Shown here one piece after another: positions 1 to 64,000 of a stretch of 64,000 nucleotides of DNA. Both the position numbers and the translations under genes were made by a program. The notes beneath the pieces are model-generated. The model was not told the origin of the DNA. It searched no databases and saw only the letters and a program-made list of their open reading frames with translations. This DNA comes from an uncultured Candidatus Saccharibacteria bacterium. GTDB lineage: Bacteria > Patescibacteriota > UBA1384 > DTJR01. How positions within the stretch are numbered: position 1 is the first letter of the stretch; each line of letters opens with the position of its first letter. Where the stretch lies: the NCBI GenBank assembly GCA_964487045.1, contig CAZAOT010000001.1, positions 151,863-215,862 of the forward strand, in the 5' to 3' direction.

Positions 1-1
1 G

Positions 2-148
2 AAAAAGCCATTTGAGGAGCCATCGGAGGTTTTTAGTTTTTCCGCTCCAATTCCAAAATCAGATGTTCCAAGGCCATCAGCAGAGCCATTAGTTGCTCCT
101 GAACCTCCGAAGGCCGAGGATGACGACGATTCATTAACCAAGTGGTAA
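2..148 (+). CDS. 3' end of an unknown upstream gene (acidic tail ...EDDDDSLTKW*), partial
   Basis: Open frame 2 from the window edge to TAA at 146-148. No homology recognised. Confidence 0.3.
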   Translation, partial: KKPFEEPSEVFSFSAPIPKSDVPRPSAEPLVAPEPPKAEDDDDSLTKW

Positions 149-161
149 AAACACTTAGCGG

Positions 162-190
162 TTGAATTTTTTAGACCTTTCTGGTATAAA
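162..190 (+). promoter_or_regulatory. sigma70-like promoter for rpsO (TTGAAT-17-TATAAA)
   Basis: -35 TTGAAT at 162-167, 17-nt spacer, -10 TATAAA at 185-190, about 30 nt before the rpsO ATG. Confidence 0.4.
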
Positions 191-220
191 TATCTAAGAA
201 AAGTAAATCTTAAGGCAAAA

Positions 221-649
221 ATGGCAAAAGAAAAAGAAATCAAAAAAACAGCTAAGAAACCCGCTGCCACAAAAGCAGCCAAGGAAGCTAAGAAGGCTCC
301 TGTTAAAGTAGAAAAAAAACCAACTGCTAAAAAAGTAGTTGAAAAAGTTGCTCCTAAAAAAGAAAAAGTAGCCAAAGAAGCAAAAGTTGCAACTAAAGAA
401 GTTAAAAAAACAGCCAAGCCTAAGGCTGAATCTAAAGAAGATACCGGTTCAGTTGAATTTCAAATCAATAATTTTTCTGACAAAATAAAATCCCTTGCCA
501 AACATCTTAAGACTCATCCTCATGATTTTGATTCAAGACGTGGTCTTTTGATCATGGTTGGAAAGAGACGAAGACTTCTTAATTATTTGAAGAAGTCAGA
601 ACCTGCTAAGTATGAAGACGCTGTCAAAGCTTTGAAGCTAAAAGCGTAG
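221..649 (+). CDS. rpsO: 30S ribosomal protein S15 with a ~55-aa Lys/Ala-rich histone-H1-like N-terminal extension
   Basis: The C-terminal 85 aa (FQINNFSDKIKSLAKHLKTHPHDFDSRRGLLIMVGKRRRLLNYLKK...) is a typical S15. It sits immediately upstream of pnp, the classic rpsO-pnp arrangement. The N-terminus is a KKPAATKAAKEAKKAPVK low-complexity tail. Confidence 0.85.
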   Translation: MAKEKEIKKTAKKPAATKAAKEAKKAPVKVEKKPTAKKVVEKVAPKKEKVAKEAKVATKEVKKTAKPKAESKEDTGSVEFQINNFSDKIKSLAKHLKTHPHDFDSRRGLLIMVGKRRRLLNYLKKSEPAKYEDAVKALKLKA

Positions 650-656
650 GTTGTTT

Positions 657-754
657 GTTGTAAATGTTTTTCAGACACGCTTACGGGAACAGAGGGGAGT
701 TTTCGAGCTCCACTCTCGAAAATGCTCGGCAATGGTCTTCAAAACATTTACAAC
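657..754 (+). promoter_or_regulatory. Structured pnp leader: long hairpin closed by a 14-bp perfect inverted repeat
   Basis: GTTGTAAATGTTTT (657-670) pairs with AAAACATTTACAAC (741-754). There are internal sub-hairpins (GAGTTTTCGAG/CTCGAAAATGCTC). It lies between rpsO and pnp, where E. coli has the RNase III-processed autoregulatory hairpin. Confidence 0.5.
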
Positions 755-867
755 TTAGTTTAAAAAAAGAAAAGATTGAAAAAATAATTTGGAGTAGTTC
801 TTTGCGAGCAGAGAATTGGTGCACGAACTAACGTGCCTCAACCTCTGATCGTAAGAACTAAAATGTC

Positions 868-3099
868 ATGAAACAGATCCAGCATAAGTTCACTTTGGCG
901 GGACAAGAAATCTCGCTTTCTTCAGGATTGCTAGCATTTCAAGCTGACGGAGCGGTCGTCGCTCAAGCTGGCGGAACAATGGTGCTTGCTACCTGTGTGG
1001 TTGGCAAAGAGCCGACCGATATTGGATATATGCCCCTAACGATCGATTACGAGGAAAGGTTTTATGCTGCCGGAAAAATTTCTGGCTCGAGGTTTATCAA
1101 GAGAGAGGGCAGACCTTCTGAACAAGCAGTGCTAAATGGCCGAATGATCGACCGACCGATAAGACCGCTTTTTCCAAAGCACTTTAGGCACGAGACTCAA
1201 GTCGTTATCACCGTTTTATCTTTTGATAAAGAAAATGATCCAGATATTCTAGCACTTCTCGCTGCATCTAGCGCAATTAGCCAGTCGATGGCTCCTTTTG
1301 CTGGACCTGTTGGAGGAGTTAGAATTGGAATAGTAGGTGGTGAATTCAAGATCAACCCAACTCGAACAGAGATGCTGGAGAGCGATCTTGATTTAGTTAT
1401 TATTGGTACCAAAGAGCGAATTTTGATGATCGAGGCAGCTGCTAAGGAAGTTTCCGAAGAGAAAGTTATCGAAGCAATTGAGTTTGGCAAGCCGTTCATC
1501 GCTGAAATGATTGATGCTCAAGCGCCATTTCTCAATCCTGACAAACTAACTGCCGAAGACCACACAATAGAAATTCAAGCTCAAGTTAAAGAGCTGATTG
1601 GATCCAGACTTCATCAAACAATGCTTGATCGAGAAAATTCCGAAAAAGAAACATTAGTTGAAGCGCTCAAAGAAGAAGTTCTCACAACCTATGAAGGTAA
1701 GTACAAACAAGCTGATCTAGAAGAAGTTTTTGGAAAGTTTCTAGAAAAGGAAGTCAAAGAAACTATTCTTGCCGATGGAGTTAGGCCAGATGGAAGAAAA
1801 TTAGACGAAGTTAGACCAATTGATGTCAAGGTTGGCTTCTTGCCACAGACTCACGGATCGGGACTATTCACTCGCGGTCAGACTCAATCACTTACAACTG
1901 CTACCTTGGCTAGCCCTGGCATGGAACAATTCATCGACACGATGGAAAAAGAAACGACCAAGAGATATATGCATTTCTACAACTTCCCGCCATACTCAAC
2001 CGGCGAAGTTAAGAGAATGGGTTCAACTAGTCGCCGAGAAATCGGCCATGGCGCCTTGGCTGAAAAAGCCTTAGTGCCAGTACTACCAGACCGAGAATCA
2101 TTTCCTTATACAATAAGACTTGTTTCGGAAATTCTCGCTTCAAACGGATCTTCTTCAATGGCAGCAACTTGTGGTTCAACCCTCGCTCTTATGGATGCGG
2201 GCGTACCAATCAAAGACCCAGTTGCTGGAATTGCCATGGGTATGGTCTCGAGACCAAAATCAGGTGAAAAAGCTCGCCCCGTTAGAGATAACGAGGGTAA
2301 CGATGCGAGTCTTGATGACAATACGCCAACTGATGTTAGTTTAATCTCTAACGGGGTAAAAAATCTGGGATTTGAGCAGGATGATAAGTATGAATATGCT
2401 ATCCTGACTGATCTTCAGGGAGTAGAGGACTTCGGAGGAGATATGGACTTCAAGGTTGCTGGTACTAAAAACGGAATTACCGCTATTCAGCTTGACGTTA
2501 AGATTGACGGACTTTCGATGGAGATGATTAAGTCGACCTTCGAAAAAGCAAAAGTTGGCCGAATGTTTATCATGGGTAAGATGCTCGATGTAATAGCTAG
2601 CCCAAAGACTGAGCTTTCAGAGCTCGCTCCACGAATCATCACCGTTAAGATTAACCCAAGTAAGATTGGCGAACTTATCGGACCGGGAGGAAAGAATATC
2701 CAAAATATCATCCTGCAGGCCGGAGGCAAAGAAGTTGTCGCTGTTGACATTGAAGACGATGGAACGGTTATGATTTCTTCAGCTGATGCTAATGCTGCCG
2801 AAGTAGCTAAGAATTTAGTCGAAGGTCAGACTGTCGAAGCTGAAGTTGGCAAGATTTATGACGGAACAGTTTCCAATATCCAAACCGATCGAAATTCAGG
2901 CAAGGAAATCGGCGCGATTGTTGAGTTTATGCCAGGCAAGGATGGTATGGTTCATATTTCAGAAATCAAAAATGAAAGAATTGAAAAAGTTTCCGATTTT
3001 GTAAAAGTCGGCGACAAGGTCAAAGTCAAAGTTCTCGCTGTTGATCCAGAGCGCGGAAGAGTCTCGCTTTCGATCAAACAAGCACAAAAACCTGAATAA
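868..3099 (+). CDS. pnp: polynucleotide phosphorylase (PNPase): two RNase PH domains, KH and S1 domains
   Basis: 743 aa. It has conserved PH-domain motifs, a C-terminal KH (GPGGKNIQNI) and an S1 domain. Synteny with rpsO. Confidence 0.95.
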   Translation: MKQIQHKFTLAGQEISLSSGLLAFQADGAVVAQAGGTMVLATCVVGKEPTDIGYMPLTIDYEERFYAAGKISGSRFIKREGRPSEQAVLNGRMIDRPIRPLFPKHFRHETQVVITVLSFDKENDPDILALLAASSAISQSMAPFAGPVGGVRIGIVGGEFKINPTRTEMLESDLDLVIIGTKERILMIEAAAKEVSEEKVIEAIEFGKPFIAEMIDAQAPFLNPDKLTAEDHTIEIQAQVKELIGSRLHQTMLDRENSEKETLVEALKEEVLTTYEGKYKQADLEEVFGKFLEKEVKETILADGVRPDGRKLDEVRPIDVKVGFLPQTHGSGLFTRGQTQSLTTATLASPGMEQFIDTMEKETTKRYMHFYNFPPYSTGEVKRMGSTSRREIGHGALAEKALVPVLPDRESFPYTIRLVSEILASNGSSSMAATCGSTLALMDAGVPIKDPVAGIAMGMVSRPKSGEKARPVRDNEGNDASLDDNTPTDVSLISNGVKNLGFEQDDKYEYAILTDLQGVEDFGGDMDFKVAGTKNGITAIQLDVKIDGLSMEMIKSTFEKAKVGRMFIMGKMLDVIASPKTELSELAPRIITVKINPSKIGELIGPGGKNIQNIILQAGGKEVVAVDIEDDGTVMISSADANAAEVAKNLVEGQTVEAEVGKIYDGTVSNIQTDRNSGKEIGAIVEFMPGKDGMVHISEIKNERIEKVSDFVKVGDKVKVKVLAVDPERGRVSLSIKQAQKPE

Positions 3100-3120
3100 A
3101 AAACACTAGAAAAGAGAAAG

Positions 3121-3155
3121 AGCCGCTATGTCGAATGACGTAGCGGCTCTTGGTG
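3121..3155. terminator. Bidirectional hairpin terminator between pnp (+) and the convergent GC-rich gene (-)
   Basis: AGAGCCGCTA-n12-TAGCGGCTCTT stem-loop. Confidence 0.45.
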
Positions 3156-3167
3156 GTGAGGAGCGGA

Positions 3168-4235
3168 CTAGCCCCAACTGATCTTAAGAGCCAGGCGACT
3201 CCTGCGATGCGCAAATGCACTGAAAACCTTTGATAGAGCCTCTGGAACATTAAAGGTTGTTACAGTGCGTTCGCAGTAGAACGCCAGATTCTGACCGTAA
3301 TGGCTGCAGTCAGTATGTGCAGCTAACTCGATCATATCCGTCAGAGAGCGACTGACGCTCGTCCGACTTTCGACCGACGTATAGATTCCGTAGATTGTGT
3401 CTGGAACATCAAGCTCGCGCAGTGTCGCGAACAAGGTCCTAGCGTCGTAAGTAGCACAATTACCGAGCTCGCGTATCTCGTTGCAGAGCAGATCGAGTCG
3501 CTCGGCGGGATCCTCAGGGAGGGGTGCAGGTGTGTCAAAGCAAGGCTGATGCAGTTCGGACCATGCCGCTACTGCGAGGAAAGCAAGAGTCCACCTGGGC
3601 TTCTTGATCAGGGAGTCTTGGACGATGATATAGATAGAACCATCCTCCCTGAACTCGAGATCCTGCAGGCTCTTGTAGGCGTCCTGCAGGAGACCGATCG
3701 CATCCACGTATACGGGGCTGGGTCCAGTCCCACACTGGATGCTCTCGTACTTGGGCCAGCTCTCATCGATACAGAGCTGGTAGAGCTTGCGAATGGGGAT
3801 CTGCTCCAGGTACGGAATCTCAAGCAGGAGTTTATTAAGCTCCGTAGCCTGTTCCTGGGTCATGTGGTTCAAATACCACTGCTGGGCGGCCCAGATAACA
3901 TCGTTCCACTCGTAGCTCGGGTCCGAAAACGGGCCTTGGCAATGCCAGCCGTACTGCGAAGTAGCGAGCTTGATCGCTTGTTCGATCACCATAGAACTCC
4001 TGTGAATCGAATCCACGAGCACAACCACGGTCCGTCTATTGAGCTGTCTTCCGAACAAGATGAGCTGCTCGGCAGGAAACCGCTCCATTTCGGGAGCATT
4101 CGACAGCAGGATCTCGAGCTGCTGCTCGTAGTAGGTCTGGTCGCCGTCTTTGGGCTGATCGGTCATTTCATGTACCTGCTTTCTATCGGCGTTCTTGTTG
4201 AAGCCAGCTACTCGGGCATGTGCAGGTCGCGCCAT
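3168..4235 (-). CDS. hypothetical protein in a GC-rich island (start uncertain; the alternative Met gives ...4169)
   Basis: Long ORF in ~56% GC DNA flanked by ~40% GC genes. No recognisable domain. The antisense ORF 3549..4241 is taken as a GC artefact. Confidence 0.5.
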   Translation of the reverse strand: MARPAHARVAGFNKNADRKQVHEMTDQPKDGDQTYYEQQLEILLSNAPEMERFPAEQLILFGRQLNRRTVVVLVDSIHRSSMVIEQAIKLATSQYGWHCQGPFSDPSYEWNDVIWAAQQWYLNHMTQEQATELNKLLLEIPYLEQIPIRKLYQLCIDESWPKYESIQCGTGPSPVYVDAIGLLQDAYKSLQDLEFREDGSIYIIVQDSLIKKPRWTLAFLAVAAWSELHQPCFDTPAPLPEDPAERLDLLCNEIRELGNCATYDARTLFATLRELDVPDTIYGIYTSVESRTSVSRSLTDMIELAAHTDCSHYGQNLAFYCERTVTTFNVPEALSKVFSAFAHRRSRLALKISWG

Positions 4236-4879
4236 GCCTGAGCTGCGAGCATGATCGGAGGTAAGACATGGAGATAGTGAATCTCGTGCATAATGCCTTG
4301 ACTACGAAGATATAGAATTCCCTCCGCCCGATTCCATTCTCGCCTGAAAGCAGGAGAGAGAACAAGGTAGTACAGCTCAGGGAGTCTAAGAGAAAGAACG
4401 CTTCTATCACCATCGGTTGATGTGAAACCACTGAAGCTAGTCGTCCCAGTGCTCGAGGAGCACTTGAGAAGAGTCGTGAGCGGGAAGCGGTCAGTTGTCG
4501 GAGCGCCAAGAAGCAAGTTGCGTTCCTCTTCATCCAACTCCTGTACCGCTTCGTAGAGAAGCTTGAGCGTGGGGGCGATCACGGCCATCTTCGAGAAACG
4601 GATGGCGACGACTGCTTCCCACCACTTGTCGGCGTAGATGAAGTCATCTATGCCTTCGTGCCTGACTCGGTAGTAGAATGCTCCGCCGAACGGTTCAGGT
4701 ATGATAGTGGTGGTGGTATTCAGCAGCACCTGCAAGACCTCTTCGACAGGGTTTAGCGAGGTCCTGACCAGGATACAGCTGGACAAGCCAGCTTCAACGC
4801 CTGCTTCAGCGAGCTCGGTAGCGGTGATCTCTCGTCTGCCGAGCGCTAGATCAAGAAGCGTCTGTCGGAATTGTTCCAT
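4208..4879 (-). CDS. hypothetical protein in a GC-rich island (start set at MEQFRQ..., behind GGGAGGA RBS)
   Basis: The track ORF 4208..4984 was shortened to the Met preceded by GGGAGGACATTGACATG. The leader upstream is conserved with that of the next gene. Confidence 0.5.
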   Translation of the reverse strand: MEQFRQTLLDLALGRREITATELAEAGVEAGLSSCILVRTSLNPVEEVLQVLLNTTTTIIPEPFGGAFYYRVRHEGIDDFIYADKWWEAVVAIRFSKMAVIAPTLKLLYEAVQELDEEERNLLLGAPTTDRFPLTTLLKCSSSTGTTSFSGFTSTDGDRSVLSLRLPELYYLVLSPAFRREWNRAEGILYLRSQGIMHEIHYLHVLPPIMLAAQAWRDLHMPE

Positions 4880-4950
4880 GTCAATGTCCTCCCATTTTGG
4901 GTGGTTTCTAATGCAAGATTGCATAAGGGGAAATAATATCATTTTTGTAA
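4880..4950 (-). promoter_or_regulatory. Conserved leader copy A, including the palindrome ATGCAAGATTGCAT (4911-4924)
   Basis: About 70 nt aligns with 6104-6175 (copy B): ...CCATTTTGG..TTCTAATGCAAGATTGCATAAGGGGAAATAATATCATTTT.. It contains a 6-2-6 inverted repeat ATGCAA-GA-TTGCAT. Confidence 0.45.
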
Positions 4951-5026
4951 AAAAAAAGAAAGCCACCCAGAGTGCTTGGGGCACGGAGGGTGGCTTGAAA
5001 TCAGTCGCGCAAGTGGACTTGGCCAG

Positions 5027-6103
5027 CTAGTCGGGGTGCTTGGCGAGCCACTGGTTCAGGGCTTCGAACACCTGAATCCAGGGCGAGCCTGCGAGGATAT
5101 AGACCTCGCCGGGCGTGTCGTGGTACCAGATCTTCATGCTGCCGTCAGCTTGAAGATCGCACTTCACGACAGAAGGAGCGATTTCCTCCATGATCTGGAG
5201 GGTATTCAGCACAACCGTCTTGTCGTTCAGCTGGGCCTCGACGTGATCAGACAGACCAGCTATGCGAGCTAGACTACGGATCTCGTAGTAGTCCGGATCC
5301 TCCTGGTCCGGCACCTCATTGAGGTAGTCGAGAAGCGTCTGCATCGTAGGCGCTACCGGCAAGTCGCCTGGTGCGTGCTTAATCGCCCAAAGACGGGCGA
5401 CGAGCAGAACGATGTAGTAGCGCGCCATACTGAGATTGTCCTCACGGATCTCCCAGTGCCCGAGTGGCGTCTCCAGGGAAATGTGCCCTGTCGAGATCTC
5501 GCAAGGGAAAGCGAAGCCGAGGACAAGCTCGATGGCCTTCTCGGCGCTGATGGTCGTATAGCCTTGGCAGTCGCCGTGCACGAAGTGCAGCTTGAAGGTC
5601 CCGCTCTCACAGAGGCGCAGTGCCTCGTTGATGGGGAAATTCTGTAGATCTGCCCACTTCTTGATCTCATCTAGATCGCAGGTGCGGCCAGCTAACTCGA
5701 GCATGCGCTCGAGTTCGTCACGTGATTGCGGAGGTATTTCAGTACCTTTCTGCCCTGTAGGGGCGGGGAAGATTTCGGTCGGGACTGAAATGCCCCGCCT
5801 GATGCAGATGGCGACAAGTGCGTCGCGCCATCGTCCAACCTCGAGCAATGTGCTTTCAAGCAAAATCGCACTAGGCTCCGTTGCCGGAAAACCCATGCGG
5901 TTATTGTAGAGAGCGTCGGCAAAAAGCGTTCGAATCGACCAAGCCTTCTGTTTGGAATTGGGCAGTTTGATCTCCGGGGGAAAGCCAGCCGCGATGCCTA
6001 CTTCGATGATGCGCTCCAGTTGGAACGCTCCACTTTCGCAGGCCTCGCGGCAAAGCTCAGAATACTCCTGCTCGGCTCGCGATTGTTGTTCTCTAGCATC
6101 CAT
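5027..6103 (-). CDS. hypothetical protein in a GC-rich island
   Basis: 358-aa ORF in ~57% GC DNA. The start ATG is preceded by GGAGAAAGTTGACAT, the same RBS context as the neighbouring gene. No recognisable domain. Confidence 0.55.
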   Translation of the reverse strand: MDAREQQSRAEQEYSELCREACESGAFQLERIIEVGIAAGFPPEIKLPNSKQKAWSIRTLFADALYNNRMGFPATEPSAILLESTLLEVGRWRDALVAICIRRGISVPTEIFPAPTGQKGTEIPPQSRDELERMLELAGRTCDLDEIKKWADLQNFPINEALRLCESGTFKLHFVHGDCQGYTTISAEKAIELVLGFAFPCEISTGHISLETPLGHWEIREDNLSMARYYIVLLVARLWAIKHAPGDLPVAPTMQTLLDYLNEVPDQEDPDYYEIRSLARIAGLSDHVEAQLNDKTVVLNTLQIMEEIAPSVVKCDLQADGSMKIWYHDTPGEVYILAGSPWIQVFEALNQWLAKHPD

Positions 6104-6175
6104 ATGTCAACTTTCTCCATCTTTTGGTATCTCAACAAGATTGCATGAGGAGTAATGATACCTCTATTTTGGCCT
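6104..6175 (-). promoter_or_regulatory. Conserved leader copy B (CAAGATTGCATGAGG core at 6136-6150)
   Basis: See copy A. This half-palindrome is degenerate on the left arm. Confidence 0.4.
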
Positions 6176-6286
6176 GAGGTCAAGGCGAAGAGAGGATTAT
6201 TATTGACCCCAGTACAAATCTTTTCTGGCTTATTGATTTACATTCAATCACGCCAGAAGCAGATAGTACGGGGCAGGCAACTAAGG

Positions 6287-6315
6287 TTGACGAGTTTATA
6301 AATTTGTGCTATACT
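6287..6315 (+). promoter_or_regulatory. sigma70-like promoter (TTGACG-17-TATACT) for udg
   Basis: -35 at 6287-6292, 17-nt spacer, -10 at 6310-6315, 35 nt before the TTG start of udg. Confidence 0.45.
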
Positions 6316-6349
6316 AACCCTAAGAGTTTTAGTTCTCTAGGATTTTAAA

Positions 6350-6910
6350 TTGGATAAAGAAGCGCAAATTTCATTGCTTTGTGGACAAGTTAAGGAGTGC
6401 CGTAAGTGCCCCTTATATAAATTTGCCAAAAATCCAGTTCCTGGCGCAGGATCGGTTAATACCGAAGTGATGTTTATCGGGGAAGGACCTGGAGAGAAAG
6501 AAGATGAACTAGGACTGCCTTTTGTCGGGAGAGCAGGGAAATTGCTCGACGAAATGTTAGAATCGATTGGTTTAAAAAGAGAAGAAATTTATATTGCCAA
6601 CGTAGTTAAGCACCGACCGCCAGGTAATCGTGATCCCAAACCGGAAGAAGTAGAGGCTTGCTGGCCATATCTGGAAGAGCAGATCAAAATTATCAATCCA
6701 AAATTAATCGTTTGTCTTGGCCGCCATAGTTTAGGAAGATTTTTACCAAATGTAGGACCAATTTCCCAAGTGCATGGCCGATGTTTTAAAAAAGGTGACC
6801 AGGCTTATATGGCTTTATATCATCCGGCAGTCGGACTTTATAACGGCGGAATGCGCGAAACGTTATTTAACGATTTTAAAAAAATAAAAATTGCTATTAG
6901 CAAAATATAA
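6350..6910 (+). CDS. udg: uracil-DNA glycosylase, family 4 (Fe-S type); TTG start
   Basis: GEGPGEKEDELGLPFVGRAGKLLDEML matches the family-4 UDG motif GE(A/G)PG...G.PFVG.AG.LL. An N-terminal C..C..C cluster is present, and the characteristic HPS/HPA..GLY... end. Confidence 0.85.
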   Translation: MDKEAQISLLCGQVKECRKCPLYKFAKNPVPGAGSVNTEVMFIGEGPGEKEDELGLPFVGRAGKLLDEMLESIGLKREEIYIANVVKHRPPGNRDPKPEEVEACWPYLEEQIKIINPKLIVCLGRHSLGRFLPNVGPISQVHGRCFKKGDQAYMALYHPAVGLYNGGMRETLFNDFKKIKIAISKI

Positions 6911-6948
6911 AAATAATTGTACTCAAAAAGAAAGGTACTAATTAAGAA

Positions 6949-8856
6949 ATGAACAAACAGGAAGAAACTAAAAAACCGCAGGCTCCGCAAAGGATGACTG
7001 CGTATCACGCCTCGCTTGATGGATTTAATGCGCCAAATAGGCCGCAGCAAAATCAGAATCAAAGACCACAGCGTCGGGGGTCATTTTTCGCTAAGAAAGA
7101 AGGCTCTGATAATCGCCCGGCTCCTAGAAATGACAGACCGAGGCAGCAGCAAATGAAACATAGAGCTGACCAAGTGGTTAGCTTCAAGGCTTCTAAAAAC
7201 CTAAAACTTTGTCACCTTGGCGGACTCGAGACAGTCGGCAAGAACTGCTCATTTTTAGAGTATGGTAATGATATTCTCGTTCTCGATCTAGGTTTCAGCT
7301 TTCCCGATGCTGATATGCCAGGAGTTGATTATGTCGTCCCTGACGTCGGATATTTAGTAGAAAATAGATCTAGAATCAAAGGAATTTTACTTACCCATGG
7401 TCACATGGACCATATCGGGGCAATTCCTTATGTTATTGAAAAACTCGGCTCGCCAACAATCTACGGAACCAATCTTACAATTGGAATTCTCAAGGAAAAG
7501 TTGGAAGAGTTTGGCTTATCAAATCGAGTCAAAACAGTCGTGATCAATCCGGAGGAAGATGTGCTCAGACTTGGCATCTTCACGGTTAGCTTTTACAGAG
7601 TAAATCACAATATTCCGGATACGGTTGGACTTGTTATTGATACACCAGACGGAAAAGTTGTGCACACAGCTGACTTTAAGTTTGATTTGACTCCGATTAA
7701 CGAGCCGGTTATCGACCTTGGCAAGATTGCCGAGATTGGTAAGAGCGGTGTACTTGCACTTCTGATGGACTCTACCGGAGCCCGAAACTCCGGTTATGCT
7801 ATCTCAGAGAGTGAAATTAAAACAAACCTAACTGAGCTTTTCCAAAAAGCTCAAGGCAGAATTTTCATTGCTTCATTTTCAACTCTGATTTCTCGAATTC
7901 AACAAATTATTGATGTAACGGCTTCTGTTAATCGCAATTTGACTATTACCGGGCGATCGATGATTTCGACGATTGAAGTAGCTTCAAAGCTTGGATATTT
8001 GAAGGTTCCGGAGAATTTAATTATTTCTCCCCAAAAAGCTGCTAAATATCCAGATGACAAGATAGTCGTGCTTTCTACCGGAACTCAAGGGGAAGACGCT
8101 TCAGCATTAACCCGAATGAGTCGAGGGGAGCATAAATTCTTCAAGATAAGACGTGGCGATACCGTAGTTCTATCAAGCTCGATTATCCCTGGCAACGAAG
8201 GATCTGTTATCGAAGTATATGACAATCTGCTTCGCGCAGGGGCAAAAGTAATCGATTATAAACAAATGGACATTCACACTTCTGGACACGCTCATCAGGA
8301 AGAACTTAAGACCATGATCAGGTTGGTTAATCCTAAATACTTTATGCCGGTTCATGGTAATCGCTACATGAGAGAAGCTAACGCTGATCTTGCTAGGTCA
8401 CTAGGCTATGAAGAAGACAAATTGATTTTGGTAGATGACGGAGAGGTTGTTGAATTAAACAACGAAAGGGCATCAGTACTAAAACCGAGAATTCAAACTT
8501 CTCTCGTACTTGTCGATGGACTTGGTGTTGGCGATGTTGGAAACATTGTTATTCGCGATCGACAGGCGATGGCTGAAGGTGGAATTTTCGTGATAATTCT
8601 GACCGTCGATCATCGAACAGGTGAAATAATCACTAGCCCAGACATCATCTCGCGAGGTTTTGTCTATATGAGAGCGGCGGAAAACCTTATCCACCGAGCT
8701 CGCGCCGAGGTTAGATCTATCTTCAAGCATCATGTCTCGCACAAACCAGTTGACCTTCAATTCATCAAAACGGTCTTGAGGGAAGAAATCGGCGAATTCT
8801 TGTATGAAGAGACGAAGCGCCGACCTATGGTGATACCGGTAATCATAGAGGTCTAA
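6949..8856 (+). CDS. rnj: ribonuclease J (metallo-beta-lactamase/beta-CASP RNase) with an ~85-aa Q/R/P-rich N-terminal extension
   Basis: HGHMDHIGAIP MBL motif and the beta-CASP and C-terminal domain layout typical of RNase J. Confidence 0.9.
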   Translation: MNKQEETKKPQAPQRMTAYHASLDGFNAPNRPQQNQNQRPQRRGSFFAKKEGSDNRPAPRNDRPRQQQMKHRADQVVSFKASKNLKLCHLGGLETVGKNCSFLEYGNDILVLDLGFSFPDADMPGVDYVVPDVGYLVENRSRIKGILLTHGHMDHIGAIPYVIEKLGSPTIYGTNLTIGILKEKLEEFGLSNRVKTVVINPEEDVLRLGIFTVSFYRVNHNIPDTVGLVIDTPDGKVVHTADFKFDLTPINEPVIDLGKIAEIGKSGVLALLMDSTGARNSGYAISESEIKTNLTELFQKAQGRIFIASFSTLISRIQQIIDVTASVNRNLTITGRSMISTIEVASKLGYLKVPENLIISPQKAAKYPDDKIVVLSTGTQGEDASALTRMSRGEHKFFKIRRGDTVVLSSSIIPGNEGSVIEVYDNLLRAGAKVIDYKQMDIHTSGHAHQEELKTMIRLVNPKYFMPVHGNRYMREANADLARSLGYEEDKLILVDDGEVVELNNERASVLKPRIQTSLVLVDGLGVGDVGNIVIRDRQAMAEGGIFVIILTVDHRTGEIITSPDIISRGFVYMRAAENLIHRARAEVRSIFKHHVSHKPVDLQFIKTVLREEIGEFLYEETKRRPMVIPVIIEV

Positions 8857-8992
8857 CTAACCTAAGATGGCCTGCCCCGCAGTTAATGCTCCACGCGATA
8901 ACAGGAAGTAATCCGTTTCGCTGGAAATTATACTGCTGGGGTCATTCCGGTTATAATCGAAGTGTAGATAGTATATAGTTCTAAAACCGAGA

Positions 8993-9020
8993 AAGCTCCT
9001 TGATTAAAAGGAGCTTTTTT
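8993..9020 (+). terminator. rho-independent terminator after rnj
   Basis: AAGCTCCTT-gattaaa-AGGAGCTTTTTT. Confidence 0.6.
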
Positions 9021-9645
9021 GGTATATTGTCCGCTTACAGCGATACACTCTAGCGAGGAGCTGAGAACCTTGATTCTGAACACAGTAATCCCCACACTTC
9101 TTGTGGTTGTCGTGCTCCTCAATCAGTGGGCATACATCCGCAAGATCCGGCACCAGACTCTCCCGAGCGGAGTGACTTGGCTGGTGTGGTCCTTCGTGGC
9201 CTGGGTGATGTTTTACTCCCAGCTCAAAGAAAAGGGCTTTGCCAGTTCATGGATGTTTTTGGCCTATGCGATCGGAGCATTGATCGTTTTGCGTGCTACC
9301 ATCAAGGAAGGCAAGTTCGAGTGGTATCCTATCCACAGGATTTGTCTGACGCTTGCTGGAGTCGCGCTCGTCATCGCTATTTGCCTCAGCGGTAAGGCTG
9401 GGCTATGTGTCAACGTGACCGCCCATCTCATCGGTACTGCACCGCTGTGGAACAAGATCTGGAGCAGACAAAGTCGCGAGCCGCTTAGTTGTTGGTTTGT
9501 CTGGCTGTTTTGCTCTGGTTCCAATCTGCTCTTGGCGATATTCGCACACAACCTACTTATCGCCCCGATTTACTATGCAAGTCACAACGTTGTCATGGTC
9601 AGCTTGCTGCTCTGGAAGCAGCCGAAAGGACTGCCAAGTGGGTAA
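9019..9645 (+). CDS. hypothetical polytopic membrane protein (GC-rich segment)
   Basis: 208-aa ORF with about 6 hydrophobic helices. Local GC is ~52% against ~40% background. Confidence 0.4.
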   Translation: MVYCPLTAIHSSEELRTLILNTVIPTLLVVVVLLNQWAYIRKIRHQTLPSGVTWLVWSFVAWVMFYSQLKEKGFASSWMFLAYAIGALIVLRATIKEGKFEWYPIHRICLTLAGVALVIAICLSGKAGLCVNVTAHLIGTAPLWNKIWSRQSREPLSCWFVWLFCSGSNLLLAIFAHNLLIAPIYYASHNVVMVSLLLWKQPKGLPSG

Positions 9646-10009
9646 CTATCAGACAGCAATCGCAGCGGTAGCCGCAGGGTCTCTCATTCTAGTCGCATTT
9701 GGTCTTCTCTGGGTATTGAGAGGTCGACGTCATCAAGAAGAGCTGACCTTGGCCATCTATGGCATCGCTGCTGGAATTCCGATAACGTTTGCTCTCTTCC
9801 TCTACTGGAAGATCACTCCTGACAATCACACGGTTGTGAACGCAATATGTAACATCTCGAGCTTTGCGGTCATTCTTTTTTCTATTCGCTACATGAGGCC
9901 GAGACGATCCCCGTCAAAGTGGCTTCATATAGTTGTTTGGATAGTGTTGACCATTGTGGTTTCAGCAATGTCCATCAACTTCTCGCAGCTTAAAATGGGC
10001 ACCAGCTAG
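9638..10009 (+). CDS. hypothetical small membrane protein (possible GTG start overlapping the previous stop)
   Basis: The track ORF 9497..10009 overlaps the previous ORF out of frame. GTG at 9638 overlaps the stop of 9019..9645 (..AGTGGGTAA..). There are about 4 TM helices. Confidence 0.3.
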   Translation: MGNYQTAIAAVAAGSLILVAFGLLWVLRGRRHQEELTLAIYGIAAGIPITFALFLYWKITPDNHTVVNAICNISSFAVILFSIRYMRPRRSPSKWLHIVVWIVLTIVVSAMSINFSQLKMGTS

Positions 10010-10070
10010 AAATAGCGAGGTGCCCATTCTTTTTTTGAAGAATCTTCCTTATTCTGCTAAAATTTACTTA

Positions 10071-12191
10071 ATGGCAAAGCGTGGAAGGAAACCAAAAAAT
10101 CCTAATGTTTTGGAGTCGGTAGATCCCAAGGTTATTAAGGAAGTCCTGGGGCTTCTTTTCGGGGCATTGGCGGTAATTATAATCCTTGCTGAGTTTGGGG
10201 CTGCCGGGAGTTTTGGCAAATCAATTTTTGAAAGCATCAAAACTTTCTTTGGTGTAGTTGCTTATGTTTTTGCCTTCTGGCTCGCTTTCGCCTCAGTAAT
10301 GTTTTTTGAACCCAATATTGTGAAGCGCGGCCGGGTTATTTTATGGGGAACATTTTTCTTTTTAATTTTCTTCAGTAGTTTGATCGCTCCATTTGGCCAA
10401 AGTGGCGGAGTGTTTGGTTCTACTCTTTTTTATTCGCTACAGCCTGCAATTGGTGATGCTGGGACATTTATCATTATGTTAGTTGGGGCAATCGGAATGC
10501 TTCTTTTGATCTCAAATGCATCACTTTCGGAAATTTTGAAAAAAATTGGCGCGTCAACGAGAAACGCTTATCCAAATGTTAACGTCGATCTTGGCGCTCA
10601 AAGAGTTTCGGTCTTCAAGGCTGTCAGAAGGAGAATTGGAATGGGCGGTAAACCTGCCGTAGTTGAGGCTCAAAAGCCGATTGCTCCGATGGACGGCAAC
10701 TGGGTTTTTCCTGAAACTGATCTTTTGGAGGATCAAAAATCAACTGCTCAACCTGGAAATGTTACCAAAAATGTTGAGATACTACTTAAAACATTAAATG
10801 ATTTTGGTGTTGAAGTGACAGCAGGCAAAATTAATGTTGGTCCGACCGTTACTCAGTATGAACTCAAACCTTCAGAGGGTGTGAAGCTTAATACTATCAA
10901 GGCCAGGGCTGATGATTTGGCTTTGGCACTTGCAGTTCATCCAGTCAGAGTTGAAGCTCCAATTCCGGGTAAGGCTGCGGTTGGCGTAGAAGTTCCAAAT
11001 AAGGAGGCGGCGAGAGTGAGTCTTCGTTCAGTTTTGGAAAGCGATACCTTCAAAAAACGAAAATCAAATACTTCGCTTCCGCTAGGACTCGATGTTGCTG
11101 GAGATATAATACTAGCCGACCTCAAGAAGATGCCTCATATGTTAGTTGCCGGAGCGACCGGTTCTGGTAAGTCAGTCGGACTAAACTCGATGATCCTTTC
11201 TCTTTTGTATCAGAACTCGCCGCGCGACCTAAGACTCCTCTTAGTTGATCCAAAACGAGTTGAATTTACTGCTTACAATGGAATTCCGCATTTGCTTACC
11301 CCAGTTGTCGTTGATGTAGATAAGACCGTCAATTTACTTCGCTGGGCGGTGACGGAGATGGAGCGCCGATTTAAATTATTTCAGGAAGTAGGTTCTAGAG
11401 ATATCGAATCTTATAATGAAAAGGTGGGGAAGGGTCATAAATCAGAAAATGGTAATAATCATGAAAAAATCCCTTATATTGTGCTTGTGATTGATGAGTT
11501 AGCCGATCTGATGGCTCAGGCCTCTAATGAAGTTGAAGCGGCAATTGTCAGATTGGCTCAGCTGGCTAGGGCAACCGGCATGCATTTAATTGTTGCTACG
11601 CAGCGCCCGAGTGTTGATGTTATCACCGGATTGATTAAAGCTAACATTACCTCTAGGGTCGCTTTTGCGGTTGCATCACAAATCGACTCACGTACTATTA
11701 TCGACCAGTCTGGTGCAGAAAAGCTTATGGGAAATGGAGACATGTTGTTTCTCGGTGGGGAGTTTAGTAAGCCAAAGCGTCTTCAGGGTGCATTTATATC
11801 TGAAAAAGATGTTAAAAGTGTTTGTGACTTCTTGAGAAGCGAAGGCTCGGCTATTTATGACACTTCAATTACTGATTATCGTGAGGTTGCTGGAATCAAA
11901 AGTTCTAAGCGCGGTGGCTCAGGTGGTGGTATGGAAGGATCTGATGCAATTCTAAAAGAAGCTATCCAGCTAGTTGTGGAAAGTGGCACAGCTTCAGCTT
12001 CGTTCCTGCAAAGGCGACTTAGCGTCGGTTATGCCAGAGCGGCAAGACTTCTAGATTTGATGGAAGAACAAGGTGTAATTGGGCCGCCACAGGGCGCAAA
12101 ACCAAGAGATATACTTATAAGCTCATTGGACGAGATCTCTGAAGAGCCTCCTTCGTCAAAGGATAATGGTTTCGATGAGCGTGACTTTTAA
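10071..12191 (+). CDS. ftsK: DNA translocase FtsK/SpoIIIE (N-terminal TM domain, motor domain, gamma winged-helix)
   Basis: Walker A GATGSGKS, the motor domain, and a C-terminal gamma domain (ASFLQRRLSVGYARAARLLDLMEEQGVIGP). Start set at MAKRGRKPK, not the upstream out-of-context Met of the track ORF. Confidence 0.9.
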   Translation: MAKRGRKPKNPNVLESVDPKVIKEVLGLLFGALAVIIILAEFGAAGSFGKSIFESIKTFFGVVAYVFAFWLAFASVMFFEPNIVKRGRVILWGTFFFLIFFSSLIAPFGQSGGVFGSTLFYSLQPAIGDAGTFIIMLVGAIGMLLLISNASLSEILKKIGASTRNAYPNVNVDLGAQRVSVFKAVRRRIGMGGKPAVVEAQKPIAPMDGNWVFPETDLLEDQKSTAQPGNVTKNVEILLKTLNDFGVEVTAGKINVGPTVTQYELKPSEGVKLNTIKARADDLALALAVHPVRVEAPIPGKAAVGVEVPNKEAARVSLRSVLESDTFKKRKSNTSLPLGLDVAGDIILADLKKMPHMLVAGATGSGKSVGLNSMILSLLYQNSPRDLRLLLVDPKRVEFTAYNGIPHLLTPVVVDVDKTVNLLRWAVTEMERRFKLFQEVGSRDIESYNEKVGKGHKSENGNNHEKIPYIVLVIDELADLMAQASNEVEAAIVRLAQLARATGMHLIVATQRPSVDVITGLIKANITSRVAFAVASQIDSRTIIDQSGAEKLMGNGDMLFLGGEFSKPKRLQGAFISEKDVKSVCDFLRSEGSAIYDTSITDYREVAGIKSSKRGGSGGGMEGSDAILKEAIQLVVESGTASASFLQRRLSVGYARAARLLDLMEEQGVIGPPQGAKPRDILISSLDEISEEPPSSKDNGFDERDF

Positions 12192-12226
12192 TTTAAAATT
12201 TAAAAGCCAAAATTTAAAATTATGGT

Positions 12227-12251
12227 GTCCGCTTACACGGACGTTTTTATT
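12227..12251 (+). terminator. terminator after ftsK
   Basis: GTCCG-cttaca-CGGAC followed by GTTTTTATT. Confidence 0.45.
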
Positions 12252-12363
12252 GGTTGCATTTTTAACATAACCGGACTACATTAAGATTGTTTTGAAATTA
12301 AAAATTAAGATTTTTATTTTAAATTAGTAATTAGTAATTTAAAATTCCCACTGGAGGTGGGCA

Positions 12364-13020
12364 TTGGCTTTTAAGCGGAAGAAAATTCAGTCAGCCCAGA
12401 CGGTTGGAGCGAAGCTGCAAAGTGAGCGTCGCAAACGAGAGCTCGATATTGAAGATGTAGAAGAAGCTACAAAAGTCAGGGCTAAATACATCAAAGCTAT
12501 TGAAACTGGCTCTTGGAATGATTTGCCCAGCAAGATTTATGTTTATGGCTTCGTACGAAGATACGCCGAATTTTTAGATCTCGATAGCGATAAGACGGTT
12601 GAAGAATTTAAAAGCGAATTTGGGGTAAATAGGGTTAATTTTCTAGGCAAAAAGAACGGAAAATTATCAGATCGATTTGTAATAACTCCCAAGCTGATAA
12701 TTATAATTCTTGCGGTTATTCTTTTTATAAGTCTAATCGGGTATATTTTTATTTCAGCGGAAAAGGTATCTAAGGCTCCGGAGATCGAAATTATTGCGCC
12801 AAATGAGGAGTTAACTCAGAAGCAAGAATTGACGATTGAAGGTAAGACTTCAAATACCGCCATAGTTGATATCAATGGACAGCTAGTAAATGTAGACGAT
12901 AAAGGTTATTTCAAGCAAAAAACGACTTTAAATGAGGGTATGAATATATTCGAGATCAAAGCAAAAAGTCGAGTTGGAAAAGAAGCGACCAAAGAAATAA
13001 AAATTTTGAAGACAAAATAA
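12364..13020 (+). CDS. RodZ-like cytoskeletal protein (N-terminal XRE-type HTH + TM + C-terminal domain); TTG start
   Basis: The N-terminal KLQSERRKRELDIEDVEEATKVRAKYIKAIETGSWNDLPSKIYVYGFVRRYAEFL resembles the RodZ HTH. A single TM follows. RBS GGAGGTGGG. Confidence 0.55.
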   Translation: MAFKRKKIQSAQTVGAKLQSERRKRELDIEDVEEATKVRAKYIKAIETGSWNDLPSKIYVYGFVRRYAEFLDLDSDKTVEEFKSEFGVNRVNFLGKKNGKLSDRFVITPKLIIIILAVILFISLIGYIFISAEKVSKAPEIEIIAPNEELTQKQELTIEGKTSNTAIVDINGQLVNVDDKGYFKQKTTLNEGMNIFEIKAKSRVGKEATKEIKILKTK

Positions 13021-13029
13021 GGAGGCCAG

Positions 13030-14103
13030 GTGGCTAAAAAAATAAAAAGTGAAATTCCAAGTGAAGGAGCGCAGCTTACTGGTAAGCAACAAGCTCTCGA
13101 GGCAGCAATTTCAAGTATTGAGAAGCAATTTGGTACCGGCGCTATCATGCGAATGGGGGAGAGTAAAGGATTAAATGTAGAAACAATCCCTACTGGTTCA
13201 ATAAATCTAGACCTAGCGATGGGAATTGGTGGTGTACCTCGTGGAAGGATTGTGGAAATTTTTGGTCCGGAATCTTCAGGTAAAACTTCACTTTCACTTG
13301 CGATTGTTGCAGAGGCTCAGAAGGGCGGAGGGCTAGCTGCTTTTGTCGACGCTGAGCACGCTTTTGATCCCGAATATGCAAAGAAAATTGGCGTTGATGT
13401 CGATGCGCTTCTAATCTCTCAGCCAGACACTGGAGAGCAAGCGCTGGAAATTACCGAGACTTTGATCAGATCAAACGCGCTTGATGTAATCGTAATTGAC
13501 TCGGTTGCCGCGCTCGTTCCTCGCGCTGAAATCGAAGGTGAAATGGGAGACTCGGTTATGGGAGTTCACGCTAGATTGATGAGCCAAGCGCTTCGAAAAA
13601 TTACTGGCGCAGTCTCAAAGTCAAAAACGGTTGTAATCTTTATTAACCAGCTCAGGATGAAGATCGGGGTAATGTTTGGTAATCCAGAAACAACCACTGG
13701 CGGAATGGCCTTGAAGTTTTATTCTTCAGTCAGGCTTGATGTGCGAAGAATCGAACAGATTAAAAAAGGTGAAGAAATTGTAGGTAACAGAGTGAGAGTG
13801 AAGATCGTTAAAAACAAAGTTGCTCCGCCGTTTAGAATTGCTGAATTTGAAATGATGTTTGGTACGGGAATTTCTAAGGCTGGAGAGGCGATCGATCTTG
13901 GGGTCAAATACAATATAATCAATAAAGCTGGAGCTTGGCTTACATTGACCGACGCTAAAGCTCTCGGTGAGGACAACGACAAGCTCGGCCAAGGTAGGGA
14001 AGCAGCTAGGGCGTATATCGAAAACAATCCTAAATTATTAGAAAAACTTATCAAAGCCATAAGTGAGCGAGCAAAACAAGAAAGCGCTCCAGAAAGCGCT
14101 TGA
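13030..14103 (+). CDS. recA: recombinase RecA (GTG start)
   Basis: [10 protein letters not shown] Walker [21 protein letters not shown], and the L1/L2 loops. RBS GGAGG. Confidence 0.97.
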
Positions 14104-14530
14104 GTTACTATCAAAGAGAAGTTATTCAAAATCTATTTTAGCCGATAAGCTTCGCCTAAAGGATTTTGAGGAAAAGGAAATCGCACAAGCGATGAAGCGG
14201 TTAGAGTACTTAGGATTTATCGATGATAGAAAATACGCTGAAAATTTAGCAAGAGAATATTCGACTTATAAGAAATATGGTGCCCAGAGGATAAAATTCA
14301 AACTCAAAGAAAAAAAGATCTCTGATGATATTATTGTTGAGATTTTGGCGGGAATTGATGAACGGATTGAAAGTGAAAACCTAGATGAACTTACAAAGAG
14401 ATATCTAAGTAAAATTAGAAGTATTCCGAAGGAAAAACAATACAATAGAACGCTCGGCTATTTGATCAGGCGTGGTTACTCATTTGATGCGGCAAAAAAA
14501 GCCTTTTATAAAATTTCTCAAAATATTTAA
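14063..14530 (+). CDS. recX: RecX regulatory protein (overlaps the recA 3' end by 41 nt)
   Basis: 155-aa helical-repeat protein immediately after recA. The composition is RecX-like. Confidence 0.65.
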
Positions 14531-14557
14531 TTTAATTTCATTACTAGATAATCAGCC

Positions 14558-14586
14558 TTGACTAAAAATAACTTTTTGTGTATAAT
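14558..14586 (+). promoter_or_regulatory. strong sigma70 promoter TTGACT-17-TATAAT
   Basis: Both hexamers are near consensus and the spacer is exactly 17 nt. It drives the untranslated GC-rich segment below. Confidence 0.55.
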
Positions 14587-14592
14587 CCGATC

Positions 14593-14914
14593 TAAGCCTA
14601 CGGCTTCTGGATAATATCTTCTCCTGCAGGAGGGAGCTTAGCAGAGTTCTTGGATCTTTTGGGCATATAGCTCTGACCAAGATGCTTGGCACCTTCCCGA
14701 CCACTCGAGAGCCTCATGGCTCCGAAAGTTCAAACAGGCGGACGAGTGTGGCGCTAGGTTGAAGGGCTAGCAAGGCGACGGCTATCTAGCCTGAATCCCG
14801 ACAAGCGTCGACACCTGAGGAGTCGAAGGGCAATCAATTCTATCCTTTTGGGTTCAATCGATCTAGATGGGATAGGATTCGGGGCGCCAGCTTGCTGGCG
14901 CCCCCTTTACCTTC
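14593..14914 (+). ncRNA. candidate structured ncRNA (~320 nt), class undetermined
   Basis: No ORF. The sequence is GC-rich (~55%) between a consensus promoter and a strong hairpin (GGGGCGCCAGC-ttgc-GCTGGCGCCCC). No match to the tmRNA, RNase P or SRP signatures I checked by eye. Confidence 0.3.
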
Positions 14915-14952
14915 AGGTTGAGATTACTCCTTAAATATGGTATATTTCTCGT

Positions 14953-16005
14953 ATGATGAATATATTTTCTTTTTCCAAATCTGCCCAGCGACAGACCAAA
15001 ATTATCGCTACAATTGGACCGGCTACTTCAAGCGAGTCCGTTTTGAAAAAATTGATGTTAGAGGGCATGGATATTGCCAGATTTAATTTTTCGCATGGTA
15101 CTAAGGAAGAATTTGCGGCATGGGCCAAATTAATTAGAAAGCTAGCCAAAAGGCTTAAAAAAGAAGTTTTGATTTTGCAAGATCTCCAGGGCCCAAGAAT
15201 TAGAGTAGGTAAGCTCAATCATGAGGGACGCCACATTGATTCCGGCCAGGAAGTTAAGCTCAACTTTGGTGATGAATTTCACCGAAATGACATTCCAGTT
15301 CAGACAGACTTAGAAGTTGCACTCAAAAAGGATCATACGATTTTGATCGATTCTGGACTAATCGAATTAAAAGTTAAAAAAATTGAAGGCAAGAGAGTTG
15401 TCTGTAAAGTAATTGTTGGTGGGGCGCTTCACTCAGGCAAAGGATTGAATTTTCCTGACACTCCAACTCAAGAGGCTTTCACTCAAAAAGACGAAGAAGA
15501 CTTGGCTTTTGGTCAACAAATTGGAGTTGATATGGTTGGTCTTTCATTTGTGGAAAATGCCCAAGATATTATTTCCTTAAGAGAAAAAATCTCAGCAAAG
15601 ACAAAAATTGTATCAAAAATTGAAAGGCCTCAGGCAGTTCATAATTTCGCTGAAATTTTAGATGTATCTGATGCGATCATGGTTGCTCGTGGTGACCTTG
15701 GCGTTGAGATACCGATTGAGAAATTACCATTTTTACAAAAAAGAATTATTAGAAGGTGCCGAACTGCAAACAAGTTTGTGATTGTTGCTACCGACATGAT
15801 GGCTTCGATGGTTTCTTCACCGAGACCAACCAGGGCTGAAGTGCTGGATATCGCAAATGCAGTTCTCGACGGTGCCGATGCAGTTATGCTTTCAAACGAG
15901 ACTGCGGTAGGAAAATATCCTATCCAGACTATTTCGACAATGCGAAAGATCGTCGAAGAAACAGAAAATTTCAAAAAGTCTCAAGAACTATCGAGTTTGC
16001 TCTAA
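14953..16005 (+). CDS. pyk: pyruvate kinase, short form lacking the C-terminal allosteric domain
   Basis: KIIATIGPAT..., MVARGDLGVEIP, and MLSNETAVGKYP motifs. It is 350 aa versus ~470 typical. Confidence 0.9.
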   Translation: MMNIFSFSKSAQRQTKIIATIGPATSSESVLKKLMLEGMDIARFNFSHGTKEEFAAWAKLIRKLAKRLKKEVLILQDLQGPRIRVGKLNHEGRHIDSGQEVKLNFGDEFHRNDIPVQTDLEVALKKDHTILIDSGLIELKVKKIEGKRVVCKVIVGGALHSGKGLNFPDTPTQEAFTQKDEEDLAFGQQIGVDMVGLSFVENAQDIISLREKISAKTKIVSKIERPQAVHNFAEILDVSDAIMVARGDLGVEIPIEKLPFLQKRIIRRCRTANKFVIVATDMMASMVSSPRPTRAEVLDIANAVLDGADAVMLSNETAVGKYPIQTISTMRKIVEETENFKKSQELSSLL

Positions 16006-16164
16006 GCCATACGATTGACTTGGCAAGTACTTTGTGCTACGCTAGAATGCACTTAAGCACATTTATATGTGTGATCATGGTTTCAAGCTAAAGAGCTGGG
16101 AGGGCTCAGTTAGCTGAAGCTAGGCAGTGTACGAACAGCTTGTCCACCATTGGAGGGTGATTTG

Positions 16165-16404
16165 ATGTCAGATGCTTTCGCGATCGATGGAGTCGGTCCT
16201 GAGCTGGAGTTGAAGCTTGATCCTGACGAGGTATCGAGGGCATATCGCCTCGCGATCCGCCACGTCAAGAAGCAGGAGAGCAGGATCGCACGCCACGCGA
16301 AGAGATCGGCAGTGAAGAGTCGCAAGCTGCCACCCCGTACTCGGGGAGGCGAGGGAGTATTCCGGACGGCGCACGCTGTCCGGGCTGCAAGTCCGAGGCG
16401 GTAG
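16165..16404 (+). CDS. hypothetical small basic protein (GC-rich island)
   Basis: ATG 7 nt after GGAGGG. ~60% GC. Arg/Lys-rich C-terminus. Followed by a hairpin. Confidence 0.35.
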   Translation: MSDAFAIDGVGPELELKLDPDEVSRAYRLAIRHVKKQESRIARHAKRSAVKSRKLPPRTRGGEGVFRTAHAVRAASPRR

Positions 16405-16420
16405 AACCGCCTCTACATGA

Positions 16421-16452
16421 GAATCTGGCCGGTGGGGAGCTCACGCTCCGCA
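16421..16452 (+). terminator. hairpin terminator
   Basis: GGCCGGTG-n16-CACCGGCC followed by TTTTCT. Confidence 0.4.
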
Positions 16453-16545
16453 CCGGCCTTTTCTAAAGATCATTTATTAAAATTAAAGTAAAAGAAAGCC
16501 GCCTCAAAGAGGCGGCTTGGGGTGTCATTTAGTTCGTGCCGATTG

Positions 16546-17421
16546 CTACTCGAGCCAATCGCGCATCCGAGCCATCGTTTGATCGATGGCGTTGTTGGTG
16601 GGGATCTTGCCCTGTGGGTCGGGATACCCGAGGTACTGGCAAGTTTCCTCGTGCGACCAGCTGCATATTAGCTGTCGAAGCGCGACGTACAGTGCGCAAA
16701 AACGTCCCATCTGACTGATCCGCCAGACATGGTAGAATCCGATCGCATTTTCGGAACAATGAACGTACTCGGCCTCATTGTCAAAGCGTTCGTCTGGGTG
16801 AAACTGGCTCTCGCAGTAGTTCTGGGCGAGAGTTGTCAGTAAGCCATCTGCGATGACTTGCTTGCGACAATCGGGGCAGGAAGCGAGTGCTTGGTAGGCA
16901 CGTTCGCCTTGTCCCCGCCTAATCTGGCTCTGACATAAGATCCACAGCCAGTGCCAGCAGTCGCCACCTAACCATTCGGGTTCTTCGATGTCAACTCCTC
17001 CTGGGTATGGGTGGTCAAGGTTATAGTATCCAAATGAAAGATGGGGGCGGTCACAGAGATGCTGCGCTTCTTCTACAGTGAATTCAGCCGGGCCGTTGAA
17101 AGCGAAATGTACGTCATTCAGGTCGCCGATGAGATCGGCGAAAAGCTCCATGACAGGAGAAGCCAGAATTAGCCGCTCGGTCAGGCCACGCAAGCGCGCA
17201 CTGGCGCGAGCCATGGGCCAGAAAAAGCCAAGTCGTCTTGTCGCCGAGATAGTCGGCTTGTGGTGGCCGAGCCCCTGGTCACCGGTCTTAGCCCGAACGA
17301 ACGCTTCTCGGAATGCTTCCACTGGCGCCCCATTCATTGCTAAGTCATGGATGACATACCAGGCGAAGTGGATCGGAGTTGTAAACCCGTTTTCTAGATT
17401 CTCGCTTTGCACGTGCATCAC
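16546..17421 (-). CDS. hypothetical protein (GC-rich island)
   Basis: 291-aa ORF in ~57% GC DNA. No recognisable domain. The hairpin AAGCCGCCTC-aaa-GAGGCGGCTT lies just past its 3' end. Confidence 0.5.
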   Translation of the reverse strand: MMHVQSENLENGFTTPIHFAWYVIHDLAMNGAPVEAFREAFVRAKTGDQGLGHHKPTISATRRLGFFWPMARASARLRGLTERLILASPVMELFADLIGDLNDVHFAFNGPAEFTVEEAQHLCDRPHLSFGYYNLDHPYPGGVDIEEPEWLGGDCWHWLWILCQSQIRRGQGERAYQALASCPDCRKQVIADGLLTTLAQNYCESQFHPDERFDNEAEYVHCSENAIGFYHVWRISQMGRFCALYVALRQLICSWSHEETCQYLGYPDPQGKIPTNNAIDQTMARMRDWLE

Positions 17422-17558
17422 CTCAAGACATATTTGTGAGGATACTACGTTATGAAAATCTATACCACAATTCGGCTACTAAATCAATCGAGAAAGTTTC
17501 TACTGGCTTCTTGAGAAATTACTCCTGATCTGATAAACTTTTGTTCGTAATCGCAAAT

Positions 17559-17793
<235 letters not shown>

Positions 17794-17893
17794 AATAGCC
17801 ACTAAAGGCTATTTTTGTTATATTTAGGCGAGATAAAAAGGAGACAATATAGATCTTAATAATATTAAATTAAATCCACCCCTTGAGTTTATT

Positions 17894-18487
17894 GTGGATC
17901 CAGATAATAACAACAGAAGATTAGGAATTTGTATAAAAGAAATTTCTGCGGATGGAAAGAGGGATCGCTTGCATCAATTCGATATAGGTAGCGGAAGTTA
18001 TCTCGGCTATCGTGATCGCGAGCTGAATCCTGGAACTGGACTTATGCTTTCTTCTCGAGGGATGAGTTATTCATACAAGGGAACTCTTGCCAATGGAGAC
18101 AAACGTTTTTATAAACGGGAGCTTGGTCCTATTTATCAAGTCGGAAAAAAGAAGGTAGTTTCGGGAAAGTTTTTGCCTGCAATTAAACTTGAAGGTGATA
18201 CGGTGGATTTAGTTAGAATTGAAATGTTACCATCGTTGGTGAAAGAGGAAACATCTAGAGAGCGATTGGAAGCACGAGCTGAATCAGAGGGGCGAACGTT
18301 AGCTGAAGTTTATGGTGATCGGGACGGGAGTCTAAAGGACGACCCAAGCGAGCCAATTTCTCAAGATCAGAAGAAGCAAGAGCCTCTGCCTGAGGCTGAA
18401 TTTGATGCTGAGGGTAAGGCTAAATTTGATTTCGAAGAGGAACCGAAAAACCCCGATCCAGAAACTCCAGGTATGGGAACCTATTGA
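17894..18487 (+). CDS. hypothetical protein with an acidic C-terminus (GTG start)
   Basis: 197-aa ORF. Nothing recognisable. Confidence 0.35.
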   Translation: MDPDNNNRRLGICIKEISADGKRDRLHQFDIGSGSYLGYRDRELNPGTGLMLSSRGMSYSYKGTLANGDKRFYKRELGPIYQVGKKKVVSGKFLPAIKLEGDTVDLVRIEMLPSLVKEETSRERLEARAESEGRTLAEVYGDRDGSLKDDPSEPISQDQKKQEPLPEAEFDAEGKAKFDFEEEPKNPDPETPGMGTY

Positions 18488-18538
18488 CGCTTGGTCCGGG
18501 TGTGCTTTAATTAAATTAAAATTAATTGGGGAGGAACT

Positions 18539-18700
18539 ATGTCAAAGACAGTCCTAATGATCGTAGGAATTGTAGCGATCTTGATGGGAGTTGCAGCTTT
18601 GATCCCATCGTGGACCTTGGCTAGTGAGCCACAGTGGCATGCTATCGTTAAGATCGTCATCGGTCTTATCGGCGTGTACGTTTCAGCCACAGACAAATAA
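18539..18700 (+). CDS. small (53 aa) two-helix membrane protein
   Basis: ATG preceded by GGGGAGGAACT RBS. MSKTVLMIVGIVAILMGVAALIPSW... Preferred over the antisense track ORF 18511..18696. Confidence 0.45.
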   Translation: MSKTVLMIVGIVAILMGVAALIPSWTLASEPQWHAIVKIVIGLIGVYVSATDK

Positions 18701-18779
18701 GAGAGTTCTTCGTACCTTGATTAGCAATTGCCCCGTTGGGGCAATTGCTTTTTAAGTTCGCTTCAATTATCTTTGATTC

Positions 18780-20486
18780 ATGGATGAAGTCTCTGATATC
18801 AAATCAAGGATAGATATTGTTGAATTTCTCACTCAATATCTAACACTCAAAAAAGCTGGTGTAAATTATTCTGCCTGCTGTCCTTTCCACAATGAAAAAA
18901 CTCCATCATTTATGATCTCGCCCGAAAGGCAGACGTTCAAATGCTTTGGTTGTGGCGAAGGTGGGGATGTAATTACTTTTTTTCAAAAGATTGAGGGGCT
19001 GAGTTTTCCAGAAGCGCTTAAGATTCTGGGCGAGAGAGTGGGGGTTCAGGTAAAATTTGAGAAGAATCAGGATTATGCCAAGCAAAAAGCAACTAAAGAA
19101 AAAATTTATGATATAAATTTACTTTGCGCTAAATATTTTAAATTAATGCTCTCTAAGCCACAAGGTAAGATCGCTCTCGATTATTTGCTCAGTAGGGACT
19201 TAAGCCAACAGACAATTGACGAACTCAAGCTTGGTTTCGCTCCAGCGGACTCTGAATTGCAAAAATTGCTCGAAAAGAAATTTTCATTTAGCGATCTTTC
19301 GCTTGCTGGTCATCCCGAAAGATTTAGACATCGTCTGATGTTCCCAATTTTTGACAATTTTTCCTTGATTACTGGTTTTTCAGGAAGAATTATCGAACAG
19401 GGTCTGCCGTCTGGACTTTCGCCCCATCCTAAATATCTCAATACTCCTGAAACTGAAGTTTTTCATAAATCACAAGCGATTTATGGAATAAATTTTGCCA
19501 AGGACGCGATCAGGAAAAATGGCAGAGTTATCATAGTAGAGGGTCAGATGGATGTAGCGTTGGCTCATGATGCGGGCATTAAGGAAGTGGTTGCTAGCTC
19601 TGGAACAGCCTTGACCCAGGAGCATATTAAAATTTTATCGAGATTAACGCATAATATTATTTTTTGCTTTGATGAAGACGAGGCTGGCCAGAAAGCGGCC
19701 AATTCCGCTGTCGAGCTCGCGCTTGAAATGGGCTTAGATCCAAAGCTTACTATTATTGAAGGATACAAAGATGTCGGTGAGCTAGTTAAAGATGACCGAG
19801 CTAAGCTTAAAGATATTTTTGACAAGGCCTTGCCTCCAGTTGAGTGGATATTTGCCAAAAGAGACAAAAATAAAGAATTTAATGTGCAAGAGAAGAAAGA
19901 TTTTGGTAAAAGGGCTCTAAATTTTGTCTCTAGAATGAAGGATGAGATAGAAAAGGCTCACTATGTTTCATTTGTTTCAAAACAACTGGGAATTCCCGAA
20001 ATATCAATTGAAAAAGTTCTTAACAACCAAAGGATGATTAAGCGCGCCAAAGATGAGTCAAGTGATCAGAAAAAAGATAGCATCGAGGAGTTATTTTTGA
20101 GCTTCCTGCTGAATTATCCAGAAAAGCTCAAGGGCATAGCGCTATATGACTTAGAGTTTAAAAATCTAGACAATGCTACAATTTACAATAAGCTTAGAGT
20201 TTGCTATAATTCCAAAGAGGTAAAGACAGAAGAGATCAAGAAAGAATTAAGCCGCGAACAAGGTGAGCGGCTTGATGCTGTTAGCGTGGTTTGGGATGAA
20301 AAAATTAATAAAGATGAGACGATCGCAATTGAAGAATTTTTTTCACTCAAATCCCGGCTTGACGGCCAAGCAAAAGAAAAGATAAAGGATGGGTTTGCAA
20401 AGGACATCGCTGAAGCTGAAAGAAGCGGAGATATCGGTAAGGTCAGAGCGATTATGGAGAAGCTTCAGGAAGAATTAAAAAAATAA
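18780..20486 (+). CDS. dnaG: DNA primase DnaG
   Basis: Zinc ribbon CPFHNEKTPSF..CFGCGEGGD, TOPRIM domain (EGQMDVALAHDAG), dnaG-rpoD synteny. Confidence 0.95.
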   Translation: MDEVSDIKSRIDIVEFLTQYLTLKKAGVNYSACCPFHNEKTPSFMISPERQTFKCFGCGEGGDVITFFQKIEGLSFPEALKILGERVGVQVKFEKNQDYAKQKATKEKIYDINLLCAKYFKLMLSKPQGKIALDYLLSRDLSQQTIDELKLGFAPADSELQKLLEKKFSFSDLSLAGHPERFRHRLMFPIFDNFSLITGFSGRIIEQGLPSGLSPHPKYLNTPETEVFHKSQAIYGINFAKDAIRKNGRVIIVEGQMDVALAHDAGIKEVVASSGTALTQEHIKILSRLTHNIIFCFDEDEAGQKAANSAVELALEMGLDPKLTIIEGYKDVGELVKDDRAKLKDIFDKALPPVEWIFAKRDKNKEFNVQEKKDFGKRALNFVSRMKDEIEKAHYVSFVSKQLGIPEISIEKVLNNQRMIKRAKDESSDQKKDSIEELFLSFLLNYPEKLKGIALYDLEFKNLDNATIYNKLRVCYNSKEVKTEEIKKELSREQGERLDAVSVVWDEKINKDETIAIEEFFSLKSRLDGQAKEKIKDGFAKDIAEAERSGDIGKVRAIMEKLQEELKK

Positions 20487-20521
20487 ATCCTTGCGAGAAG
20501 TGCAGGGGTGGAAGGTGATAT

Positions 20522-21628
20522 ATGGCTAAAAGGGCAATAAAGATGCCGGTCGACACCCGGATCAAGATGGTACCGGAGATCGAAGCGCTTATTTCAAAAG
20601 GTGAACTCCACGGATTTGTAACAGAGCAAGAGATTTTACAGATCGTTACTGCTCCAGAAGAAGATATCCAGATTCTGGATCAGATTTATAGTGTCTTATT
20701 TGAAAAGGGAATCCAGATTTTAGAAAAAAAGAGGCTTCTTGATACTGAAGCACTTCTTAGCGACAGCAAGGAAACTGAGAAGCAACCAGATTTGCCAGAA
20801 ATATCCGATGACTCAGTCAGGATGTATCTAAGAGAAATCGGAAAAGTGCCACTTTTGTCTGCAGATGAGGAGATGAGACTTGCCAAGAGAATTGTTTCTG
20901 GTGATAAGGTTGCCAAAAAGAAATTAGCTGAAGCAAACCTTAGACTGGTTGTTTCGATTGCTAAAAAATATATTGGCCGAGGTTTGTCACTACTTGATCT
21001 AATCCAGGAGGGGAATACTGGGCTACTTCGAGCTGTAGAAAAATTTGATTTTAGAAAAGGTTATAAATTTTCAACTTATGCAACTTGGTGGATTCGCCAG
21101 GCGATCACCAGGGCTATTGCCGATCACGCTAGAACTATCAGAATTCCAGTACATATGGTTGAGACTATTAACAAAATGATTCGTGTTCAGCGCCAATTAG
21201 TTCAGGAACTTGGCCGTGAGCCTTCTGTGGATGAAGTTGCCAAAGAGATGGGTGTACCAAGAAACAAAGTTGAACACATTATGAAAATTTCTCAGGAAAC
21301 CGTTTCGCTAGAGTCTCCTGTAGGAGAGGAAGAAGATTCAAAACTTGGAGATTTCATCGAAGATAAAGAATCTCTTTCACCTGAAGAAGTTACAATTCGC
21401 TCGATGATGAAGCTTGATCTTGATGAATTCTTGCAATTCCTTACCGCTAGAGAGCAGAAAATCTTAAAAATGAGATTTGGCTTGGAGGATGGGCGCACTC
21501 ACACACTTGAAGAGGTTGGTAAAGAATTTGGTGTTACTCGTGAGAGAATTAGACAAATTGAAGCAAAGGCCCTGCAAAAACTCAAAAAGCACGAAAGATC
21601 TCAAAGGCTAAAAGATTATTTAGGGTAA
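20522..21628 (+). CDS. rpoD: RNA polymerase sigma factor RpoD (sigma70, regions 1.2-4)
   Basis: Region 2 [16 protein letters not shown], and region 4 [25 protein letters not shown]. Confidence 0.95.
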
Positions 21629-21640
21629 GGTTCCGAAGAG

Positions 21641-23377
21641 TTATTTAGCTGTAGTCTTGGCGGCAAACTGCCTAACTAATTGATCCGATTCTCCGCTTGC
21701 TATTGATTCGAGTTCTTTAGCTTTTAATTGTTCTAAAGTTATTTCTTTTTTAGTGATTCTGCCCAGCAGATAGGCGAGATAATCTCCGGAGATAAGCGAT
21801 GGGACTATGACAAGATCTGCGCCTAGTTGATAGAGCTCTTCCGCTTCCTCAACATTCTGTGCAGTCAAGATGACTTTGAGATTTTTATTAACTAAGCGAT
21901 ATGTTTCCATCAAAAGCTGATTCTCTTCGATTTTCTCGATCGTAGAGATAACCATTTTTGCTTTTTTGAGATTTAATTCCTCAATAATATCGTGATCGAC
22001 TGCATCTGCATATGTGCAAATTTCATTTCGATCAATCAGCTCCTGAATTCTCTTTGGGTCATAATCGATTACCGCAACTGTTTCGCCCTTAGTTTTCAAA
22101 GCTTCAAACAGGATTGTACCCATACGATGGTAGCCAATCAAAACTATGTGGTCTTTGAGTTCATCTTTGAGGTTATAAAGATCTTCAGTTCTGTGAATTC
22201 CTTTGATTCTATTCAATAATGGTCTGATCCACGAATAAATCTTATTACTTGCGAAATATAGGTATGTAGAGACAAAGACCGTTATCACTGCAACCATTGA
22301 AACGAGCGTAAGTGCTTCTTTGGGTAGGATGTTTGCTTTTGTTCCTAGAGCAACTACGATAAAAGCGAATTCGCTGACTTGAGTTAATGAAATTCCTGTT
22401 AGAAATGCTGTTCTTCGTCTATAGCCCATGAATGATAACACTAGCGTTACGACAATTGGGTTAATAATCAGAATCAAAAGAGAAATTACTATAGCTGGAG
22501 TGATTGTCGCTCCGATGTTGTCAAAAACCAAATTTGTTCCGAGATAGATAAAAAAGATCATAATAAAGAAATCTCGAAGTGGTCTTGTTTTTGAGGCGAC
22601 ATGATGCGAGTAAGGAAGCGTAGCTAAGGAGACACCGGCGAGGAAGGCGCCAATCTCAGCCGAGAAACCAAGTGACAAAGCGACGATTGATAAAAAGAAG
22701 CACCAAGCCAGCGAGGTTATAAATAGAAGCTCTTGCGATCTTGCGATTCGGCGGAAGATTGGAGGAAAGACATATTTTGAAATTAAAAATATTGAAACGA
22801 AGAGAATAATTGCTCTAAAGATGATTTGAGTAGAAAGTTGAAGTATTGCTGGATTATCTCCGGATGAGTTGATTCCGGACATAATTGTGAGCAAAAAAAT
22901 GGCGACAAAATCCTGAACTAGTAAAATTCCGACAAGTAATTTGCCATGTAGAGTGTCGAGATCATTTTTATTAGATAAAAGTGTGATGATGATTGCGGTC
23001 GAAGAAAAAGCTAGTGCGACAGCCATATAAGCAGAGGCGGTCGAAGAATAGCCAATTAATTTGACGGCTATAAAGTAGAATATTCCCGAGAAAACTATTT
23101 GGAAAAATCCAGCAATTAAAGCGGTGTTTCCGATCTCAAGCAGTTTTCTTGGGTTTAGTTCTAAGCCAATCAAAAATAGTAAGAAGATAATACCGATCGA
23201 AGCAAATGTTTCGATTATTTTTGGCTCATTGATGACTCCGAGAGCAAAAGGACCAATTAGAATTCCCGCGACCAAATAGGCGAGGATAAGGGGTTGTTTG
23301 AATAACCTAGCGAAGACCCCGAGTACTGCTGCAACAATTAAAACTGCCCCAAATTCAAGTAAGTAGGTTTGATCCAT
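21641..23377 (-). CDS. monovalent cation:proton antiporter (CPA2, KefB/KefC-like) with a C-terminal RCK/TrkA-N domain
   Basis: About 12 TM helices, then the Rossmann segment HIVLIGYHRMGTILFEAL. Confidence 0.85.
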   Translation of the reverse strand: MDQTYLLEFGAVLIVAAVLGVFARLFKQPLILAYLVAGILIGPFALGVINEPKIIETFASIGIIFLLFLIGLELNPRKLLEIGNTALIAGFFQIVFSGIFYFIAVKLIGYSSTASAYMAVALAFSSTAIIITLLSNKNDLDTLHGKLLVGILLVQDFVAIFLLTIMSGINSSGDNPAILQLSTQIIFRAIILFVSIFLISKYVFPPIFRRIARSQELLFITSLAWCFFLSIVALSLGFSAEIGAFLAGVSLATLPYSHHVASKTRPLRDFFIMIFFIYLGTNLVFDNIGATITPAIVISLLILIINPIVVTLVLSFMGYRRRTAFLTGISLTQVSEFAFIVVALGTKANILPKEALTLVSMVAVITVFVSTYLYFASNKIYSWIRPLLNRIKGIHRTEDLYNLKDELKDHIVLIGYHRMGTILFEALKTKGETVAVIDYDPKRIQELIDRNEICTYADAVDHDIIEELNLKKAKMVISTIEKIEENQLLMETYRLVNKNLKVILTAQNVEEAEELYQLGADLVIVPSLISGDYLAYLLGRITKKEITLEQLKAKELESIASGESDQLVRQFAAKTTAK

Positions 23378-23485
23378 TGATATAATTATATCATGCTGAT
23401 GTCTTTAAACGAACTTGAGTGGCGGGAGTAAGTAGGGCATTGTAACTGATCGTATTATAGTAGGTTTATTGATAGAATATATTAG

Positions 23486-26368
23486 ATGAGAAGAAGGGGA
23501 GTTATTTCGTCAATAAACAGGTTGGAGCTGAAGGCAAAGAGACCACTGCTGGTGATTTGTTGTGTTATTGTTTTGTGTTTTTCTGCCTTTGCGATAAAGA
23601 TTTTGGCTTCAGACCCACCGGTTTTTTCAAATGTATCATTCGATCCCACCCTGGATGTTTCAAGATTTTCTACTTATCAAGTTACTGCAGATATCGCAAA
23701 TTTGCCCACGGACCAGTCGGCCAGCGTTGATGTCTCTGGAATCAATGGTGACGGGGGCAACTACTGGAACTATTATGCCAATGGAACTCCTGTGTCAGAC
23801 ACAGTTACCAAAACAATGACTTATGATGCTGGAAGCTCAAAGTGGCGAAGTGGAAATATTTATCCGGATAGTATCTATCCTGAAATTTTCTTTGCCCCCT
23901 CTTCAGTAACTTGGAATAACAATCCTGATAATATGGTTGTTAGAAGAAATAATTATCAATTATTGCACTACGCTAATAATTTTTCCTCGACAGGCAATAT
24001 GTCTTTTTGGATAGAGGTCAATGCGTATAGGCGTTCAGCTGTAAATTCTTCTGATCTTGAAGTCTATCTAGTTGAGAAAGGCCATAATATTGATTTCTTT
24101 CAGTCTGATTGGCGTAATTCGGCTGATGTAGAGCTGGCTGGAACTATCAATAGAAATGCTGCGTTCAATCATTCTCATTCTGTTAATTCCTCCCATCACT
24201 TAGTCGCTTTGTCGGCTAATAATGATGGTACATTCGGGACAAAAAATCTTGATATTTCAGGAGATTTTTGGGTAATTATATATTCTCAGTCTCCCAACGA
24301 TGACCGAGGTTTTGATCTTAGATATCAGGGTTCTGGTTTGTGCAATAACAATGGACGATGGTACTCGGGCAGTCAGGCGGGTTGGACAACCACAGCACGC
24401 TCAGGTTGTCCTGATGCTCATATTCACTTAGCCAGAAGATCATCCACAGGAGGGGTTCGGGATGGTGTGAAATTAGTGACTTCGGCCACATATGATGGTG
24501 AAACAGGCAATAAAACTACTAATCTCTATTACAATGATCTTCCGAATTTGCCACCTAATTCGACCTCATTCTCATCTCCTTCATCCGGAGGAACATATTC
24601 AGGGGATATTGCAGTTGCCTGGGATCCTGCATCCGATCCAAACAACGATACTTTGAATTACGATCTCTATCTAATGGATGAAAATAATGTTCAAGTTGGA
24701 AATGCTCTTCTTACAGATAGCGCATTAACAACTTATAATCTTCAAACCACAATTGAGGGTCAAGAGATCCCAAACGGTAATTATAGCCTCAAGGGAACGG
24801 TATGTGATCAGGGAGCGCCAGCCAATGTTCCGCCTGATCCGCCGCTTTGTACTGATTTTAATTTGCCCGGAACTTTCACTATCGACAATACTGATCCGAT
24901 CAGGACAATTAGCACTATTTCTATAACTTCAAATAATTCAAATACCTCCTACGCGAAAGCTGGCGATACGGTCACGCTGACTTTCACTACGTCAGCATCT
25001 ATTCCGACACCCACGGTTAATTTTTATTCTAATGGAAATATTCCGATTAACGATATTAGTTTAACTTCTCCCGACAACATCCACTGGACAGCGAGCTACC
25101 TTGTTAGTCCTCTTGGACAGTCCGGAGAGGTGTCGTTTGAAATATCATCTCCAAATTTAAATCAAACCTATTTGGATACTACTGATAATTCTGTAATGAC
25201 CGTGGATAACAATAATCCTATCATAAGCACATACTCTCCCGCAGATGATTCTGATAAGATAGCAACCACTGCTAATTTAGTTTTAACTTTTGCGGAGAAT
25301 GTTAGTGCTGTTGTCGGTAAGAATATAGTTATAAAAAAATCTTCGGACGATAGCACCATTGAAACAATCTCTCTAACTGGACCGCAGGTTGTGATCAGTG
25401 GAAATGGAACTATTGTAACGATTGATCCCTCGAATGATTTCGTGGACAAAACATCCTATTATATTTTAATTGATTCTGGATCATTTTCAGATGTTGCTGG
25501 AAATTTATACGCAGGTATCAACACAAGTACGGTCTGGAACTTTACAGTTGGTGACATTACACCCCCAGAGATCAGCTCTGTGGCAATATCATCAAATAAT
25601 TCAAATAGCTCTCTTGCAACCTCTGGGGAAATTGTAACCCTTTTGTTCGAGGTAAATGAAGAGATAATAACGCCATCGGTTAATTTTAGTTCTACGAATC
25701 CTCTTATCAACTCAGCAGTTGTTACAAACACCTCTGGAAATATTTGGACTGCCGTATCTACCATTTCCGCTTCTGATTTAGCTGGCTTGATCTCATTTAC
25801 TATAAATTTTGAAGATACTTCTGGTAATCAAGGAGCTGAAGTAACGGCAACATCCGACAACTCATCAGTTACTATATATTTCGATCAGACGCCGACTGTC
25901 ACTGCAACTGACACTCTCTCGGCTACTGCGACTGCAATAACTACCGCAACTGCGACTAACTCTCCTGCTTCTATCTCGCCAACTGCAGTTGTTGGAGCTT
26001 CTCCGTCATCGTCAGTCAGCTCTACGCTAGAATCCTCGTCTTTAGCGAGCGACTCTATCTCGCAAACAGCTGTTAGATCTACATCACCTTTATCTACGCC
26101 AACCTCAAGAGTGAATTTATCTTCTACTGCTACCGCAACTTATGGGCCAGTCGAGGATCTTTATAATCTGAAACTTAAAATCTTAGAAGACGGTCGCCCT
26201 CTAGCTGGTGCAAAGGTGGAGCTATATTCTATAGTTAGAGAGGGCACGACTGATGTACATGGTGTAGTTGAGTTTGCAAACGTTGAATCAGGTCTACACA
26301 AGCTCAAAATCTTCTCAGGAGACGAAGTATACGAAAATGATATAAAAGTAAACGGAGAAGAGAAGTAA
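23486..26368 (+). CDS. large surface protein: N-terminal TM/signal anchor, Ig-like repeats, Thr/Ser-rich linker, C-terminal carboxypeptidase-regulatory-like beta-sandwich
   Basis: 960 aa. Repeated TISxxSNNSN..AGxTVTLTF modules, a TATxT low-complexity stretch, and the end ...DGRPLAGAKVELYS..TDVHGVVEF. Confidence 0.55.
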   Translation: MRRRGVISSINRLELKAKRPLLVICCVIVLCFSAFAIKILASDPPVFSNVSFDPTLDVSRFSTYQVTADIANLPTDQSASVDVSGINGDGGNYWNYYANGTPVSDTVTKTMTYDAGSSKWRSGNIYPDSIYPEIFFAPSSVTWNNNPDNMVVRRNNYQLLHYANNFSSTGNMSFWIEVNAYRRSAVNSSDLEVYLVEKGHNIDFFQSDWRNSADVELAGTINRNAAFNHSHSVNSSHHLVALSANNDGTFGTKNLDISGDFWVIIYSQSPNDDRGFDLRYQGSGLCNNNGRWYSGSQAGWTTTARSGCPDAHIHLARRSSTGGVRDGVKLVTSATYDGETGNKTTNLYYNDLPNLPPNSTSFSSPSSGGTYSGDIAVAWDPASDPNNDTLNYDLYLMDENNVQVGNALLTDSALTTYNLQTTIEGQEIPNGNYSLKGTVCDQGAPANVPPDPPLCTDFNLPGTFTIDNTDPIRTISTISITSNNSNTSYAKAGDTVTLTFTTSASIPTPTVNFYSNGNIPINDISLTSPDNIHWTASYLVSPLGQSGEVSFEISSPNLNQTYLDTTDNSVMTVDNNNPIISTYSPADDSDKIATTANLVLTFAENVSAVVGKNIVIKKSSDDSTIETISLTGPQVVISGNGTIVTIDPSNDFVDKTSYYILIDSGSFSDVAGNLYAGINTSTVWNFTVGDITPPEISSVAISSNNSNSSLATSGEIVTLLFEVNEEIITPSVNFSSTNPLINSAVVTNTSGNIWTAVSTISASDLAGLISFTINFEDTSGNQGAEVTATSDNSSVTIYFDQTPTVTATDTLSATATAITTATATNSPASISPTAVVGASPSSSVSSTLESSSLASDSISQTAVRSTSPLSTPTSRVNLSSTATATYGPVEDLYNLKLKILEDGRPLAGAKVELYSIVREGTTDVHGVVEFANVESGLHKLKIFSGDEVYENDIKVNGEEK

Positions 26369-26512
26369 ATCAATTTAGATATTAACGTAAGCAATAAGAA
26401 TTGTGGTTGGATCTGGTATCTGATCGCACTATTTATTTTATTACTCGCCGGCTATTTTACGATGAGAAGAGCTAATAAAACACCGCCAGTAAATAAGGTT
26501 TTGGGCAAGTAA
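26369..26512 (+). other. in-frame continuation of the 960-aa ORF beyond its TAA: encodes a TM helix plus basic tail (C-terminal anchor-like)
   Basis: The same frame stays open for 47 more codons: INLDINVSNKNCGWIWYLIALFILLLAGYFTMRRANKTPPVNKVLGK*. Other big surface proteins in this window end with such anchors. Confidence 0.35.
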
Positions 26513-26536
26513 TTACATCAAAAAATATGAAACGAA

Positions 26537-26566
26537 AAAGCCGCCTGAGTTCAGGCGGCTTTTAAT
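26537..26566. terminator. bidirectional rho-independent terminator
   Basis: AAAAAGCCGCCTGA-gtt-CAGGCGGCTTTTAA. Confidence 0.6.
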
Positions 26567-26571
26567 CTGAT

Positions 26572-26775
26572 CTAGATTAGACCAGCCAGGCGAAGTAGGT
26601 AAAGTGCGCCAGCACAAGACACTACAAATATCGCCCATCCAAGCGATAACCCAACCGGCGAACCCCATTCATCCCATTTAGCCCTTTTCCTAGCCCAATA
26701 TCTTGGATCACTCATGCTTTCATATACTGCTCGCTCAACATTTTCAGTGAGCTTTTTTTCTTCGTTTCGATCCAT
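26572..26775 (-). CDS. hypothetical small protein with a C-terminal TM
   Basis: 67-aa ORF. Weak support. Confidence 0.25.
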   Translation of the reverse strand: MDRNEEKKLTENVERAVYESMSDPRYWARKRAKWDEWGSPVGLSLGWAIFVVSCAGALYLLRLAGLI

Positions 26776-26971
26776 TTTTTCTCCAAAAAAATTAGTTCAT
26801 AATTTACTATCTTTTCGACCCAGAGATAGTTTGGGGTACCCTTGAGTTTTGCCGGTTGGGCTCGTTTAGTTGTTCCAAAGGGTAGAACACGAGAACTTAT
26901 TCCAACGCCAAAAATATAACTTAATTAAAGTTATGTGTAAATATTACAAAATTTATTACCAAGAGATAATC

Positions 26972-28189
26972 TCATGCGGCTGACTTACCAGCTAAATATC
27001 CGCTTGACCAGGCCCATTGCAAGTTGAATCCGCCGGAATCGCCGTCAACATCCATGATTTCACCGGCAAAATATAGACTCTTAATTTTCTTTGATTCCAG
27101 AGTCTCGGGATTTATCTCATCGGTAGTAATTCCACCACGTGTCACCTGGGCTTCTTTGAATGGCCTGAGCTTAAGAATATGAAGTGTTAACGCTTTAAGA
27201 TTTTTAACTATTAATTGACGCTCTGATTTAGATATTTCGGCGACTTTTTTCGATTCATTAATATTAGATTCCGCGAGAATTATAGAAATTAAATTGGCTG
27301 GCACCATGCCGACAAGGGCGCTTTTTACACTTTTATGCCCGGCAGAGTTAAATATTTTTGAAATTATTTCATCTAGTTCTTTAGCCGAGTTATCCTTTAC
27401 AAAATCAAGCTCAACCTTGATATTTGCTTTATCAATAAATGGTGCGATAAATCTAGCCTGCGACATAATCGCCGGACCAGAAACCCCATAATGAGTAAAA
27501 ATTAAATCTCCAGATCTTTGAGAAATTATTTTGTTATCGACGAAAAAACTCGCTTGAGCTTCAGCCTTTAGCCCTTGCACATTTTTGACCCAAGACTCTT
27601 TGGTTTCCATTGGGACAAGCGCTGCAAAAGTTGGCTCAATTTGTACGCCTAAATTTTTACTCCAAAATAGTCCATCGCCAGATGAGCCAAATTGATGGGC
27701 GGCTTTGCCACCAGTCGTTAAAATCAATTTTTTGCAGATTATTTCAGATCCATCAGTGAGTCTAATTTTCCAGCCATCGTTTGTTTCAATTTTTTTAACT
27801 TCACTATTGAGTTTGATCTCAACTTCTAACCGGCTAAGTTCGTGAGAAAGAATATCAACTACACTCGTAGCTTGGTTTGTTCGTGGGAACATTCTGCCGC
27901 GGTCTTCTTCTTTTAATATAAGCCCAAGATTTTCGAAAAACTTAATTGTTTCGTGCTGATCAAAAGATTTCAATACTGAACCGATAAATTCTGGATTTGA
28001 ACCATGATAATTTTCAACTTTAGCTAAGCGATTAGTTATATTGCAGCGACCATTTCCAGTAGCAAGAATTTTTCTGCCTATGGCCGGATTTTTTTCAATT
28101 AAAATCACACTAGCGCCGTTTTGTTTCGCAGTAATTGCGGCCATGATTCCAGCCGGTCCTGCCCCAATAATTACTATGTCGTATTTCAT
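26972..28189 (-). CDS. HI0933/BaiN-family FAD-dependent flavoprotein (NAD(FAD)-utilising dehydrogenase)
   Basis: N-terminal MKYDIVIIGAGPAGIMAAI dinucleotide fold. Length and C-terminal GG..DxDGxxGGFNLQWAWSSG are typical of this family. Confidence 0.8.
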   Translation of the reverse strand: MKYDIVIIGAGPAGIMAAITAKQNGASVILIEKNPAIGRKILATGNGRCNITNRLAKVENYHGSNPEFIGSVLKSFDQHETIKFFENLGLILKEEDRGRMFPRTNQATSVVDILSHELSRLEVEIKLNSEVKKIETNDGWKIRLTDGSEIICKKLILTTGGKAAHQFGSSGDGLFWSKNLGVQIEPTFAALVPMETKESWVKNVQGLKAEAQASFFVDNKIISQRSGDLIFTHYGVSGPAIMSQARFIAPFIDKANIKVELDFVKDNSAKELDEIISKIFNSAGHKSVKSALVGMVPANLISIILAESNINESKKVAEISKSERQLIVKNLKALTLHILKLRPFKEAQVTRGGITTDEINPETLESKKIKSLYFAGEIMDVDGDSGGFNLQWAWSSGYLAGKSAA

Positions 28190-28299
28190 CCTGGCAATTA
28201 TAACCTATTTTATGTGAATAATAAACTATCTCACACTTGGAACTGAGACCTTGAAAATAATGAGTATTTAAGATAGAATCTTTACAGCTCATTTAAATA

Positions 28300-28357
28300 T
28301 ATTCCTCGGTACCTGCCCGCCAGAGCCTACGGCTCAGCCGTTGGCAGGCGGGGCTCA
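28300..28357 (+). repeat. tRNA-derived fragment: 12-nt copy of the intron-tRNA 5' end (TATTCCTCGGTA) fused to CCTGCCCG from its 3' region, plus a GC hairpin
   Basis: 28300-28311 is identical to 28636-28647. 28312-28319 is identical to tRNA positions 28893-28900. The fragment abuts the ATG of the GIY-YIG gene directly. Confidence 0.45.
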
Positions 28358-28627
28358 ATGATTTATGATGAAATTGTGAGTAAATTTTGGTTCACTTATG
28401 TTTTGAGAAGCAGGGCCGACAACAAACTTTACTTCGGTTTTACAGAAAATTTGAAAGTTCGCATACGGTTACACAACACAGGCAACGTCCCTGCAACAAA
28501 GAATAGATTGCCTCTTGAATTGATATATTTTGAAGCTTGTCTGAATAAAGATCAAGCGATTAAAAGAGAAAAGTATTTTAAAACTGGGTTCGGGAGAAAT
28601 TTTCTTAATAACAGGATTCAGAGTTGA
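28358..28627 (+). CDS. GIY-YIG nuclease family protein (small YhbQ/UPF0213-like)
   Basis: FWFTYVLRSRADNKLYFGFTENLKVRIRLHN carries the GIY...YIG spacing and a conserved Arg/His. 89 aa. Confidence 0.8.
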   Translation: MIYDEIVSKFWFTYVLRSRADNKLYFGFTENLKVRIRLHNTGNVPATKNRLPLELIYFEACLNKDQAIKREKYFKTGFGRNFLNNRIQS

Positions 28628-28638
28628 CAAATTAGTAT

Positions 28639-28908
28639 TCCTCGGTAGCTCAATGGCAGAGCGGGTGCCTGTGAACCTTAAACGCAGCTTTCCGTCAAAA
28701 GGCGGATTGAAACTTCTTGGGATAACGGTGAAGGCTAAGTCGAAAGATATGCTAATACCGTGGGAACTCCAATTTGGAGAGCGCCGTAGAGACTAGATAC
28801 CAAGATGCCTAAATCGAAAGATATGGCAAAGATATAGTCCACGCCACTAGAAATAGTGGATTAAGTGTAAGCACTAGGTTGCAGGTTCGAGTCCTGCCCG
28901 AGGAGCCA
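28639..28908 (+). tRNA. tRNA gene split in the anticodon loop by a ~195-nt group I intron; isotype unresolved (anticodon region reads CT..TGTAA/GTTAA, so Thr or Asn are candidates)
   Basis: Acceptor TCCTCGG pairs with CCGAGGA, followed by G and CCA. D-arm GCTC-AATGGCA-GAGC. T-arm GCAGG-TTCGAGT-CCTGC. Anticodon stem halves GGTGC (28665-69) and GCACT (28871-75) are separated by the intron. Confidence 0.75.
28674..28868 (+). ncRNA. group I intron (approximate boundaries) inside the tRNA anticodon loop
   Basis: It contains the S element AAGATATAGTCC (exact consensus) and the R/P7 element AGAGACTAGATAC, which gives the P7 pair GACTA/TAGTC. There is P4-like pairing AAAGGCGG / GAGCGCCG. No ORF inside. 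Confidence 0.65.
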
Positions 28909-29160
28909 TGAAAATACTCAAGCAAATTGCTTGAGTTTTTTCATAACTTGGGAAAAGGACTCGATACCTGAGTGCGCAATGCGACGTTCATATAAAAAAC
29001 TATTGTCGCATAGGTTTCCTGCCCGAGGAGCCAAAAGAAAACAGATCACGTAAGTGGTCTTTTTTCTTTTGATTTTTGGGAAAAGGACTCGAACCAGATG
29101 CGAAGTCCTGCTTGCCACTCCGTAGCTTAATAGCGAAGGGTGGCCCGAGGAGCCATGAAA
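28909..29160 (+). repeat. two further tandem copies of the tRNA 3' end (CCTGCCCGAGGAGCCA at 29018 and 29143), each preceded by an inverted T-arm copy and hairpins
   Basis: The unit is TGGGAAAAGGACTCGA(T/A)..., where GGACTCGAACC is the reverse complement of the T-arm GGTTCGAGTCC. GAGCCATGAAAATA is repeated after two copies. Hairpin terminators at 28917-28945. Confidence 0.55.
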
Positions 29161-29241
29161 ATAATTACTATTCTAACCAGTCAGTTGATTGTTTATATGG
29201 CTGGAAAATGGTATTTTATAAGTAATAAATAGATTGAATAA

Positions 29242-31485
29242 ATGGTAGATAACCTCGAGAGCAAAGAGTTCGTTATTAAGTTGCCCCAGCATACTAATTT
29301 TGAGATTAGAGTTTTTGCAGAATTTCTCAAAACTCTTTCTAAAATTTTCAAAAATATTCCTTTTGCAGTATCGCTTAACATGATTAATAAAAGGATATTT
29401 TTTACAGTTAAGGTTCCAGCCAGATATCAATCGGTTATGGAGAACCAGCTTTACGCGGTTTTTCCCAAGATCGAACTCGAAGAGATATCAAGAACTTTTG
29501 ATCCTCAGAACGCTGAAGTTGCGGCTCAGGCTGATCTACGACTGCGATATGGCGACCATTATCCTTTTCAGACGTTTGAGAGCTTGGAGGGGTCGTTTCT
29601 ATCTGACATCTACAACCAGTTTAACAGGCTTACTGCTCAGGAAAAATTCTTTATGCAGCTTAAGATCAAGCCTCTAGATCAAGACAAGGCAATTTTTACG
29701 CTGAAACGTTCAGTTGACTTAAATGTTAAAAACTTCAGGCAGAGGCTAAATGTCGTCGAAGGAATATTTTCCAAAAAGGCTTCTCCAGAGATTCGGGCGA
29801 GGGGAATGTCGGCTGCACAGGAGAAAAATCGCCAGCCACTTTATTTGACCGAGATTGATATCTTATTGTTTTCAGAAAGTTATGAACTAGCTGCAGCAAA
29901 GTTGGAGCCTATTGCTCAAGTTTTCCAGAAACTAGAGAGTGAGTACAACGAATTTAAATACAAAATTAGGACTGTTTCAGTTGCCGATTTTGATCGAATT
30001 ACCTCACTGGAAATTCCAGCAACTGCTTTTCATATGAGCTCAGACGAAGTATCTACGATTTATCATTTTCCACCAGACTCTGACTCGGTTCCAAACCTTT
30101 ATAAAATTCTTTCCCCTAAAGCTGAGCCACCGCTTGGACTTCCGACTGTGGATAACACATCGGCTGATGAGCTTTGTCCCTTTGCTCAAACCAACTATCG
30201 TAACATCAAGGAAAGTTTTGGTATCAAGCGCCGGGATCGACAAAGACATATGTATATCATTGGTAAGTCTGGAGTTGGTAAGTCTAAACTTCAAGAATTA
30301 ATTATCAAAAATGATATCGAAAAAGGTCATGGTATTTGCGTAATTGACCCTCACGGAGACCTGATCGAAAACATTATTCCATTTATTCCGGAAAACAGAA
30401 TTAAAGACGTAATTTTCTTTAATCCAGTTGACGAAGCTTTTCCAATTTCTTTCAACCCGATTGAAAAAGTAAACCCACTTCTTCGTCAGCAGGTTGCCAC
30501 TGGGCTTATAGAAATTTTTAAGAAAGTCTTCGGAGCGAACTGGACACCAAGGCTTGAGCACGTTCTTCGTATGACCCTGCTTGCCCTTCTCGATGCCCCA
30601 AAGGCTTCGATTATGAGCGTTCTTCTTCTTCTAACCGATAGAGAATATAGGCAGGAAGTTATTAAAAGTATTGAGGACCAAGTGGTTAAGAACTTCTGGA
30701 CAAATGAATTTGCTGGTTGGAGCGAGAAGTTCGACTCGGAAGCAATCATGCCTATCCTAAACAAAATCGGTCAATTTGTTTCAAACACTATTATTCGTAA
30801 CATTGTCGGTCAGGAAGATAATAAGATTGTAATGCCTGACATTATGGATAATCGCAAAATTTTACTTGTTAAGCTGCCAAAAGGTATTCTGGGCGAAGAG
30901 AACACTTCACTGCTTGGATCTATGATTATTACTAAGATTTATCAGGCGGCCTTGGCCAGAGCTGATGTGCCTGAGAATCAGCGTGTACCTTTCTACCTAT
31001 ATGTGGACGAGTTCCAAAATTTCGCAACTGATTCTTTTGCCAACATCCTCTCTGAAGCCCGAAAATATAAATTATCGCTTACTATGGCGCATCAATATGT
31101 CTCGCAGCTAAACGATGTAGTTAAGAAAACGGTTTTTGGTAATGTCGGATCGATTTTGTCGTTTAGAATTGGTCCGGAAGATGCACTTTTGATGGAGAAA
31201 GAATTTGAGCCGAACTTTACTGCTCAAGATATTGTAAACCTTGGTGTCCGTGAAATTTATTTGAAACTTTCCATCGACGATGAAGTAAAAGAATCATTCT
31301 CGGCAAAAACCTTGGCAGTTCCAGAGCCTACTTTCAATTTCAGGGAACAAATAGTACAATTCTCGCGTGAAAACTATTGTCGAAATAAGGAAGTAGCGGA
31401 GAAAGAATTGAAGCAAGAGAAATCAAAAGAAATGGAAGTTCTCGAAAAGCTCAAGGAAGAAAATTTCTCTGCACCGATTTTGTAA
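29242..31485 (+). CDS. soluble P-loop ATPase of the TrwB/TraD/VirD4 (type IV coupling protein, AAA10/TraG-D_C-like) superfamily; no TM segments
   Basis: MYIIGKSGVGKSKLQELI...GHGICVIDPHGDLIEN...DVIFFNPVD parallels the T4CP Walker A / 'VIDPxGD' / 'NPxD' block. Later YLYVDEFQNF is a Walker B-like motif, then LTMAHQ. The N-terminal ~330 aa is of unknown fold. Confidence 0.5.
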   Translation: MVDNLESKEFVIKLPQHTNFEIRVFAEFLKTLSKIFKNIPFAVSLNMINKRIFFTVKVPARYQSVMENQLYAVFPKIELEEISRTFDPQNAEVAAQADLRLRYGDHYPFQTFESLEGSFLSDIYNQFNRLTAQEKFFMQLKIKPLDQDKAIFTLKRSVDLNVKNFRQRLNVVEGIFSKKASPEIRARGMSAAQEKNRQPLYLTEIDILLFSESYELAAAKLEPIAQVFQKLESEYNEFKYKIRTVSVADFDRITSLEIPATAFHMSSDEVSTIYHFPPDSDSVPNLYKILSPKAEPPLGLPTVDNTSADELCPFAQTNYRNIKESFGIKRRDRQRHMYIIGKSGVGKSKLQELIIKNDIEKGHGICVIDPHGDLIENIIPFIPENRIKDVIFFNPVDEAFPISFNPIEKVNPLLRQQVATGLIEIFKKVFGANWTPRLEHVLRMTLLALLDAPKASIMSVLLLLTDREYRQEVIKSIEDQVVKNFWTNEFAGWSEKFDSEAIMPILNKIGQFVSNTIIRNIVGQEDNKIVMPDIMDNRKILLVKLPKGILGEENTSLLGSMIITKIYQAALARADVPENQRVPFYLYVDEFQNFATDSFANILSEARKYKLSLTMAHQYVSQLNDVVKKTVFGNVGSILSFRIGPEDALLMEKEFEPNFTAQDIVNLGVREIYLKLSIDDEVKESFSAKTLAVPEPTFNFREQIVQFSRENYCRNKEVAEKELKQEKSKEMEVLEKLKEENFSAPIL

Positions 31486-31502
31486 TAATATATGGAGTAT
31501 AA

Positions 31503-33224
31503 ATGGCACAAGATATAACTTGCAAACAATGTCAGGCTAGATTTGAAGCTACCGACGATGATATCGCGTTTTTGGATAAAATTTCCCCCGTGCTTGATGG
31601 AAAAAAGTATCTGATTTCTACGCCAAAACTTTGTCATGAGTGTAGGCAAATTCGCCGCTATTCATGGAGAAATGAAAGACACCTTTATAAAAGAACTTGT
31701 GATCTTACCGGCGAGCCTATTATTTCGATCTTCTCACCGGATAAGCCATTCAAGGTTTATTCAAACAAAGCTTTTCAGTCAGATGGATGGGATCCACTCG
31801 AATATGGTCGCGAATTTGATTTTAATAGGCCATTTTTTGAGCAATTTAGAGAGCTTCTGGAAGCTGTTCCACGCCAAGCCAATAGCTCAATTTTTAATGA
31901 GAATTGTGATTATTGTAATCAGGCATGGCACTCAAAAGATTCGTACATGTCCTTCAATCTAGGATATGGAGAAAGATGTTTTTACTCAAATGAATCTTTC
32001 TATGTGAAAGATTGTGTCGATACCTTTGATATCAGGCATTGTGAATTTTCTTACTCACTATACGATTGTGATAATTGCAATTCGTGTTCATTTCTTGAAA
32101 ACTGCAAAGATTGCTCAGAGAGTCATTTTTCTTATGACTCGGCTGGTTGTCAAAACATAATTCTGTCGAATGGTCTAAAAAATAAGCAATATTACATTCG
32201 AAACGAAAGTTTTTCCAAGGAAGATTACTTTGAGAAGCTGAAAGAATTAAAAATGTACACCCACTCTGGTCAAGCCGAACTTAAAAAAGAATATGAAGAG
32301 TTAAAGAAAAATGCGATTCACCGGGCAAATCATAATTTGAAGAGTGAAAATTGTACCGGTGACTACATAATCGAATCAAAAAATTGCAGGCAGTGTTTTA
32401 ATATCTTTAAGAGCGAAAACTGTGTGAGAATAGGAAATATCGATGATGCTGGTAGAGACTCAAGAGATATGAATTACACTGCCGAGATGGAACTATGCTA
32501 TGAAGGAGCTTCAATCGCTGGTTACAAAAATATCTTCGGTGTGTTTATGGCATATGGAGAAAATAATTATTACTGCAACTTCTGCGAATACTGCAAAAAT
32601 TGTTTCGGATGTGTCGGTTTGAGGCGAAAAGAGTACTGCATTTTTAATAAGCAATATACCAAAGAAGAATACGAGCAATTATTCGCTAAAATAATTGAAA
32701 AAATGCAAGAAACGGGTGAGTGGGGCGAATTTTTTCCTATCTCAATATCCCAAGTAGCTTACAACGAATCAGTCGCTCAAGATTATGCTCCAAAAACCAA
32801 AGAGGAGGTAGAAGCTATAGGCGGTTATTGGCAAGACAACTTCTACGAGAGTGAATTTACTGGGGAAACTTACGAGCCCAAGGACGATATACATGAATAC
32901 ACAAACAATGAGGAAGAGACCAAGAAGCTACTTGCTGGGGTAATTAAATGTGAGAAGTCTGGCAAACCATTTAAAATTTTGCCACAAGAATTTTTATTTT
33001 ATATCAAGAACAACATTCCAATTCCAACGGTTCATTATAGTGAAAGATTCAAGGAATTATTCAGACTGAGAAACCCACGAAAACTTTTCGAGCGACAATG
33101 CGATTGCGATCGTAATGGACATGGTCATGAAAGCCGCTGTCCGAACAAATTCGAAACGACCTATTCTCCAGATAGGGAGGAACAGGTATACTGTGAGCAG
33201 TGTTACCAAGCGAGCATTTTATAA
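31503..33224 (+). CDS. Cys-rich protein, paralog A (573 aa; N- and C-terminal zinc-ribbon-like modules, two internal C-x2-C repeat halves)
   Basis: 17 nt after the ATPase stop. About 40 Cys. N-terminal CKQC..(27)..CHEC. The motif YCNFCEYCKNCFGCVGLRRKEYCIFNKQYTKEEY. C-terminal C..C/H..C..C cluster. Confidence 0.7.
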   Translation: MAQDITCKQCQARFEATDDDIAFLDKISPVLDGKKYLISTPKLCHECRQIRRYSWRNERHLYKRTCDLTGEPIISIFSPDKPFKVYSNKAFQSDGWDPLEYGREFDFNRPFFEQFRELLEAVPRQANSSIFNENCDYCNQAWHSKDSYMSFNLGYGERCFYSNESFYVKDCVDTFDIRHCEFSYSLYDCDNCNSCSFLENCKDCSESHFSYDSAGCQNIILSNGLKNKQYYIRNESFSKEDYFEKLKELKMYTHSGQAELKKEYEELKKNAIHRANHNLKSENCTGDYIIESKNCRQCFNIFKSENCVRIGNIDDAGRDSRDMNYTAEMELCYEGASIAGYKNIFGVFMAYGENNYYCNFCEYCKNCFGCVGLRRKEYCIFNKQYTKEEYEQLFAKIIEKMQETGEWGEFFPISISQVAYNESVAQDYAPKTKEEVEAIGGYWQDNFYESEFTGETYEPKDDIHEYTNNEEETKKLLAGVIKCEKSGKPFKILPQEFLFYIKNNIPIPTVHYSERFKELFRLRNPRKLFERQCDCDRNGHGHESRCPNKFETTYSPDREEQVYCEQCYQASIL

Positions 33225-33241
33225 TATAGCTAGGAGTTGAG

Positions 33242-34960
33242 GTGGAAAACAAAACGTGTAAGCAATGCAGCGCTGATTTCGTGGTAGTGGATGAGGATCT
33301 TGAATTCTACAAAAAAATGTCCCCGACATTTAATGGAAAAGTCTATGATTTACCGGCTCCCGATTTTTGTCCTGATTGCCGAGATAGTCGAAGGTTGTCA
33401 TTTAGAAACGAGAGATCGCTTTATAACCGCAAATGTGACAAGACAGGAAAGCAAATAGTATCTATCTATTCTCCTGATAAAACCGATTATAAAGTTTTTG
33501 AAATTGCCGAGTGGTATAAGGATGACTGGGACGCCATGGAGTACGGTCGCGACTTTGACTTTAATAAACCATTTTTTGAACAATTCGATCAGTTGATGAA
33601 AGATGTCCCTAGACTTTCTTTATTCAATACAAATACCGAAAATTGCGAATATGCGAATTTTGTTGAGGGTGTTAAGAATTGCTATATGACAATGGTGACA
33701 TACTATGGCACAGAAAATTCACATTTTTGCTACAGAACCTACCGCTCAAAAGATAATTTAGACATCAATTTTGCCGAAGAACTGCAGAAGTGTTATGAGT
33801 GTGTGTTTACTACAAAGTCGTATAATTGCCGATACGGAATTAGATTAAATAATTGCCGGGATTGTGCTTTTTCAGTTGATCTAACAGGATGCAATGACTG
33901 CTTCATGTGTTCCAATCTAAGCAGGAAACAATACTGCATTAGGAATAATCAACTGACAAGAGAAGAGTATGATCGACAAATGGCCGAATACGATCTAGGA
34001 TCATTTGAAACTGTTGAAAAATTAAAAAATGAATTTGAACAATTGAGAATTGATTCGCCGGTTAAGTTTGCAAACCTGACAAACTGTGAAGACTGTATCG
34101 GTGACGATATGCATGACTGTAAAAATGTGAAGTATGGCTTTAATACTTTCGAGTCTGAGAACTGCAAATATATTATGGGCGAGAAGGCAAAGAATGTGAT
34201 GGATAGCCGAGGAGGAGGGTATGAATGGTGCTATGAATGCAACCATACTGGACTAGGGGCAAATCATATTATGTTCGCAAGCGGAGTAATCGGCGGCTAC
34301 AACATGACCTATTGCGAGACCTGCCATGGTTGCCATGATTGCTTTGGCTGTGTGGGACTTAGAAAGAAAGAATACTGCATTTTTAACAAGCAATATACTA
34401 AAGAGGAATACGAAAAAAAGGTTGCTGAAATTATTGAAAAAATGCAAGCAGATGGCGAGTGGGGACAGTTTTTCCCAAATGGTACCAGCCCCTTCGGCTA
34501 CAACGAAACAATCGGAAACAGACTTTTACCGCTAACTCGCGAAGAAGCCATTAAGCGTGGTTTTAAGTGGCAAGAAAAAGAATTTGATATTGAATTCAGT
34601 GGGGAATTTTATACTCCAGCGGATAATATAGCCGATTATGCTGATGAATCAAAACAAAAAGAACTTCTTACTGCCGTGTTAAAATGTTCAGATTCAGGCA
34701 AGCCATACAGGATAATGCCGCAAGAACTAGCTTTTTATCTAGACAATAAAATTCCTGTTCCGAGAAAGCATTTTGAAACGAGATATGGCGATCGTCTAAA
34801 ATTAGAGTTTGTTCGAAAAATTCATGATAGGCAGTGTATGTGCGAGGAGCCGGGGCATGGTCATGAGGGCAGATGTCAGGAAAAATTTGGAACAACTTAT
34901 GGACCTGATAGACCGGATAAGGTGTACTGCGAGAAGTGTTATCAAAGTATTGTTAAATAA
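33242..34960 (+). CDS. Cys-rich protein, paralog B (572 aa)
   Basis: Collinear with A and C: CKQC..CPDC, RNERSLYNRKCDKTG, YCETCHGCHDCFGCVGLRKKEYCIFNKQYTKEEY, C-terminal HGHEGRC..YCEKCYQ. Confidence 0.7.
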   Translation: MENKTCKQCSADFVVVDEDLEFYKKMSPTFNGKVYDLPAPDFCPDCRDSRRLSFRNERSLYNRKCDKTGKQIVSIYSPDKTDYKVFEIAEWYKDDWDAMEYGRDFDFNKPFFEQFDQLMKDVPRLSLFNTNTENCEYANFVEGVKNCYMTMVTYYGTENSHFCYRTYRSKDNLDINFAEELQKCYECVFTTKSYNCRYGIRLNNCRDCAFSVDLTGCNDCFMCSNLSRKQYCIRNNQLTREEYDRQMAEYDLGSFETVEKLKNEFEQLRIDSPVKFANLTNCEDCIGDDMHDCKNVKYGFNTFESENCKYIMGEKAKNVMDSRGGGYEWCYECNHTGLGANHIMFASGVIGGYNMTYCETCHGCHDCFGCVGLRKKEYCIFNKQYTKEEYEKKVAEIIEKMQADGEWGQFFPNGTSPFGYNETIGNRLLPLTREEAIKRGFKWQEKEFDIEFSGEFYTPADNIADYADESKQKELLTAVLKCSDSGKPYRIMPQELAFYLDNKIPVPRKHFETRYGDRLKLEFVRKIHDRQCMCEEPGHGHEGRCQEKFGTTYGPDRPDKVYCEKCYQSIVK

Positions 34961-34972
34961 GGGAGTTGAAAA

Positions 34973-36673
34973 ATGTCAGAGCAGAAACATTGTAAAGTAT
35001 GTGCTAAACAATTTACAGTTGAAGATGAGGACCTAGAGTTCTACAAAAAAATGTCACCGACTTTCGCGGGCGAGACCTTTGAATGGCCAGCGCCGACTCA
35101 TTGTCCCGATTGTCGAGCGGCAAGACGCCAAGTCTGGAGGAACGAAAGACATTTATATAAAAGAAAATCCGATAAATCAGGCCGAGATATCGTATCAATT
35201 TACCCACCAGAAAGAGCTGATTACAAAGTATTTGCTATCGATGAGTGGTGGGCGGATGACTGGGATGGCACGCAATATGGAATCGACTGGGATCCAAGCA
35301 AACCCTTTTTCGAGCAATTTGAGCAGCTTCTAAAGACCGTTCCTCGCCAAGCACTCTATAACACGAAGACTGAGGCTTGTGAATTCTCAAATTACATTGC
35401 CGAATGCAAGAACTGTTATATGACGACAGTCACTTTCTATAAAACAGAGAATACACATTATTCATATTTCGCCTATCAGTCAAAAGACAATGTGGACATA
35501 AGCTTCTGTAATGAATCAGAACTGGGTTATGAGCTTGTCGATGGAAATAAATGTTTTAACTGCCGATATTCCAATCGTCTAGAGAACTGTCGAAATTGCT
35601 ACTTCTCCCAAGACCTAATTGGCTGTAGCGACTGTATCTTATGTGACAATTTGCGAAACAAGCAATACTGCATTGAGAACGAGCAGTTAACTCAAGAAGA
35701 ATATCAGAAGAGATTAAGCAAAATGAACTTCGGTTCTAAGAAATTTGTTGATGAATGCCTCGCAAAGTACGAAGCGATGCGCTCAAACAGCATTGTAAAA
35801 TTTGTAAACACAGTAAAATGCGAGAACTGCCAAGGCGACAACCTGAGAGAGTGCAAGAATGTTAAGAAAAGCTTTTCTTCGCTTAGAGTTGAAAACTCGC
35901 GTTACTGCCTTGATCAGGAAGACGGCAAGAATATCTGGGATTCGGAGGGGGGCACTTATGAGTGGGCTATTGAAGTTAACCATACTGGGTTTGGACAGAC
36001 TTTCGTAGTCAACTCGAGCGTATTTTACTGTAACTTCATGTATTACTGTGAGAGCTGTTATAGCTGTCGGGACTGCTTTGGTTGTGTGGGGCTAAGGAAT
36101 AAGCAATATCATATATTTAACAAAGAGTATTCCAAAGAGGAATATGAAAAAAAGGTTGCTGAGATAATTGCCAAAATGCAAGAAACAGGTGAGTGGGGAG
36201 AGTATTTTCCATTTTCACTTTCGCCCTTTGGCTATAACGAAACCTTGGCTTATGATCATTTCCCGAAAACCAAAGAGGAAGTATTGGCGATGGGGTGTAA
36301 ATGGCAAGAGGATGATCATTCGCTTCAATATAGTGGTCCGTTTTATGAACCAGATGATGACATAAAGGTTTATCAATCAGATGAGAATAAAGCCAATGAA
36401 CTTTTGCAGGGAATCCTGAAGTGTGAAAAAAGCGGTAAGCCGTTTAAGATTATGCCTCAAGAACTGGCATTCTATCTGAAAAGCGGAATTCCAATTCCTC
36501 GCAAGCATTATGATGTCCGGTTCTATGAGAGGTTTAATGTCAGAAACCCCAAGCACTTTTATCATAGAAAATGTATGAACGAGGGATGCGGCAATGAGTT
36601 TGAAACAACTTATGCACCGGAAAGAAGCGAAAAGGTCTATTGCGAGGAGTGTTATCAGAAGAATGTTGGCTAG
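34973..36673 (+). CDS. Cys-rich protein, paralog C (566 aa)
   Basis: Collinear with A and B: CKVC..CPDC, RNERHLYKRKSDKSG, YCESCYSCRDCFGCVGLRNKQYHIFNKEYSKEEY. Confidence 0.7.
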   Translation: MSEQKHCKVCAKQFTVEDEDLEFYKKMSPTFAGETFEWPAPTHCPDCRAARRQVWRNERHLYKRKSDKSGRDIVSIYPPERADYKVFAIDEWWADDWDGTQYGIDWDPSKPFFEQFEQLLKTVPRQALYNTKTEACEFSNYIAECKNCYMTTVTFYKTENTHYSYFAYQSKDNVDISFCNESELGYELVDGNKCFNCRYSNRLENCRNCYFSQDLIGCSDCILCDNLRNKQYCIENEQLTQEEYQKRLSKMNFGSKKFVDECLAKYEAMRSNSIVKFVNTVKCENCQGDNLRECKNVKKSFSSLRVENSRYCLDQEDGKNIWDSEGGTYEWAIEVNHTGFGQTFVVNSSVFYCNFMYYCESCYSCRDCFGCVGLRNKQYHIFNKEYSKEEYEKKVAEIIAKMQETGEWGEYFPFSLSPFGYNETLAYDHFPKTKEEVLAMGCKWQEDDHSLQYSGPFYEPDDDIKVYQSDENKANELLQGILKCEKSGKPFKIMPQELAFYLKSGIPIPRKHYDVRFYERFNVRNPKHFYHRKCMNEGCGNEFETTYAPERSEKVYCEECYQKNVG

Positions 36674-36692
36674 AAAGTTCTAAAGGCTGAAA

Positions 36693-36728
36693 AACAAACG
36701 GCTCATGAGTGAGCCGTTTGTTTTTTTT
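36693..36728 (+). terminator. strong rho-independent terminator closing the ATPase/Cys-rich operon
   Basis: AAACAAACGGCTCA-tgag-TGAGCCGTTTGTTTTTTTT. Confidence 0.7.
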
Positions 36729-36808
36729 AACTTAAACTATTTATATTTAGGCAGATTTCTGCTATTCTTTTGTGATCTTTGAAATCCAGGGAAGGGACTG
36801 AGGTAACT

Positions 36809-37270
36809 ATGCCCAAGAGGAAGCAACCGAACTTTCGCAAGGCGCTTCAGCTGATGCTTAGCTACATCTTTGAGCACCAGTTGGTGGTCAATGATGTGGT
36901 GTTTATGCTCTCGACCGATGTAATGCTCAAGAATCCTCTGATCGTGCAGACGCTTGAAGAAGCAGGGTGCATTGAGCGTCTTGGTAGGCTGTCTCTCACA
37001 ACCCAGGCCAAGTTCAACAGAGCTTACCCTGGCTGCATGAGAGCAGTTCACGACAAGGCGCTCCAGAAGTTCCCGAAGATGAAGTGCCCATGGGGACATT
37101 GGATTTGGGTCGTTAATACGACCCGTTATGACCAGATGAATCCACATCTTCTGCTGTCTCGTCCGCTCCTTGAGCAAGTCGAAAGGCTCTATGGTAAGGA
37201 CACGCAGGTTAGAGCTGTTGACGAAGAAGATCGTCCGACGGACGAGAAGCCATGGCGGGCTGAGCCGTAG
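36809..37270 (+). CDS. hypothetical protein (GC-rich island)
   Basis: 153-aa ORF, ~55% GC. The RBS-like GGGAAGGGACTGAGG precedes its ATG. The antisense ORF 36737..37177 is judged spurious. Confidence 0.4.
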   Translation: MPKRKQPNFRKALQLMLSYIFEHQLVVNDVVFMLSTDVMLKNPLIVQTLEEAGCIERLGRLSLTTQAKFNRAYPGCMRAVHDKALQKFPKMKCPWGHWIWVVNTTRYDQMNPHLLLSRPLLEQVERLYGKDTQVRAVDEEDRPTDEKPWRAEP

Positions 37271-37400
37271 AAGCTAAGAGAAGATCGCACAGGCGCCCGA
37301 AGCAAGATGCGTTGCATCATGCGCAGGGCGCCTTTCCTGTTGCAAAAATCTTAAAATAGTTTAACAATACATCTACTACGCGGGCAAAGGAGGCTCAGGC

Positions 37401-37493
37401 ATGTATTACAAGCCAGTCGTTAGCCGGACTCTCGTGCACCATGAGTGGACGGCTGCGATCCTGGACAATTTGGTCCCACCTCTGCCACCGTAG
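37401..37493 (+). CDS. possible 30-aa peptide ORF (GC-rich, strong RBS AAAGGAGG)
   Basis: ATG 8 nt after AAAGGAGG. Very weak otherwise. Confidence 0.15.
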   Translation: MYYKPVVSRTLVHHEWTAAILDNLVPPLPP

Positions 37494-37533
37494 ATGGGCC
37501 ATAGGCCCACCGGGGAGCCTTGCTCCTCAAAAA

Positions 37534-37560
37534 GGCGCCCCGTCACTGCGGCGGGGCGCC
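37534..37560. terminator. GC hairpin terminator (bidirectional)
   Basis: GGCGCCCCG-n9-CGGGGCGCC followed by TTCTCTCTTT. Confidence 0.45.
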
Positions 37561-37585
37561 TTCTCTCTTTAATCTTATCTAGTTT

Positions 37586-38194
37586 CTATTTGGCTACTTC
37601 ACTAATAGTGATCGATGCTGTCTTTGCTGTTGAGTCGGTTGAGAACAATACTTCCCAATCAACATGTGCCATTTCTGTAGTTCTGACGTTGTCAGTGTTT
37701 AGCTGCTCCTTGGTCACAAAGCCGGCTCTTTGAAGATCCTTCTGATATTTTTCATAAGCATCAGAATCAACCTGTTCAAATGTGATTGTCCAGCCCGCAG
37801 GCTCTGTGGTTGCAAGTGATCCCGTGACATTACCATAGGTAAATTTTGGTACTACACTCGGTGTGCTATCTGGCCATTTTGATGATCCAAGCTCCACACT
37901 TCCGTCCTCTCCGGTCACTTTGACAGAGTTGTCACTCGAATTTATATCAACTTTTCCGCCTGTTGCGGCTCCGATAAGACTTTCTGCACCCTTTTCAGCA
38001 ATCTTGCCAGCGAAGTATTTTGTTGCGATATAACTACCAATTCCTAGTACCGCTAAAATTATAACTATTATAATAATTGCAGTGGTGCAGCCCTTATTTC
38101 CACCACCTGAACTTTGCGATGAACTAGTGCTAGATGACGCAGCTGGTTTAGCAGGTTCTGCTTTTGGTTGCTCGGTCTTAATTTCTTCAGCCAT
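37586..38194 (-). CDS. membrane-anchored extracytoplasmic protein of unknown function
   Basis: N-terminal Ser/Ala-rich linker, a single TM (IIIIVIILAVLGIGSYIA), and a ~130-aa domain. Confidence 0.55.
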   Translation of the reverse strand: MAEEIKTEQPKAEPAKPAASSSTSSSQSSGGGNKGCTTAIIIIVIILAVLGIGSYIATKYFAGKIAEKGAESLIGAATGGKVDINSSDNSVKVTGEDGSVELGSSKWPDSTPSVVPKFTYGNVTGSLATTEPAGWTITFEQVDSDAYEKYQKDLQRAGFVTKEQLNTDNVRTTEMAHVDWEVLFSTDSTAKTASITISEVAK

Positions 38195-38316
38195 TAGGTT
38201 CCTCCTTAGACAATAATGCCTTAACTCATCTTATGAGTATTATTTTACTTTCTTATTATACCAAAAATACCATCTATTTTATTGTGCTTTGCAGGTTGAG
38301 TTAAACAGCGCAAGGC

Positions 38317-38436
38317 TTATCCACAACTTCTCAAAGTTATCCACCCCAGTATCAGTTCCTTTCTGTCATCAGAATTCACTTCTGATTGACAGAAGCAGAA
38401 TGATACGGGGCAAGCAATAAATCTTACTTATCCACA
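38317..38436 (+). promoter_or_regulatory. cluster of three DnaA boxes (TTATCCACA 38317-25, TTATCCACC 38337-45, TTATCCACA 38428-36) plus palindrome CTGTCATCAGAA-n6-TCTGATTGACAG (38364-38393)
   Basis: Two perfect and one 8/9 match to the DnaA-box consensus, all in the same orientation. An AT-rich tract with TATATAACAT x2 follows at 38500-38560. Confidence 0.4.
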
Positions 38437-38757
38437 AAGAGTGACTAGTTTTCCACAGGCAAGCGTGACCAACCCGAACAAACTTACATAACTTAACTTC
38501 GATATAGAGTAAGTTATATAACATTTTGATAATCTATATAACATATTTGACAAGTCGCACGCTTGATGGTTCTATGGATTTACATTAAATAAGTGTGAGA
38601 TGGGTAAGCGCGGTTAAATACCGTCACAGTCCCGCTACCGTAAAGTCGGAAAACCACTCATACATTCATCCCGAGGAGGAATTATGCAGCATACTTAGGT
38701 GTTTTTTAACTAGCTCAAAAGAGCTTTTTTTAGTCTCTTAAAAATATAAGGAGTAAA

Positions 38758-39111
38758 ATGAAGAAAATTAGAATTATACTTATCGCGTTATCTATCTTGG
38801 TCTTTCCAGTATTTCTAGCAGGCTGTCAGAATACAGCTAATCCTACGCTGCAAACGAGTGTTGCGCCTAGCACAGAAGTAACTTATTCTGGCGTAGAGGG
38901 TAAAACGGTTTACGAATTGCTTAAGGATTCACATCAAGTCGAGGCTGATGAGTCTTCTATGGGAGTTTTGGTCAAATCAATTGATGGCGTAAGCCAAACT
39001 GACAAGGAGTTTTGGCTATACGATATCAACGGTCAGCAGTCTAATCTTGGAGCGGACAAGCAGGCGACGAAAGATGGCGATGTTGTTCACTGGCAATTAA
39101 AAGGCTTCTAA
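38758..39111 (+). CDS. lipoprotein (signal peptide + lipobox LAGC), unknown function
   Basis: MKKIRIILIALSILVFPVFLAGCQN. Confidence 0.55.
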   Translation: MKKIRIILIALSILVFPVFLAGCQNTANPTLQTSVAPSTEVTYSGVEGKTVYELLKDSHQVEADESSMGVLVKSIDGVSQTDKEFWLYDINGQQSNLGADKQATKDGDVVHWQLKGF

Positions 39112-39113
39112 TG

Positions 39114-39141
39114 AAACAGGCCCACCCGGGCCTGTTTTTTT
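39114..39141 (+). terminator. rho-independent terminator
   Basis: AAACAGGCCC-accc-GGGCCTGTTTTTTT. Confidence 0.6.
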
Positions 39142-39180
39142 AACTTAGCAAGATCTGGTAAAATCATATGAGGAGGCCAA

Positions 39181-39744
39181 GTGAAAAAATTCAAGATTGG
39201 TTTGGTAGTTATTATAGTTTTCGCAATTTTAGCTGTAGTTACTCTAGTTTTGGTCAAAAAATATCGAGTTGAGCCCAAAAAGACCGAGCAATGCGAGACC
39301 GGGGAGGCGACTACTTGCAAGATCGATCTCAAGGACGCTGCGACTATTGAAGCTACCAAAACGACTGTTGGTAGTTTTGGCGATAAGGAAAAAATAAAAA
39401 ATAATATTTATTCAAACGAAAAGTTAAAATTTAAAATTTCTTTTCCTCAGAATTGGAGCAGTGCTCTCGTTAAGGAAACAATTCCATCAGGCAATTCCGA
39501 AGGGATGATCGAGTTTCAATTACCTACAAGTGATACGGTTTACAATGGTTATATATCGGCATTGGTGATTACGTTCTACAAGAAAGCATCGTATAACCCC
39601 ACTAATTCACTAGAAATGAAATTAGCAGAAAATACTGAGTATGTAGTTTCTTATCGTGCTTGGGAGCAGCCGCCAAGCGATAGTCCTATCACCGAGAAAG
39701 AAATTGCGACCATTGCCTCAAGCTTTGAGTTCATGAATAAGTAG
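39181..39744 (+). CDS. membrane-anchored hypothetical protein (GTG start)
   Basis: N-terminal TM, then a ~160-aa soluble domain. Confidence 0.45.
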   Translation: MKKFKIGLVVIIVFAILAVVTLVLVKKYRVEPKKTEQCETGEATTCKIDLKDAATIEATKTTVGSFGDKEKIKNNIYSNEKLKFKISFPQNWSSALVKETIPSGNSEGMIEFQLPTSDTVYNGYISALVITFYKKASYNPTNSLEMKLAENTEYVVSYRAWEQPPSDSPITEKEIATIASSFEFMNK

Positions 39745-39767
39745 CAAATTTTGGTAAAATAGAGAAA

Positions 39768-41135
39768 ATGGGGAAAGATTTTTTTGAAGATATTGTTGAG
39801 GCACCTGCTAAAGTTTTAGATAGATCAATTACTTCTTCGTCTGATTTTAAAGACAAAGTGATGGAGCAAAGGCCAATTAAGAGTGCCAAGAAGTATTGGG
39901 ATTTACTCGGCCCTGGGCTGATCACGGGGGCATCTGACGATGATCCCTCTGGAATCGCGACTTATTCTCAAACTGGCGCAAGATATGGTTTTTCTCTTCT
40001 TTGGTTGTCTATTTTTACATTTCCCTTAATGGCTATTGTTCAGGAAATGTGTGCCAGGATTGGTCTTGTGACAGGTCGGGGACTTGCTGCAAACGTAAGA
40101 AAGTATTTTCCAAAATATGTAATTTATATAGCTGCTTTATTGTTATTTGGAGCAAATACTTTCAACTTAGGAGCGGACCTTGGAATGATGGCCAGGGCTG
40201 TGCAGCTTCTATATCCCGGAATAAATTTTGTTTATTTAATTATTGGATTTACTCTACTTACCTTGTTTCTTCAAATTTTTGCGCCATACGAAAAATACGC
40301 AAAATATTTAAAATGGATGGCCTTGGTTCTACTTTCTTATATTTTCTCAGTTTTGATCATGAAGGGCGTGGACTGGGGTGAAATATTCAGTCATGCCATC
40401 CGTCCAACGATTGATTTCTCCAAGGACCAATTCATACTGATCTGCGCAATCCTCGGAACTACGATTTCACCTTATTTATTCTTCTGGCAAACTTCGCAGG
40501 AAGTTGAAGAATTAACCGAAAAGAAGGTTTCTGTCAGAAATGCTTCTGCGCCCATTACAAGAGGCCTTCTAAAGGATATGAGAGTTGATGTTTGGTCTGG
40601 CATGTTTTTATCAAACTTAGTGATGTTTTTCATAATTGTTGCTTGCGCGATCACCTTAAATAAATCAGGTTTGACTAATGTTCAGACTGCTGAAGATGCC
40701 GCTAGAGCCCTACGGCCACTTGCAGGCGATATGTCATACCTTCTTTTTGCAGTTGGCATCATTGGAACAGGCTTACTAGCTGTCCCGGTACTTTCAGGTT
40801 CAGCGGCTTATGCGATTTCTGAAAGCCTGAGCTGGAAAGAAGGACTACACAAGAAATTAAGCCACGCCTATTCATTTTATGGAGTAATGATTATCTCAAT
40901 GCTTATTGGGCTTGGATTAAACTTTGTTGGTCTTGATTCTATCAAGGCCTTAATTTATTCGGCCGTTCTTAATGGTTGCGTCGCTCCGGTCGTTTTAATT
41001 CTAATAGTGCTTCTCAGTTCCAACAAGAAAATTATGGGGGAGTATTCTAACTCTATTGTCATTAGAATAATCGGTTGGATCACAATAGCAATAATGCTAA
41101 TTGCCGCTGGAGCAACGATTTACTCTATTATTTAG
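39768..41135 (+). CDS. mntH: NRAMP-family divalent metal (Mn2+/Fe2+) transporter
   Basis: GPGLITGASDDDPSGIATYSQTGARYGFSLLW and MPH-like motifs. About 11 TM helices. Confidence 0.85.
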   Translation: MGKDFFEDIVEAPAKVLDRSITSSSDFKDKVMEQRPIKSAKKYWDLLGPGLITGASDDDPSGIATYSQTGARYGFSLLWLSIFTFPLMAIVQEMCARIGLVTGRGLAANVRKYFPKYVIYIAALLLFGANTFNLGADLGMMARAVQLLYPGINFVYLIIGFTLLTLFLQIFAPYEKYAKYLKWMALVLLSYIFSVLIMKGVDWGEIFSHAIRPTIDFSKDQFILICAILGTTISPYLFFWQTSQEVEELTEKKVSVRNASAPITRGLLKDMRVDVWSGMFLSNLVMFFIIVACAITLNKSGLTNVQTAEDAARALRPLAGDMSYLLFAVGIIGTGLLAVPVLSGSAAYAISESLSWKEGLHKKLSHAYSFYGVMIISMLIGLGLNFVGLDSIKALIYSAVLNGCVAPVVLILIVLLSSNKKIMGEYSNSIVIRIIGWITIAIMLIAAGATIYSII

Positions 41136-42372
41136 AGGCCTTAGCAATTCTCGAGATCGCTAGCAGATAAGCAGCCTCACGCAGGCTGACTTTTCGTTTT
41201 TGCGCTTCAAGCTGTATTTGTCTTAGTGCTTTTCTCATTTTAGCAATTAATGCTTTTTGAGCTTCTTCGTATTCCATTTTAACGCCTTCGACGTTTTCTT
41301 GCCATTCATAATAACTCGCCAGGACGCCACCGGCATTTGCCAGAATATCTGGGACAATTGCAACACCTTTTTTGACAAGTATCCCTTCGGCGTCTTCCAT
41401 GATCGGGTGATTGGCTAGTTCAACGATTATTTTTGCTTTAATCTTATTGGCATTTTTAGTTGTGATTTGCTCGCCAACTGCTGCTGGGATCAGAATATCA
41501 CAAGGCGTTTCAAGTACTGATTCTGCGCTTGTAAATTTACAATCGTTAGAATCTCCATGCACGCTGCAAACACAAGTTTCGCAAACTTTCTTACCACTCT
41601 TAACGTGCTTCATTGTGTTGTGATAGTCTAATCCATCTTCATGCACTACTCCGCCATCGACATCAGCAATTGCAACTATTTTAAATCCCATATGAGTTAG
41701 ATGGTGGACCAAGTGGGAGCCAACATTGCCGAATCCTTGTACGGCAACGGTTATGTCTTGAGGCTTCTTGTTAAGTAATTTGGCTACCTCAGCAGTAACG
41801 GCTGCTCCGCCAAGACCAGTTGCTTCATCTCTGACTTTTATTCCGCCGTCTGAGACTGCCTTGCCGGTGATAACTCCAGGAGCAGAGGAATCAGTAACTC
41901 TTTCATATTCTTTTCTAAACCATCTCATGATAAGCGGATTTGTATTCATATCTGGGGCAGGAACATCCTTTGTTTCCCCAATATCATCTGCAATTGCTCG
42001 AGCAAATGCCTCGGTTATTTTTTTCAATTCTTTCTTGCTGAGTGTTCTTGGGTCGACAGTAATTCCACCCTTGCCGCCACCAAAGGGGATATCGATGACT
42101 GCAGTTTTCAAACTCATAAGTGCAGCGAGAATCTTAACCTCATCATTATTAACTCCTTGGTGATATCTAATCCCACCCTTATAGGCCCCTCGGGCATTAT
42201 TGTGTTGCACTCTTATTCCATCAAAAACCTTGGTTTCTCCATTATCAAGTTTAACTGGAAGTTTTACCTCAATAATTTTTTGTGGTTGTTTAAGGGCATC
42301 AATTAAACCTTTCTCTAGGCCTAGTTTTTTACCGCTTTTCTCGATTAGACTCTCGATTGCTTCATAATTCAT
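41128..42372 (-). CDS. gdhA: NAD(P)-dependent glutamate dehydrogenase
   Basis: KGGIRYHQGVNNDEVKILAALMSLKTAVIDIPFGGGKGG, and the dinucleotide motif GFGNVGSH. Confidence 0.95.
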   Translation of the reverse strand: MNYEAIESLIEKSGKKLGLEKGLIDALKQPQKIIEVKLPVKLDNGETKVFDGIRVQHNNARGAYKGGIRYHQGVNNDEVKILAALMSLKTAVIDIPFGGGKGGITVDPRTLSKKELKKITEAFARAIADDIGETKDVPAPDMNTNPLIMRWFRKEYERVTDSSAPGVITGKAVSDGGIKVRDEATGLGGAAVTAEVAKLLNKKPQDITVAVQGFGNVGSHLVHHLTHMGFKIVAIADVDGGVVHEDGLDYHNTMKHVKSGKKVCETCVCSVHGDSNDCKFTSAESVLETPCDILIPAAVGEQITTKNANKIKAKIIVELANHPIMEDAEGILVKKGVAIVPDILANAGGVLASYYEWQENVEGVKMEYEEAQKALIAKMRKALRQIQLEAQKRKVSLREAAYLLAISRIAKASK

Positions 42373-42460
42373 GAGAAGTTTTCCTCCTTAGTTAAAAGAT
42401 ATCTATATAATAATTACCAAATTATATTTTTCAAGTGCAAAATTTGCTATTATTATATCA

Positions 42461-44884
42461 ATGAGGAATTTTTGGTTGTCCCCAAGGAGGAACAAGCTTG
42501 GCTTTAGGTTTTTTATTGTACTCCTTTTAGTTCTCGTAATATCGGTTTTTAGGATTAGCGATTTTGCTCGTGGAGCTGCAGGAGATGTTACTCTCACTGG
42601 TTCAGCTTTTTCTGATACCGATGCTGAAGATACCATGAATGCCAGTCAGTGGGTGGTAAGGGATGCAAGTGTCACCGTCTATGACCAGGTAGCTGGCGCT
42701 GTAACTACTATTACGGTACCTGCTGCAACATTTGTAAATGGTACGACTTATTTCTGGAAAGTACGCTATCAGGACCAGCATCTTGTTTGGAGTGATTATT
42801 CCGCTGAGTCATCTTTCGTATATGGTAGTGGTGCGACTCCAACGCCTGCTGCGTCGACGGCTGCTCCTAGTTCTACCGCTACTCCCTCTAGCATAGTCTC
42901 TGGAACTGCGACAGTGACACCAAATCCTTCTCCATCTCCTGCTCCTACTTGGAGCTGTATGTTTGGATGGACGTTTATAAATGGAGGATGGTTTTGTGGT
43001 GATCCCCAGGCTTATAGCACCAGTATTCTAGTTCCAGAAGATCAGAACGATTTTTGCCCACAAGACATGGTAAAAATTACCTATTATTATCATTATGGCC
43101 AACAGGTAAGTGGGGGCTGGGGGCTGAAAACTCTTGAAGAGTATCAAGATTTGGCAGCAAAGAAGGATAGCTCCGGAGAACTAGATTCACCGGTCCATGA
43201 TATTTATTTATCGACAGACGGGGGGAGCGTTTACAATCGTATAGAACATGATTTTGACCCGATGCCAGGAGCGGTTATGGAAAAAGTGCCATCTCCGAGC
43301 AAAGGGCGAACGTATCCTTATGCTGAGAGTGTTAATTATCTGAAGGTAACTCACTATGTAAAAATTCCACAAGGCACAATTTCGGACCCATCGAAGGCTA
43401 AATTATTAGTTTATGTAGCAGCAAATCGTCATCCAATTAATTATTCAGGCTTACCAGAAGGAACGGCTTATATCCCTATTGGCGGAGATGACTTAGGGGA
43501 TAGTTTCTTATTTTCCTCTGAGGGTAACAATTATTGGAAGTCGGCCGATGGTGATGTAATGGACTACTCTAACGGCGTTCAAGCCAAGCAGTGTACTGGA
43601 ATGAGTATTACGCCCACTACTAGCGGTTTGTGTAAATCAACTATTACAAGTCCAAAAAACTGGGTAAAGGGTTCAACTAATAGAATCGCCTGGGCGAGTG
43701 GGTTTGCGTCAAATCCCAATGATCAAAAAACAGTTAATATTTTAGCTGAAAAAAGTAGTAGTACTGAGCCAATTGCAATGACGCAGCCAGATGTTGGAAG
43801 TTATGTAGCTAATTATGATCCAGGAAACGTAAGAAGTTTTAATTTGAAATTAGAACAATATGTCTCAGGCAAGCTTGCTTCAAGCTGCTCAGTCAATTTA
43901 AAAGTTTCGAGTGGCGATGGTAGCTGCAGTGGGGTAGGATGTCTTCCGCAGAAGGTAGATAAGATCCTCGTCCTAGGTTCTTTGATTGCTACCTTACTTG
44001 GCGCTCTTCTTAGTCTTTTAGCAGCATTCCCGGCGTTCTCAAGAGTCCTAAGTGGTCTATTTAATCTCATGTCTGCTCCTGTCTGGGGAATGGGTGGTCC
44101 TTCAGGAAAACATGCTTGGGGAATTGTATATGACACTTCCACAAAAACTCCAATTGAAAAAGCCGTTATCAGAGTCTTCTCAGCTCCCTCTGATCGTCTT
44201 CGCGCTACAATTAGAACCAATAAAAACGGACAATTTGGTTTTATATTGCCACCAGGTAACTACTCTTTGACGGGTTCAGCAAGTGGATTTGATTTTCCAA
44301 CTAGATTGATCACTGCTTCAACCGATGGCCCTTACGCTAACTTATATCGTGGTGGTGCCTTCCAGGTTGATGGTGACGGTACTGAAAAAGCTCAAATTAA
44401 TTTCAATGTTCCTCTCGATCGAGTTAAAGTTACTACATTCGATCTGGTTGAACTTAAGACTTTGACTGCAGTATCAAGATTCTTCCAAGCTATCAGAATT
44501 CCGCTGATGATTCTTGGTACTTTATCGACTGGGTATTTGGTGTTTACTCAGGGGCGAACCTTCGACTATGTTCTGGCGGTTGTTTACGCATTGATGTGGG
44601 GTTGGGAGATAAAGAACATGCTGAAAAAGAAAGCATTCGGAGTAGTCAAAGATCAAAGGGGGAACCCAATTTCACTAGTCGTTATTAGGGTTCTTGATAA
44701 ATATAATCGTCTTAAAACTACCATTGTTACAGGAGATGATGGTAAGTTTCAGGCTAATCTTGATCCAGGCGAATACAGGCTTGATATTTCAAGGCCTGGC
44801 TATAAAAGCGTAAGAACTCAACTCATAAAAATATCTAATGTTCAAGATATTGGTAAGCTAGATATCAACCTTACGAAACTCTAG
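42461..44884 (+). CDS. large surface protein: N-terminal TM, Pro/Thr/Ser-rich linker, internal TM and two carboxypeptidase-regulatory-like domains
   Basis: 807 aa. GIVYDTSTKTPIEKAVIRVF...NKNGQFGF and VVKDQRGNPISLVVIRVL..GDDGKFQANLDPGEYRLDI. Confidence 0.55.
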   Translation: MRNFWLSPRRNKLGFRFFIVLLLVLVISVFRISDFARGAAGDVTLTGSAFSDTDAEDTMNASQWVVRDASVTVYDQVAGAVTTITVPAATFVNGTTYFWKVRYQDQHLVWSDYSAESSFVYGSGATPTPAASTAAPSSTATPSSIVSGTATVTPNPSPSPAPTWSCMFGWTFINGGWFCGDPQAYSTSILVPEDQNDFCPQDMVKITYYYHYGQQVSGGWGLKTLEEYQDLAAKKDSSGELDSPVHDIYLSTDGGSVYNRIEHDFDPMPGAVMEKVPSPSKGRTYPYAESVNYLKVTHYVKIPQGTISDPSKAKLLVYVAANRHPINYSGLPEGTAYIPIGGDDLGDSFLFSSEGNNYWKSADGDVMDYSNGVQAKQCTGMSITPTTSGLCKSTITSPKNWVKGSTNRIAWASGFASNPNDQKTVNILAEKSSSTEPIAMTQPDVGSYVANYDPGNVRSFNLKLEQYVSGKLASSCSVNLKVSSGDGSCSGVGCLPQKVDKILVLGSLIATLLGALLSLLAAFPAFSRVLSGLFNLMSAPVWGMGGPSGKHAWGIVYDTSTKTPIEKAVIRVFSAPSDRLRATIRTNKNGQFGFILPPGNYSLTGSASGFDFPTRLITASTDGPYANLYRGGAFQVDGDGTEKAQINFNVPLDRVKVTTFDLVELKTLTAVSRFFQAIRIPLMILGTLSTGYLVFTQGRTFDYVLAVVYALMWGWEIKNMLKKKAFGVVKDQRGNPISLVVIRVLDKYNRLKTTIVTGDDGKFQANLDPGEYRLDISRPGYKSVRTQLIKISNVQDIGKLDINLTKL

Positions 44885-44896
44885 TGCAAAAAGGGA

Positions 44897-44925
44897 TTGA
44901 CAACTTGTAAAGTCTACTTTACAAT
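44897..44925 (+). promoter_or_regulatory. consensus sigma70 promoter TTGACA-17-TACAAT with an embedded perfect palindrome TTGTAAAG-TCTA-CTTTACAA (44905-44924)
   Basis: -35 at 44897-902, -10 at 44920-925, ATG at 44932. The inverted repeat spans the spacer and the -10. Confidence 0.55.
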
Positions 44926-44931
44926 TAGGGC

Positions 44932-45639
44932 ATGAGTAGACGAGAAATTGCAAGTTATCTAAGAAAGTTCAGAGAGAGGTCAGAAATCACACAAGGTGAT
45001 CTGGCTGATATGCTTGGTATTTCACGCCAATCAGTTATCTCTCTTGAGAGTGGGCGTTGTGTGCCCTCAGTTGCCTTAGCTATTAAGGTATCAAGACTAT
45101 TTGAAATGCCTGTTGAGTTTATCTTTAGAGAATCAAGCGAGATTGAAGAAAATGAAAATAAAGAAACTAAAACGCCGGAAGGCAACGGAGGTATTATGAA
45201 TAGAGATTTAATGCCTTGGTCTCCTCTTCGAGAGATTATGTCGATGAGAGAGACAATGGACAGGTTCTTTGACGAACCAAGCAGTAGATCGACAGCTTTG
45301 TTTCATCCTGCGGTGGGTATCAGAGAATCAGAAAAAGAGTTGGTAATTGAAGCAGATATTCCTGGAGTTAAGGAAGATGATCTCGATGTAGAAATTGAAA
45401 ACGATAAAGTTGTTATCAAGGGTGAGAGAAGGCACCGTGAAGAAACTAAGAAGGAAGATTATTATCATCTAGAGAGTTCATATGGATCATTCTCAAGAAT
45501 GGTATCGCTTCCAAGCTATGTTGACTCTTCCAAGGCTGAAGCAGAATTCAAGGATGGTGTCTTAGAGATCAAAATTCCTAAGGTTACTGAGAAGCAGTCC
45601 AAGAAACTAACAATTAAGAAAAAGGCAGAAGCAAAGTAA
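44932..45639 (+). CDS. fusion protein: N-terminal XRE-family HTH DNA-binding domain + C-terminal Hsp20/alpha-crystallin small heat-shock domain
   Basis: N: ITQGDLADMLGISRQSVISLESGRCVPSVALAIKVSRLF. C: DIPGVKEDDLDVEIENDKVVIKGERRH...FSRMVSLPSYVDSSKAEAEFKDGVLEIKIPK. Confidence 0.75.
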   Translation: MSRREIASYLRKFRERSEITQGDLADMLGISRQSVISLESGRCVPSVALAIKVSRLFEMPVEFIFRESSEIEENENKETKTPEGNGGIMNRDLMPWSPLREIMSMRETMDRFFDEPSSRSTALFHPAVGIRESEKELVIEADIPGVKEDDLDVEIENDKVVIKGERRHREETKKEDYYHLESSYGSFSRMVSLPSYVDSSKAEAEFKDGVLEIKIPKVTEKQSKKLTIKKKAEAK

Positions 45640-45660
45640 TTTTTGCGAAAGTACTGAATG

Positions 45661-45686
45661 AAAAAGCTCCATTACTGGAGCTTTTT
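45661..45686. terminator. bidirectional terminator
   Basis: AAAAAGCTCCA-ttact-GGAGCTTTTT. Confidence 0.6.
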
Positions 45687-45707
45687 CTATATAACTTGTT
45701 ATATATA

Positions 45708-47150
45708 TTATCGGTGTATAAAGACAATAGTTCCTATTTCTGCCCAACTGTAAACTTCCTGGGCGCTACCTCGACCAAGTCTGACGCAGCCATGTGAAAC
45801 GGGAGTGCCTAGATGAGCTTCTCCTTCCTTGGTCCCATTGGCCCATTCTGGCAATTCATGAATTCCATATTCACTTCCGATAAAAGCCATCCAATATGGC
45901 ATGTAGAGATCGTATTTACTTGAATAAGCCCTTGGATCTTTATTGTTTATTGAATATTCACCTTCGGGAGTAGGCATAGACCATTTACCAGTAGATACGC
46001 GATATGAGCCAAGTAGCTGACTACCCTCGAATGTGTATAGCATCTGCTGGGAAAGATTTACTTCTATGAACTTACCAGGAAATTTACCCGGGTTGTAACC
46101 AGGTGATATAACTTCTTCTTCTATTGGAGAAGAAGTAACTTCTAATGCAGCTATCCTTTGATCTTTCTCTAGGGCTTCTCTGATATTTCTTGTACTAGCT
46201 TTGACATCTAGCATTCTTCCTTCTGCGCCTTCATCTATCACAGCATTATCTATACTTGAAACTTTCTTAGTTCTTCCTTTTACATTGAAGTATTTAGACA
46301 CTGAATTAAGATAATCTTCGATTGGCTTATCCGAGAGAGTAAGTTTTTGATTGAGAACAGTCATCTCGAGATCAACAAAATTAATTATATCTTCTTTCTT
46401 CAAGAGCAATTTTTTATAATCAGACTGCAGATATACGGTTTTGTCAATTAGTTGTTCTATGTCAGATCTGAATTGCTCTATGTCCTGCGAAGTATAATTA
46501 GCTTTAGTATCAATTTTGTTTAGAGTGATCACTGAGTCAATTTTAGAATTAAGAGTTCTTTCTATTTGTCGTTCAAAGTCATAAACATCAATTTTATAAC
46601 CAGCTTCCTCTTTCTTTATTGCTAAAGCGTTGTTTTCGATGGCAATAGAAGCATTTACTGAATCTTTTTTAGAGTTTTCAAATAATTCTCCAATTTTCTT
46701 CTCGGTTTCGGAGCTTTTTTTGATATCAATTGGTGCGTTCGCCTTACCGGTTATTATATCTTTAAAATATGAAAGAGTAGGTAGGGAGAAGAATAGTGAT
46801 TTCTTGCCGTAATTAAAAATAGAATCAGTCGTCTTGCTTGATTGGATTGATATTCCTAGTTCATCGAGGGTTTTAGTCTGTCTTTTGCCCTCAAAGTTCA
46901 ATGCAACTGATTGCTTTTTTAGTTCTTTTTCTGACTGCAGGACTAGTTTAGTTATTTCTGGGAACGTTTTAAGCCCAACATCTTGTCCTTGGTATCTGAC
47001 GAAGGGGAGTGAGTAGTCTTGAGCGGCGTAGGTTATTAGCGCATACCCAATTACCAAAAAAATTATCGGGCTTGCGATAATCAAAAAGAGCCACTTCCTT
47101 CTATGTGGTGATGGCTCGTTCAATAACTTATTTTCTTGTTCTTTTTCCAT
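45708..47150 (-). CDS. L,D-transpeptidase (YkuD domain) with an N-terminal TM and a long extracytoplasmic region
   Basis: The C-terminal catalytic domain carries His/Cys: ...GIHELPEW...GTPVSHGCVRL. Confidence 0.8.
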   Translation of the reverse strand: MEKEQENKLLNEPSPHRRKWLFLIIASPIIFLVIGYALITYAAQDYSLPFVRYQGQDVGLKTFPEITKLVLQSEKELKKQSVALNFEGKRQTKTLDELGISIQSSKTTDSIFNYGKKSLFFSLPTLSYFKDIITGKANAPIDIKKSSETEKKIGELFENSKKDSVNASIAIENNALAIKKEEAGYKIDVYDFERQIERTLNSKIDSVITLNKIDTKANYTSQDIEQFRSDIEQLIDKTVYLQSDYKKLLLKKEDIINFVDLEMTVLNQKLTLSDKPIEDYLNSVSKYFNVKGRTKKVSSIDNAVIDEGAEGRMLDVKASTRNIREALEKDQRIAALEVTSSPIEEEVISPGYNPGKFPGKFIEVNLSQQMLYTFEGSQLLGSYRVSTGKWSMPTPEGEYSINNKDPRAYSSKYDLYMPYWMAFIGSEYGIHELPEWANGTKEGEAHLGTPVSHGCVRLGRGSAQEVYSWAEIGTIVFIHR

Positions 47151-47177
47151 CCCTTATATATGATAATTATTTTTGTA

Positions 47178-47206
47178 TTGAAAAACAAGCCTTATCGGGT
47201 TATAAT
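47178..47206 (+). promoter_or_regulatory. sigma70 promoter TTGAAA-17-TATAAT for the tRNA
   Basis: -10 ends 11 nt before the tRNA 5' end. Confidence 0.5.
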
Positions 47207-47217
47207 CATTTTGTTTT

Positions 47218-47292
47218 CGGCCTGTAGCTCATTGGTAGAGCGACGCTCTTATAAGGCGTATGTAGATGGTTCGATCCCATCCAGGCCGACCA
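47218..47292 (+). tRNA. tRNA-Ile (anticodon UAU as encoded), CCA encoded
   Basis: CGGCCTG / CAGGCCG acceptor, anticodon stem ACGCT/GGCGT (one G.U), loop CTTATAA, T-arm GATGG-TTCGATC-CCATC. Confidence 0.75.
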
Positions 47293-47508
47293 AACTTCGC
47301 TTCTCCGAAGCTTCGCTTGGCAAGCCACGTATGTAGCCTTGAATGGGCTATTTTATTTATATTTGGATCGCCTTGGCGGGATCGAAGGGCGGAGCTCGAC
47401 GGAGCGAGCCCAGGCCTGGAGGCGAATTCAGCAGAATTCGACCGGAAGGCGATCCCATCTGTAATCGATTTTTCAGTAGAAATTTACTGAATTGCGATCC
47501 CATCCAGG
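47293..47508 (+). repeat. tRNA-trailer element: conserved hairpin motif (47293-47327), then a GC-rich segment ending in a 13-nt direct repeat of the tRNA 3' region (GATCCCATCCAGG, 47496-47508)
   Basis: GATCCCATCCAGG at 47273-85 and 47496-508. GGATCGCC...GGCGATCC long-range pairing (47378.. / 47449..). Confidence 0.45.
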
Positions 47509-47633
47509 ATCTTGTCCAATATCTACATTTAGGATTAATGGTTCATTTAGTAGATATACGCTCGTGACTTGACAAATGGAAAATAATGTTATATAATAGT
47601 TATAGTAACATTACGAACGTGAGGGAGGGGAAA

Positions 47634-48134
47634 ATGAACGATAAGACAAAAATTGCACTAATTTCAGCTTCAGCTCTAACCATTGCTTTAATTTCTTCTC
47701 TAATTGTTTATAAAAACACTCATCTTTTTGCTAAGGAACAGGATTACTCAAATGAATATTCGCTTTCCCTAGTTAATAACGAAAGAACTGCTCATAATTT
47801 AAAAACTCTTTCTTGGAATGATCAGCTTGAAAAAGCTGCCGAGGATAAGATAAATGATATTTTCGCTAAGAACTATTTTGATCATACTGCCCCCGACGGC
47901 ACTAAGGCTTGGAATTTTATTTTAAGCGAAGGTTACGATTATAAGGTTGCTGGTGAAAACCTAGCTGTTGATTTTACCAATATTTCAGATGCTTTTAACG
48001 CTTGGAAGAATAGTCAGTCTCACTATAAAAATATCGTTTCTAGTGAATATACTGATTACGCTATAGCTGAAAAGGAGGGAATACTTAATGGACAAGAAAC
48101 TAAGGTTTATGTTCAGATTTTTGCCACAAAATAA
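47634..48134 (+). CDS. CAP/SCP (cysteine-rich secretory protein, YkwD-like) domain protein, membrane-anchored
   Basis: Start at MNDKTKIAL, after GAGGGAGGGG. N-terminal TM, then the SCP region ...FDHTAPDG...GENLA...AWKNSQSHYKNI. Confidence 0.75.
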   Translation: MNDKTKIALISASALTIALISSLIVYKNTHLFAKEQDYSNEYSLSLVNNERTAHNLKTLSWNDQLEKAAEDKINDIFAKNYFDHTAPDGTKAWNFILSEGYDYKVAGENLAVDFTNISDAFNAWKNSQSHYKNIVSSEYTDYAIAEKEGILNGQETKVYVQIFATK

Positions 48135-48312
48135 ATGGTTCCTAGGAGGGAATTATGAGAAGTTTAATATATAAGAAAAGTTACAAAAGAATCCGGGATC
48201 CTGATTGACCCGGATTCTTTTATTGACAGTAATAATTAAAGTGTTACATTAATCCAAGCTATGGCAACGGCTATGGCCCCTATACGACAAGGGGCCAATT
48301 TTATTAAAAACT

Positions 48313-49950
48313 ATGAAAATTAAACTCTTATCACCGGTTTTTGTACTAATATATCTTTTATTTTCATTGCCAATTTCGGTTAAGGCGGAATCATATGTCG
48401 ATTGGTCCAAAGTCGAGATACTGCCAAGCTCCAGTTCTGCTACGCTAGGGTTTATAAATTCTACCAGTACGGGCTTTCGAGTTAACCTGGGTCTTTCTGA
48501 TTCGTATAAACCAGATAGTTTGCATTTATTTATCGGCTCCTGCGTTAATCCAGTAGACTCAGAATCGTTCGATAACGGTTCGGAATATTATCTTTCGACT
48601 AACACTGCTTCTTTGAGCGAGCTTAAAGCGTTGCTTCTTAATTGTTCTGGCAAACAAGAGGGCGAGAACATTGTCGAAGTAAAAGGTTTTACTGGTGGGC
48701 TATATCAAACTATCTATTCAGATATAATCACTTCTGATTTTACTGCTCCAGTAGGAATTTTCTCTATAGAGGCAATGAATGGGTATATCTATAAGGTAGG
48801 CGAGAAGATTGATATTGTTTTTGACCCGAATGTTAATGCTGATGTTGATGTAATTACTGGATACGTTAACGATCGTGAATTGACTTTTAACAAATCGGGA
48901 AATAAGTTTATTGCGAGCTATGTTATTTCTGAAGGCGGAGCGGATATTACTGACGAATTGATTTTAGAAAACATATCAATTATCGATCTAGCAGGTAATT
49001 TACAAAGCATCGCCCAGGAATCAATCCCGATTAATTTTTCAATTGATGCCAACTCTCCAGTTGTGAATATAACTTATCCATATGAAAACGAAGTAATAAG
49101 CAAATCACAATTCGAGTTCATTTATCTTGCAAGTGGCTATGAAACAATTAGTTTTTATCTAAATGACAAACTGATAGCTAGCCCAATGCTTAGTAATTTA
49201 ACGACCGGAGATTATATACTGAGGATCGTTGCTCTTGATAAGGCGGGCAATCTTACTGTTGCGCAGAGGAGCTTCAGGGTTGATATTATTGGTCCAGCCT
49301 TATCGATTATTTCTAACCAGGGCGAAGTAGCTGAGGGGGATGAGTATTCTTTGTCCGGAGAAAGCGAACCATTTTCGGAAGTAGAACTAACGATTGGAAG
49401 CAAAGTTTATAGCACAATATCTGATGATTTGGGTAAATTTAATTTTAAAATAAATGACTTGAAGCAGGGGAGTTATGATTATTATCTTTGTGCATACGAC
49501 CAATATGGTAATATTTCTCTATTAAATTTAGGTGTACTGACCATAAAGGCTAAACCCGTTACTGACTCTCAAAGTGCAGTGATTGCTAGGGCAGGTGTTA
49601 TAGGAGATTATGAATATGATAAAGTCTCGGTTGTTTCTGTTTCACTTGAGCCTCCTGAAGACCAAAAAGTGGCCAAACAAGGTAAGATTATCTCTTCTTC
49701 GGATGAGCGCACGATGACAGGCGCGAATTATAATAGCTGGTTGATATTGATCGGTCTTGTAATAGTCTCGGTAGCTATCTCATCAGCAGGATATTATGGC
49801 TATTCATTGATTGGCAACAACGGCAAAGCGACTGAACTGGAAACTGAGATTGCGGCGTCAGACGAGATCCCTGACGCTGAGCATGAAGATATTCAGACTA
49901 ACTCCAATTCTGAATCGATCGAAGAAGAAAAAACTGATCTTAGATGGTAA
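48313..49950 (+). CDS. secreted Ig-like repeat protein with a C-terminal TM anchor and acidic tail
   Basis: Signal peptide, repeated beta-rich modules, and ...SWLILIGLVIVSVAISSAGYYG near the C-terminus. Confidence 0.5.
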   Translation: MKIKLLSPVFVLIYLLFSLPISVKAESYVDWSKVEILPSSSSATLGFINSTSTGFRVNLGLSDSYKPDSLHLFIGSCVNPVDSESFDNGSEYYLSTNTASLSELKALLLNCSGKQEGENIVEVKGFTGGLYQTIYSDIITSDFTAPVGIFSIEAMNGYIYKVGEKIDIVFDPNVNADVDVITGYVNDRELTFNKSGNKFIASYVISEGGADITDELILENISIIDLAGNLQSIAQESIPINFSIDANSPVVNITYPYENEVISKSQFEFIYLASGYETISFYLNDKLIASPMLSNLTTGDYILRIVALDKAGNLTVAQRSFRVDIIGPALSIISNQGEVAEGDEYSLSGESEPFSEVELTIGSKVYSTISDDLGKFNFKINDLKQGSYDYYLCAYDQYGNISLLNLGVLTIKAKPVTDSQSAVIARAGVIGDYEYDKVSVVSVSLEPPEDQKVAKQGKIISSSDERTMTGANYNSWLILIGLVIVSVAISSAGYYGYSLIGNNGKATELETEIAASDEIPDAEHEDIQTNSNSESIEEEKTDLRW

Positions 49951-49981
49951 ACATTTGCTCAGCTTTGGTATAATTCAAGTT

Positions 49982-50380
49982 ATGGAAGGCGAACAATCAA
50001 ATTTAAAGCCGAAGCGTTTTTTTGTTGCTCCGCTTTTAATACTTCTAGCTTTGACTTATATTGGATTTTTACTTTATCAGTCGGTCTATGTTAATTACCA
50101 AACTAACAAAAAAATTTCTGCCTTAGAGGATGCGCTTCGTGATAATAAAATCCGAAAACAAAATCTAGAAGTTCTGATAGCTTATTATAAAACTTTTGCT
50201 TTTCAAGAACTTGAAGCACGCAAAAAACTCGGCCTTAAACTACCCGGTGAAAAGGTTGTAAAAGTAGATATCCCTGAGGAAACTAAGTTAAAACTTACTG
50301 AAAGTGAACCCATTGTAACTACTAAGACGAAGTCGAATTTAGAATACTGGATCGACTATCTTTTCTATCCCGATGTTTAA
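49982..50380 (+). CDS. FtsB/DivIC-like septum formation initiator (TM + coiled coil)
   Basis: Start moved to MEGEQSN. TM FVAPLLILLALTYIGFLLY, then a heptad-rich segment ending KKLGLKLPGEKVVKV. Confidence 0.5.
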   Translation: MEGEQSNLKPKRFFVAPLLILLALTYIGFLLYQSVYVNYQTNKKISALEDALRDNKIRKQNLEVLIAYYKTFAFQELEARKKLGLKLPGEKVVKVDIPEETKLKLTESEPIVTTKTKSNLEYWIDYLFYPDV

Positions 50381-50385
50381 AACAC

Positions 50386-50414
50386 TTGACAGTAGGAGTG
50401 CAACTGGTATACAT
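50386..50414 (+). promoter_or_regulatory. sigma70-like promoter TTGACA-17-ATACAT upstream of the TasA-like gene; the 5' UTR carries the palindrome AACCAAT-cat-ATTGGTT (50436-50452)
   Basis: Hexamers and spacing as stated. There is a 125-nt leader. Confidence 0.4.
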
Positions 50415-50538
50415 TCAGCTCAATGGAAAAAAACCAATCATATTGGTTAAAAAATAAGTAAACGCACCCTTTTGGGTTGCGCTTGTTTTGTCTAATGGGG
50501 GTCGACTTTAGGCAAATAAATAAAGAAGTGGAGAAAAA

Positions 50539-51156
50539 ATGTTAAAAATATTAAAGAGTTTAATGGTTATTGTGGCTGTTGCAGCTGTTGCAACTAGTGC
50601 TACTGGTGCTTACTTTAGTGATACTGAAACTTCAACTGGCAATAGTTTTACCGCTGGAACATTAGATCTTAATGTCGACGGTGGTGATACTAATGTGGTG
50701 AAGTTTAATGTCTCAAATATGAGCCCAGGTGACCAAAGAGTTGGAACATGGCGACTTGCTAATGTAGGATCAATAAATGGATATATTGATCTTCATAATA
50801 TCTTGGTTTCTAGCCAAGAAAATGGATGCAATAACGCTGAGACCGACGCTGGTGATGTGACCTGTGATAATCCTGGAGCGGGACAGGGAGAGTTACAAAA
50901 TGTCTTGAGTCTTTCCAAGTTATTCTGGGATACAGATTGTAATGGTTGGGTTGGAGCTGGTGAAACTACGATCTTCGATGGTAAGCTCGGCACTATTGCA
51001 ACTGACTATGACTCTAACGTAGCCCTTAACGCTGGACAGGAAAAGTGTATCACTGGTCAATTCAACTGGTGGAGCACTGCTGATGACAACAAGGCGCAAG
51101 GTGATTCGGCAAACTTGGATATGACCTTCGAGATTGCTGAAACTACTGGCCAATAA
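50539..51156 (+). CDS. TasA/camelysin-family secreted protein (SipW-cognate class signal peptide)
   Basis: After the signal: GAYFSDTETSTGNSFTAGTLDL, the hallmark N-terminus of the TasA/CalY family. Confidence 0.7.
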   Translation: MLKILKSLMVIVAVAAVATSATGAYFSDTETSTGNSFTAGTLDLNVDGGDTNVVKFNVSNMSPGDQRVGTWRLANVGSINGYIDLHNILVSSQENGCNNAETDAGDVTCDNPGAGQGELQNVLSLSKLFWDTDCNGWVGAGETTIFDGKLGTIATDYDSNVALNAGQEKCITGQFNWWSTADDNKAQGDSANLDMTFEIAETTGQ

Positions 51157-51208
51157 TTCAGTTTCACGATCCAGCCCTCATTGGGGGCTGGAGAAGAGGC
51201 ATTGAATT

Positions 51209-51760
51209 ATGAAAAAGTTTTGGACAATTTTCTTAAATACGATCTTAGTCATTTTTCTTTTAGTTGGAGCTTTGCTGATTATCTCTCTTCTACCAATAAA
51301 AAATAACTATCGCATCTTTTCGGTTATGTCTGGTTCGATGGAACCTTCAATTCCAATTGGGAGCTTAATTATTGTTAAGCCAGTAGGTGAATATAAAACA
51401 AGTGACATAATTACTTTCAAATCAACGCAGAAAGAGAATGACTATACCACGCACAGAATAAATGAAATTAAGGAAAAAGACGGATTAAAGTCATACGTCA
51501 CCAAGGGAGATGCCAACGAATCTCCGGATTTTGAGAATGTTAGTACCGACAGGATTGTAGGCAAGCAGATTATTACCATTGCTCTTGTCGGCTATATTTT
51601 ATGGTTTGTTAAAACGTTACCCGGTCTTATAGTTATTATTATTGTTCCAGCATTGATAATTATTTACGATGAAGTAGATAAGATAAAGAAAGAAGTAAAG
51701 ATCTTTAAAAAAAATGGAAGAAAAAAGAAAGGTAAAAATGTTAAAAATTCAAAGTCTTAA
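51209..51760 (+). CDS. sipW: signal peptidase I, SipW (archaeal/ER) type
   Basis: N-terminal TM, MSGSMEPSIPIGSLIIV (catalytic Ser box), TKGDANESPD, C-terminal TM and a Lys-rich tail. Confidence 0.8.
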   Translation: MKKFWTIFLNTILVIFLLVGALLIISLLPIKNNYRIFSVMSGSMEPSIPIGSLIIVKPVGEYKTSDIITFKSTQKENDYTTHRINEIKEKDGLKSYVTKGDANESPDFENVSTDRIVGKQIITIALVGYILWFVKTLPGLIVIIIVPALIIIYDEVDKIKKEVKIFKKNGRKKKGKNVKNSKS

Positions 51761-52298
51761 GGGGTTATTTTTCCCAATAGCATTTCTTTTCATTGCCGTC
51801 TCGTTTACTGGGGCTCACTTCTCTGACAATGTTTCTACTTCTAGTAACACTATTACTGCAGCTACTTGGTCGGTCTCCCCGGCAAATATTGTTATTAATG
51901 AATTTATGGCCAACCCAGCCGAATCTGACGAAAGCTATTATGAATGGGTTGAGCTATTAAATACTGGCGGAAGTAGCATCAATATTGATGGATGGGTTCT
52001 TTATGATTCATTTGACGCTCACGCTCTTCCGATATCATCATCAAATGTTGCTGGAGGCTCAACGATTGTTAGTCCCGGTGGTTACGCAGTAGTAGGTAGG
52101 AATGGAGACATCGATTTTTCTCTAAATAATTCTAACGATACTGTTAGATTGTATAATGGCCCGATCGGCATTGGATCCTTGATTGAGACCAATTCATATC
52201 TTAATACTATTGAAGGTAAGACTTGGGCTAGAGTGCCAAACGGAACGGGAGCGTTTACCGATGGCCACGATCAAACACCAGGAGGTCCAAATGTTTAA
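51738..52298 (+). CDS. SipW-cognate signal peptide protein with a lamin-tail (LTD) domain
   Basis: Signal ...SFTGAHFSDNVSTSSNTITAATW. Then VINEFMANP...EWVELLNTGGSSINIDGWVL (LTD signature). Confidence 0.6.
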   Translation: MLKIQSLKGLFFPIAFLFIAVSFTGAHFSDNVSTSSNTITAATWSVSPANIVINEFMANPAESDESYYEWVELLNTGGSSINIDGWVLYDSFDAHALPISSSNVAGGSTIVSPGGYAVVGRNGDIDFSLNNSNDTVRLYNGPIGIGSLIETNSYLNTIEGKTWARVPNGTGAFTDGHDQTPGGPNV

Positions 52299-53181
52299 AA
52301 AAATTGCCATAATATCAGCCTTGATTGTCTCGTCGTGCTTAATTTCAGCCAGAGCTCAAGCTGCGACAATTACGCCAGGACCACTTACGATTACATATGA
52401 TGGTGATGGTGCTATATTCTCAGAATCAAATCTATCGCCAGGAAACATAGTTAAAAGAACTTTATCAGTTACTAATAACGGAAGAATTGCCCATAATTTT
52501 GCCATGTCTACAAACAATGTTAGCGGCGATCTTGGTTCTGTGATTACACTATCTGCCATAGAAAATGGAAACATCATCTGGACAAATACACTTTTAGAGC
52601 TACAGAATCTTTCAACTCAGAGTAAATTTGTAACGAACTTGAATCCCGGGGAAACTAAAACGATTGCCCTCGAAGCTAACTTTCCTAGTTCTTCCGGATC
52701 TAGTTTAGCCGGCAAGAATGTAACATTTGACATAGTATATGGCACAGAAGAAGCGGAGCCTGCCGCTAGAGTATTCGGTATTTTCTCTACAAATCCTATC
52801 TCCAGTGCGACTCCAGCAGCTTCGCCGAGTGCTTCTGTGGCTGCATCCTCTACACCCTCGGGAGAGGTAAAAGGAGAGTCAACTGGCGAACAAGAATCTG
52901 GGCTTAACCCATGGTATCTCGTAATTGCTCCAGCAGCAGTTCTGTTCTCGGTGGTTTTTCTGCCGGAATTCGCCTTAGCAGGAGGGCTGGCCGCAGCAAC
53001 AGGAGGAATCGCGTATGTTCTTGGTTATTCCTCGCGCGGAGACATGGATCCGCTAACCTTCTATGTTATTCTTGCTCTCGAGATAATTACGCTAATTGTG
53101 CTTGCTTATTATCTACTTCATCATGATAATAGGGCATCACGAAAAATCCGTGGGCACTATCACAGACTCAGACTCCGCTAA
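52291..53181 (+). CDS. secreted protein with a C-terminal double-TM anchor
   Basis: Start at MFKKIAII (RBS GGAGG). Signal peptide, beta-rich domain, Ser/Ala linker, C-terminal hydrophobic segments. Confidence 0.5.
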   Translation: MFKKIAIISALIVSSCLISARAQAATITPGPLTITYDGDGAIFSESNLSPGNIVKRTLSVTNNGRIAHNFAMSTNNVSGDLGSVITLSAIENGNIIWTNTLLELQNLSTQSKFVTNLNPGETKTIALEANFPSSSGSSLAGKNVTFDIVYGTEEAEPAARVFGIFSTNPISSATPAASPSASVAASSTPSGEVKGESTGEQESGLNPWYLVIAPAAVLFSVVFLPEFALAGGLAAATGGIAYVLGYSSRGDMDPLTFYVILALEIITLIVLAYYLLHHDNRASRKIRGHYHRLRLR

Positions 53182-53265
53182 GATCTAAATTAGTAATTTT
53201 TAAGTAACTTGATTTATTGTCAAAGATCTCTTTTAAATGATAAAATAGATAGGTGAAGGAGGGGA

Positions 53266-53841
53266 TTGTACGTAGACGATAGAGATCGAGTTTTGGCTAG
53301 TGTAAAAAAAAGCGTTGAAGAAGCCGGCAATAAGTCGGAGTATTCTGCTTATTATTTTATAATTGGCCTCAGTATCGCGGTTTTTGTCGGACTTGTTCTT
53401 CTCATGGCAAATATTAAGACCAAGGAAAATCAGCTTGAAGCTTATAAACAGAAAACCAGAGAAGATGTCACTAATCAGCTAAATAAAATTTCATCTAGTC
53501 AGGGACAATCCAAATATCTTGACTCTCAAATCTCGGCTCTTCAGATCGCGCTTTCCAAGAGGATTGATTTTGCCTCATTGCTCTCGGAGCTAAGCAGTAA
53601 GCAATACAAAAACGCTCGCTGGAGCGCATTTAACCTCAGCTCTAAGGCAGTTAGTATCAAGATGGAGGCGAGTAGCTTTGATGATGCGGCTAAGGCAGTT
53701 ACATCATTTAAGGAAGCGAAGGGAGTTAAAGACGCTAAATTATCTAAGGTTAGCGTTAATCCTGATAATAATTCTGTTAGTTTTACGATTGATTTAACGG
53801 TTGATTTTAATACATATAAAGTTGTAACTGGGGCCAAATGA
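53266..53841 (+). CDS. PilN-like type IV pilus assembly protein (TTG start)
   Basis: Bitopic: short N-terminus, TM, coiled coil. It sits at the head of the pilus gene cluster. Confidence 0.45.
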   Translation: MYVDDRDRVLASVKKSVEEAGNKSEYSAYYFIIGLSIAVFVGLVLLMANIKTKENQLEAYKQKTREDVTNQLNKISSSQGQSKYLDSQISALQIALSKRIDFASLLSELSSKQYKNARWSAFNLSSKAVSIKMEASSFDDAAKAVTSFKEAKGVKDAKLSKVSVNPDNNSVSFTIDLTVDFNTYKVVTGAK

Positions 53842-54398
53842 AAGTAGAAGATAAAGGAAAAATAGTAATTATCTTTTCGTCAGCAATGCTACTTATTGCT
53901 TTATTTGTACTAATTCTATTTTTAATCCCTAGGATCAACCAAATTAAAACTCTTGCTACGGAAATAGCAAACAAACAGGCGGAGTATGAAGTGGGGCTTT
54001 TGCGGGTGTCGCTTGCTCAGAAGGCGGTTGATACGATAACTCAAGCAAAAAAAGAAAGTGATCTACTTGGAGTAGCAATTCCGGAGAGTCCGCGAGCAGA
54101 GGAAGCAATTCTGCAAGTTTCTACTTCAGCTTCTTCGTCAGGTTTGCAAGTTACCTCAGCGGAAGTTATTAAGGCGAGCGAAGGAATTTTAAGCATTACC
54201 GTTTCAACCAGAGGCAGTTACGATAATACAATCTCGTTTGTTTCAAAACTTAAGAATAATCTAAGACCGGTGAAGTTAGTTGATCTCACTATGACCAAAG
54301 ACGGCGATGATGTGATAAATGCTAACTTTAACTTAGAGCTGCCGTATCTTTATCAAGTAACTAAATCTCCGGTATCAAGTCAGGTGGTAGTAGAATGA
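53838..54398 (+). CDS. PilO-like type IV pilus assembly protein
   Basis: Bitopic, with a coiled coil and a ferredoxin-like C-terminal region. Translationally coupled. Confidence 0.4.
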   Translation: MKVEDKGKIVIIFSSAMLLIALFVLILFLIPRINQIKTLATEIANKQAEYEVGLLRVSLAQKAVDTITQAKKESDLLGVAIPESPRAEEAILQVSTSASSSGLQVTSAEVIKASEGILSITVSTRGSYDNTISFVSKLKNNLRPVKLVDLTMTKDGDDVINANFNLELPYLYQVTKSPVSSQVVVE

Positions 54399-54628
54399 AA
54401 GAAAAATTTTTACCTTTTATTTTAGGATTTATTTCTACCCTAATTATTATCTTGCTAGCTGGTTGGTATTTTGGTCGACCGGGCCAGATTGAAAGACCAA
54501 GTTTTGACATAGTAGATGAGAATAGTCTGGAGCAACTTAAACAAGCAATTTCACAATTAAATAATTATGGTGATCTTCCTAAAAATGTCGATTCTGGATC
54601 CATGGGAAAGGCTAATCCATTTGAATAA
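54395..54628 (+). CDS. small membrane protein (PilP-like position)
   Basis: 77 aa, N-terminal TM. Confidence 0.3.
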   Translation: MKEKFLPFILGFISTLIIILLAGWYFGRPGQIERPSFDIVDENSLEQLKQAISQLNNYGDLPKNVDSGSMGKANPFE

Positions 54629-56334
54629 TGAAAAATTTTGAACAAACAAATATATTTTTGAATCAACTTGAAATGATGGAAATCATTCAAAAAGAGGATA
54701 TGGTTTTACTAGAGAACCAGCCTAGTCCTGAAGATGTTTTTGATACTCTTCTGCTACAGGGTAAATCTGACGTAAAACTTAGTGAAGCATATGCAAGATT
54801 TCGCTCTATTGCATTTGTGCATGTTCATGAAATAGCTCCTGAGGCAAGAGAAATTATCGATGAAGGTTTGGCGAGAAAGTTTGGATTTGTACCTTTCTAT
54901 GTCGATCATAAGAATAAAATTTTACAAATTGCAGTAAGTGACCCTCGAAGATTGATGCATCTAAATGATCATCAGCTTAGCAAATTATCTAAAAAAATTG
55001 GCTTTAGAATTGAAGTGATGATGGCGGCCAAGAGCCAGGTTGATAAGGCGCTTACAGAAAAACCTAAGCATATTGATCAGACTATAAAGGAGCAAGGGCC
55101 AGCAGAGTTGCCGAGTATGAGAACCTTTAACAATCCAGTGAATATTGATCTGATTAAGACATTTGCCAGTCAGGGTGACCATGTTTCGCTAACACTCGCT
55201 ATATTGAAGTATGCTTTTGATCGCAAAGCCGAAGAAGTTTTGATAGAACCTTTTGAAAAAAAACTATCTATAAAACTCAAGATAGATGGAGCTAACCATA
55301 ATATGTTAGTTATTCCTAGTATTTTACTTGAGGGTATTGTTTCGCAAGTTAAATCAATTGCAACTCTCGAAAACGAAGAAGCGCATAGCTCAAAAGGGCT
55401 GATCGCTTTAAACCTAGGATCGGGTAGTGCTACTGAAATATCCGTGAGAATTCTCCCCACAATTTTTGGCCCCAGAATTAATTTTAAATTTTTGCTTGAT
55501 GGTCGAGAAATTCCGACTCTTGAAAAATTAGGCATGTTTGAGAAAAATCGCGAGGTAGTTGAAGAGGCTCTTTCGGGTGGGTATGGACTAGTGTTAGTGG
55601 GAGGAGTTGGATCTTCTGGTAAGACTACAACGCTTTATTCGATGGCGAATTTTCTAAGTTCGAAAGAGCTTGATGTGATTGCTTTAGAAGGCGAAGTATC
55701 GTATCGACTCCAAGAGGTAAGTCAGGTTGAGATAAAGCCAGAGTTAGGATTTGGTTATAGCGATGCGATAAGATCTTCACTTAGCCAATCTCCTGACGCG
55801 CTTATGATTGATTCTTTGTCAGATAGTGAGAGCGCGAAATTAGCTCTAGAGGGATCTTTGACCGGAAAATTAATTTTAGCTGGTCTTTACGCGAGAACTG
55901 CCTCCCAGACACTCGGGCAATTTGCTGGATTAAGTGAAGAGAGGTTTTTATTATCATCAGCGATTAAGCTTATAATTTCTCAATGCTTAGTCAGACGAAT
56001 TTGCCCACATTGCCGAGTGCAGATAAGGATTTCTCAGTCTGCTGAAGAGAAGGTTAAGAGAGAGCTTAATACCAGCCATGATCTGAAGTTTTATAAGGGA
56101 GCGGGATGCGATAAGTGTAAGAACGGTTTCAGGGGAAGAATAGCGATTTTTGAGATAATTTCTCCCACTCCAGAGCTAATTGAAATTGTAGCTCGCGGCG
56201 GATCTGCAGAAGAAATTTCCCAAGCATCACGAAGATCGGGTATGATTAGTATGCGACAGGACGGACTGCTAAAGGTCGTTTCGGGTTTAACGACTATTGA
56301 TGAAGTTATAAAAGCAACCAAATCGGAGGAATAG
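54628..56334 (+). CDS. pilB: type IV pilus assembly ATPase PilB/GspE family (diverged Walker A)
   Basis: GGVGSSGKTTT Walker A, Asp/His boxes, and the tetracysteine CPHC..(n)..CDKC characteristic of GspE/PilB. Confidence 0.8.
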   Translation: MKNFEQTNIFLNQLEMMEIIQKEDMVLLENQPSPEDVFDTLLLQGKSDVKLSEAYARFRSIAFVHVHEIAPEAREIIDEGLARKFGFVPFYVDHKNKILQIAVSDPRRLMHLNDHQLSKLSKKIGFRIEVMMAAKSQVDKALTEKPKHIDQTIKEQGPAELPSMRTFNNPVNIDLIKTFASQGDHVSLTLAILKYAFDRKAEEVLIEPFEKKLSIKLKIDGANHNMLVIPSILLEGIVSQVKSIATLENEEAHSSKGLIALNLGSGSATEISVRILPTIFGPRINFKFLLDGREIPTLEKLGMFEKNREVVEEALSGGYGLVLVGGVGSSGKTTTLYSMANFLSSKELDVIALEGEVSYRLQEVSQVEIKPELGFGYSDAIRSSLSQSPDALMIDSLSDSESAKLALEGSLTGKLILAGLYARTASQTLGQFAGLSEERFLLSSAIKLIISQCLVRRICPHCRVQIRISQSAEEKVKRELNTSHDLKFYKGAGCDKCKNGFRGRIAIFEIISPTPELIEIVARGGSAEEISQASRRSGMISMRQDGLLKVVSGLTTIDEVIKATKSEE

Positions 56335-57398
56335 TGGAGACGATAAAAGTTTTAAAAGATATATTCTCTAAATCGATCGAATCTCGAGCGAGCGACCTTC
56401 ACTTGATCGCCGGCGAAATGCCGATAATTAGGGTGGATGGCAAGTTAATGTCACTCTCAAACGAGAAGCCACTAGATCCGGCCGCCTGTGAAAAATTAAT
56501 TCTTCTTACTCTGAAACCAGAGCAAGTCTCTTTACTGAAGGAGAAGAAAGAGATAGATTTTTCATTTAACTTCGATGGTTCTAGAGTCAGGGCTAATATT
56601 TATTTTGAAAAAGGACGAGTAGCAGGATCATTTAGGTTTATCCCCGCTAAAGTAAAAACATTCGACCAACTTGGCTTGCCACCGATTATTCAGTCATTTG
56701 CTAATCTTGAAAAAGGACTTCTGATTATTACTGGACCAACCGGACAGGGCAAATCGACTACAATTGCCTCACTTATTGAATATATTAACCATAATTTTGC
56801 GAGGCACATTGTAACGATTGAGGATCCTGTGGAGTATTTGTTTAAAAATGGTAAGAGCATTGTCTCTCAAAGAGAATTCGGCACTGACACAATGAGTTTT
56901 GATCGCGCGCTAAAGAGCGCGCTCAGAGAGGACGCCGATGTAGTTTTTGTCGGTGAGATGCGAGACTTAGCTACTTTTGATGCGGTTTTAACCTTAGCGG
57001 AGGCAGGCCATCTTGTGTTTACTACTTTGCATACCAATGAAGCTTCTCAAACTCCTTCAAGAATTGTTGACGCCTTTCCTAAAAATCAGCAGGTCCAGGT
57101 TCGCCAGCAGCTTGCGAATGTTCTATCGGGTATTGTTTCACAAAGGTTGATTCAACGAGCCAGTGGAGAGGGAAGGATGCCAGCATGTGAAATTATGGTA
57201 GCCAATCCAGCGATCAGAAATCTTATCAGAGAGGCTAAGGATCACCAGATACAATCAGTTATCCAAACTAGTGCGAATGAGGGTATGATTTCACTCGACC
57301 AAGTTTTGGCTGACTATGTTGCCAGGGGCGAAATTACATTAGAAGAGGCTCTTCTTTGGGCAAGTGATCCAAGGCAATTCAAACAAATGGTCTTTTAG
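56334..57398 (+). CDS. pilT: twitching motility ATPase PilT (GTG start)
   Basis: ITGPTGQGKSTT, VEDPVEY, GHLVFTTLHTN. Confidence 0.9.
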   Translation: METIKVLKDIFSKSIESRASDLHLIAGEMPIIRVDGKLMSLSNEKPLDPAACEKLILLTLKPEQVSLLKEKKEIDFSFNFDGSRVRANIYFEKGRVAGSFRFIPAKVKTFDQLGLPPIIQSFANLEKGLLIITGPTGQGKSTTIASLIEYINHNFARHIVTIEDPVEYLFKNGKSIVSQREFGTDTMSFDRALKSALREDADVVFVGEMRDLATFDAVLTLAEAGHLVFTTLHTNEASQTPSRIVDAFPKNQQVQVRQQLANVLSGIVSQRLIQRASGEGRMPACEIMVANPAIRNLIREAKDHQIQSVIQTSANEGMISLDQVLADYVARGEITLEEALLWASDPRQFKQMVF

Positions 57399-57400
57399 TA

Positions 57401-58459
57401 ATGATTGCATCAATTTTTAATTTTCGCCGAGTTTCTTCAAGGGACAAAACTTTGTTTACGAGATCCTTGTCGGCTACGATTGAAGCCGGGTTGCCAATTT
57501 TGAAAGCGGTAACGATTGTCACCCAGGAAACAACCAACAATTATTTAAAAGAAATCGGCAAATCTGTTCAGGAAAGTTTGGAGCGTGGCCAGAAATTATC
57601 TACAGCCCTTTCTTCTTTCCCTGACGTTTTTGACGAAGTGTATATTTCATCTATATCTGCTGCTGAAGCGAGTGGAAGGATGGAGGAGATTCTTAAAGAT
57701 CTGGCTGAGCGCCAGGAGAACGAGTTTAGGATCGAGACCGCTTTAAAAGGTGCAGTAGCCTACCCACTGTTTGTGCTTGGCTCAATGGTTATTGTTACAC
57801 TTTTTTTAATGGCGACCGTAATTCCAAAAGTGAAAGAAATAATTGTGCAGTCTAATCTTCAGGTTCCAGCCTCAACTGGTTTACTACTTAATTCTTCGGT
57901 TTTTATCGCAAAATATTGGTATATAATTTTGCTTGCCATTCTGGGCCTAGTTTTCTGGTTTAGGATGTTTGCCAAAACTGATATTGGCAAAATGTTTGTT
58001 AGTCGCCTGACGTTATCACTTCCAATTATAAGGACAATGTATATCAATGTTTATATGGCGCGTTTTGCCAAAACATCATTAACTCTTTCAACCGCAGGTG
58101 TACCACTGCTTAGAAGTATCAACCTAATTAGCAAGGTCATTAATAACCAAGTCATAGCTAGGGTTTTACAAAAGGCTCATCAAGATGTCGAACGAGGACT
58201 ACCGATGTCCGAGCCTTTATCTAAAAGTTATGCATTTCCCCAGCTAGTCTCTCAGATGATTGCCGTTGGCGAGCAGACAGGTAAGCTTGATGAGGTTTAT
58301 TTGTCGCTTTCCGAACTTTACGAATCAGAATCTGAACGCAATATCCAAATGATCACGTCACTTTTAGAGCCTATGTTGCTTCTTCTTATAGGGCTGGGGG
58401 TTGCCTTAATTGTATTTTCGATCGTTATTCCAATTTATCAAGCTACAAACTTAATCTAA
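57401..58459 (+). CDS. pilC: type IV pilus inner-membrane platform protein PilC/GspF
   Basis: Two GspF repeats, each with 3 TM helices. The position is conserved. Confidence 0.85.
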   Translation: MIASIFNFRRVSSRDKTLFTRSLSATIEAGLPILKAVTIVTQETTNNYLKEIGKSVQESLERGQKLSTALSSFPDVFDEVYISSISAAEASGRMEEILKDLAERQENEFRIETALKGAVAYPLFVLGSMVIVTLFLMATVIPKVKEIIVQSNLQVPASTGLLLNSSVFIAKYWYIILLAILGLVFWFRMFAKTDIGKMFVSRLTLSLPIIRTMYINVYMARFAKTSLTLSTAGVPLLRSINLISKVINNQVIARVLQKAHQDVERGLPMSEPLSKSYAFPQLVSQMIAVGEQTGKLDEVYLSLSELYESESERNIQMITSLLEPMLLLLIGLGVALIVFSIVIPIYQATNLI

Positions 58460-58468
58460 TAATAAAAT

Positions 58469-58927
58469 ATGAGAGCATATACTAGACTTGAAATATCCTT
58501 GGGCTTTTTGATTCTGATTATCTTAGTTTATTATGGCGCCTCTTTAACCAAACATTCTTTTACGCAAGCAAAAGAGAGTTTTAATAAGACGCAAATTTTT
58601 AATTTAGAGCAAGGCTTGAGAACAATGATTAAAAATGAAAATGATCTAACAAAATCATTTCCGTCATGCTTCGAAAGTTGGTGCAATGTAGATGAGAGGA
58701 TGCGCGCTAAAGTCACTAATGATCAGACGGACCCACCTACTGAAATTTTGCCCAAATTACCAAAAACAAGTTCAAATAAATATTTTCGACTTAAGGTGAG
58801 TGGTCCGGCTGATTTCATAATTGAAGGACCATCGGCCTCGAGCGCTCAAAAATGTTGGATAATTGATTCTAACGCCCAGAAGAGCAACACGTCTAAAGAT
58901 CTGCCAACCGAATGTTCAAGCTTCTAA
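58469..58927 (+). CDS. pilin-like protein with a degenerate prepilin leader (..RA|YTRLE..)
   Basis: Glu at +5 of the putative cleavage site, followed by a hydrophobic helix. Confidence 0.35.
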   Translation: MRAYTRLEISLGFLILIILVYYGASLTKHSFTQAKESFNKTQIFNLEQGLRTMIKNENDLTKSFPSCFESWCNVDERMRAKVTNDQTDPPTEILPKLPKTSSNKYFRLKVSGPADFIIEGPSASSAQKCWIIDSNAQKSNTSKDLPTECSSF

Positions 58928-59466
58928 AAATCAAAAAAATAAATCTACTCTATTTCATCTTAGCTGTGATATTTGGTGCAGTTTGTTCTTTTTATAGATT
59001 TGGTCTAAGTCTAGCTGGAGTAATGCTCTTTTTAAGCTTGGGCTTATTTGCGTATGTGTCAGTTCTTGACCTAAGGGATATGGAAATTGATTGGAGAATT
59101 TTAATAATCGGCTTAATTAGCGGACTAATTATCTTGTTATTTACGAGCACTATAACCATTTATTCAATAGCTGGACCGATTCTCTGCGCGTTGATTCCAT
59201 TTATACTAGTTTCAGCTAGTCGTGAAAAATGGATGGGCTGGGGCGATGTTCTGATTGCTCTGTGGGCAGGGGCTTTGGTGGGGTATCCAGCCTCACTAAT
59301 CGCAATATTTTTTGCGTTCTTGCTCGGCTCGCTTTCTGGTATAATTTTACTTAAGTCCGAGCGAAGTCAGTCATCGGCTTTTGCATTTGGTCCATATCTT
59401 TTATTGGGATGTTTATACTCAATTATTCTCTCGGATAGGATTATTTTATTGCTAGGAGGGTTGTGA
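58912..59466 (+). CDS. pilD: prepilin peptidase (A24 family), peptidase domain only
   Basis: About 6 TM helices with the two conserved Asp contexts (VLDLRDMEID... and GWGDVLIAL). It lacks the N-terminal Zn/methyltransferase region. Confidence 0.7.
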   Translation: MFKLLKIKKINLLYFILAVIFGAVCSFYRFGLSLAGVMLFLSLGLFAYVSVLDLRDMEIDWRILIIGLISGLIILLFTSTITIYSIAGPILCALIPFILVSASREKWMGWGDVLIALWAGALVGYPASLIAIFFAFLLGSLSGIILLKSERSQSSAFAFGPYLLLGCLYSIILSDRIILLLGGL

Positions 59467-59963
59467 GAAAGTTAAAAGCTTTTACAAAAGTTGATTTAAT
59501 CGTAGTAGTGGGGTTAATTCTTGTTCTTTTTGGGGCATCACTAACCATGATCGGCAAGACGTTAAATAAGTCGAAGGATGAGGAAACGTTAAAGTCGGCG
59601 GCAACTTTTTATTCATATATTCAGTCATATCATAATAGCAATTTCAATCTTTACCCAGTTTATTCCGAAGAAGATTTGTCAGCTGTTTCATACAGGCATG
59701 TTACTCTTAGCAGAATGGGGGCAGATGCGAATTTCTTGAAGATAAATCTCGGTCCAAAATATACTTCTTTTATCGAGAAATTAAATAATCCTGAGAATTT
59801 AGTATATGTTTACAAGACTGATGGCAGTGAGGCTGCAGTTGTAATTAGAAAACTTACTAGGCTTACCGATAGATGTAATGTCAGCTCTCCCGATGCTCCT
59901 GAAATTATTAAAGAATATCTAATTATCGATCCTACCGCTTGTTATTATATCTCTAAGAGCTAG
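59463..59963 (+). CDS. pilin-like protein (leader ..KA|FTKVD.., Asp at +5)
   Basis: N-terminal hydrophobic helix after a prepilin-like motif. Confidence 0.4.
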   Translation: MRKLKAFTKVDLIVVVGLILVLFGASLTMIGKTLNKSKDEETLKSAATFYSYIQSYHNSNFNLYPVYSEEDLSAVSYRHVTLSRMGADANFLKINLGPKYTSFIEKLNNPENLVYVYKTDGSEAAVVIRKLTRLTDRCNVSSPDAPEIIKEYLIIDPTACYYISKS

Positions 59964-59964
59964 C

Positions 59965-60474
59965 ATGAAATTAAAATCATTCGGACTAGTGGAAGCGGTT
60001 ATCGCAACAGCAATATTGCTCTTATTTGTAACTGGAATATTTTATCTCTCTGCCAAGAGTACGCTTAGGCTTGGGCATTATGAGAGAACCAATGTTGCAA
60101 GCGTTTTTGCAGAAGATTTTTTTTCCAGAATCGATGTGTTAAAGAGTTCTGAAAGAATGACTTTCAAAAAACAGGACTCTTCCGGACAAATCTCGATTGA
60201 GTGTTTTGATAGTTCAAAAGCAAATGATTGCCTTAGCCAGATAGCTTTAGGGTTTCCACTAGATTTATATCCCTTTAGAGATTTAGTTGAACCATCGAAA
60301 GATGAGTTTCTGCGTCTTAAAAATATCGATCCTAAGTCGGGCGGTGTGGATTATAAAATGAAAAGTGTAGTTGCTAAGTCATCTAAAAATCAGTGGAGAA
60401 TAGATTTAGAAATTATCTGGCAACATAATGGCAAAAAAGAAAATTTAACTTTATCTAAAATAATCAATGAATAG
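59965..60474 (+). CDS. pilin-like protein (..KS|FGLVE..)
   Basis: Glu at +5, with a hydrophobic helix. Confidence 0.4.
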   Translation: MKLKSFGLVEAVIATAILLLFVTGIFYLSAKSTLRLGHYERTNVASVFAEDFFSRIDVLKSSERMTFKKQDSSGQISIECFDSSKANDCLSQIALGFPLDLYPFRDLVEPSKDEFLRLKNIDPKSGGVDYKMKSVVAKSSKNQWRIDLEIIWQHNGKKENLTLSKIINE

Positions 60475-61069
60475 GCAATTTTCATTTTGGGAAGTGATGA
60501 TTTCAGGAGTAATTATTTTAGTTCTCGCCTTCGTCCTTATAGGATCGCTTGCTATCTTGTATCAATCCAACCTAAAACTTAGCTTGGCAGAGCAAAAAGT
60601 AAGCTGTCAGAGTATCTTGGAGAGAACGATCTCGAGCGAGTTCGAGAAAGCTTCCAAAGTATATGGAATACAACTCGAGCAGTCGCAGTTATATTTAAAA
60701 AAAATAAATTCTGATCAAAAAGATTTTTCTGGCGCTGCATTTTTAAGCGGAAATGAGCTTAGAATTTTTGTAAAACAACCAGACAATGGAAAAAACTCGT
60801 ATTTTTATTCGATCTATAAGCTAGATAGTAATTTAGAATTTAGTGATACAAAATTAGTCAAAGATATTGGTGATCCAGTAAGCACTGAAGATCTTTTTGC
60901 AGGAAAATGCCACGCAAATCAATCCGCATCACCATTTTATTTAAGAACAATAAAACAATTCAAGAGCAATAAGCAAGCCATTATTCTGCTGATGCAGGAC
61001 GAAATATTTAATCAAAAAAATGATATTAGCTCAAAACTTTATATGAGAAGAATCAATGAATTCAACTAA
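60467..61069 (+). CDS. pilin-like protein (..RQ|FSFWE..)
   Basis: Glu at +5, with a hydrophobic helix. Confidence 0.4.
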   Translation: MNRQFSFWEVMISGVIILVLAFVLIGSLAILYQSNLKLSLAEQKVSCQSILERTISSEFEKASKVYGIQLEQSQLYLKKINSDQKDFSGAAFLSGNELRIFVKQPDNGKNSYFYSIYKLDSNLEFSDTKLVKDIGDPVSTEDLFAGKCHANQSASPFYLRTIKQFKSNKQAIILLMQDEIFNQKNDISSKLYMRRINEFN

Positions 61070-61943
61070 ATTAAAAGCTTCTGCTGTTTTAGTATCCTTT
61101 TTTATTGGAGCTGTCCTAAGCATAATTTTAGTGACAGCGCTTGTTACGATCACCAAATCAACTACATCACTTGGTGCAAAGGAGAACTACAGGATTGCCC
61201 GAGTTGAGGCGCAAAATGGAATTGAGGAAGGCTTGGCAAAGTACAAGGAAAATAATGATGTGGTAAATATTACTGAGACGATAAGGGGGTTTAGTAACCA
61301 AAACAATCGAAAAGCATATCATGATCTTACTATTAAAAGCTCGGGAATTTCCGTTGGGTCTAATTTAGACTCTACCAATTGGTACTCGGACTCTGATTTA
61401 GCGCGCGAGCAAGATGCTTTTGAGCTAGATAGTGACAGAGAATTTAATATCAATATATCACCTTGGTTTAGTCTTGATATCACAAAGCGTCCTCAGGAAT
61501 TGATTATTTTTTCATCTAATTCATTTGAAGAGAAAAATGGCAAGATTAGCAGAGAATCTATTGCAGGAAAAGATATTAGTTTCAAATATGAATTAGACAA
61601 AGACGGAAAAGAAATAAGCTCAGGGAGTGCAAAAACAGACTCTAATCATCAGCTTAAAGTAGATTCTATCGGACAATGCAATAAAGGCTCTGAATGCATT
61701 TTAAAACTTAGCTTCGATTTGCCTCAAGGAGTTCATTCATATTTCAAGATTAAAGCTAGCTCAGCTGAAGGTTTGATGGCTAGCTCCAATGACGAACCGG
61801 GTACTACTTTAATCAAATCAATTGGTTATTATTCTGGGGCAAAGGCGACTTTGGTCTATAAGATTTCGCATCTTGGCAAAAATTTGGGATTATCGGAAGA
61901 AGGTGTATACTGCGAAAGTAAATGTAAAGTAACGGGTGACTAA
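61056..61943 (+). CDS. PilX-like/minor pilin-like membrane-anchored protein
   Basis: N-terminal TM plus RIARVEAQNGIEEG (PilX_N-like). Confidence 0.35.
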   Translation: MNSTKLKASAVLVSFFIGAVLSIILVTALVTITKSTTSLGAKENYRIARVEAQNGIEEGLAKYKENNDVVNITETIRGFSNQNNRKAYHDLTIKSSGISVGSNLDSTNWYSDSDLAREQDAFELDSDREFNINISPWFSLDITKRPQELIIFSSNSFEEKNGKISRESIAGKDISFKYELDKDGKEISSGSAKTDSNHQLKVDSIGQCNKGSECILKLSFDLPQGVHSYFKIKASSAEGLMASSNDEPGTTLIKSIGYYSGAKATLVYKISHLGKNLGLSEEGVYCESKCKVTGD

Positions 61944-61947
61944 GTAG

Positions 61948-62364
61948 ATGAGATTAAAGATTTTTACTGATGGCGGATCCAGGGGAAATCCAGGGGAGGC
62001 GGCAATTGGAGCGGTTATTTTAAATGATGAAAATGGCGTTCGTTTGCAGGAAATTTCTCAGTGCATAGGAGTTGCAACTAATAATATTGCTGAATATCGG
62101 GCGGTACTTGAGGCGTTAGAGTGGGTAAGGGATAATCAGAAAGCTGATGAAATTGAGTTTTTGGTTGATTCTGAATTGATAGGCAAGCAACTAAGTGGTC
62201 AGTATAAGGTTAAAGATCAAAATTTAAAAATTATATATTTAAAAATTAAACAGATCATATTTGAGCTTGATATCAAAGCGTCGTACACAATTGTAAGAAG
62301 AGAGAAAAATGCTGAGGCAGACGCCTTAGTTAATAAAGCTTTGGATGAGAGACTAAATAAGTAA
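61948..62364 (+). CDS. rnhA: ribonuclease HI
   Basis: IFTDGGSRGNPG, EYRAVLEALE, D..E..D catalytic residues. Confidence 0.9.
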   Translation: MRLKIFTDGGSRGNPGEAAIGAVILNDENGVRLQEISQCIGVATNNIAEYRAVLEALEWVRDNQKADEIEFLVDSELIGKQLSGQYKVKDQNLKIIYLKIKQIIFELDIKASYTIVRREKNAEADALVNKALDERLNK

Positions 62365-62369
62365 CAAGA

Positions 62370-62398
62370 TTGACCGAACTTGTTTTTTATGATATAAA
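62370..62398 (+). promoter_or_regulatory. sigma70-like promoter TTGACC-17-TATAAA for tRNA-fMet
   Basis: -10 ends 14 nt before the tRNA. Confidence 0.4.
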
Positions 62399-62412
62399 AG
62401 TAATTAAAGTAA

Positions 62413-62489
<77 letters not shown>

Positions 62490-62777
62490 GATTTATTAAT
62501 TGGCGCCATGGGCGCCATTTAATAAAGACTTGGGAGCGTGAGGATTCGAAAGCCGGAGCGCGACGGCGCCGCGTTTCGGGGGTGGAACCCGAAACTATAC
62601 CAAAAGAATAATCACGGGGTCGAGCGCGATTTCAGCATTTTCGAGGGTGGAACTCGAAAATCACAATAATCGAATGAATATCATCGACGCGTGACCGAAT
62701 CCGGTTCGTTTACAGCGGGTCGAGGATTCGAAATAGTAAATAGTTTTTTGCTCCACTCAAAAAACGCCCCGCTACCA
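62490..62777 (+). repeat. GC-rich ~275-nt insert after tRNA-fMet ending in a direct repeat of the tRNA 3' end (CCCCGCTACCA at 62767-62777)
   Basis: Begins with the palindromic GGCGCCATGGGCGCC. Two hairpins share the loop GGTGGAAC (TTTCGGG..CCCGAAA and TTTTCGAG..CTCGAAAA). GGATTCGAAAG appears at both ends (62530, 62729). The head is about 85% identical to the 17648 insert. Confidence 0.5.
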
Positions 62778-63019
62778 AACTTCGTTTCTTCGAAACTACG
62801 CTTGGCAAGCCAGATTTTATGGAGAAAGAGGATTTGAGTCTAAAAGCGGCTTAGAGCGCTTTTTTTGTTAGGAGCGGGGTTTACCCCGTAAAGTATTTTA
62901 AGCATCAAGGGGGTTGTACGGTCTAATAAATCATGTTTGTTGGTAAGGCAAGTTTTATATTAAAATATACTAACGGGGTTTACTTTATAGGTTCAAAATA
63001 GTAGAATAATTTGGAAAAA

Positions 63020-63060
63020 GGTAGTGTAGCTCAGTTGGTTAGAGCGAAGGAATCACCCCG
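63020..63060 (+). pseudogene. tRNA 5'-half fragment (duplicate of the first ~36 nt of the downstream CAU tRNA)
   Basis: GGTAGTGTAGCTCAGTTGGTTAGAGCGAAGGAATCA matches the downstream GGTAGCATAGCTCAGTGGTAGAGCGAAGGAATCA. There is no T-arm or acceptor 3' strand. Confidence 0.45.
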
Positions 63061-63071
63061 TTAATTAATAT

Positions 63072-63146
63072 GGTAGCATAGCTCAGTGGTAGAGCGAAGG
63101 AATCATAACCCTTAGGTCGGAGGTTCGAGCCCTCCTGCTACCACCA
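63072..63146 (+). tRNA. tRNA with CAU anticodon (elongator Met or lysidine-Ile2), CCA encoded
   Basis: GGTAGCA/TGCTACC acceptor, loop ATCATAA, T-arm GGAGG-TTCGAGC-CCTCC. Flanked by the inverted repeats CCCCGTTAATTA (63057-68) and TAATTAACGGGG (63152-63). Confidence 0.85.
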
Positions 63147-63321
63147 TAATATAATTAACGGGGCAAGTAACCCTTGGTCACAGGCATGTCCCGTAGAAAC
63201 CGCTTCTGTAATAACACTATGTAATAGGTTTTACAGAAAGGAGTTCTACTGGGATTCGAATCATATGGAACTAGTTCGTTAATCGAACTATAAATTAATA
63301 TTTAAGGTTAATTCTTACATC

Positions 63322-64000
63322 ATGAATCAAAATACTCTCAGAACAGTCGGAACCATCGTAATTACGCTGCTACTTGCGACAGCCCTTTTTAACTATTTCG
63401 GGCCAGTCTTCAATAAAAAACCCGAGCAGGTAAGTTTGTCTGAAATCCAAACTCAGTACAAAGACAGCAATATTGAAAAAATTCAGGTAAATCAGAACAA
63501 AATTACTGCCAATTTAAAAGATGGCAGGAAAATGGAAACCTACAAGGAGACAGATGCAAACTTAGGTGATTACGGAATCACTCCTGACAAAGTTACAATC
63601 GACGTCAAAAACCCTGATTCAGGGAGTATTTGGCCGACCTTACTTGGTGTGGTTTTACCATTTTTACTTCTTGGAGCATTTATCTATTTTATGCTAAGAC
63701 AAGCTCAAGGAGCAAACGCCAAGGCGATGAGCTTCGGTAAATCAACTGCTAGACTAGCTAATCAAAAAATTAAAACTACTTTTGCTAATGTCGCTGGACT
63801 GAAAGAGGCGAAAGAGGAATTACAAGAAATAGTAGAATTCTTGAGAAACCCGCTCAAATTCAAATCACTAGGCGCTGAAATTCCTAAAGGATTTTTGCTG
63901 ATCGGTTCTCCTGGAGTCGGTAAAACTTTGCTTGCTAAGGCTGTCGCTGGTGAAGCTGGAGTTCCGTTCTTCTCAATCTCCGCTTCTGAATTTGTCGAGA
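63322..64000 (+). CDS. ftsH: ATP-dependent zinc metalloprotease FtsH, N-terminal part (runs off the window)
   Basis: N-terminal TM, periplasmic domain, second TM, then the AAA Walker [23 protein letters not shown]. Confidence 0.9.

What the first reader, a model, noticed from the sequence alone, without database searches (positions are those of the whole stretch)
3160..6200. 3-kb GC-rich island (~56% GC in a ~40% GC genome) with three unknown-function genes on the minus strand
Composition shifts abruptly between pnp (ends 3099) and udg (starts 6350). The three ORFs (355, ~223 and 358 aa) have no motif I recognise. They are rich in Trp/His/Cys/Glu relative to the surrounding Lys/Ile-rich proteome. 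Antisense ORFs are long here purely because of GC content. The island is bounded by a hairpin terminator at 3121-3155. On the udg side there is an AT-rich stretch. Similar GC-rich, function-unknown islands occur at 9.0-10.0, 16.1-17.46 and 36.74-37.58 kb. Consistent with a shared foreign source (phage/plasmid/host DNA), or with a distinct class of genes under different mutational pressure.
Basis: partly seen in the sequence, partly recalled or inferred. Interest (0 to 1): 0.7.

Follow-up and report, generated by a model that had tools for sequence, protein, structure and literature searches.

The report
Hypervariable GC-rich gene cluster in Berkelbacteria
The GC-rich 3-kb stretch is real and correctly assembled, but it is not a recent foreign insert: it is this genome's version of a fast-changing gene cluster that sits between the same two housekeeping genes in a whole group of related ultra-small bacteria, is built from one previously undescribed protein module, and stays GC-rich in all of them for reasons still unknown.

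Summary
Observation confirmed. Positions 3168-6103 are 54.7% GC, against 39.8 +/- 2.3% elsewhere. Third-codon GC is 0.59-0.68, against 0.32-0.40 in the flanking genes. Four independent assemblies are 100% identical across the borders.

The three minus-strand genes (C 358 aa, B 223 aa, A 332 aa) are real coding genes (dN/dS 0.22-0.34). They have no hit in Pfam, PHROGs, PADLOC, NCBIfam, the PDB, IMG/VR, phage or plasmid collections. All three are tandem arrays of one new ~100-aa module.

Every relative with readable neighbours lies in the same pnp-udg gap of closely related Berkelbacteria (Patescibacteria). All are on the strand opposite the flanks. Gene number varies from 1 to 7, sometimes with a pyrB. 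Third-codon GC is 0.59-0.79 in every case. Some relatives have no island at all.

Synonymous divergence of island orthologues is about equal to that of pnp, so the cluster is old and its GC-richness is maintained rather than recently imported. The transcription units share a conserved promoter and structured leader that appears to hide the ribosome-binding site.

Function is unknown. My best guess (~0.3) is non-enzymatic binding proteins in an arms race, such as immunity-like proteins.

This is a new variant of a flexible genomic island, of moderate interest.

The parts
3118..3151 (.). Inverted repeat between the convergent genes pnp (+) and A (-). It probably acts as a shared, bidirectional terminator hairpin.
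   Evidence: Arms of 15 nt, 93% complementary, with a 4-nt loop (I3). Nucleotide similarity to relatives ends at the pnp stop or just beyond it, at 3083-3126.
3168..4166 (-). Gene A, 332 aa. A soluble, acidic protein made of three copies of the new ~100-aa module, at residues about 19-99, 104-210 and 213-329.
   Evidence: ORF listing and gene call in public assemblies. GC3 is 0.65. Homologues P0006 and P0010 match the N-terminal module; P0007, P0008, P0011 and P0013 match modules 2 and 3. Module HMM hits. hhalign of the A N-terminus against the family profile gives probability 87%. No hydrophobic segment.
4208..4879 (-). Gene B, 223 aa. Probably two copies of the same module, at residues about 2-94 and 113-222. 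It is co-transcribed with A.
   Evidence: ORF listing and gene call. GC3 is 0.59. No homologue other than itself. hhalign against the family profile gives probability 68%, E 4.8e-5, where unrelated controls score below 1%. The module HMM scores B at E 0.055 and 1.8, ahead of the first non-island ORF (E 6.9) among 19,197 ORFs.
4880..4945 (-). Promoter (-10 region) and conserved 5' leader of the B-A transcription unit. The leader reads UCCCC, hairpin P1, ACCC...GGGAGG (P2, covering the Shine-Dalgarno), N3, TTGAC, ATG.
   Evidence: Direct repeat with the C leader, 84% identical over 25 nt (D2). The same leader sits before the first gene of island transcription units in L085 (twice), L087, L005/L088, L089, L090 and L006. 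The predicted fold contains both P1 and P2.
4947..4996 (-). Intrinsic terminator of gene C: a hairpin followed by a T-run on the minus strand.
   Evidence: Inverted repeat 4960-4975 / 4981-4996 (I6). The T-run is read directly in the sequence.
5027..6103 (-). Gene C, 358 aa, in a transcription unit of its own. It holds three copies of the module, at residues about 12-99, 147-246 and 257-356.
   Evidence: ORF listing. GC3 is 0.68. Homologues: P0002/L004 at 63% identity, and L085 244 aa and L087 258 aa at 27-28%. The iterated family profile joins C to the A family. Module HMM hits at E 3e-28, 6.5e-4 and 1.6e-3. dN/dS against L004 is 0.24.
6104..6183 (-). Promoter and conserved leader of gene C. 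The promoter is TTGACC, 17 nt, TATCAT.
   Evidence: Promoter-like site at 6183-6155 matching 10 of 12 positions. Leader alignment. No Rfam family matches it.

Best explanation
The segment is this genome's version of an old, lineage-restricted, hypervariable accessory locus. It occupies the gap between pnp and udg in a subclade of Berkelbacteria (Patescibacteria/CPR).

Shown:
- It has two transcription units on the strand opposite all flanking genes: C alone, and B followed by A.
- Each unit has a sigma-70-like promoter and a conserved short leader, and ends at a hairpin.
- The three proteins are soluble, acidic and rich in Trp and Cys. A and C are clearly arrays of two to three copies of one previously undescribed ~100-aa module; B probably is too.
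- Between genomes whose flanking genes are 82-91% identical, the locus differs in gene number (1-7) and in module arrangement. Some versions end with an aspartate carbamoyltransferase (pyrB) gene.
- The proteins evolve 3-5 times faster than the flanks, yet under purifying selection.
- In every version the genes are GC-rich (GC3 0.59-0.79, against 0.37-0.49 for the flanks).

Inferred:
- Synonymous divergence of island orthologues is as high as that of pnp. The cluster was therefore most likely already present in the common ancestor of the subclade. Its GC-richness is then a maintained state, held by a GC-favouring process or by selection on these genes, and not unameliorated foreign DNA.
- The leader probably limits translation. 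A CCC stretch (P2), or the 5' UCCUC, can pair with the GGGAGG ribosome-binding site.
- Function, with probability about 0.3: the module proteins are non-enzymatic binding proteins in a molecular arms race, such as immunity- or antitoxin-like proteins, or anti-phage or host-interaction factors. The reasons are that only structural residues are conserved, and that the genes duplicate, fuse, shuffle and diverge quickly.
For: Composition and coding status:
- GC and GC3 shift.
- dN/dS of 0.22-0.34 for five island orthologue pairs, against 0.05 or less for the flanks.

Assembly: four independent assemblies are identical across the borders.

Organism and synteny:
- The nearest pnp genes are Berkelbacteria MAGs at 68-82% identity.
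- The order S15-pnp-[gap]-udg-rnj-[gap]-ftsK-recA is conserved, with the pnp-udg gap ranging from 86 bp to 3.7 kb.

Family restricted to this locus:
- Protein A's homologues, found by exhaustive HMMER, lie in the pnp-udg gap wherever neighbours are visible: L085, L086, L087, L168 and the 119-kb ERZ1426829 contig.
- In 2.1 Mb of related loci, every iterated-HMM hit with readable flanks lies in that gap, on the strand opposite pnp.

One shared module: hhalign and a module HMM link A, B and C.

GC-richness conserved across relatives.

Age: four-fold-site differences are 0.46-0.65 for island orthologues, against 0.46-0.65 for pnp over the genome pairs tested.

Boundaries: similarity to relatives stops at the pnp stop and resumes about 30-100 bp upstream of udg.

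Leader: conserved in 9 copies from 7 genomes. P1 is predicted in 8 of the 9, with different arm sequences (AUGC/GCAU against AGCG/CGCU). P2 is predicted in 6 or 7 of the 9.

Background: genomic islands are common in Patescibacteria (PMC12455944).
Against: - Orthology of the island genes is uncertain, because they could be paralogues. Synonymous sites are near saturation, so 'as old as the flanks' is a soft inference.
- No GC-favouring mechanism was demonstrated. An unsampled mobile gene pool of about 55-58% GC could give the same picture.
- The amino-acid make-up (Lys 3%) looks like that of a proteome that evolved in a GC-richer background.
- B's membership of the family rests on sub-threshold scores.
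- No toxin gene or defence gene is adjacent, and no known immunity family is hit.
- Leader folding energies are mostly not better than shuffled controls. RNAalifold on the MAFFT alignment recovers only P2.
Confidence: 0.65

Rival explanations
1. Recent horizontal acquisition from a phage, plasmid or host with about 55% GC, which has not yet ameliorated.
For: The composition is atypical at all codon positions, and the amino-acid usage is that of a GC-richer proteome. All the genes are orphans. Genomic islands and gene transfer are frequent in Patescibacteria (PMC12455944).
Against: There is no integrase, att-like repeat or adjacent tRNA. PHROGs, IMG/VR, INPHARED and PLSDB give no hit. The only homologues in 1.84 billion representatives lie, where context is visible, at the same locus in relatives. 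Island orthologues are as diverged at synonymous sites as pnp is.
Confidence: 0.08
2. A clade-specific mobile gene pool, such as an unsampled Berkelbacteria phage or plasmid, or GC-rich sister lineages, keeps supplying GC-rich cassettes. These replace one another by homologous recombination through the conserved pnp and udg flanks after DNA uptake.
For: Gene content differs completely between genomes with 82-91% identical flanks. The homology breakpoints lie exactly at the ends of the flanking genes. Other gaps between core genes (rnj-ftsK) also hold variable GC-rich orphans. GC-rich Berkelbacteria exist (L018, 62% GC). Two island versions co-occur in one sample.
Against: No extrachromosomal or GC-rich-backbone copy of the family was found. 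The synonymous divergence of orthologous island genes matches that of the flanks, rather than being lower. The leader is conserved in place across versions.
Confidence: 0.2
3. Assembly chimera, or contamination with DNA of a GC-richer organism.
For: The composition steps abruptly at both borders.
Against: Four independent assemblies from two studies are 100% identical across the junctions. The same architecture occurs in at least 10 other genomes and metagenomes.
Confidence: 0.02
4. The module proteins are accessory or regulatory partners of the aspartate carbamoyltransferase found in some versions of the island. The window would then hold a remnant of a pyrimidine-related operon.
For: pyrB is the last gene, next to pnp, on the island strand in L090, L006 and ERZ1426829. 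In L004 a pyrB-like gene directly follows a C homologue. All are GC-rich.
Against: Most islands, including the window's, lack pyrB but keep the module genes. There is no similarity to the regulatory chain PyrI or to any nucleotide-binding domain. The pyrB copies are themselves divergent (60% and 33% identity).
Confidence: 0.06

Closest known systems
Flexible (hypervariable) genomic islands between conserved core genes, as described in streamlined bacteria such as Pelagibacter HVRs and Prochlorococcus islands (from my own knowledge), and the genomic islands reported in Patescibacteria (PMC12455944).
   Same: The position is fixed between conserved core genes. Gene content differs between close relatives. 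Some relatives lack the island. Composition is atypical, the cargo is mostly orphan genes, and there is no integrase.
   Different: Here the island is GC-richer than the core by 20-35 points of GC3, whereas islands are usually AT-richer. The offset is conserved across relatives despite near-saturated synonymous divergence. The cargo is a single, locus-restricted family of modular paralogues rather than glycosylation, transport or defence genes.
Polyimmunity loci of polymorphic-toxin systems, such as SUKH/SMI1-KNR4 and Imm families (Zhang, Iyer and Aravind; from my own knowledge).
   Same: Tandem arrays of small, soluble, fast-diverging paralogous domains. Domains are sometimes fused head to tail. 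Copy number varies between strains, and only structural residues are conserved.
   Different: No sequence hit to any known immunity family, no adjacent toxin gene, and an unresolved fold. This is a resemblance in behaviour only; membership is not shown.
Leaders that sequester the Shine-Dalgarno sequence, such as RNA thermometers of the ROSE/fourU type and simple translational operators (from my own knowledge).
   Same: A short 5' UTR in which a C-rich stretch can pair with the GGGAGG ribosome-binding site. It follows a 5' hairpin whose arm sequences differ between copies.
   Different: No Rfam family matches it. The predicted stability is weak, and no ligand or temperature logic is evident. 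Its conservation may also reflect duplication of promoter and leader together with the genes.

Membership tests
Integrase-mediated mobile island (prophage, ICE or integrated plasmid) | An integrase, recombinase or transposase gene in or beside the island | tested here: not met
   Only A, B and C lie between pnp and udg. None hits Pfam, PHROGs or NCBIfam.
Integrase-mediated mobile island (prophage, ICE or integrated plasmid) | Flanking direct repeats (att sites) or insertion at a tRNA gene | tested here: not met
   No border repeats; the direct repeats found are internal or look like chance matches. The nearest tRNA is 11 kb away.
Integrase-mediated mobile island (prophage, ICE or integrated plasmid) | Relatives in phage or plasmid collections | tested here: not met
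   No match in IMG/VR, in INPHARED or PLSDB at protein or DNA level, or in BFVD structures.
Flexible / hypervariable genomic island at a core-gene junction | The same position between the same conserved core genes in related genomes | tested here: met
   The pnp-[island]-udg arrangement is seen in W, L085, L086, L005/L088, L089, L090 and ERZ1426829. L087, L168 and L006 show it on the pnp side.
Flexible / hypervariable genomic island at a core-gene junction | Gene content varies between close relatives, and some lack the island | tested here: met
   One to seven genes in genomes with 82-91% identical pnp. The gap is only 86-136 bp in L007, L010, L022, L024 and L093.
Flexible / hypervariable genomic island at a core-gene junction | Composition differs from the core genome | tested here: met
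   GC3 is 0.59-0.79 against 0.37-0.49 in every version. The direction is GC-rich, which is opposite to the usual case.
Polymorphic-toxin immunity array (SUKH / Imm families) | Tandem, fast-diverging, small soluble paralogues, sometimes fused | tested here: met
   The module is repeated within and between genes. pN is 0.21-0.38, against 0.065-0.095 for the flanks. No hydrophobic segments.
Polymorphic-toxin immunity array (SUKH / Imm families) | Sequence or structural membership of a known immunity family | tested here: not met
Polymorphic-toxin immunity array (SUKH / Imm families) | A linked toxin gene, or demonstrated protection against a toxin | tested here: not met
   No toxin-like gene lies in or beside any version of the island. 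Protection cannot be tested with these tools.
Known anti-phage defence systems (PADLOC-DB) | A hit to a defence-system protein model | tested here: not met
   No family at E up to 0.1 for A, B or C.
Aspartate carbamoyltransferase operon (pyrB / pyrI) | A catalytic-subunit gene (pyrB) in the cluster | tested here: not met
   Absent from the window. Present in the islands of L090 and L006 (TIGR00670 scores of 265 and 261 bits against a cut-off of 237), as a fragment in L004, and in ERZ1426829.
Aspartate carbamoyltransferase operon (pyrB / pyrI) | A regulatory chain (PyrI) homologue | tested here: not met
   No PyrI domain hit in any island protein.
Described cis-regulatory RNA families (Rfam 15) | The leader matches a covariance model | tested here: not met
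   No match at gathering score. At E up to 1 there is only one sub-threshold chance hit, on the other strand.

The most novel reading that the evidence does not exclude
This CPR subclade keeps two compositional equilibria within one small genome. Conserved core genes sit at GC3 of about 0.4. The variable genes between core genes, including this locus-restricted modular family and even a pyrB, are held at GC3 0.6-0.8 over near-saturating synonymous divergence.

That would imply a locus- or gene-class-specific GC-favouring process. Candidates are strong biased gene conversion at recombination hotspots in naturally competent CPR bacteria, or selection on codon choice to throttle expression. This process would act on a new family of arms-race proteins.
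Probability: 0.3. Interest if true: 0.7.

Novelty: new variant of a known kind. Interest (0 to 1): 0.5.

Why it matters
CPR/Patescibacteria genomes are tiny, and most of their lineage-specific genes have no known function. This locus offers three things.

- A clean, repeatedly sampled example of a hypervariable hotspot, with defined borders, in an uncultivated lineage.
- A new modular protein family whose duplication, fusion and fast divergence mark it as a candidate for conflict or host-interaction functions. These are central to the episymbiotic lifestyle.
- An unusual polarity of composition. The accessory genes are GC-richer than the core, and this persists across the clade. That bears on how base composition is set in bacteria (mutation bias, biased gene conversion or selection).

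It is also a practical warning: 'GC-atypical' does not mean 'recently foreign' when islands are called from composition in such genomes.

Tried and rejected
Sequence searches that gave nothing:
- Pfam, PHROGs, PADLOC and NCBIfam scans of A, B and C and of the other GC-rich ORFs.
- A Pfam scan of 16 family members and a profile search of PDB sequences.
- Protein searches: C has only one partial homologue and B has none.
- A profile search with alignment A1 returned only three proteins, because of the candidate cap.
- Viral contig scans for A, B and C.
- Phage and plasmid BLAST at protein and DNA level.

Structure:
- AlphaFold with 5- and 7-row alignments gave pLDDT of 66 and 64.
- I note the conserved Trp in the C-terminal helix as a lead only. 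It is not a test.
- Foldseek against BFVD gave nothing. The AFDB library was not available.

RNA:
- Rfam has no match to the leader.
- RNAalifold on the MAFFT alignment found only the CCC/GGG helix, because the P1 arms were misaligned.
- I did not build a covariance model, for the same reason.

Ideas considered and dropped:
- A resemblance of one leader (L085) to a PyrR binding site is not conserved in the other copies.
- A helix-turn-helix-like pattern in each module has no support from Pfam.
- The idea that pyrB is an ancient resident of this gap was checked. pyrB is found only in L090, L006 and L004 among the held loci.
- Head-on orientation as the cause of GC-richness was rejected, because the GC-rich genes in the rnj-ftsK gap run in the same direction as their flanks.

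Literature searches found no description of this locus or family.


Full report
**1.

A sliding-window profile shows 1-kb windows at 0.525-0.573 GC between about 3.0 and 6.0 kb. The rest of the 64-kb window averages 0.398 (sd 0.023, maximum 0.446, excluding the other GC-rich patches). The coding part, 3168-6103, is 54.7% GC.

The excess is concentrated at third codon positions. GC3 is 0.65, 0.59 and 0.68 for the three minus-strand ORFs, against 0.32-0.40 for pnp, udg, rnj, ftsK and recA. GC1 and GC2 are only slightly raised. That periodicity is what real genes show.

Codon choice is shifted wholesale towards CTC/CTG, CGC, GAG, AAG, ATC and GGC. The proteins have 9.3-fold more Trp, 3.8-fold more Cys and one third of the Lys of the neighbouring housekeeping proteins. 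Glu is not enriched.

The hairpin next to pnp is at 3118-3151, and the udg-side spacer is 38% GC. The most likely gene lengths are 332 aa (A, 3168-4166), 223 aa (B, 4208-4879) and 358 aa (C, 5027-6103).

**2. It is not an assembly artefact and not spurious ORFs**

Contigs assembled separately from SRR11845623, -24 and -25 are 100% identical to the window across both borders. So is a contig from the unrelated run SRR29243437, across the pnp/A junction.

Island genes compared with their nearest homologues give dN/dS of 0.22-0.34, with pN well below pS. They are therefore translated and constrained, but more loosely than the flanks, whose dN/dS is 0.05 or less.

**3. The organism and the locus**

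The closest pnp genes in the GTDB species set are Berkelbacteria/Patescibacteria MAGs at 68-82% identity. The gene order S15-pnp-[gap]-udg-RNase J-[gap]-ftsK-recA-pyk is conserved across them. The pnp-udg gap, however, ranges from 86 bp to 3.7 kb.

A tight subclade shares 82-91% identity in the pnp C-terminus. It comprises the window plus L085, L086, L087, L168, L005/L088, L089 and L090. L006 lies just outside it.

In this group the gap holds genes on the strand opposite pnp and udg. Their GC3 is 0.59-0.79, against a pnp GC3 of 0.37-0.49.

Nucleotide similarity between the window and these relatives stops at or just past the pnp stop codon (3083-3126). It resumes at about 6254-6322, just upstream of udg. 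There are no border repeats, no integrase and no nearby tRNA.

**4. One new protein family, restricted to this locus**

A, B and C have no hit in Pfam, PHROGs, PADLOC or NCBIfam.

- C has one partial homologue in 5.8 billion clustered proteins (P0002, 63% identity).
- B has none.
- An exhaustive HMMER search of A against 1.84 billion representatives returns six true relatives. It also returns two repeat-protein artefacts.

Contig look-ups for five of these six relatives show neighbouring genes, and each places the relative in the pnp-udg gap of another Berkelbacteria genome:

- L085: udg | 223, 228, 244, 242 and 127 aa | pnp.
- L086: udg | 251 aa | pnp.
- L087: 257, 258, 142 and 121 aa | pnp.
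- L168: 243 aa | pnp.
- A 119-kb ENA contig: udg | 240, 240, 126, 146, 220 and 122 aa plus a carbamoyltransferase | pnp.

The sixth relative, P0011, sits on a 947-bp contig with no visible neighbours.

I ran iterated profile searches over all ORFs of 2.1 Mb of related loci. Every family member with readable flanks was in this gap. The searches also merged the A and C families.

Profile-profile comparison and a module-level HMM show that the proteins are arrays of one ~100-110-aa unit:

- C has three copies. The module HMM scores them at E 3e-28, 6.5e-4 and 1.6e-3.
- A has three copies.
- B probably has two. hhalign gives probability 68% and E 4.8e-5, where controls score below 1%. The HMM gives E 0.055 and 1.8.
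- The twelve best sub-threshold hits are all island ORFs aligned over nearly the whole module. The first unrelated ORF appears only at E 6.9.

The module has three parts:

- It starts with a helix followed by an 'hP/D..hh..h...G-h-P' turn.
- A beta-rich middle follows.
- It ends in an amphipathic helix with conserved Trp, reading W..hh.A..AW...H.P or W..V..AL..RR..L.

Only structural-looking residues are conserved (W, A, L, P). There are no hydrophobic segments or signal peptides.

**5. Anatomy and regulation**

C is a transcription unit of its own. It has a TTGACC-17-TATCAT promoter at 6183-6155 and a hairpin plus T-run terminator at 4947-4996.

B and A follow as a second unit. It ends at the 3118-3151 hairpin shared with pnp.

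The two units are preceded by copies of the same leader (D2). The same leader precedes the first gene of island units in L085 (twice), L087, L005/L088, L089, L090 and, more weakly, L006.

The leader has this order:

- a -10 box;
- UCCUC;
- hairpin P1;
- ACCC;
- 3-15 nt;
- GGGAGG;
- N3;
- TTGAC;
- N0-2;
- ATG.

P1 is predicted in 8 of the 9 copies, and its arm sequences differ between them (AUGCAA/UUGCAU, UUAUGCU/AGCAUAA, CUUAGCG/CGCUAGG, CUCAU/AUGAG). The CCC/GGG helix P2 covers the first bases of the Shine-Dalgarno sequence in 6 or 7 of the 9.

Folding energies are mostly not better than shuffled controls. RNAalifold on the MAFFT alignment recovers only P2. The RNA structure is therefore plausible but not proven. 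No Rfam family matches it. My inference is that the leader damps translation initiation.

**6. How the locus evolves**

Within the tight subclade the island holds one to seven genes. Module arrangements differ: there are single-module proteins of 121-146 aa and two- and three-module fusions.

Orthologue identities are only 45-68%, and paralogue identities 25-30%.

Four versions end with a GC-rich aspartate carbamoyltransferase: L090, L006, the ENA contig and the L004 fragment. The full-length copies score above the TIGR00670 cut-off. The window version lacks this gene.

L089 keeps the leader but has little coding sequence. Relatives further out (L007, L010, L022, L024, L093) have no island at all.

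More distant Berkelbacteria carry unrelated orphans in the same gap, or a PIN-domain gene. The junction is therefore a general hotspot.

**7. Foreign or maintained?**

This is the key test. For the same genome pairs, island orthologues differ at 46-65% of four-fold sites (pS 0.55-0.64). The flanking pnp differs at 46-65% (pS 0.59-0.76). Non-synonymous differences are 3-5 times higher in the island.

The island genes therefore look as old as the split of these genomes. Their third positions have largely turned over, yet GC3 is still 0.59-0.79 in every lineage.

Plain amelioration of imported DNA should have pulled them towards the host value. I conclude that the GC-richness is a maintained state. 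Either a GC-favouring process or selection acts on these genes.

The caveats are uncertain orthology and near-saturation. A continuously circulating, clade-specific GC-rich gene pool cannot be excluded. I give that rival about 0.2.

The same dichotomy holds elsewhere. In the window, seven orphan ORFs sit at GC3 0.59-0.68 and about 50 genes at 0.21-0.49. In relatives, the variable genes of the rnj-ftsK gap and of other gaps are GC-rich, while the conserved genes are not. Orientation is not the cause, because the rnj-ftsK genes run in the same direction as their flanks.

**8. Function**

Structure prediction was limited to shallow alignments and gave pLDDT of 64-66.

On present evidence the proteins are non-enzymatic and soluble. 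They evolve by duplication, fusion and fast divergence, and they have a dedicated translational leader. The systems that behave most like this are immunity or antitoxin arrays and other arms-race binding proteins.

I put about 0.3 on that class. A link to pyrB gets about 0.06. The rest is unknown. Membership of any known immunity, defence or regulator family was tested and not met.

**9. Verdict**

The preferred explanation (foreign DNA from a phage, plasmid or host, or a misassembly) is not supported. The alternative (a distinct class of genes at a different composition) fits.

The locus is a flexible genomic island of a known general kind, since islands are common in Patescibacteria (PMC12455944). 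It has unusual traits:

- a GC-rich rather than AT-rich offset, conserved across a clade;
- a cargo made of a single new modular family confined to one chromosomal junction;
- a shared leader.

I rate it a new variant of a known kind, with interest 0.5.

Noticed in passing
window 8857-10079 (rnj-ftsK gap); L005 17064-17513, L089 9515-10252, L090 10991-12421, L085 3575-4369: The rnj-ftsK gap is a second variable hotspot. The window holds a 208-aa membrane ORF (9019-9645, GC3 0.64). Relatives hold different GC-rich orphans there (GC3 0.64-0.77), on the same strand as the flanks. A conserved 180-aa gene beside them is AT-type (GC3 0.38-0.39).
   Followed up: partly
window 16150-17470: A further GC-rich patch lies next to tRNA-Ser (17559-17647). 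It has a 291-aa orphan (16546-17421, minus strand, GC3 0.62) with its own terminator, and an 84-aa ORF (16150-16404, plus strand, GC3 0.65). In the 291-aa gene's leader, a CCUCA...UGAGG hairpin covers its ribosome-binding site. No family hits, and no link to the A/B/C module.
   Followed up: partly
window 36779-37270: A 163-aa orphan ORF with GC3 0.62 in another GC-rich patch. No hits in any library, and no similarity to the pnp-udg family.
   Followed up: partly
L090 5871-6971 (-), L006 12564-13532 (-), L004 826-1341 (+), ENA ERZ1426829 contig: Some versions of the island end with a GC-rich aspartate carbamoyltransferase (pyrB). It scores above the TIGR00670 cut-off and has GC3 0.59-0.77. This is a recognisable enzyme gene that shares the island's composition. 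It is absent from the window's island.
   Followed up: partly
L018 4160-4702: In a 62% GC Berkelbacteria MAG the pnp-udg gap carries a PIN-domain (VapC-like) gene. The junction therefore accepts other accessory cargo in distant relatives.
   Followed up: no
window 38592-38664 (+): An AdoCbl-II (cobalamin) riboswitch aptamer scoring above the Rfam gathering score. It lies upstream of a 117-aa lipoprotein-like ORF (38758-39111).
   Followed up: no
window 47218-47292 (+): A tRNA-Ile with a UAU anticodon. This is uncommon in bacteria, most of which decode AUA with a lysidine-modified CAU tRNA.
   Followed up: no
window 221-649 (+): Ribosomal protein S15 carries an N-terminal extension of roughly 55-70 aa, rich in Lys, Ala and Glu. 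It is also seen in part of the relatives.
   Followed up: no
window 31503-36673 (+): Three consecutive ORFs of nearly equal size (573, 572 and 566 aa). The last is rich in CxxC-type cysteine motifs. They may be tandem paralogues.
   Followed up: no
L176 and L087 (both from SRR29243437): The same sample contains the window-type island (100% identical over 2,498 nt) and a different island version on a different species backbone (pnp 87-89% identical). Distinct island versions therefore co-exist in one community.
   Followed up: partly

What the first reader, a model, noticed from the sequence alone, without database searches (positions are those of the whole stretch)
4880..6175. Two adjacent GC-island genes carry a duplicated ~70-nt leader containing a 6-2-6 palindrome (ATGCAA-GA-TTGCAT) and identical RBS/start context
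Regions 4880-4950 and 6104-6175 align over about 70 nt (e.g. CCATTTTGG..T.TC.AA..CAAGATTGCAT.AGG.G.AAT.ATA.C..ATTTT). Both genes start GGAG(G/A)A..TTGACAT-ATG. The proteins behind them are not detectably similar to each other. A shared promoter/operator cassette has therefore been placed in front of different genes. The near-perfect palindrome ATGCAAGATTGCAT is a typical dimeric transcription-factor site. The second copy keeps only the right half-site intact.
Basis: seen in the sequence. Interest (0 to 1): 0.6.

Follow-up and report, generated by a model that had tools for sequence, protein, structure and literature searches.

The report
Conserved promoter-leader heading variable island genes
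The repeated ~65-base stretch is a real, evolutionarily conserved promoter plus structured mRNA leader that drives each transcription unit of a small, fast-changing, GC-rich gene island in a group of uncultured ultra-small (Patescibacteria) bacteria. Its "palindrome" behaves more like an RNA hairpin at the start of the message than like a protein-binding site.

Summary
The regions upstream of two minus-strand genes (starts 4879 and 6103) align over about 70 nt (score 37; shuffles 14.4±2.2; 0/2000). Each is the other's best match in the window.

The element is not window-specific. I found eight distinct versions in related Patescibacteria contigs, always in the island between pnp and udg. All share:
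- a -35 TTGAYY, a 17-nt spacer and a -10 TAYNNT;
- a hairpin starting 5-7 nt after the -10;
- CACCC…GGGAGG pairing across the ribosome-binding site;
- TTGACA just before ATG.

Leaders are 61-79% identical. Four-fold degenerate sites in flanking housekeeping genes are only 35-45% identical, and the downstream proteins are barely alignable or different. The leader is therefore under purifying selection.

The hairpin arms change in a compensatory way (ATGCA/TGCAT, ATGCT/AGCAT, TAGCG/CGCTA, G·U pairs), and loop length varies from 3 to 6 nt. This favours a 5'-terminal RNA stem-loop (mRNA protection and translation control) over a dimeric-factor operator.

One relative keeps the leader with only a 26-codon ORF. 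Another lacks the island entirely.

Verdict: a new, lineage-restricted member of a known kind of cis-element. The context is interesting; the function is inferred, not shown.

The parts
6178..6183 (-). -35 box TTGACC of the g3 promoter
   Evidence: The promoter scan gives TTGACC-17-TATCAT, 10/12. The same -35/17-nt/-10 geometry is kept in 7 of 8 leader versions while the spacer sequence varies.
6155..6160 (-). -10 box TATCAT of the g3 promoter
   Evidence: It aligns without gaps to the TAYNNT of all other leaders.
6100..6160 (-). Leader copy 2 (upstream of g3): -10, hairpin 1, anti-SD/SD pairing, TTGACAT, ATG
   Evidence: Covariance model R1 scores it 60 bits, E 4e-10.
6131..6149 (-). Hairpin 1 of copy 2 (CUCA-U-GCA AUCU UGU-UGAG). 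The 6-2-6 palindrome is degenerate, but an alternative 4+3 bp stem remains.
   Evidence: RNAfold gives -4.4 kcal/mol on the sense strand and -2.1 on the antisense; 4.6% of shuffles fold as well. The same CUCAUGCA 5' arm with a GAG 3' partner is seen in L095.
6113..6129 (-). Anti-SD (UACCA) paired with the SD region (UGGAGAA) of copy 2
   Evidence: Helix 2 of the consensus structure. The pair at columns 40/54 is A-U here and C-G in all the others.
5027..6103 (-). g3, a 358-aa modular protein of unknown function (modules M1-M2-M3)
   Evidence: ORF. No Pfam, NCBIfam or PADLOC hit. Only 3 true relatives among 1.84e9 representatives. AF2 of residues 128-358 gives pLDDT 78 and two tandem alpha/beta modules.
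4960..4996 (-). Intrinsic terminator of g3 (stem), followed by a T-run at 4950-4958
   Evidence: Inverted repeat I11. Fold is -34 kcal/mol for the region, z -3.7. It is homologous to the terminator before leader B in L005, with a compensatory A-T to G-C change.
4933..4941 (-). Extended -10 (TG-A-TATTAT) of the g2 promoter. There is no -35; the terminator T-run lies there instead.
   Evidence: It aligns with the -10 of the other leaders.
4874..4938 (-). Leader copy 1 (upstream of g2)
   Evidence: R1 scores it 83.6 bits, E 7e-15.
4908..4927 (-). Hairpin 1 of copy 1. It contains the palindrome ATGCAAGATTGCAT (4911-4924).
   Evidence: RNAfold gives -5.5 kcal/mol; 0.3% of shuffles fold as well.
4888..4904 (-). 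Hairpin 2 of copy 1: CCACCCA (anti-SD) paired with UGGGAGG (SD)
   Evidence: MFE and centroid structure. Consensus helix 2 has 93% of cells paired.
4877..4892 (-). GGAGGA-CA-TTGACATG: SD, spacer and start codon of g2
   Evidence: GGAG-N4-TTGACA is found only at leaders, in the window and in all fetched loci bar one chance hit.
4208..4879 (-). g2, a 223-aa protein with no homologue in 5.8e9 proteins other than itself
   Evidence: It has a weak collinear similarity to g3 residues 1-245.
3168..4166 (-). g1, a 332-aa protein, second gene of the g2 operon (41-nt gap, no leader)
   Evidence: It is 40% identical to L005 d242 over the N-terminal part, and its C-terminal module relates to L005 b228.
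3118..3151 (-). Terminator at the end of the island (after g1), convergent with pnp
   Evidence: Inverted repeat I6, 15-nt arms, 93% complementary. A T-run follows on the minus strand.

Best explanation
The two ~65-nt copies are two instances of one conserved sigma-70-type promoter plus 5'-untranslated leader. This module heads every transcription unit of a small accessory, GC-rich island inserted between pnp and udg in a narrow clade of Patescibacteria.

**How it probably works.**
- Transcription most likely starts 7-9 nt after the -10 (inferred).
This probably shields the 5' end from 5'-end-dependent decay (RppH/RNase J type).
- A second weak hairpin pairs a 16S-tail-like CACCC with the strong GGGAGG ribosome-binding site. 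This would tune or gate translation initiation.
- The invariant TTGACA before the ATG is part of the same selected unit. Its role is unknown.

**Why there are two copies.** The island has two operons that both descend from an old duplication. The module is kept by selection while the cargo genes diverge, shuffle modules, are lost or are replaced.

**What is shown:** the repeat, its conservation, the promoter geometry, and the conserved base-pairing potential with compensatory changes.

**What is inferred:** the transcription start, the RNA-level function, and the effect on stability and translation.
For: 1. **The repeat is real.** Score 37 against 14.4 +/- 2.2 for shuffles, 0/2000.
2. **Eight distinct versions exist.** They are win_g2, win_g3, L005_A (identical to L009_A), L005_B, L009_B, L010 (identical to L092), L090 and L095. 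Covariance-model scores are 39-84 bits. Nothing else scores in the window or in the 21 more distant UDG-bearing loci searched, L011-L030.
3. **Purifying selection.** Leaders are 61-79% identical between genomes. In those genomes the 4-fold sites of udg, pnp and rnj are 35-45% identical. The cargo proteins are 24-40% identical or unrelated.
4. **Promoter footprint.** The -35 TTGAYY/TTGAAT, an exactly 17-nt spacer of variable sequence, and the -10 TAYNNT are present in 7 of 8 leaders. The eighth has a TGn extended -10.
5. **Hairpin 1 sits at a fixed distance from the -10 in all 8.**
   - Each folds better than 95-99.9% of shuffles.
   - On the alignment 89% of cells pair, against 34-58% when partners are slid. 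The covariation score is 0.22 against 0.11 for shuffles, 4/500.
   - The arms differ: A-U to U-A, AUGCA/UGCAU to AGCG/CGCU with a symmetric 1-nt loss on both arms, and C to U giving G.U in L090.
   - The sense strand folds as well as or better than the antisense in 7 of 8 leaders, by up to 4.7 kcal/mol.
6. **Loop length varies** (3, 4 or 6 nt) and the loop sequence is not conserved. This fits a structural hairpin, not a spaced dimer site.
7. **The SD is paired to CACCC in every version.** One pair changes on both sides, C-G to A-U in win_g3.
8. **RNase J is encoded next door**. 5'-end accessibility governs RppH/RNase J-dependent decay: BsRppH needs at least 2 unpaired 5' nt, and 5' stem-loops stabilise ompA, aprE and ermC-type mRNAs (review PMC3997798).
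9. **Natural variants.** L090 keeps promoter, leader and terminator around a mere 26-codon ORF. L094 lacks the island and the leader altogether.
Against: - No transcription start has been mapped. If transcription starts elsewhere, the hairpin is not 5'-terminal.
- There are only 8 sequences from a narrow clade, so covariation statistics are weak. The control notes warn that related sequences can beat shuffles without any structure.
- Hairpin 1 is short (-4 to -10 kcal/mol) and degenerate in win_g3.
- A symmetric DNA site would also keep complementarity if its factor co-evolved.
- In L095 the antisense strand folds slightly better (-6.9 against -6.5).
- Helix 2 rests mostly on invariant sequence (CCC/GGG), which says little either way.
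- The strictly conserved TTGACA before the ATG is unexplained by this model.
Confidence: 0.55

Rival explanations
1. The palindrome is the operator of a dimeric transcription factor. It overlaps the transcription start and would repress both operons of the island together.
For: A perfect 6-2-6 dyad lies at 4911-4924. It sits just downstream of the -10, a classic repressor position. The half-sites TATGC...GCATA recur in win_g2, L005_A, L005_B and L009_B. In L095 the antisense strand folds as well as the sense strand.
Against: - Half-site spacing differs: N5 in L005_A, N6 in L005_B of the same genome, and N3-like in L095.
- The arms in L010 and L090 are a different sequence (TAGCG/CGCTA) but still complementary. 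L090 has a G.U that is a mismatch in DNA symmetry.
- win_g3 has lost one half-site yet its leader is otherwise conserved.
- There are no other sites in 64 kb.
- No HTH or other DNA-binding domain is detected in any island protein.
Confidence: 0.2
2. The leader is mainly a translational switch, such as an RNA thermometer or other sensor. Its active part would be the weak CACCC/GGGAGG hairpin with its conserved A.A mismatch; hairpin 1 would be accessory.
For: The SD is paired in the MFE or consensus structure of every version. The helix is weak and carries an internal mismatch, as in temperature-melting SD hairpins.
Against: There is no Rfam thermometer or riboswitch match. The helix is almost invariant, so its pairing is untested by covariation. 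In L010 the loop is 11 nt longer. The leader is too short (about 45-55 nt) for a ligand pocket.
Confidence: 0.12
3. The repeated leaders are recombination or junction sequences of a cassette-exchange system. That would explain why the cargo differs in every genome.
For: Cargo and module order differ between genomes while the leader and the internal terminator persist. One genome has an 'empty socket' (L090) and another an empty site (L094).
Against: No integrase, recombinase or transposase lies in any flank. Copies within a genome are only about 73-77% identical with at most 11-12 nt exact runs, which is poor substrate for homologous exchange. There are no attC-like paired sites. The proteins are absent from phage, plasmid and viral collections.
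Confidence: 0.08
4. The repeat is a functionless remnant of a tandem duplication, or a chance similarity.
For: g2 and g3 look like very old paralogues, so their upstream regions share ancestry.
Against: The similarity is far above chance. It has been retained at 61-79% identity across species whose neutral sites are saturated. It has even been retained where the cargo was deleted.
Confidence: 0.03

Closest known systems
5'-terminal stem-loop mRNA stabilisers (E. coli ompA and papA leaders; B. subtilis aprE leader, ermC, SP82; reviewed in PMC3997798)
   Same: A short hairpin is predicted at or within a few nt of the 5' end. A strong ribosome-binding site lies a few tens of nt downstream. The host encodes RNase J. 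The structure, not the sequence, is conserved.
   Different: No sequence relation to any of them. The transcription start and the stabilising effect are unproven here. The module is duplicated and tied to one accessory island in uncultured Patescibacteria.
STAB-SD / SD-dependent stabilisers (B. thuringiensis cryIIIA; my own knowledge, not checked in a paper here)
   Same: A near-perfect SD (GGGAGG) sits in a short leader, which could hold a ribosome or 30S subunit and block 5'-to-3' decay.
   Different: Here the SD is the genuine start-site SD, and it is partly paired to an upstream CACCC.
SD-sequestering RNA thermometers (ROSE, fourU)
   Same: A weak hairpin with an internal mismatch covers the SD.
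   Different: No Rfam match. It has neither the fourU nor the ROSE signature. Temperature response is untested.
Palindromic operators overlapping +1 (LacI/PurR-type 14-16 bp dyads)
   Same: A 14-bp dyad lies immediately downstream of the -10 in one copy.
   Different: Spacing and arm sequence are not conserved. No cognate regulator and no regulon sites were found.
Integron platform (Pc promoter serving exchangeable cassettes), as an analogy only
   Same: A fixed expression platform at a fixed chromosomal site with variable, foreign-looking cargo.
   Different: There is no integrase and no attI/attC. The promoter-leader is repeated per operon rather than single.

Membership tests
5'-terminal stem-loop mRNA stabiliser | Hairpin begins within about 0-4 nt of the transcript 5' end | not testable with these tools
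   The transcription start is not mapped. From the conserved -10, the stem starts 5-7 nt after the hexamer in all 8 versions. This predicts 0-3 unpaired 5' nt.
5'-terminal stem-loop mRNA stabiliser | Stem maintained by structure (compensatory changes), with loop and arm sequence free to vary | tested here: met
   Arms are ATGCA/TGCAT, ATGCT/AGCAT, TAGCG/CGCTA, UAGCG/UGCUA and CUCAUGCA/UGCAAGAG; loops are 3-6 nt. 89% of cells pair against 34-58% for slid controls. There are few sequences, so the evidence is modest.
5'-terminal stem-loop mRNA stabiliser | Lengthens mRNA half-life; effect depends on 5'-end-dependent RNases | not testable with these tools
   Experimental. RNase J is encoded at 6949-8856.
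Operator of a dimeric transcription factor | Dyad-symmetric site with fixed half-site spacing | tested here: not met
   The gap between the conserved half-sites is 5, 6 or 3 nt, and differs between the two leaders of L005.
Operator of a dimeric transcription factor | Half-site sequence conserved among sites and orthologues | tested here: inconclusive
   TATGC/GCATA is shared by 4 versions. It is replaced by TAGCG/CGCTA in L010 and L090, and one half is lost in win_g3.
Operator of a dimeric transcription factor | Further sites in the genome (a regulon) and a cognate regulator gene | tested here: not met
   No other site lies in the 64-kb window. No DNA-binding domain was found in island proteins. 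The rest of the genome was not available.
Any described RNA family (Rfam 15) | Covariance-model match at or near the gathering score | tested here: not met
   In the E-value search of 2900-6500, no hit overlaps either leader. The nearest is a sub-threshold L31-leader hit at 6167-6194 on the opposite strand (20 bits against a gathering score of 33).
Intrinsic terminator / transcription attenuator | GC-rich hairpin followed directly by a U-run | tested here: not met
   Hairpin 1 is followed by AGAAAC / AUGAAU / GGAAAC. The terminator scan reports nothing at the leaders.
SD-sequestering RNA thermometer | SD paired in a weak, mismatch-containing hairpin | tested here: met
   CACCC(A)/(U)GGGAG with an A.A mismatch is seen in the MFE or consensus structures.
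SD-sequestering RNA thermometer | Temperature-dependent opening | not testable with these tools
   Experimental.
Integron-like cassette platform | Adjacent tyrosine-recombinase gene and attI/attC sites | tested here: not met
   The flanks carry only rpsO, pnp, udg, rnj, ftsK and recJ-like genes.
Leaderless mRNA / conserved upstream ORF starting at the ATG inside hairpin 1 | ATG present and reading frame conserved | tested here: not met
   The ATG is absent in L010 and L090. Elsewhere the frame stops after 2, 4 or 5 codons, or runs into the main ORF (read from the sequences).

The most novel reading that the evidence does not exclude
The pnp-udg site in this Patescibacteria clade is a dedicated 'expression socket'. 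It would consist of a selected promoter, a structured leader and a terminator, and would persist even when empty (L090). It would serve to express a fast-shuffling set of GC-rich, foreign-looking modular ORFan proteins. These proteins might be acquired from, or aimed at, high-GC host bacteria. On this reading the leader is the constant part of a previously undescribed gene-diversification locus of episymbiotic bacteria.
Probability: 0.15. Interest if true: 0.7.

Novelty: new member of a known kind. Interest (0 to 1): 0.42.

Why it matters
Patescibacteria (CPR) have almost no characterised regulatory elements and no genetic toolbox. This is a compact, natural promoter-leader module of about 90 nt whose functional parts are marked out by evolution: -35, -10, 5' hairpin, anti-SD/SD and start context. 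It could be tested as an expression cassette. It could also be used to study mRNA protection in an RNase J-based organism.

The module also flags a hypervariable accessory locus. Its ORFan proteins have only a handful of relatives among billions of sequences. Such a locus is the kind of place where host-interaction or conflict genes of episymbionts would be expected.

If the function is only ordinary promoter and UTR activity, the finding is a tidy but minor annotation.

Tried and rejected
- **Rfam.** An E-value search over 2900-6500 found no family at the leaders.
- **Strict leader pattern.** It gave 0 hits in GTDB species genomes and in JGI metagenomes. The relaxed pattern gave 0 hits in IMG/VR. 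In JGI metagenomes the relaxed pattern gave 4 hits: 2 real (L090, L092) and 2 chance hits inside a coding region (L091, L093).
- **Domain searches.** Pfam, NCBIfam and PADLOC gave nothing on any island protein from the window, L005, L007, L010 or L011.
- **Word-indexed protein searches.**
  - g3 found itself plus one fragment.
  - g1 found itself plus one relative.
  - g2 found only itself.
- **Full HMMER search.** It gave 3 true relatives plus a spurious PAN-repeat eukaryotic protein, which I rejected.
- **Phage, plasmid and viral collections.** No relative of g3 was found.
- **Structure.**
  - The full-length AF2 model was poor (pLDDT 57) and its Foldseek hits were meaningless.
  - The model of residues 128-358 was better (pLDDT 78). 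It gave only weak tandem PAS-GAF-PHY-like hits (E > 1e-3, TM < 0.2), so I make no fold assignment.
- **Two leader subtypes.** I considered a split by the heptamer after the -10 (TTCCYCT against TACTCCT). Overall identities do not support a clean split: win_g2 is closest to L005_B at 79%, and these two also share the homologous upstream terminator.
- **Other readings considered and rejected.**
  - A leaderless or upstream-ORF reading of the ATG inside the hairpin.
  - Pairing between TTGACAU and the 5' arm AUGCAA, because there is no covariation in L010 or L005_A.
  - An attenuator, because there is no U-run.
- **Literature.** A search on GC-rich or hypervariable islands in Saccharibacteria returned nothing relevant.
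Full report
**1. What is in the window**

The finding lies in a three-gene, minus-strand island. It sits between pnp (868-3099, +) and a family-4 uracil-DNA glycosylase gene, udg (6350-6910, +), which is followed by RNase J. The island genes are:
- g3: 5027-6103, 358 aa
- g2: 4208-4879, 223 aa
- g1: 3168-4166, 332 aa

The island is 53-57% GC in a 41% GC window. Its GC3 is 0.61-0.69, against 0.32-0.40 for pnp, udg and rnj. g3 ends in a strong terminator (4960-4996 plus a T-run). g2 and g1 are 41 nt apart and end in a second terminator (3118-3151). The island therefore has two transcription units, each preceded by one copy of the repeated leader.

**2.

- The two upstream regions give a local alignment score of 37. 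2000 dinucleotide shuffles gave 14.4 +/- 2.2 and none reached 37. Each region is the other's best match in the whole window.
- From the -10 to the ATG they are 73% identical.
- The 14-nt palindrome is exact at 4911-4924 and unique. Looser matches are at chance level.
- The core CAAGATTGCAT and the start context GGAG-N4-TTGACA occur only at the two leaders.
- One small correction: g2 starts at 4879.
- One qualification: g2 and g3 show a weak but collinear similarity (24% over 169 aa; z 4.5; 2/1000 shuffles). Short DNA repeats lie at the same offset as the leaders. They look like very old paralogues.

**3. Relatives**

The island proteins are nearly orphans.
- Word-indexed searches of 5.8e9 proteins found one fragment related to g3, one relative of g1 and nothing for g2.
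- A full HMMER pass over 1.84e9 representatives found three true relatives of g3.

Their contigs were decisive.
- **L005/L006 and L009** carry the same neighbourhood (ftsK, rnj, udg | island | pnp, rpsO, recJ-like). Their island has five genes in two operons.
- A UDG-based scan of GTDB genomes placed the organism among Patescibacteria. The nearest named hit is a Candidatus Saccharibacteria MAG at 76% identity. The scan also gave **L010**, with a different three-gene island.
- A relaxed leader pattern found **L090** and **L092** in JGI metagenomes.
- UDG cluster members gave **L094** and **L095**.

Every island operon in these loci is headed by the same leader. There are eight distinct versions, scoring 39-84 bits with covariance model R1. 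Nothing else scores in the window or in the 21 more distant UDG-bearing loci searched, L011-L030. L011 has a GC-rich gene at the site but no leader.

**4. Anatomy shown by comparison**

- **Promoter.** A -35 (TTGACC, TTGATC, TTGATT or TTGAAT), an exactly 17-nt spacer of free sequence, and a -10 (TAYNNT). win_g2 lacks the -35 because a deletion brought the upstream terminator next to it, but it has a TGn extended -10.
- **Pyrimidine-rich heptamer** after the -10 (TTCCYCT, TTTTCCT or TACTCCT).
- **Hairpin 1.** It starts 5-7 nt after the -10, with 5-8 bp and a loop of 3-6 nt.
- **Anti-SD/SD pairing.** CACCC(A), then a variable loop, then (U)GGGAGR, which is the ribosome-binding site.
- **Start context.** Two free bases, then invariant TTGACA, then 0-3 nt and the ATG.

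**5. Selection**

Between the window, L005 and L010:
- housekeeping proteins are 82-92% identical;
- their four-fold degenerate sites are only 35-45% identical, which is essentially saturated;
- the leaders are 61-79% identical;
- the cargo proteins are 24-40% identical or not alignable.

The cargo proteins are built from a few module types, which I call M1, M2, M3, MR and g1N. These modules are fused or split differently in each genome. The leader is thus the most conserved part of the island, which argues for function.

Two natural variants sharpen the picture. L090 keeps promoter, leader and terminator around only a 26-codon ORF. L094, whose UDG is at least 90% identical to the window's, has pnp and udg 78 nt apart with no island and no leader.

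**6. Hairpin or operator?**

Evidence for an RNA hairpin:
- The arms of hairpin 1 are ATGCA/TGCAT (win_g2, L005_B), ATGCT/AGCAT (L005_A), TATGC/GCATA with a 6-nt loop (L009_B), UUAGCG/CGCUAG (L010), the same with a G.U pair (L090), CUCAUGCA/UGCAAGAG (L095), and a degenerate CUCA-GCA/UGU-UGAG (win_g3).
- Complementarity is kept through changes on both sides, including a symmetric loss of one base from each arm in L010 and L090.
- Spacing and loop sequence drift.
- Each hairpin folds better than 95-99.9% of shuffles.
- On the alignment 89% of cells pair, against 34-58% for slid partners. The covariation score is 0.22 against 0.11 for shuffles, 4/500.
- The sense strand folds as well as or better than the antisense in 7 of 8 leaders.

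A dimeric protein site would need constant spacing and conserved half-sites. Neither is met. No other sites and no regulator were found. I therefore favour an RNA stem-loop.

Caveats: there are only eight related sequences, the stems are short, and no transcription start has been mapped. An operator keeps about 20% of my belief.

**7. Likely mechanism**

With the start placed by the -10, the transcript begins at the base of hairpin 1. 5'-end-dependent decay needs unpaired 5' nucleotides: B. subtilis RppH needs at least two. 5' stem-loops are known stabilisers of ompA, papA, aprE and ermC-type mRNAs (review PMC3997798). RNase J is encoded right beside the island.

The second helix pairs the SD with a mimic of the 16S 3' tail. 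One pair changes on both sides, C-G to A-U in win_g3. It could tune or gate initiation.

The invariant TTGACA between the SD and the ATG remains unexplained.

**8. Comparison with known things, and novelty**

There is no Rfam family here. The element is not a terminator or attenuator, a leaderless start or a conserved uORF. It is not an integron-like junction, because there are no recombinases and the copies are too diverged.

It works like a 5' stem-loop / strong-SD stabiliser leader, possibly combined with an SD-occluding hairpin. By sequence it belongs to no described family. I rate it a new, lineage-restricted member of a known kind.

The more unusual aspect is the context: a selected 'expression socket' at a fixed site, serving foreign-looking, fast-shuffling ORFan genes in episymbiotic-type bacteria. 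That reading is speculative (probability about 0.15).

**9. Cargo structure**

AF2 of g3 residues 128-358 (pLDDT 78) shows two tandem alpha/beta modules with the same order of elements: helices, beta-hairpin, helix, three strands, long C-terminal helix. Foldseek against the PDB gave only weak tandem PAS-GAF-PHY-like matches (E > 1e-3, TM < 0.2), so no fold or function is assigned. Homologous modules also occur on high-GC contigs in other gene contexts: L004 lies next to a carbamoyltransferase-like gene (judged by eye from the sequence, not tested), and L007 has them as separate small genes. This is compatible with acquisition from a high-GC lineage.

Noticed in passing
window 3168-6103 (-); L005 6443-9852; L010 6329-7695; L007: The island proteins form a tiny family of modular ORFans. 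About 110-125-aa modules (e.g. '...ARYYxVxLVARLWAIKHAP', '...WxRVxxALxxRRxxLxIxW', N-terminal 'YYEQQLEIL') are fused, split and reordered differently in each genome. GC3 is 0.61-0.69 against 0.32-0.40 for the neighbours. There are no Pfam, NCBIfam or PADLOC hits.
   Followed up: partly
L090 7940-8200: An 'empty socket'. The promoter, leader and a terminator are retained between udg and pnp, but the cargo is only a 26-codon ORF (8026-8106).
   Followed up: partly
L094 3998-4075: A close relative (UDG at least 90% identical) has pnp and udg 78 nt apart, with no island and no leader. It also has no GC-rich gene between rnj and ftsK. Both GC-rich insertions of the window are therefore accessory.
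   Followed up: partly
window 4950-4996 and L005 7833-7880: The terminators just upstream of the internal leaders are homologous between genomes (TTCAAGCC[A/G]CCCTCCG...CTCTGGG[T/C]GGCTTT). They carry a compensatory A-T to G-C change in the stem. In the window a ~45-nt deletion removed the -35 region that follows the terminator in L005.
   Followed up: yes
L010 7770-7800 (-) and L090 7945-7975 (+): A dyad TTCTC-N10-GAGAA brackets the -35 box of the leader promoter in both genomes; the arms extend to 8-10 nt. No equivalent is seen in the window or in L005.
   Followed up: no
L005 7937-7952; L009 8599-8614; window 6147-6162 (-): In three leaders the -10 box is embedded in a dyad: GGAGTA-CAAT-TACTCC is perfect in L005_B, 5/6 in L009_B and 4/6 in win_g3. 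Its meaning is unknown.
   Followed up: no
window 6318-6342 (+) and the udg upstream region of L005, L010, L011, L090, L094 and L095: The udg 5' region CTAAGAGTTTTAGTTCTCTAGG, directly after its -10, is nearly invariant in all relatives, including those without the island. It can form a short hairpin (AGAG/CUCU). 5'-proximal hairpins may be a general habit of mRNAs in this lineage.
   Followed up: no
window 9019-9645 (+), 16546-17421 (-), 37586-38194 (-): Other GC-rich patches of the window also hold ORFs with no Pfam hit. Their upstream regions show their own extended -10 boxes and hairpins or anti-SD pairings. They do not match the leader model R1.
   Followed up: partly
L004 1-1343: A 63%-identical homologue of g3 modules 2-3 lies on a 57.5% GC metagenomic contig. 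It is followed by a terminator and a gene that looks, by eye and untested, like an aspartate/ornithine carbamoyltransferase. This is a different genomic context and possibly the kind of lineage the modules came from.
   Followed up: no
window 4877-4924 (-); L095 149-200 (-): The ATG inside hairpin 1 is in frame with the main start (15 extra codons) in win_g2 and L095. It opens 2-5-codon mini-ORFs in other leaders and is absent in L010 and L090, so it is probably not a conserved coding feature.
   Followed up: yes
window 47218-47292 (+): A tRNA-Ile with anticodon UAU, an uncommon way of reading AUA in bacteria.
   Followed up: no
window 6167-6194 (+): A sub-threshold Rfam hit to the L31-Firmicutes ribosomal leader (20 bits against a gathering score of 33; E 0.58). 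It lies between the divergent g3 and udg promoters and is most likely chance.
   Followed up: no

What the first reader, a model, noticed from the sequence alone, without database searches (positions are those of the whole stretch)
28299..29160. tRNA split by a group I intron, preceded by a GIY-YIG gene bracketed by a duplicate of the tRNA 5' end and followed by two extra copies of its 3' end
The 5' exon (28639-~28673) and 3' exon (~28869-28908) together give a canonical acceptor stem, D-arm, T-arm and CCA. The two halves of the anticodon stem are about 195 nt apart. The intervening RNA carries the exact group I S element AAGATATAGTCC and an R/P7 element AGAGACTAGATAC, which gives the P7 pair GACTA/TAGTC. 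It also has P4-like GGCGG/CGCC pairing. The small GIY-YIG ORF (YhbQ-like) sits immediately upstream. Its 5' flank (28300-28319) is TATTCCTCGGTA + CCTGCCCG, i.e. the tRNA 5' end and part of the 3' T-arm region joined with the middle deleted. Downstream, CCTGCCCGAGGAGCCA recurs at 29018 and 29143, each after GGACTCGAACC (reverse complement of the tRNA T-arm). Together this looks like a tRNA gene that has been hit repeatedly by 3'-end-targeting insertions, plus an intron. Which anticodon results after splicing is unresolved from sequence alone (Thr or Asn are candidates), so the splice junction matters for decoding.
Basis: partly seen in the sequence, partly recalled or inferred. Interest (0 to 1): 0.75.

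Follow-up and report, generated by a model that had tools for sequence, protein, structure and literature searches.

The report
Intron-split tRNA-Asn invaded by nuclease cassette
A Patescibacteria tRNA-Asn gene carries a known type of self-splicing intron, and it has also been invaded at its 5' end by a small nuclease gene with a GC-rich palindrome, a cassette that sits in front of tRNA genes across this phylum and that I could not find described.

Summary
The tRNA is tRNA-Asn(GUU), not Thr. Its 195-nt group I intron (28673-28867) lies between anticodon positions 35 and 36. This exact class, including ARAGORN's miscall as Thr(UGU), was published and shown to self-splice in 2025-26, so the intron is already known.

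The GIY-YIG gene is not the intron's endonuclease. In 63 of 80 related loci, mostly Patescibacteria, a homologous ~78-aa GIY-YIG gene ends within about 130 nt upstream of a co-oriented tRNA. These tRNAs cover 14 amino-acid types, nearly all without introns. The gene is typically flanked by a 15-72 bp duplication of the tRNA 5' end, and the upstream copy is split by a conserved ~40-nt GC palindrome.

In the window the duplication is TATTCCTCGGTA|palindrome|GCTCAATG.

The two downstream 3'-end copies end two decayed ~125-nt units. Each holds a terminator, an inverted tRNA 3' fragment and a degenerate direct tRNA copy.

A close relative (L096) has the same tRNA-Asn with no intron, cassette or units, so all three are insertions. 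How the cassette moves is inferred, not shown.

The parts
28251..28279 (+). Promoter-like site TTGAAA-17-TAGAAT, the native tRNA-Asn promoter. It now heads the stub-GIY-tRNA unit.
   Evidence: 10 of 12 consensus matches. It aligns to TTGAAA-17-TAAAAT upstream of the uninterrupted tRNA-Asn in relative L096. Function is inferred.
28300..28311 (+). Stub part A: 3 nt of upstream flank plus tRNA nt 1-9 (TAT TCCTCGGTA). This is a direct repeat of 28636-28647.
28312..28352 (.). 41-nt GC-rich palindrome CCTGCCCGCC...GGCAGGCGGG, inserted between tRNA nt 9 and 10 of the stub. It is the only such palindrome in the 64-kb window.
   Evidence: It folds at -26.2 kcal/mol. Searches show it is unique in the window. 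Homologous palindromes lie beside GIY-YIG genes in most related loci and occur in either orientation.
28353..28360 (+). Stub part B': tRNA nt 10-17 (GCTCAATG), which resumes the interrupted tRNA copy. Its ATG is the first possible start codon of the ORF.
   Evidence: junction score 14 of 14.
28358..28627 (+). GIY-YIG nuclease gene: 89 aa from the ATG. Homologues are ~78 aa, so GTG 28376 is the likelier start.
   Evidence: Pfam PF01541, 55.9 bits. The family alignment has 26 invariant residues, all kept here. The nearest solved structures are UPF0213 proteins, SLX1 and the UvrC N-terminal domain, all with weak E-values.
28639..28672 (+). tRNA-Asn 5' exon, ending in CUGU (position U35).
28673..28867 (+). 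Group I intron, 195 nt. Its helices are P1 28669-73/28683-87 (U28672.G28684), P2 28692-96/28701-05, P3 28716-20/28800-04, P4 ~28725-29/28757-61, P7 28791-95/28835-39 and P9 28844-49/28854-59. The terminal omega-G is G28867.
   Evidence: Rfam RF00028, 47.3 bits, E 1e-10. A consensus fold with 4 homologues gives 17 pairs with compensatory changes. The class is published.
28868..28908 (+). tRNA-Asn 3' exon (UAAGCACU ... CCGAGGAGCCA), with encoded CCA.
28908..28944 (+). Intrinsic terminator hairpin 1. It is the centre of an imperfect inverted repeat whose arms are the tRNA 3' end and the start of unit A.
   Evidence: I2; z -7.0.
28948..29033 (+). Unit A: an inverted fragment of the tRNA 3' part (TTGGGAAAAGGACTCGATACCTG), then a degenerate direct tRNA-like body, then an exact copy of the last 17 nt of the tRNA (29017-29033).
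   Evidence: (D1, D5).
29032..29071 (+). Intrinsic terminator hairpin 2.
   Evidence: I3; z -5.5.
29076..29163 (+). Unit B: an inverted T-arm fragment (AGGACTCGAACC, exact), then a degenerate direct copy of tRNA nt 3-30 (CTCCGTAGCTTAATAGCGAAGGGTG), then the 3' end copy GCCCGAGGAGCCA plus the TGAAAATA flank. The flank after it matches the flank of the relative's uninterrupted tRNA.

Best explanation
The locus is one working tRNA-Asn(GUU) gene carrying three independent additions.

(1) A 195-nt self-splicing group I intron lies between anticodon nucleotides 35 and 36. This is the class already described for Patescibacteria. P1 pairs exon CUGU with intron GCAG, giving the U.G pair at the splice site, and splicing restores CUGUUAA.

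(2) A selfish nuclease cassette occupies the 5' end. It consists of a ~78-aa GIY-YIG gene and a 41-nt GC palindrome. It went in together with a duplication of 20 bp of the target (positions -3 to +17 of the tRNA).
- The upstream copy, split by the palindrome, is a dead stub that keeps the native promoter.
- The nuclease gene now follows the stub, and the intact tRNA starts 11 nt after its stop codon.
- Inferred: promoter, stub, GIY mRNA and tRNA form one transcript, and RNase P releases the tRNA. The nuclease is thus expressed from a tRNA promoter without killing the tRNA.
- Inferred: the cassette spreads like a free-standing homing endonuclease gene, or like a nuclease gene 'inserted with long target duplication'. 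The nuclease would act at or near the palindrome, since the ORF lies 4-18 bp from it across the family. Only insertions that regenerate the tRNA would survive.

(3) Two decayed ~125-nt units lie 3' of the gene. They are built from inverted and direct fragments of the tRNA around terminator hairpins, and each ends in the tRNA's last 13-17 nt.
For: Intron:
- Rfam match with an aligned P3-P9 core.
- P1, P2, P4-P6, P7 and P9 are recovered in 5 homologues, with 17 compensated pairs and an invariant U.G at the splice site.
- The spliced tRNA's six best matches are all tRNA-Asn (74-80%); the best Thr match is 68%.
- The published class has the same site, shows the same ARAGORN miscall and splices in vitro.

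Cassette:
- 63 of 80 homologous GIY loci have a co-oriented tRNA starting within about 130 nt downstream, covering 14 amino-acid types. Among other ORFs in the same loci the figure is 16 of 1886.
- In 31 loci (29 of the 80 genome loci, plus the window and L066) with clear junctions the stub is tRNA 5' part, then palindrome, then a resumed tRNA stretch of 4-18 nt. Insertion points lie at tRNA nt 3-21 and total duplications are 15-72 bp, sometimes including up to 45 nt of upstream flank.
- The palindrome occurs in both orientations.
- In non-tRNA contexts the ORF lies inside the palindrome's loop. In L080, removing the element exactly restores an AbrB-like reading frame.

Empty site:
- L096 comes from a relative whose neighbouring protein is 86% identical. 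It has an uninterrupted tRNA-Asn (69 of 75 nt identical) with a homologous promoter flank and 3' flank, and no intron, cassette or units.

Expression:
- The promoter-like site lies upstream of the stub, and none lies directly before the tRNA.

3' units.
Against: - No expression or splicing data exist for this locus.
- Rfam's score is 2.7 bits below its gathering threshold.
- The cassette's mobility is inferred from architecture and from one filled/empty pair.
- GIY proteins at different loci are 65-80% identical even within one MAG (51 of 77 residues). No recent jump was seen, and the strong conservation could equally mean a host function.
- A 78-aa protein has no DNA-binding domain to give sequence specificity.
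- An intact tRNA copy next to the gene means the nuclease cannot simply target the uninterrupted tRNA sequence.
- A second promoter-like site, TTGGCA-17-TATGAT (28341-28369), lies inside the palindrome and stub. The GIY gene could therefore have its own start.
- The origin of the 3' units is unresolved.
Confidence: 0.72

Rival explanations
1. The GIY-YIG gene is the intron's free-standing homing endonuclease. It would cut intron-less tRNA-Asn alleles so that the intron and gene spread together.
For: The gene lies 11 nt upstream of an intron-containing tRNA. L066/L085 show the same pairing, and other GIY-YIG subfamilies precede intron-containing tRNA-Asn genes in L090 and L094. There is a weak resemblance to the group I intron endonuclease model TIGR01453 (16 bits against a cutoff of 56).
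Against: The same protein family precedes intron-less tRNAs of 14 amino-acid types in 63 of 80 loci. Homologous introns at the same site occur with no GIY gene upstream in L089, L091 and L093. The protein has only the catalytic domain. [quoted passage not shown]
Confidence: 0.04
2. The spliced product is tRNA-Thr(UGU), with the intron at 33/34 as ARAGORN calls it.
For: ARAGORN in intron mode returns Thr(UGU) with a 195-nt intron. A U precedes that 5' site and a G precedes that 3' site.
Against: No internal guide sequence pairs with GCCU. The only candidate, GGCGG, is the 3' strand of P2. The CUGU/GCAG P1 with U.G is invariant in the 5 sequences folded together (the window and 4 homologues). 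The tRNA body is closest to tRNA-Asn. The relative L096 has the same tRNA uninterrupted with CUGUUAA. The published work documents this exact two-base miscall.
Confidence: 0.02
3. The whole locus is a dead, repeatedly disrupted tRNA pseudogene, and a functional tRNA-Asn lies elsewhere in the genome.
For: Three kinds of insertion in about 900 bp. Decayed tRNA fragments lie on both sides. There is no promoter directly in front of the tRNA. Only 64 kb of the genome could be examined.
Against: Both exons give a perfect cloverleaf with compensated differences from the relative's tRNA: pairs 4-69 and 51-63 change on both sides. The intron core is intact and conserved. The same layout, GIY gene then intact tRNA, recurs in dozens of genomes, which argues that the tRNA copy is kept by selection.
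Confidence: 0.07
4. The two 3' units are scars of site-specific integration at the tRNA 3' end. They would be miniature or deleted integrative elements bounded by att-like repeats of the tRNA end.
For: - There are exact 13-20 nt direct repeats of the tRNA 3' end. Their bodies have diverged while the ends stay identical.
- The flank of the relative's uninterrupted tRNA matches the sequence after the last copy.
- Similar 3'-end copies lie ~90-125 nt downstream in L033, L041, L056, L082 and L084, and each matches its own tRNA's acceptor sequence.
Against: No integrase or other recombinase lies within about 15 kb. The units are only ~125 nt. Their bodies contain inverted and direct decayed tRNA fragments arranged around terminator hairpins, which fits local hairpin-templated or fold-back duplication at least as well. 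The unit motif was not found in about 100 other loci.
Confidence: 0.3
5. The GIY-YIG gene and palindrome are a fixed, host-beneficial module of tRNA operons, for example a repair or processing nuclease co-expressed with tRNAs, and not a mobile element.
For: The protein is strongly conserved, with 26 invariant positions in 78 aa. No near-identical copies occur at different sites. Two copies in one MAG are only 66% identical. Nearest neighbours share a tRNA type more often than chance, 21 of 59 against 7.8 expected.
Against: The gene is present in the window and absent in L096 at the same tRNA. Dead tRNA stubs and tandem stubs occur in L033, L053, L056 and L013. The element interrupts an AbrB-like ORF in L080, and a 5' gene fragment is left in front of an epimerase gene in L007. 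The family is scattered over 14 tRNA types with a star-like protein tree.
Confidence: 0.15

Closest known systems
Group I introns at position 35/36 of Patescibacteria tRNA-Asn and tRNA-Asp (Nakagawa et al., mSystems 2026, PMC13011429; bioRxiv 2025.07.03.662931)
   Same: Same phylum, same tRNA, same insertion site. A U ends the 5' exon and a G ends the intron. There is no ORF in the intron. ARAGORN gives the same miscall, Thr(UGU) at 33/34.
   Different: Nothing material differs for the intron itself. That paper does not mention GIY-YIG genes, palindromes or duplicated tRNA ends (0 occurrences).
Free-standing GIY-YIG homing endonucleases among tRNA genes (phage T4 SegB, PMC2330249)
   Same: A GIY-YIG nuclease gene sits between or next to tRNA genes without being inside an intron. 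It is presumed to spread by cutting DNA and being copied during repair.
   Different: SegB is a larger, site-specific enzyme in a phage. Here the protein is ~78 aa (catalytic domain only) and chromosomal, in a reduced-genome phylum. It is always paired with a GC palindrome and a duplicated, palindrome-split tRNA 5' end.
[quoted passage not shown] 2010, PMC2853133)
   Same: A nuclease-encoding gene with no transposase or integrase is flanked by direct repeats of the target. The repeats are tens of bp long and vary in length between events.
   Different: Those are RM systems at arbitrary sites, with repeats of 30-400 bp. Here the gene is a single tiny GIY-YIG gene, the targets are tRNA 5' ends, and a conserved palindrome splits the upstream repeat.
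Non-intron insertions encoding GIY-YIG proteins in CPR rRNA genes (Tsurumaki et al. 2024, PMC11270868)
   Same: Same phylum. GIY-YIG ORFs lie in insertions within structured-RNA genes, and the insertions resemble neither group I nor group II introns.
   Different: Those are in rRNA, and were reported as sparse and 'outside the context of homing'. No tRNA link, palindrome or target duplication was described. Whether they are the same element family was not tested here.
tRNA-targeting integrative elements (tyrosine integrases that duplicate the tRNA 3' end)
   Same: Direct repeats of the tRNA 3' end lie downstream of an intact tRNA.
   Different: There is no integrase, and the intervening DNA is ~110 nt rather than kilobases. 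On the 5' side the duplication is of the 5' end, which integrases rarely target.

Membership tests
Group I intron (Rfam RF00028) | Conserved catalytic core: P3-P9 with the P7 pairing and the J8/7 sequence | tested here: met
   One search aligns P3, P4-P6, P8 and P9, with GACUA/UAGUC for P7. One search recovers P4-P7 and P9 in 5 homologues, with compensatory changes.
Group I intron (Rfam RF00028) | Score at or above Rfam's gathering threshold (50 bits) | tested here: not met
   47.3 bits, E 1e-10. No hit appears in the default window-wide scan. The 5' part (P1-P2) was mis-aligned by the model.
Group I intron (Rfam RF00028) | U.G wobble pair at the 5' splice site in P1, and a terminal G (omega-G) | tested here: met
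   U28672.G28684 lies within CUGU/GCAG and is invariant in the 5 sequences folded together (the window and 4 homologues). The intron ends in G28867.
Group I intron (Rfam RF00028) | Self-splicing activity | not testable with these tools
   Shown in vitro for two members of the same 35/36 class by Nakagawa et al., but not for this sequence.
Patescibacteria tRNA 35/36 intron class | Insertion between nt 35 and 36, with splicing restoring anticodon GUU of a tRNA-Asn body | tested here: met
   best matches all tRNA-Asn; P1; the relative's uninterrupted CUGUUAA.
GIY-YIG nuclease superfamily (Pfam PF01541) | Profile match above the curated cutoff, with the family's conserved residues retained (catalytic roles assumed by analogy with known GIY-YIG enzymes) | tested here: met
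   55.9 bits against a cutoff of 22.6. All positions that are at least 90% conserved in the family, including the Tyr, Arg, His and Glu residues, are present in the window protein.
Intron-encoded or intron-associated homing endonuclease (I-TevI-like; TIGR01453) | ORF inside the intron, or the protein has a C-terminal DNA-binding domain and passes the family cutoff | tested here: not met
   The ORF ends 11 nt before the tRNA, outside the intron. The protein is 78-89 aa, catalytic domain only. TIGR01453 scores 16.1 bits against a cutoff of 56.
tRNA-linked GIY-YIG/palindrome cassette (family defined in this report) | GIY ORF ending within about 130 nt upstream of a co-oriented tRNA | tested here: met
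   The window gap is 11 nt. 63 of 80 homologous loci meet this, against 16 of 1886 control ORFs.
tRNA-linked GIY-YIG/palindrome cassette (family defined in this report) | Duplicate of the tRNA 5' end upstream of the ORF, split by a CC(C/T)GCC(C/T)G...C(G/A)GGC(G/A)GG palindrome | tested here: met
   Window 28300-28360, junction score 14 of 14. The same layout is seen in 31 loci with clear junctions (29 genome loci, plus the window and L066).
tRNA-targeting integrative element (att duplication of the tRNA 3' end) | Integrase or recombinase gene within the element | tested here: not met
   No integrase domain was found in the neighbouring ORFs examined (23.5-28.2 kb and 29.2-47.2 kb).
tRNA-targeting integrative element (att duplication of the tRNA 3' end) | Direct repeat of the tRNA 3' end bounding the inserted DNA, with the original flank after the distal repeat | tested here: met
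   CCCGAGGAGCCATGAAAATA occurs at 28897 and 29144, and the relative's flank matches the sequence after the distal copy.
IS200/IS605 or REP/RAYT-type hairpin elements | Y1 (HUH) transposase associated with the hairpins | tested here: not met
   The only associated ORF is a GIY-YIG gene. The resemblance is limited to precise insertion without target duplication of the palindrome itself.

The most novel reading that the evidence does not exclude
The palindrome, with or without the 78-aa GIY-YIG gene, is a previously undescribed class of prokaryotic mobile element.
- It is a GC-rich hairpin that inserts precisely, with no target duplication of its own, into tRNA genes and small ORFs.
- Its nuclease gene sits either in the hairpin loop or ~10 bp beside the hairpin.
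- At essential single-copy tRNA genes, only events that duplicate 15-72 bp of the target and so rebuild the tRNA survive.
- The nuclease gene is left as a passenger on the tRNA promoter.
- The 3' units of this locus could be older footprints of the same kind of duplication-generating insertion.
Probability: 0.4. Interest if true: 0.8.

Novelty: new variant of a known kind. Interest (0 to 1): 0.6.

Why it matters
The intron adds one more member to a class published in 2025-26. It confirms that standard tRNA finders miss or mislabel tRNA-Asn in these genomes.

The cassette is the more useful result. A single tiny nuclease gene with a palindrome has colonised the 5' ends of many different tRNA genes across a whole phylum of reduced genomes.

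- It explains stray tRNA 5' fragments and many 'GIY-YIG nuclease family protein' annotations next to tRNAs.
- It gives a natural example of a selfish gene that borrows a tRNA promoter while rebuilding its target.
- It offers a tractable test case: a 78-aa enzyme and a 40-nt DNA hairpin, to ask how a GIY-YIG domain with no DNA-binding domain finds its site.

Tried and rejected
- Default Rfam and ARAGORN scans miss the split tRNA and the intron. They were found only with the E-value threshold or intron mode.
- I considered the downstream units as tRNAs on the minus strand, as small RNAs with an acceptor-stem mimic, and as hammerhead ribozymes (CUGAUGAG occurs in L033). I rejected these readings:
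  - Neither strand gives a cloverleaf.
  - The folds are not better than shuffled sequence (z -1.3 to -1.5).
  - Rfam reports nothing there except chance matches far below the families' gathering scores, and no tRNA.
  - The units' 5' ends do not covary with the 3' ends between lineages.
  - The hammerhead-like motif is absent from the window.
- I searched about 100 fetched loci for the unit motif TTGGGAAAAGGACTCGA and the unit bodies. Only chance-level hits appeared.
- I looked for orthologous loci through the downstream neighbour, the T4SS-coupling-like protein. In most close relatives a LiaF-like gene, not the tRNA, lies upstream. Only L096 gave the orthologous tRNA.
- L001 and L002 are the same organism and are 100% identical to the window, so they give no information on polymorphism.
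- The 20-nt repeat 28249/29153 (17 of 20 matching) that would bracket the whole locus was set aside. One copy is the promoter's -35 region and the other is the 3' flank, and both are A-rich.
- NCBIfam, PHROGs and PADLOC give no specific family for the protein.
- Eight literature searches found no description of the cassette.
- Three of the 12 metagenome pattern hits were chance matches: L086, L087 and L092.
Full report
**What is in the sequence**

The window comes from a Patescibacteria (CPR) genome. Homologues of the local proteins are almost all from that phylum.

Between a divergently transcribed HI0933-like flavoprotein gene (26972-28189, minus strand) and a T4SS-coupling-like gene (29242-31485) lie, in order:
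- a promoter-like site, 28251-28279
- TATTCCTCGGTA, 28300-28311
- a 41-nt GC palindrome, 28312-28352
- GCTCAATG, 28353-28360
- a GIY-YIG ORF, ending at 28627
- a split tRNA, 28639-28908
- a terminator hairpin
- an 86-nt unit ending in the tRNA's last 17 nt (to 29033)
- a second terminator
- an 80-nt unit ending in the tRNA's last 13 nt (to 29155)

The repeats exceed chance. CCCGAGGAGCCA occurs three times against 0.14 expected. The unit start TTGGGAAAAGGACTCGA occurs twice against 0 expected.

**The intron and the anticodon**

Default scans miss the gene. With an E-value threshold, Rfam Intron_gpI matches at 47.3 bits (gathering score 50, E 1e-10), with P3-P9 aligned.

ARAGORN in intron mode calls Thr(UGU) with a 195-nt intron at 33/34. 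Group I rules allow two solutions, because a U must end the exon and a G must end the intron. These are CU|...G|UGUAA (Thr) and CUGU|...G|UAA (Asn). Three results choose Asn:
- The only internal guide sequence is GCAG (28684-87). It pairs with CUGU and gives U28672.G28684, immediately before the P2 hairpin CCGUC/GGCGG. In a consensus fold with four homologues this P1 is invariant. P2, P4-P6 and P9 show 17 pairs with changes on both sides.
- The six closest tRNAs among all those in the fetched loci are tRNA-Asn (74-80% identity). The best Thr match is 68%.
- A close relative carries the same tRNA uninterrupted, with a CUGUUAA loop.

A pattern scan of metagenomes returned 9 loci with a true homologous intron at the same site in tRNA-Asn, several of them near-duplicates, plus 3 chance hits.

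This is exactly the class reported by Nakagawa et al. (bioRxiv July 2025; mSystems January 2026). They describe group I introns at 35/36 in Patescibacteria tRNA-Asn and tRNA-Asp, self-splicing in vitro, and ARAGORN/tFind miscalls as Thr(UGU) at 33/34. The intron is therefore real, very probably functional, and already known.

**The GIY-YIG gene is not tied to the intron**

The ORF matches Pfam GIY-YIG. It belongs to a tight family of ~78-aa proteins with 26 invariant positions.

Scanning one genome per GTDB species gave at least 573 confirmed loci, and I examined the best 80.
- In 63 of the 80, a tRNA on the same strand starts within about 130 nt after the gene. These are Lys, Asn, Thr, Pro, Gln, Val, Met, His, Leu, Ala, Phe, Gly, Glu and Ile tRNAs.
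- Two more loci have intron-containing tRNAs (L036, L066).
- Three more end at a contig edge inside a tRNA 5' part.
- Among 1886 other ORFs in the same loci, only 16 have that relation to a tRNA.
- Conversely, homologous introns in tRNA-Asn occur with no GIY gene upstream in L089, L091 and L093.

The association is between the nuclease gene and tRNA genes in general.

**Anatomy of the cassette**

The layout upstream of the GIY gene is consistent across loci.
- There is a copy of the tRNA's 5' end, often with some upstream flank (up to 45 nt in L011).
- That copy is interrupted at tRNA nt 3-21 by a 36-62 nt GC palindrome, CC(C/T)GCC(C/T)GC...GC(G/A)GGC(G/A)GG.
- After the palindrome the tRNA sequence resumes exactly where it stopped, runs for 4-18 nt, and then gives way to the ORF.
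- The total duplicated length is 15-72 bp.

In the window the duplicated 20-mer is TATTCCTCGGTAGCTCAATG, split after nt 12. The same arm flanks tRNAs whose T-arms are unrelated.

The palindrome occurs in both orientations relative to the gene (L043 against L045). This points to a DNA-level or purely structural role rather than an oriented RNA motif. It is the only such palindrome in the 64-kb window.

Several variants occur:
- stub, GIY, stub, spacer, tRNA (L033, L053, L056, L094)
- two GIY copies in tandem (L013)
- a third palindrome-bearing partial tRNA after the intact one (L049, L078)
- the palindrome abutting tRNA-Lys(UUU) between the gene and the tRNA (L006, L036)
- outside tRNA contexts, the ORF sitting inside the palindrome's loop (L035, L076, L079, L080, L007)

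In L080, removing the element exactly restores an AbrB-like reading frame. In L007, a 5' fragment of an epimerase gene precedes the element and an intact epimerase gene follows it. Other GIY-YIG subfamilies with other palindromes show the same stub, palindrome, GIY, tRNA layout (L090, L094).

**The empty site**

L096 comes from a relative whose T4SS-coupling-like protein is 86% identical. It has an uninterrupted tRNA-Asn that is 69 of 75 nt identical to the spliced window tRNA. The differences in stems are compensated.

I deleted four segments from the window sequence: the palindrome, the GIY segment, the intron and the two units. What remains aligns end to end with L096, including the promoter flank (TTGAAA-17-TA[G/A]AAT) and the 3' flank (TGAAAA[GA]TAATTAC).
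- The stub carries the native promoter.
- All three additions are insertions relative to the ancestral gene.
- The original 3' flank now follows the third 3'-end copy.

**How it probably works**

Shown:
- the architecture
- its recurrence across loci
- one filled/empty pair
- intact conserved residues in the protein

Inferred:
- The native promoter drives one transcript covering the stub, the GIY gene and the tRNA. No promoter-like site lies directly before the tRNA, and RNase P would free the tRNA.
- The cassette spreads as a selfish nuclease gene.

[quoted passage not shown] Also close are free-standing GIY-YIG homing endonucleases such as T4 SegB among tRNA genes. The roughly constant ~10-bp spacing between palindrome and ORF suggests a nuclease that binds the palindrome and cuts beside it.

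There are cautions. The protein tree is star-like (65-80% identity). Nearest neighbours share a tRNA type 21 times in 59 against 7.8 expected. Two copies in one MAG are 66% identical. Jumps between tRNA types are therefore ancient, and a host-beneficial role cannot be excluded.

**The 3' units**

Each unit starts after a terminator hairpin. Local alignment against the spliced tRNA shows three parts in each unit:
- an inverted copy of the tRNA's T-arm, acceptor 3' strand and flank (1-2 of 1000 shuffles score as well)
- a degenerate direct tRNA-like body (4-5 of 1000 shuffles). In unit B this is a recognisable copy of nt 3-30 joined to the 3' end.
- the exact 3' terminal 13-17 nt

Similar 3'-end copies lie ~90-125 nt downstream of tRNA-Asn in L033, L041, L056, L082 and L084, and of other tRNAs in L012 and L021. 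Each matches its own tRNA's acceptor sequence.

No integrase is nearby, and no promoter-like site precedes the units. Two origins remain open:
- att-like scars of miniature or deleted integrative elements
- local fold-back or tandem duplications seeded by the terminator palindromes

The perfect ends combined with diverged bodies are not explained by neutral decay alone.

**Novelty**

The intron is already known. For the cassette, eight full-text searches found no description. The tRNA-intron paper does not mention it. The nearest report is of GIY-YIG ORFs in non-intron insertions of CPR rRNA genes.

I rate the finding as a new variant of known kinds (free-standing homing-type nuclease genes; insertion with long target duplication). 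There is a real chance (about 0.4) that the palindrome/GIY element is a mobile-element class of its own.

Noticed in passing
L036:3230-3580: A tRNA-Lys(UUU) follows a GIY-YIG gene. It has a ~200-nt group I-like intron in the anticodon loop and the GC palindrome abutting its 5' end. ARAGORN labels it Asn. Removing the palindrome and intron gives tRNA-Lys(UUU).
   Followed up: partly
L080:2800-3330 and L079:1580-2060: The palindrome with the GIY-YIG ORF inside its loop interrupts small AbrB/SpoVT-like ORFs. In L080, exact removal restores the reading frame (...EKYGW|KEKQK...). This indicates precise insertion without target duplication.
   Followed up: partly
L007:2800-3400: A 5' fragment of an NAD-dependent epimerase gene (MRTFLVTGGAGF) precedes the palindrome/GIY element, and an intact epimerase gene (MNILKNKTILVTGGAGFIGSH...) follows it. 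This is the same 'stub, element, intact gene' layout at a protein-coding gene.
   Followed up: no
L094 (upstream of its intron-containing tRNA-Asn) and L088/L090: Other GIY-YIG subfamilies, with different palindromes (a double hairpin GTCCGAC.../TCCCGAC..., or CCGCCTCCGGCGG), show the same layout of tRNA 5' stub, palindrome, GIY, tRNA.
   Followed up: no
L004:3430-3760 and L061:3330-3560: A second, different GIY-YIG gene lies downstream of the tRNA. In L004 it is followed by a partial tRNA-Lys copy running from the D-loop to the 3' end.
   Followed up: no
L093 (about 50-400 nt upstream of its intron-containing tRNA-Asn): An ORF resembling the four-helix-bundle '23S rRNA intervening sequence protein' lies directly upstream of the tRNA, in the position the GIY gene holds elsewhere. 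The resemblance is from reading the translation; it was not checked against Pfam.
   Followed up: no
L071:2798-2900 and L025:3325-3380: After the intact tRNA there is a partial copy of its T-arm and 3' end, with one or two GC palindromes inserted in the T-loop. This is a 3'-side counterpart of the 5' stub.
   Followed up: no
window:38592-38664: An AdoCbl-II (cobalamin) riboswitch aptamer match above Rfam's gathering score (40.7 bits), upstream of small ORFs and an Nramp transporter gene.
   Followed up: no
window:47218-47292: tRNA-Ile with a genomically encoded UAU anticodon, which is uncommon in bacteria. Two tRNA-Met(CAU) genes lie at 62413 and 63072.
   Followed up: no
window:31503-36673: Three consecutive ORFs of ~570 aa on the same strand, possibly paralogues (not compared). 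The first is Cys-rich. None has a Pfam match above its cutoff; the third has only a sub-threshold treble-clef zinc-finger hit at its C-terminus (19.6 bits, cutoff 27).
   Followed up: no
window:28341-28369: A second promoter-like site, TTGGCA-17-TATGAT, is formed by the palindrome's 3' arm and the stub. It would start transcription at about the GTG 28376 start codon of the GIY gene, which might then be leaderless.
   Followed up: no
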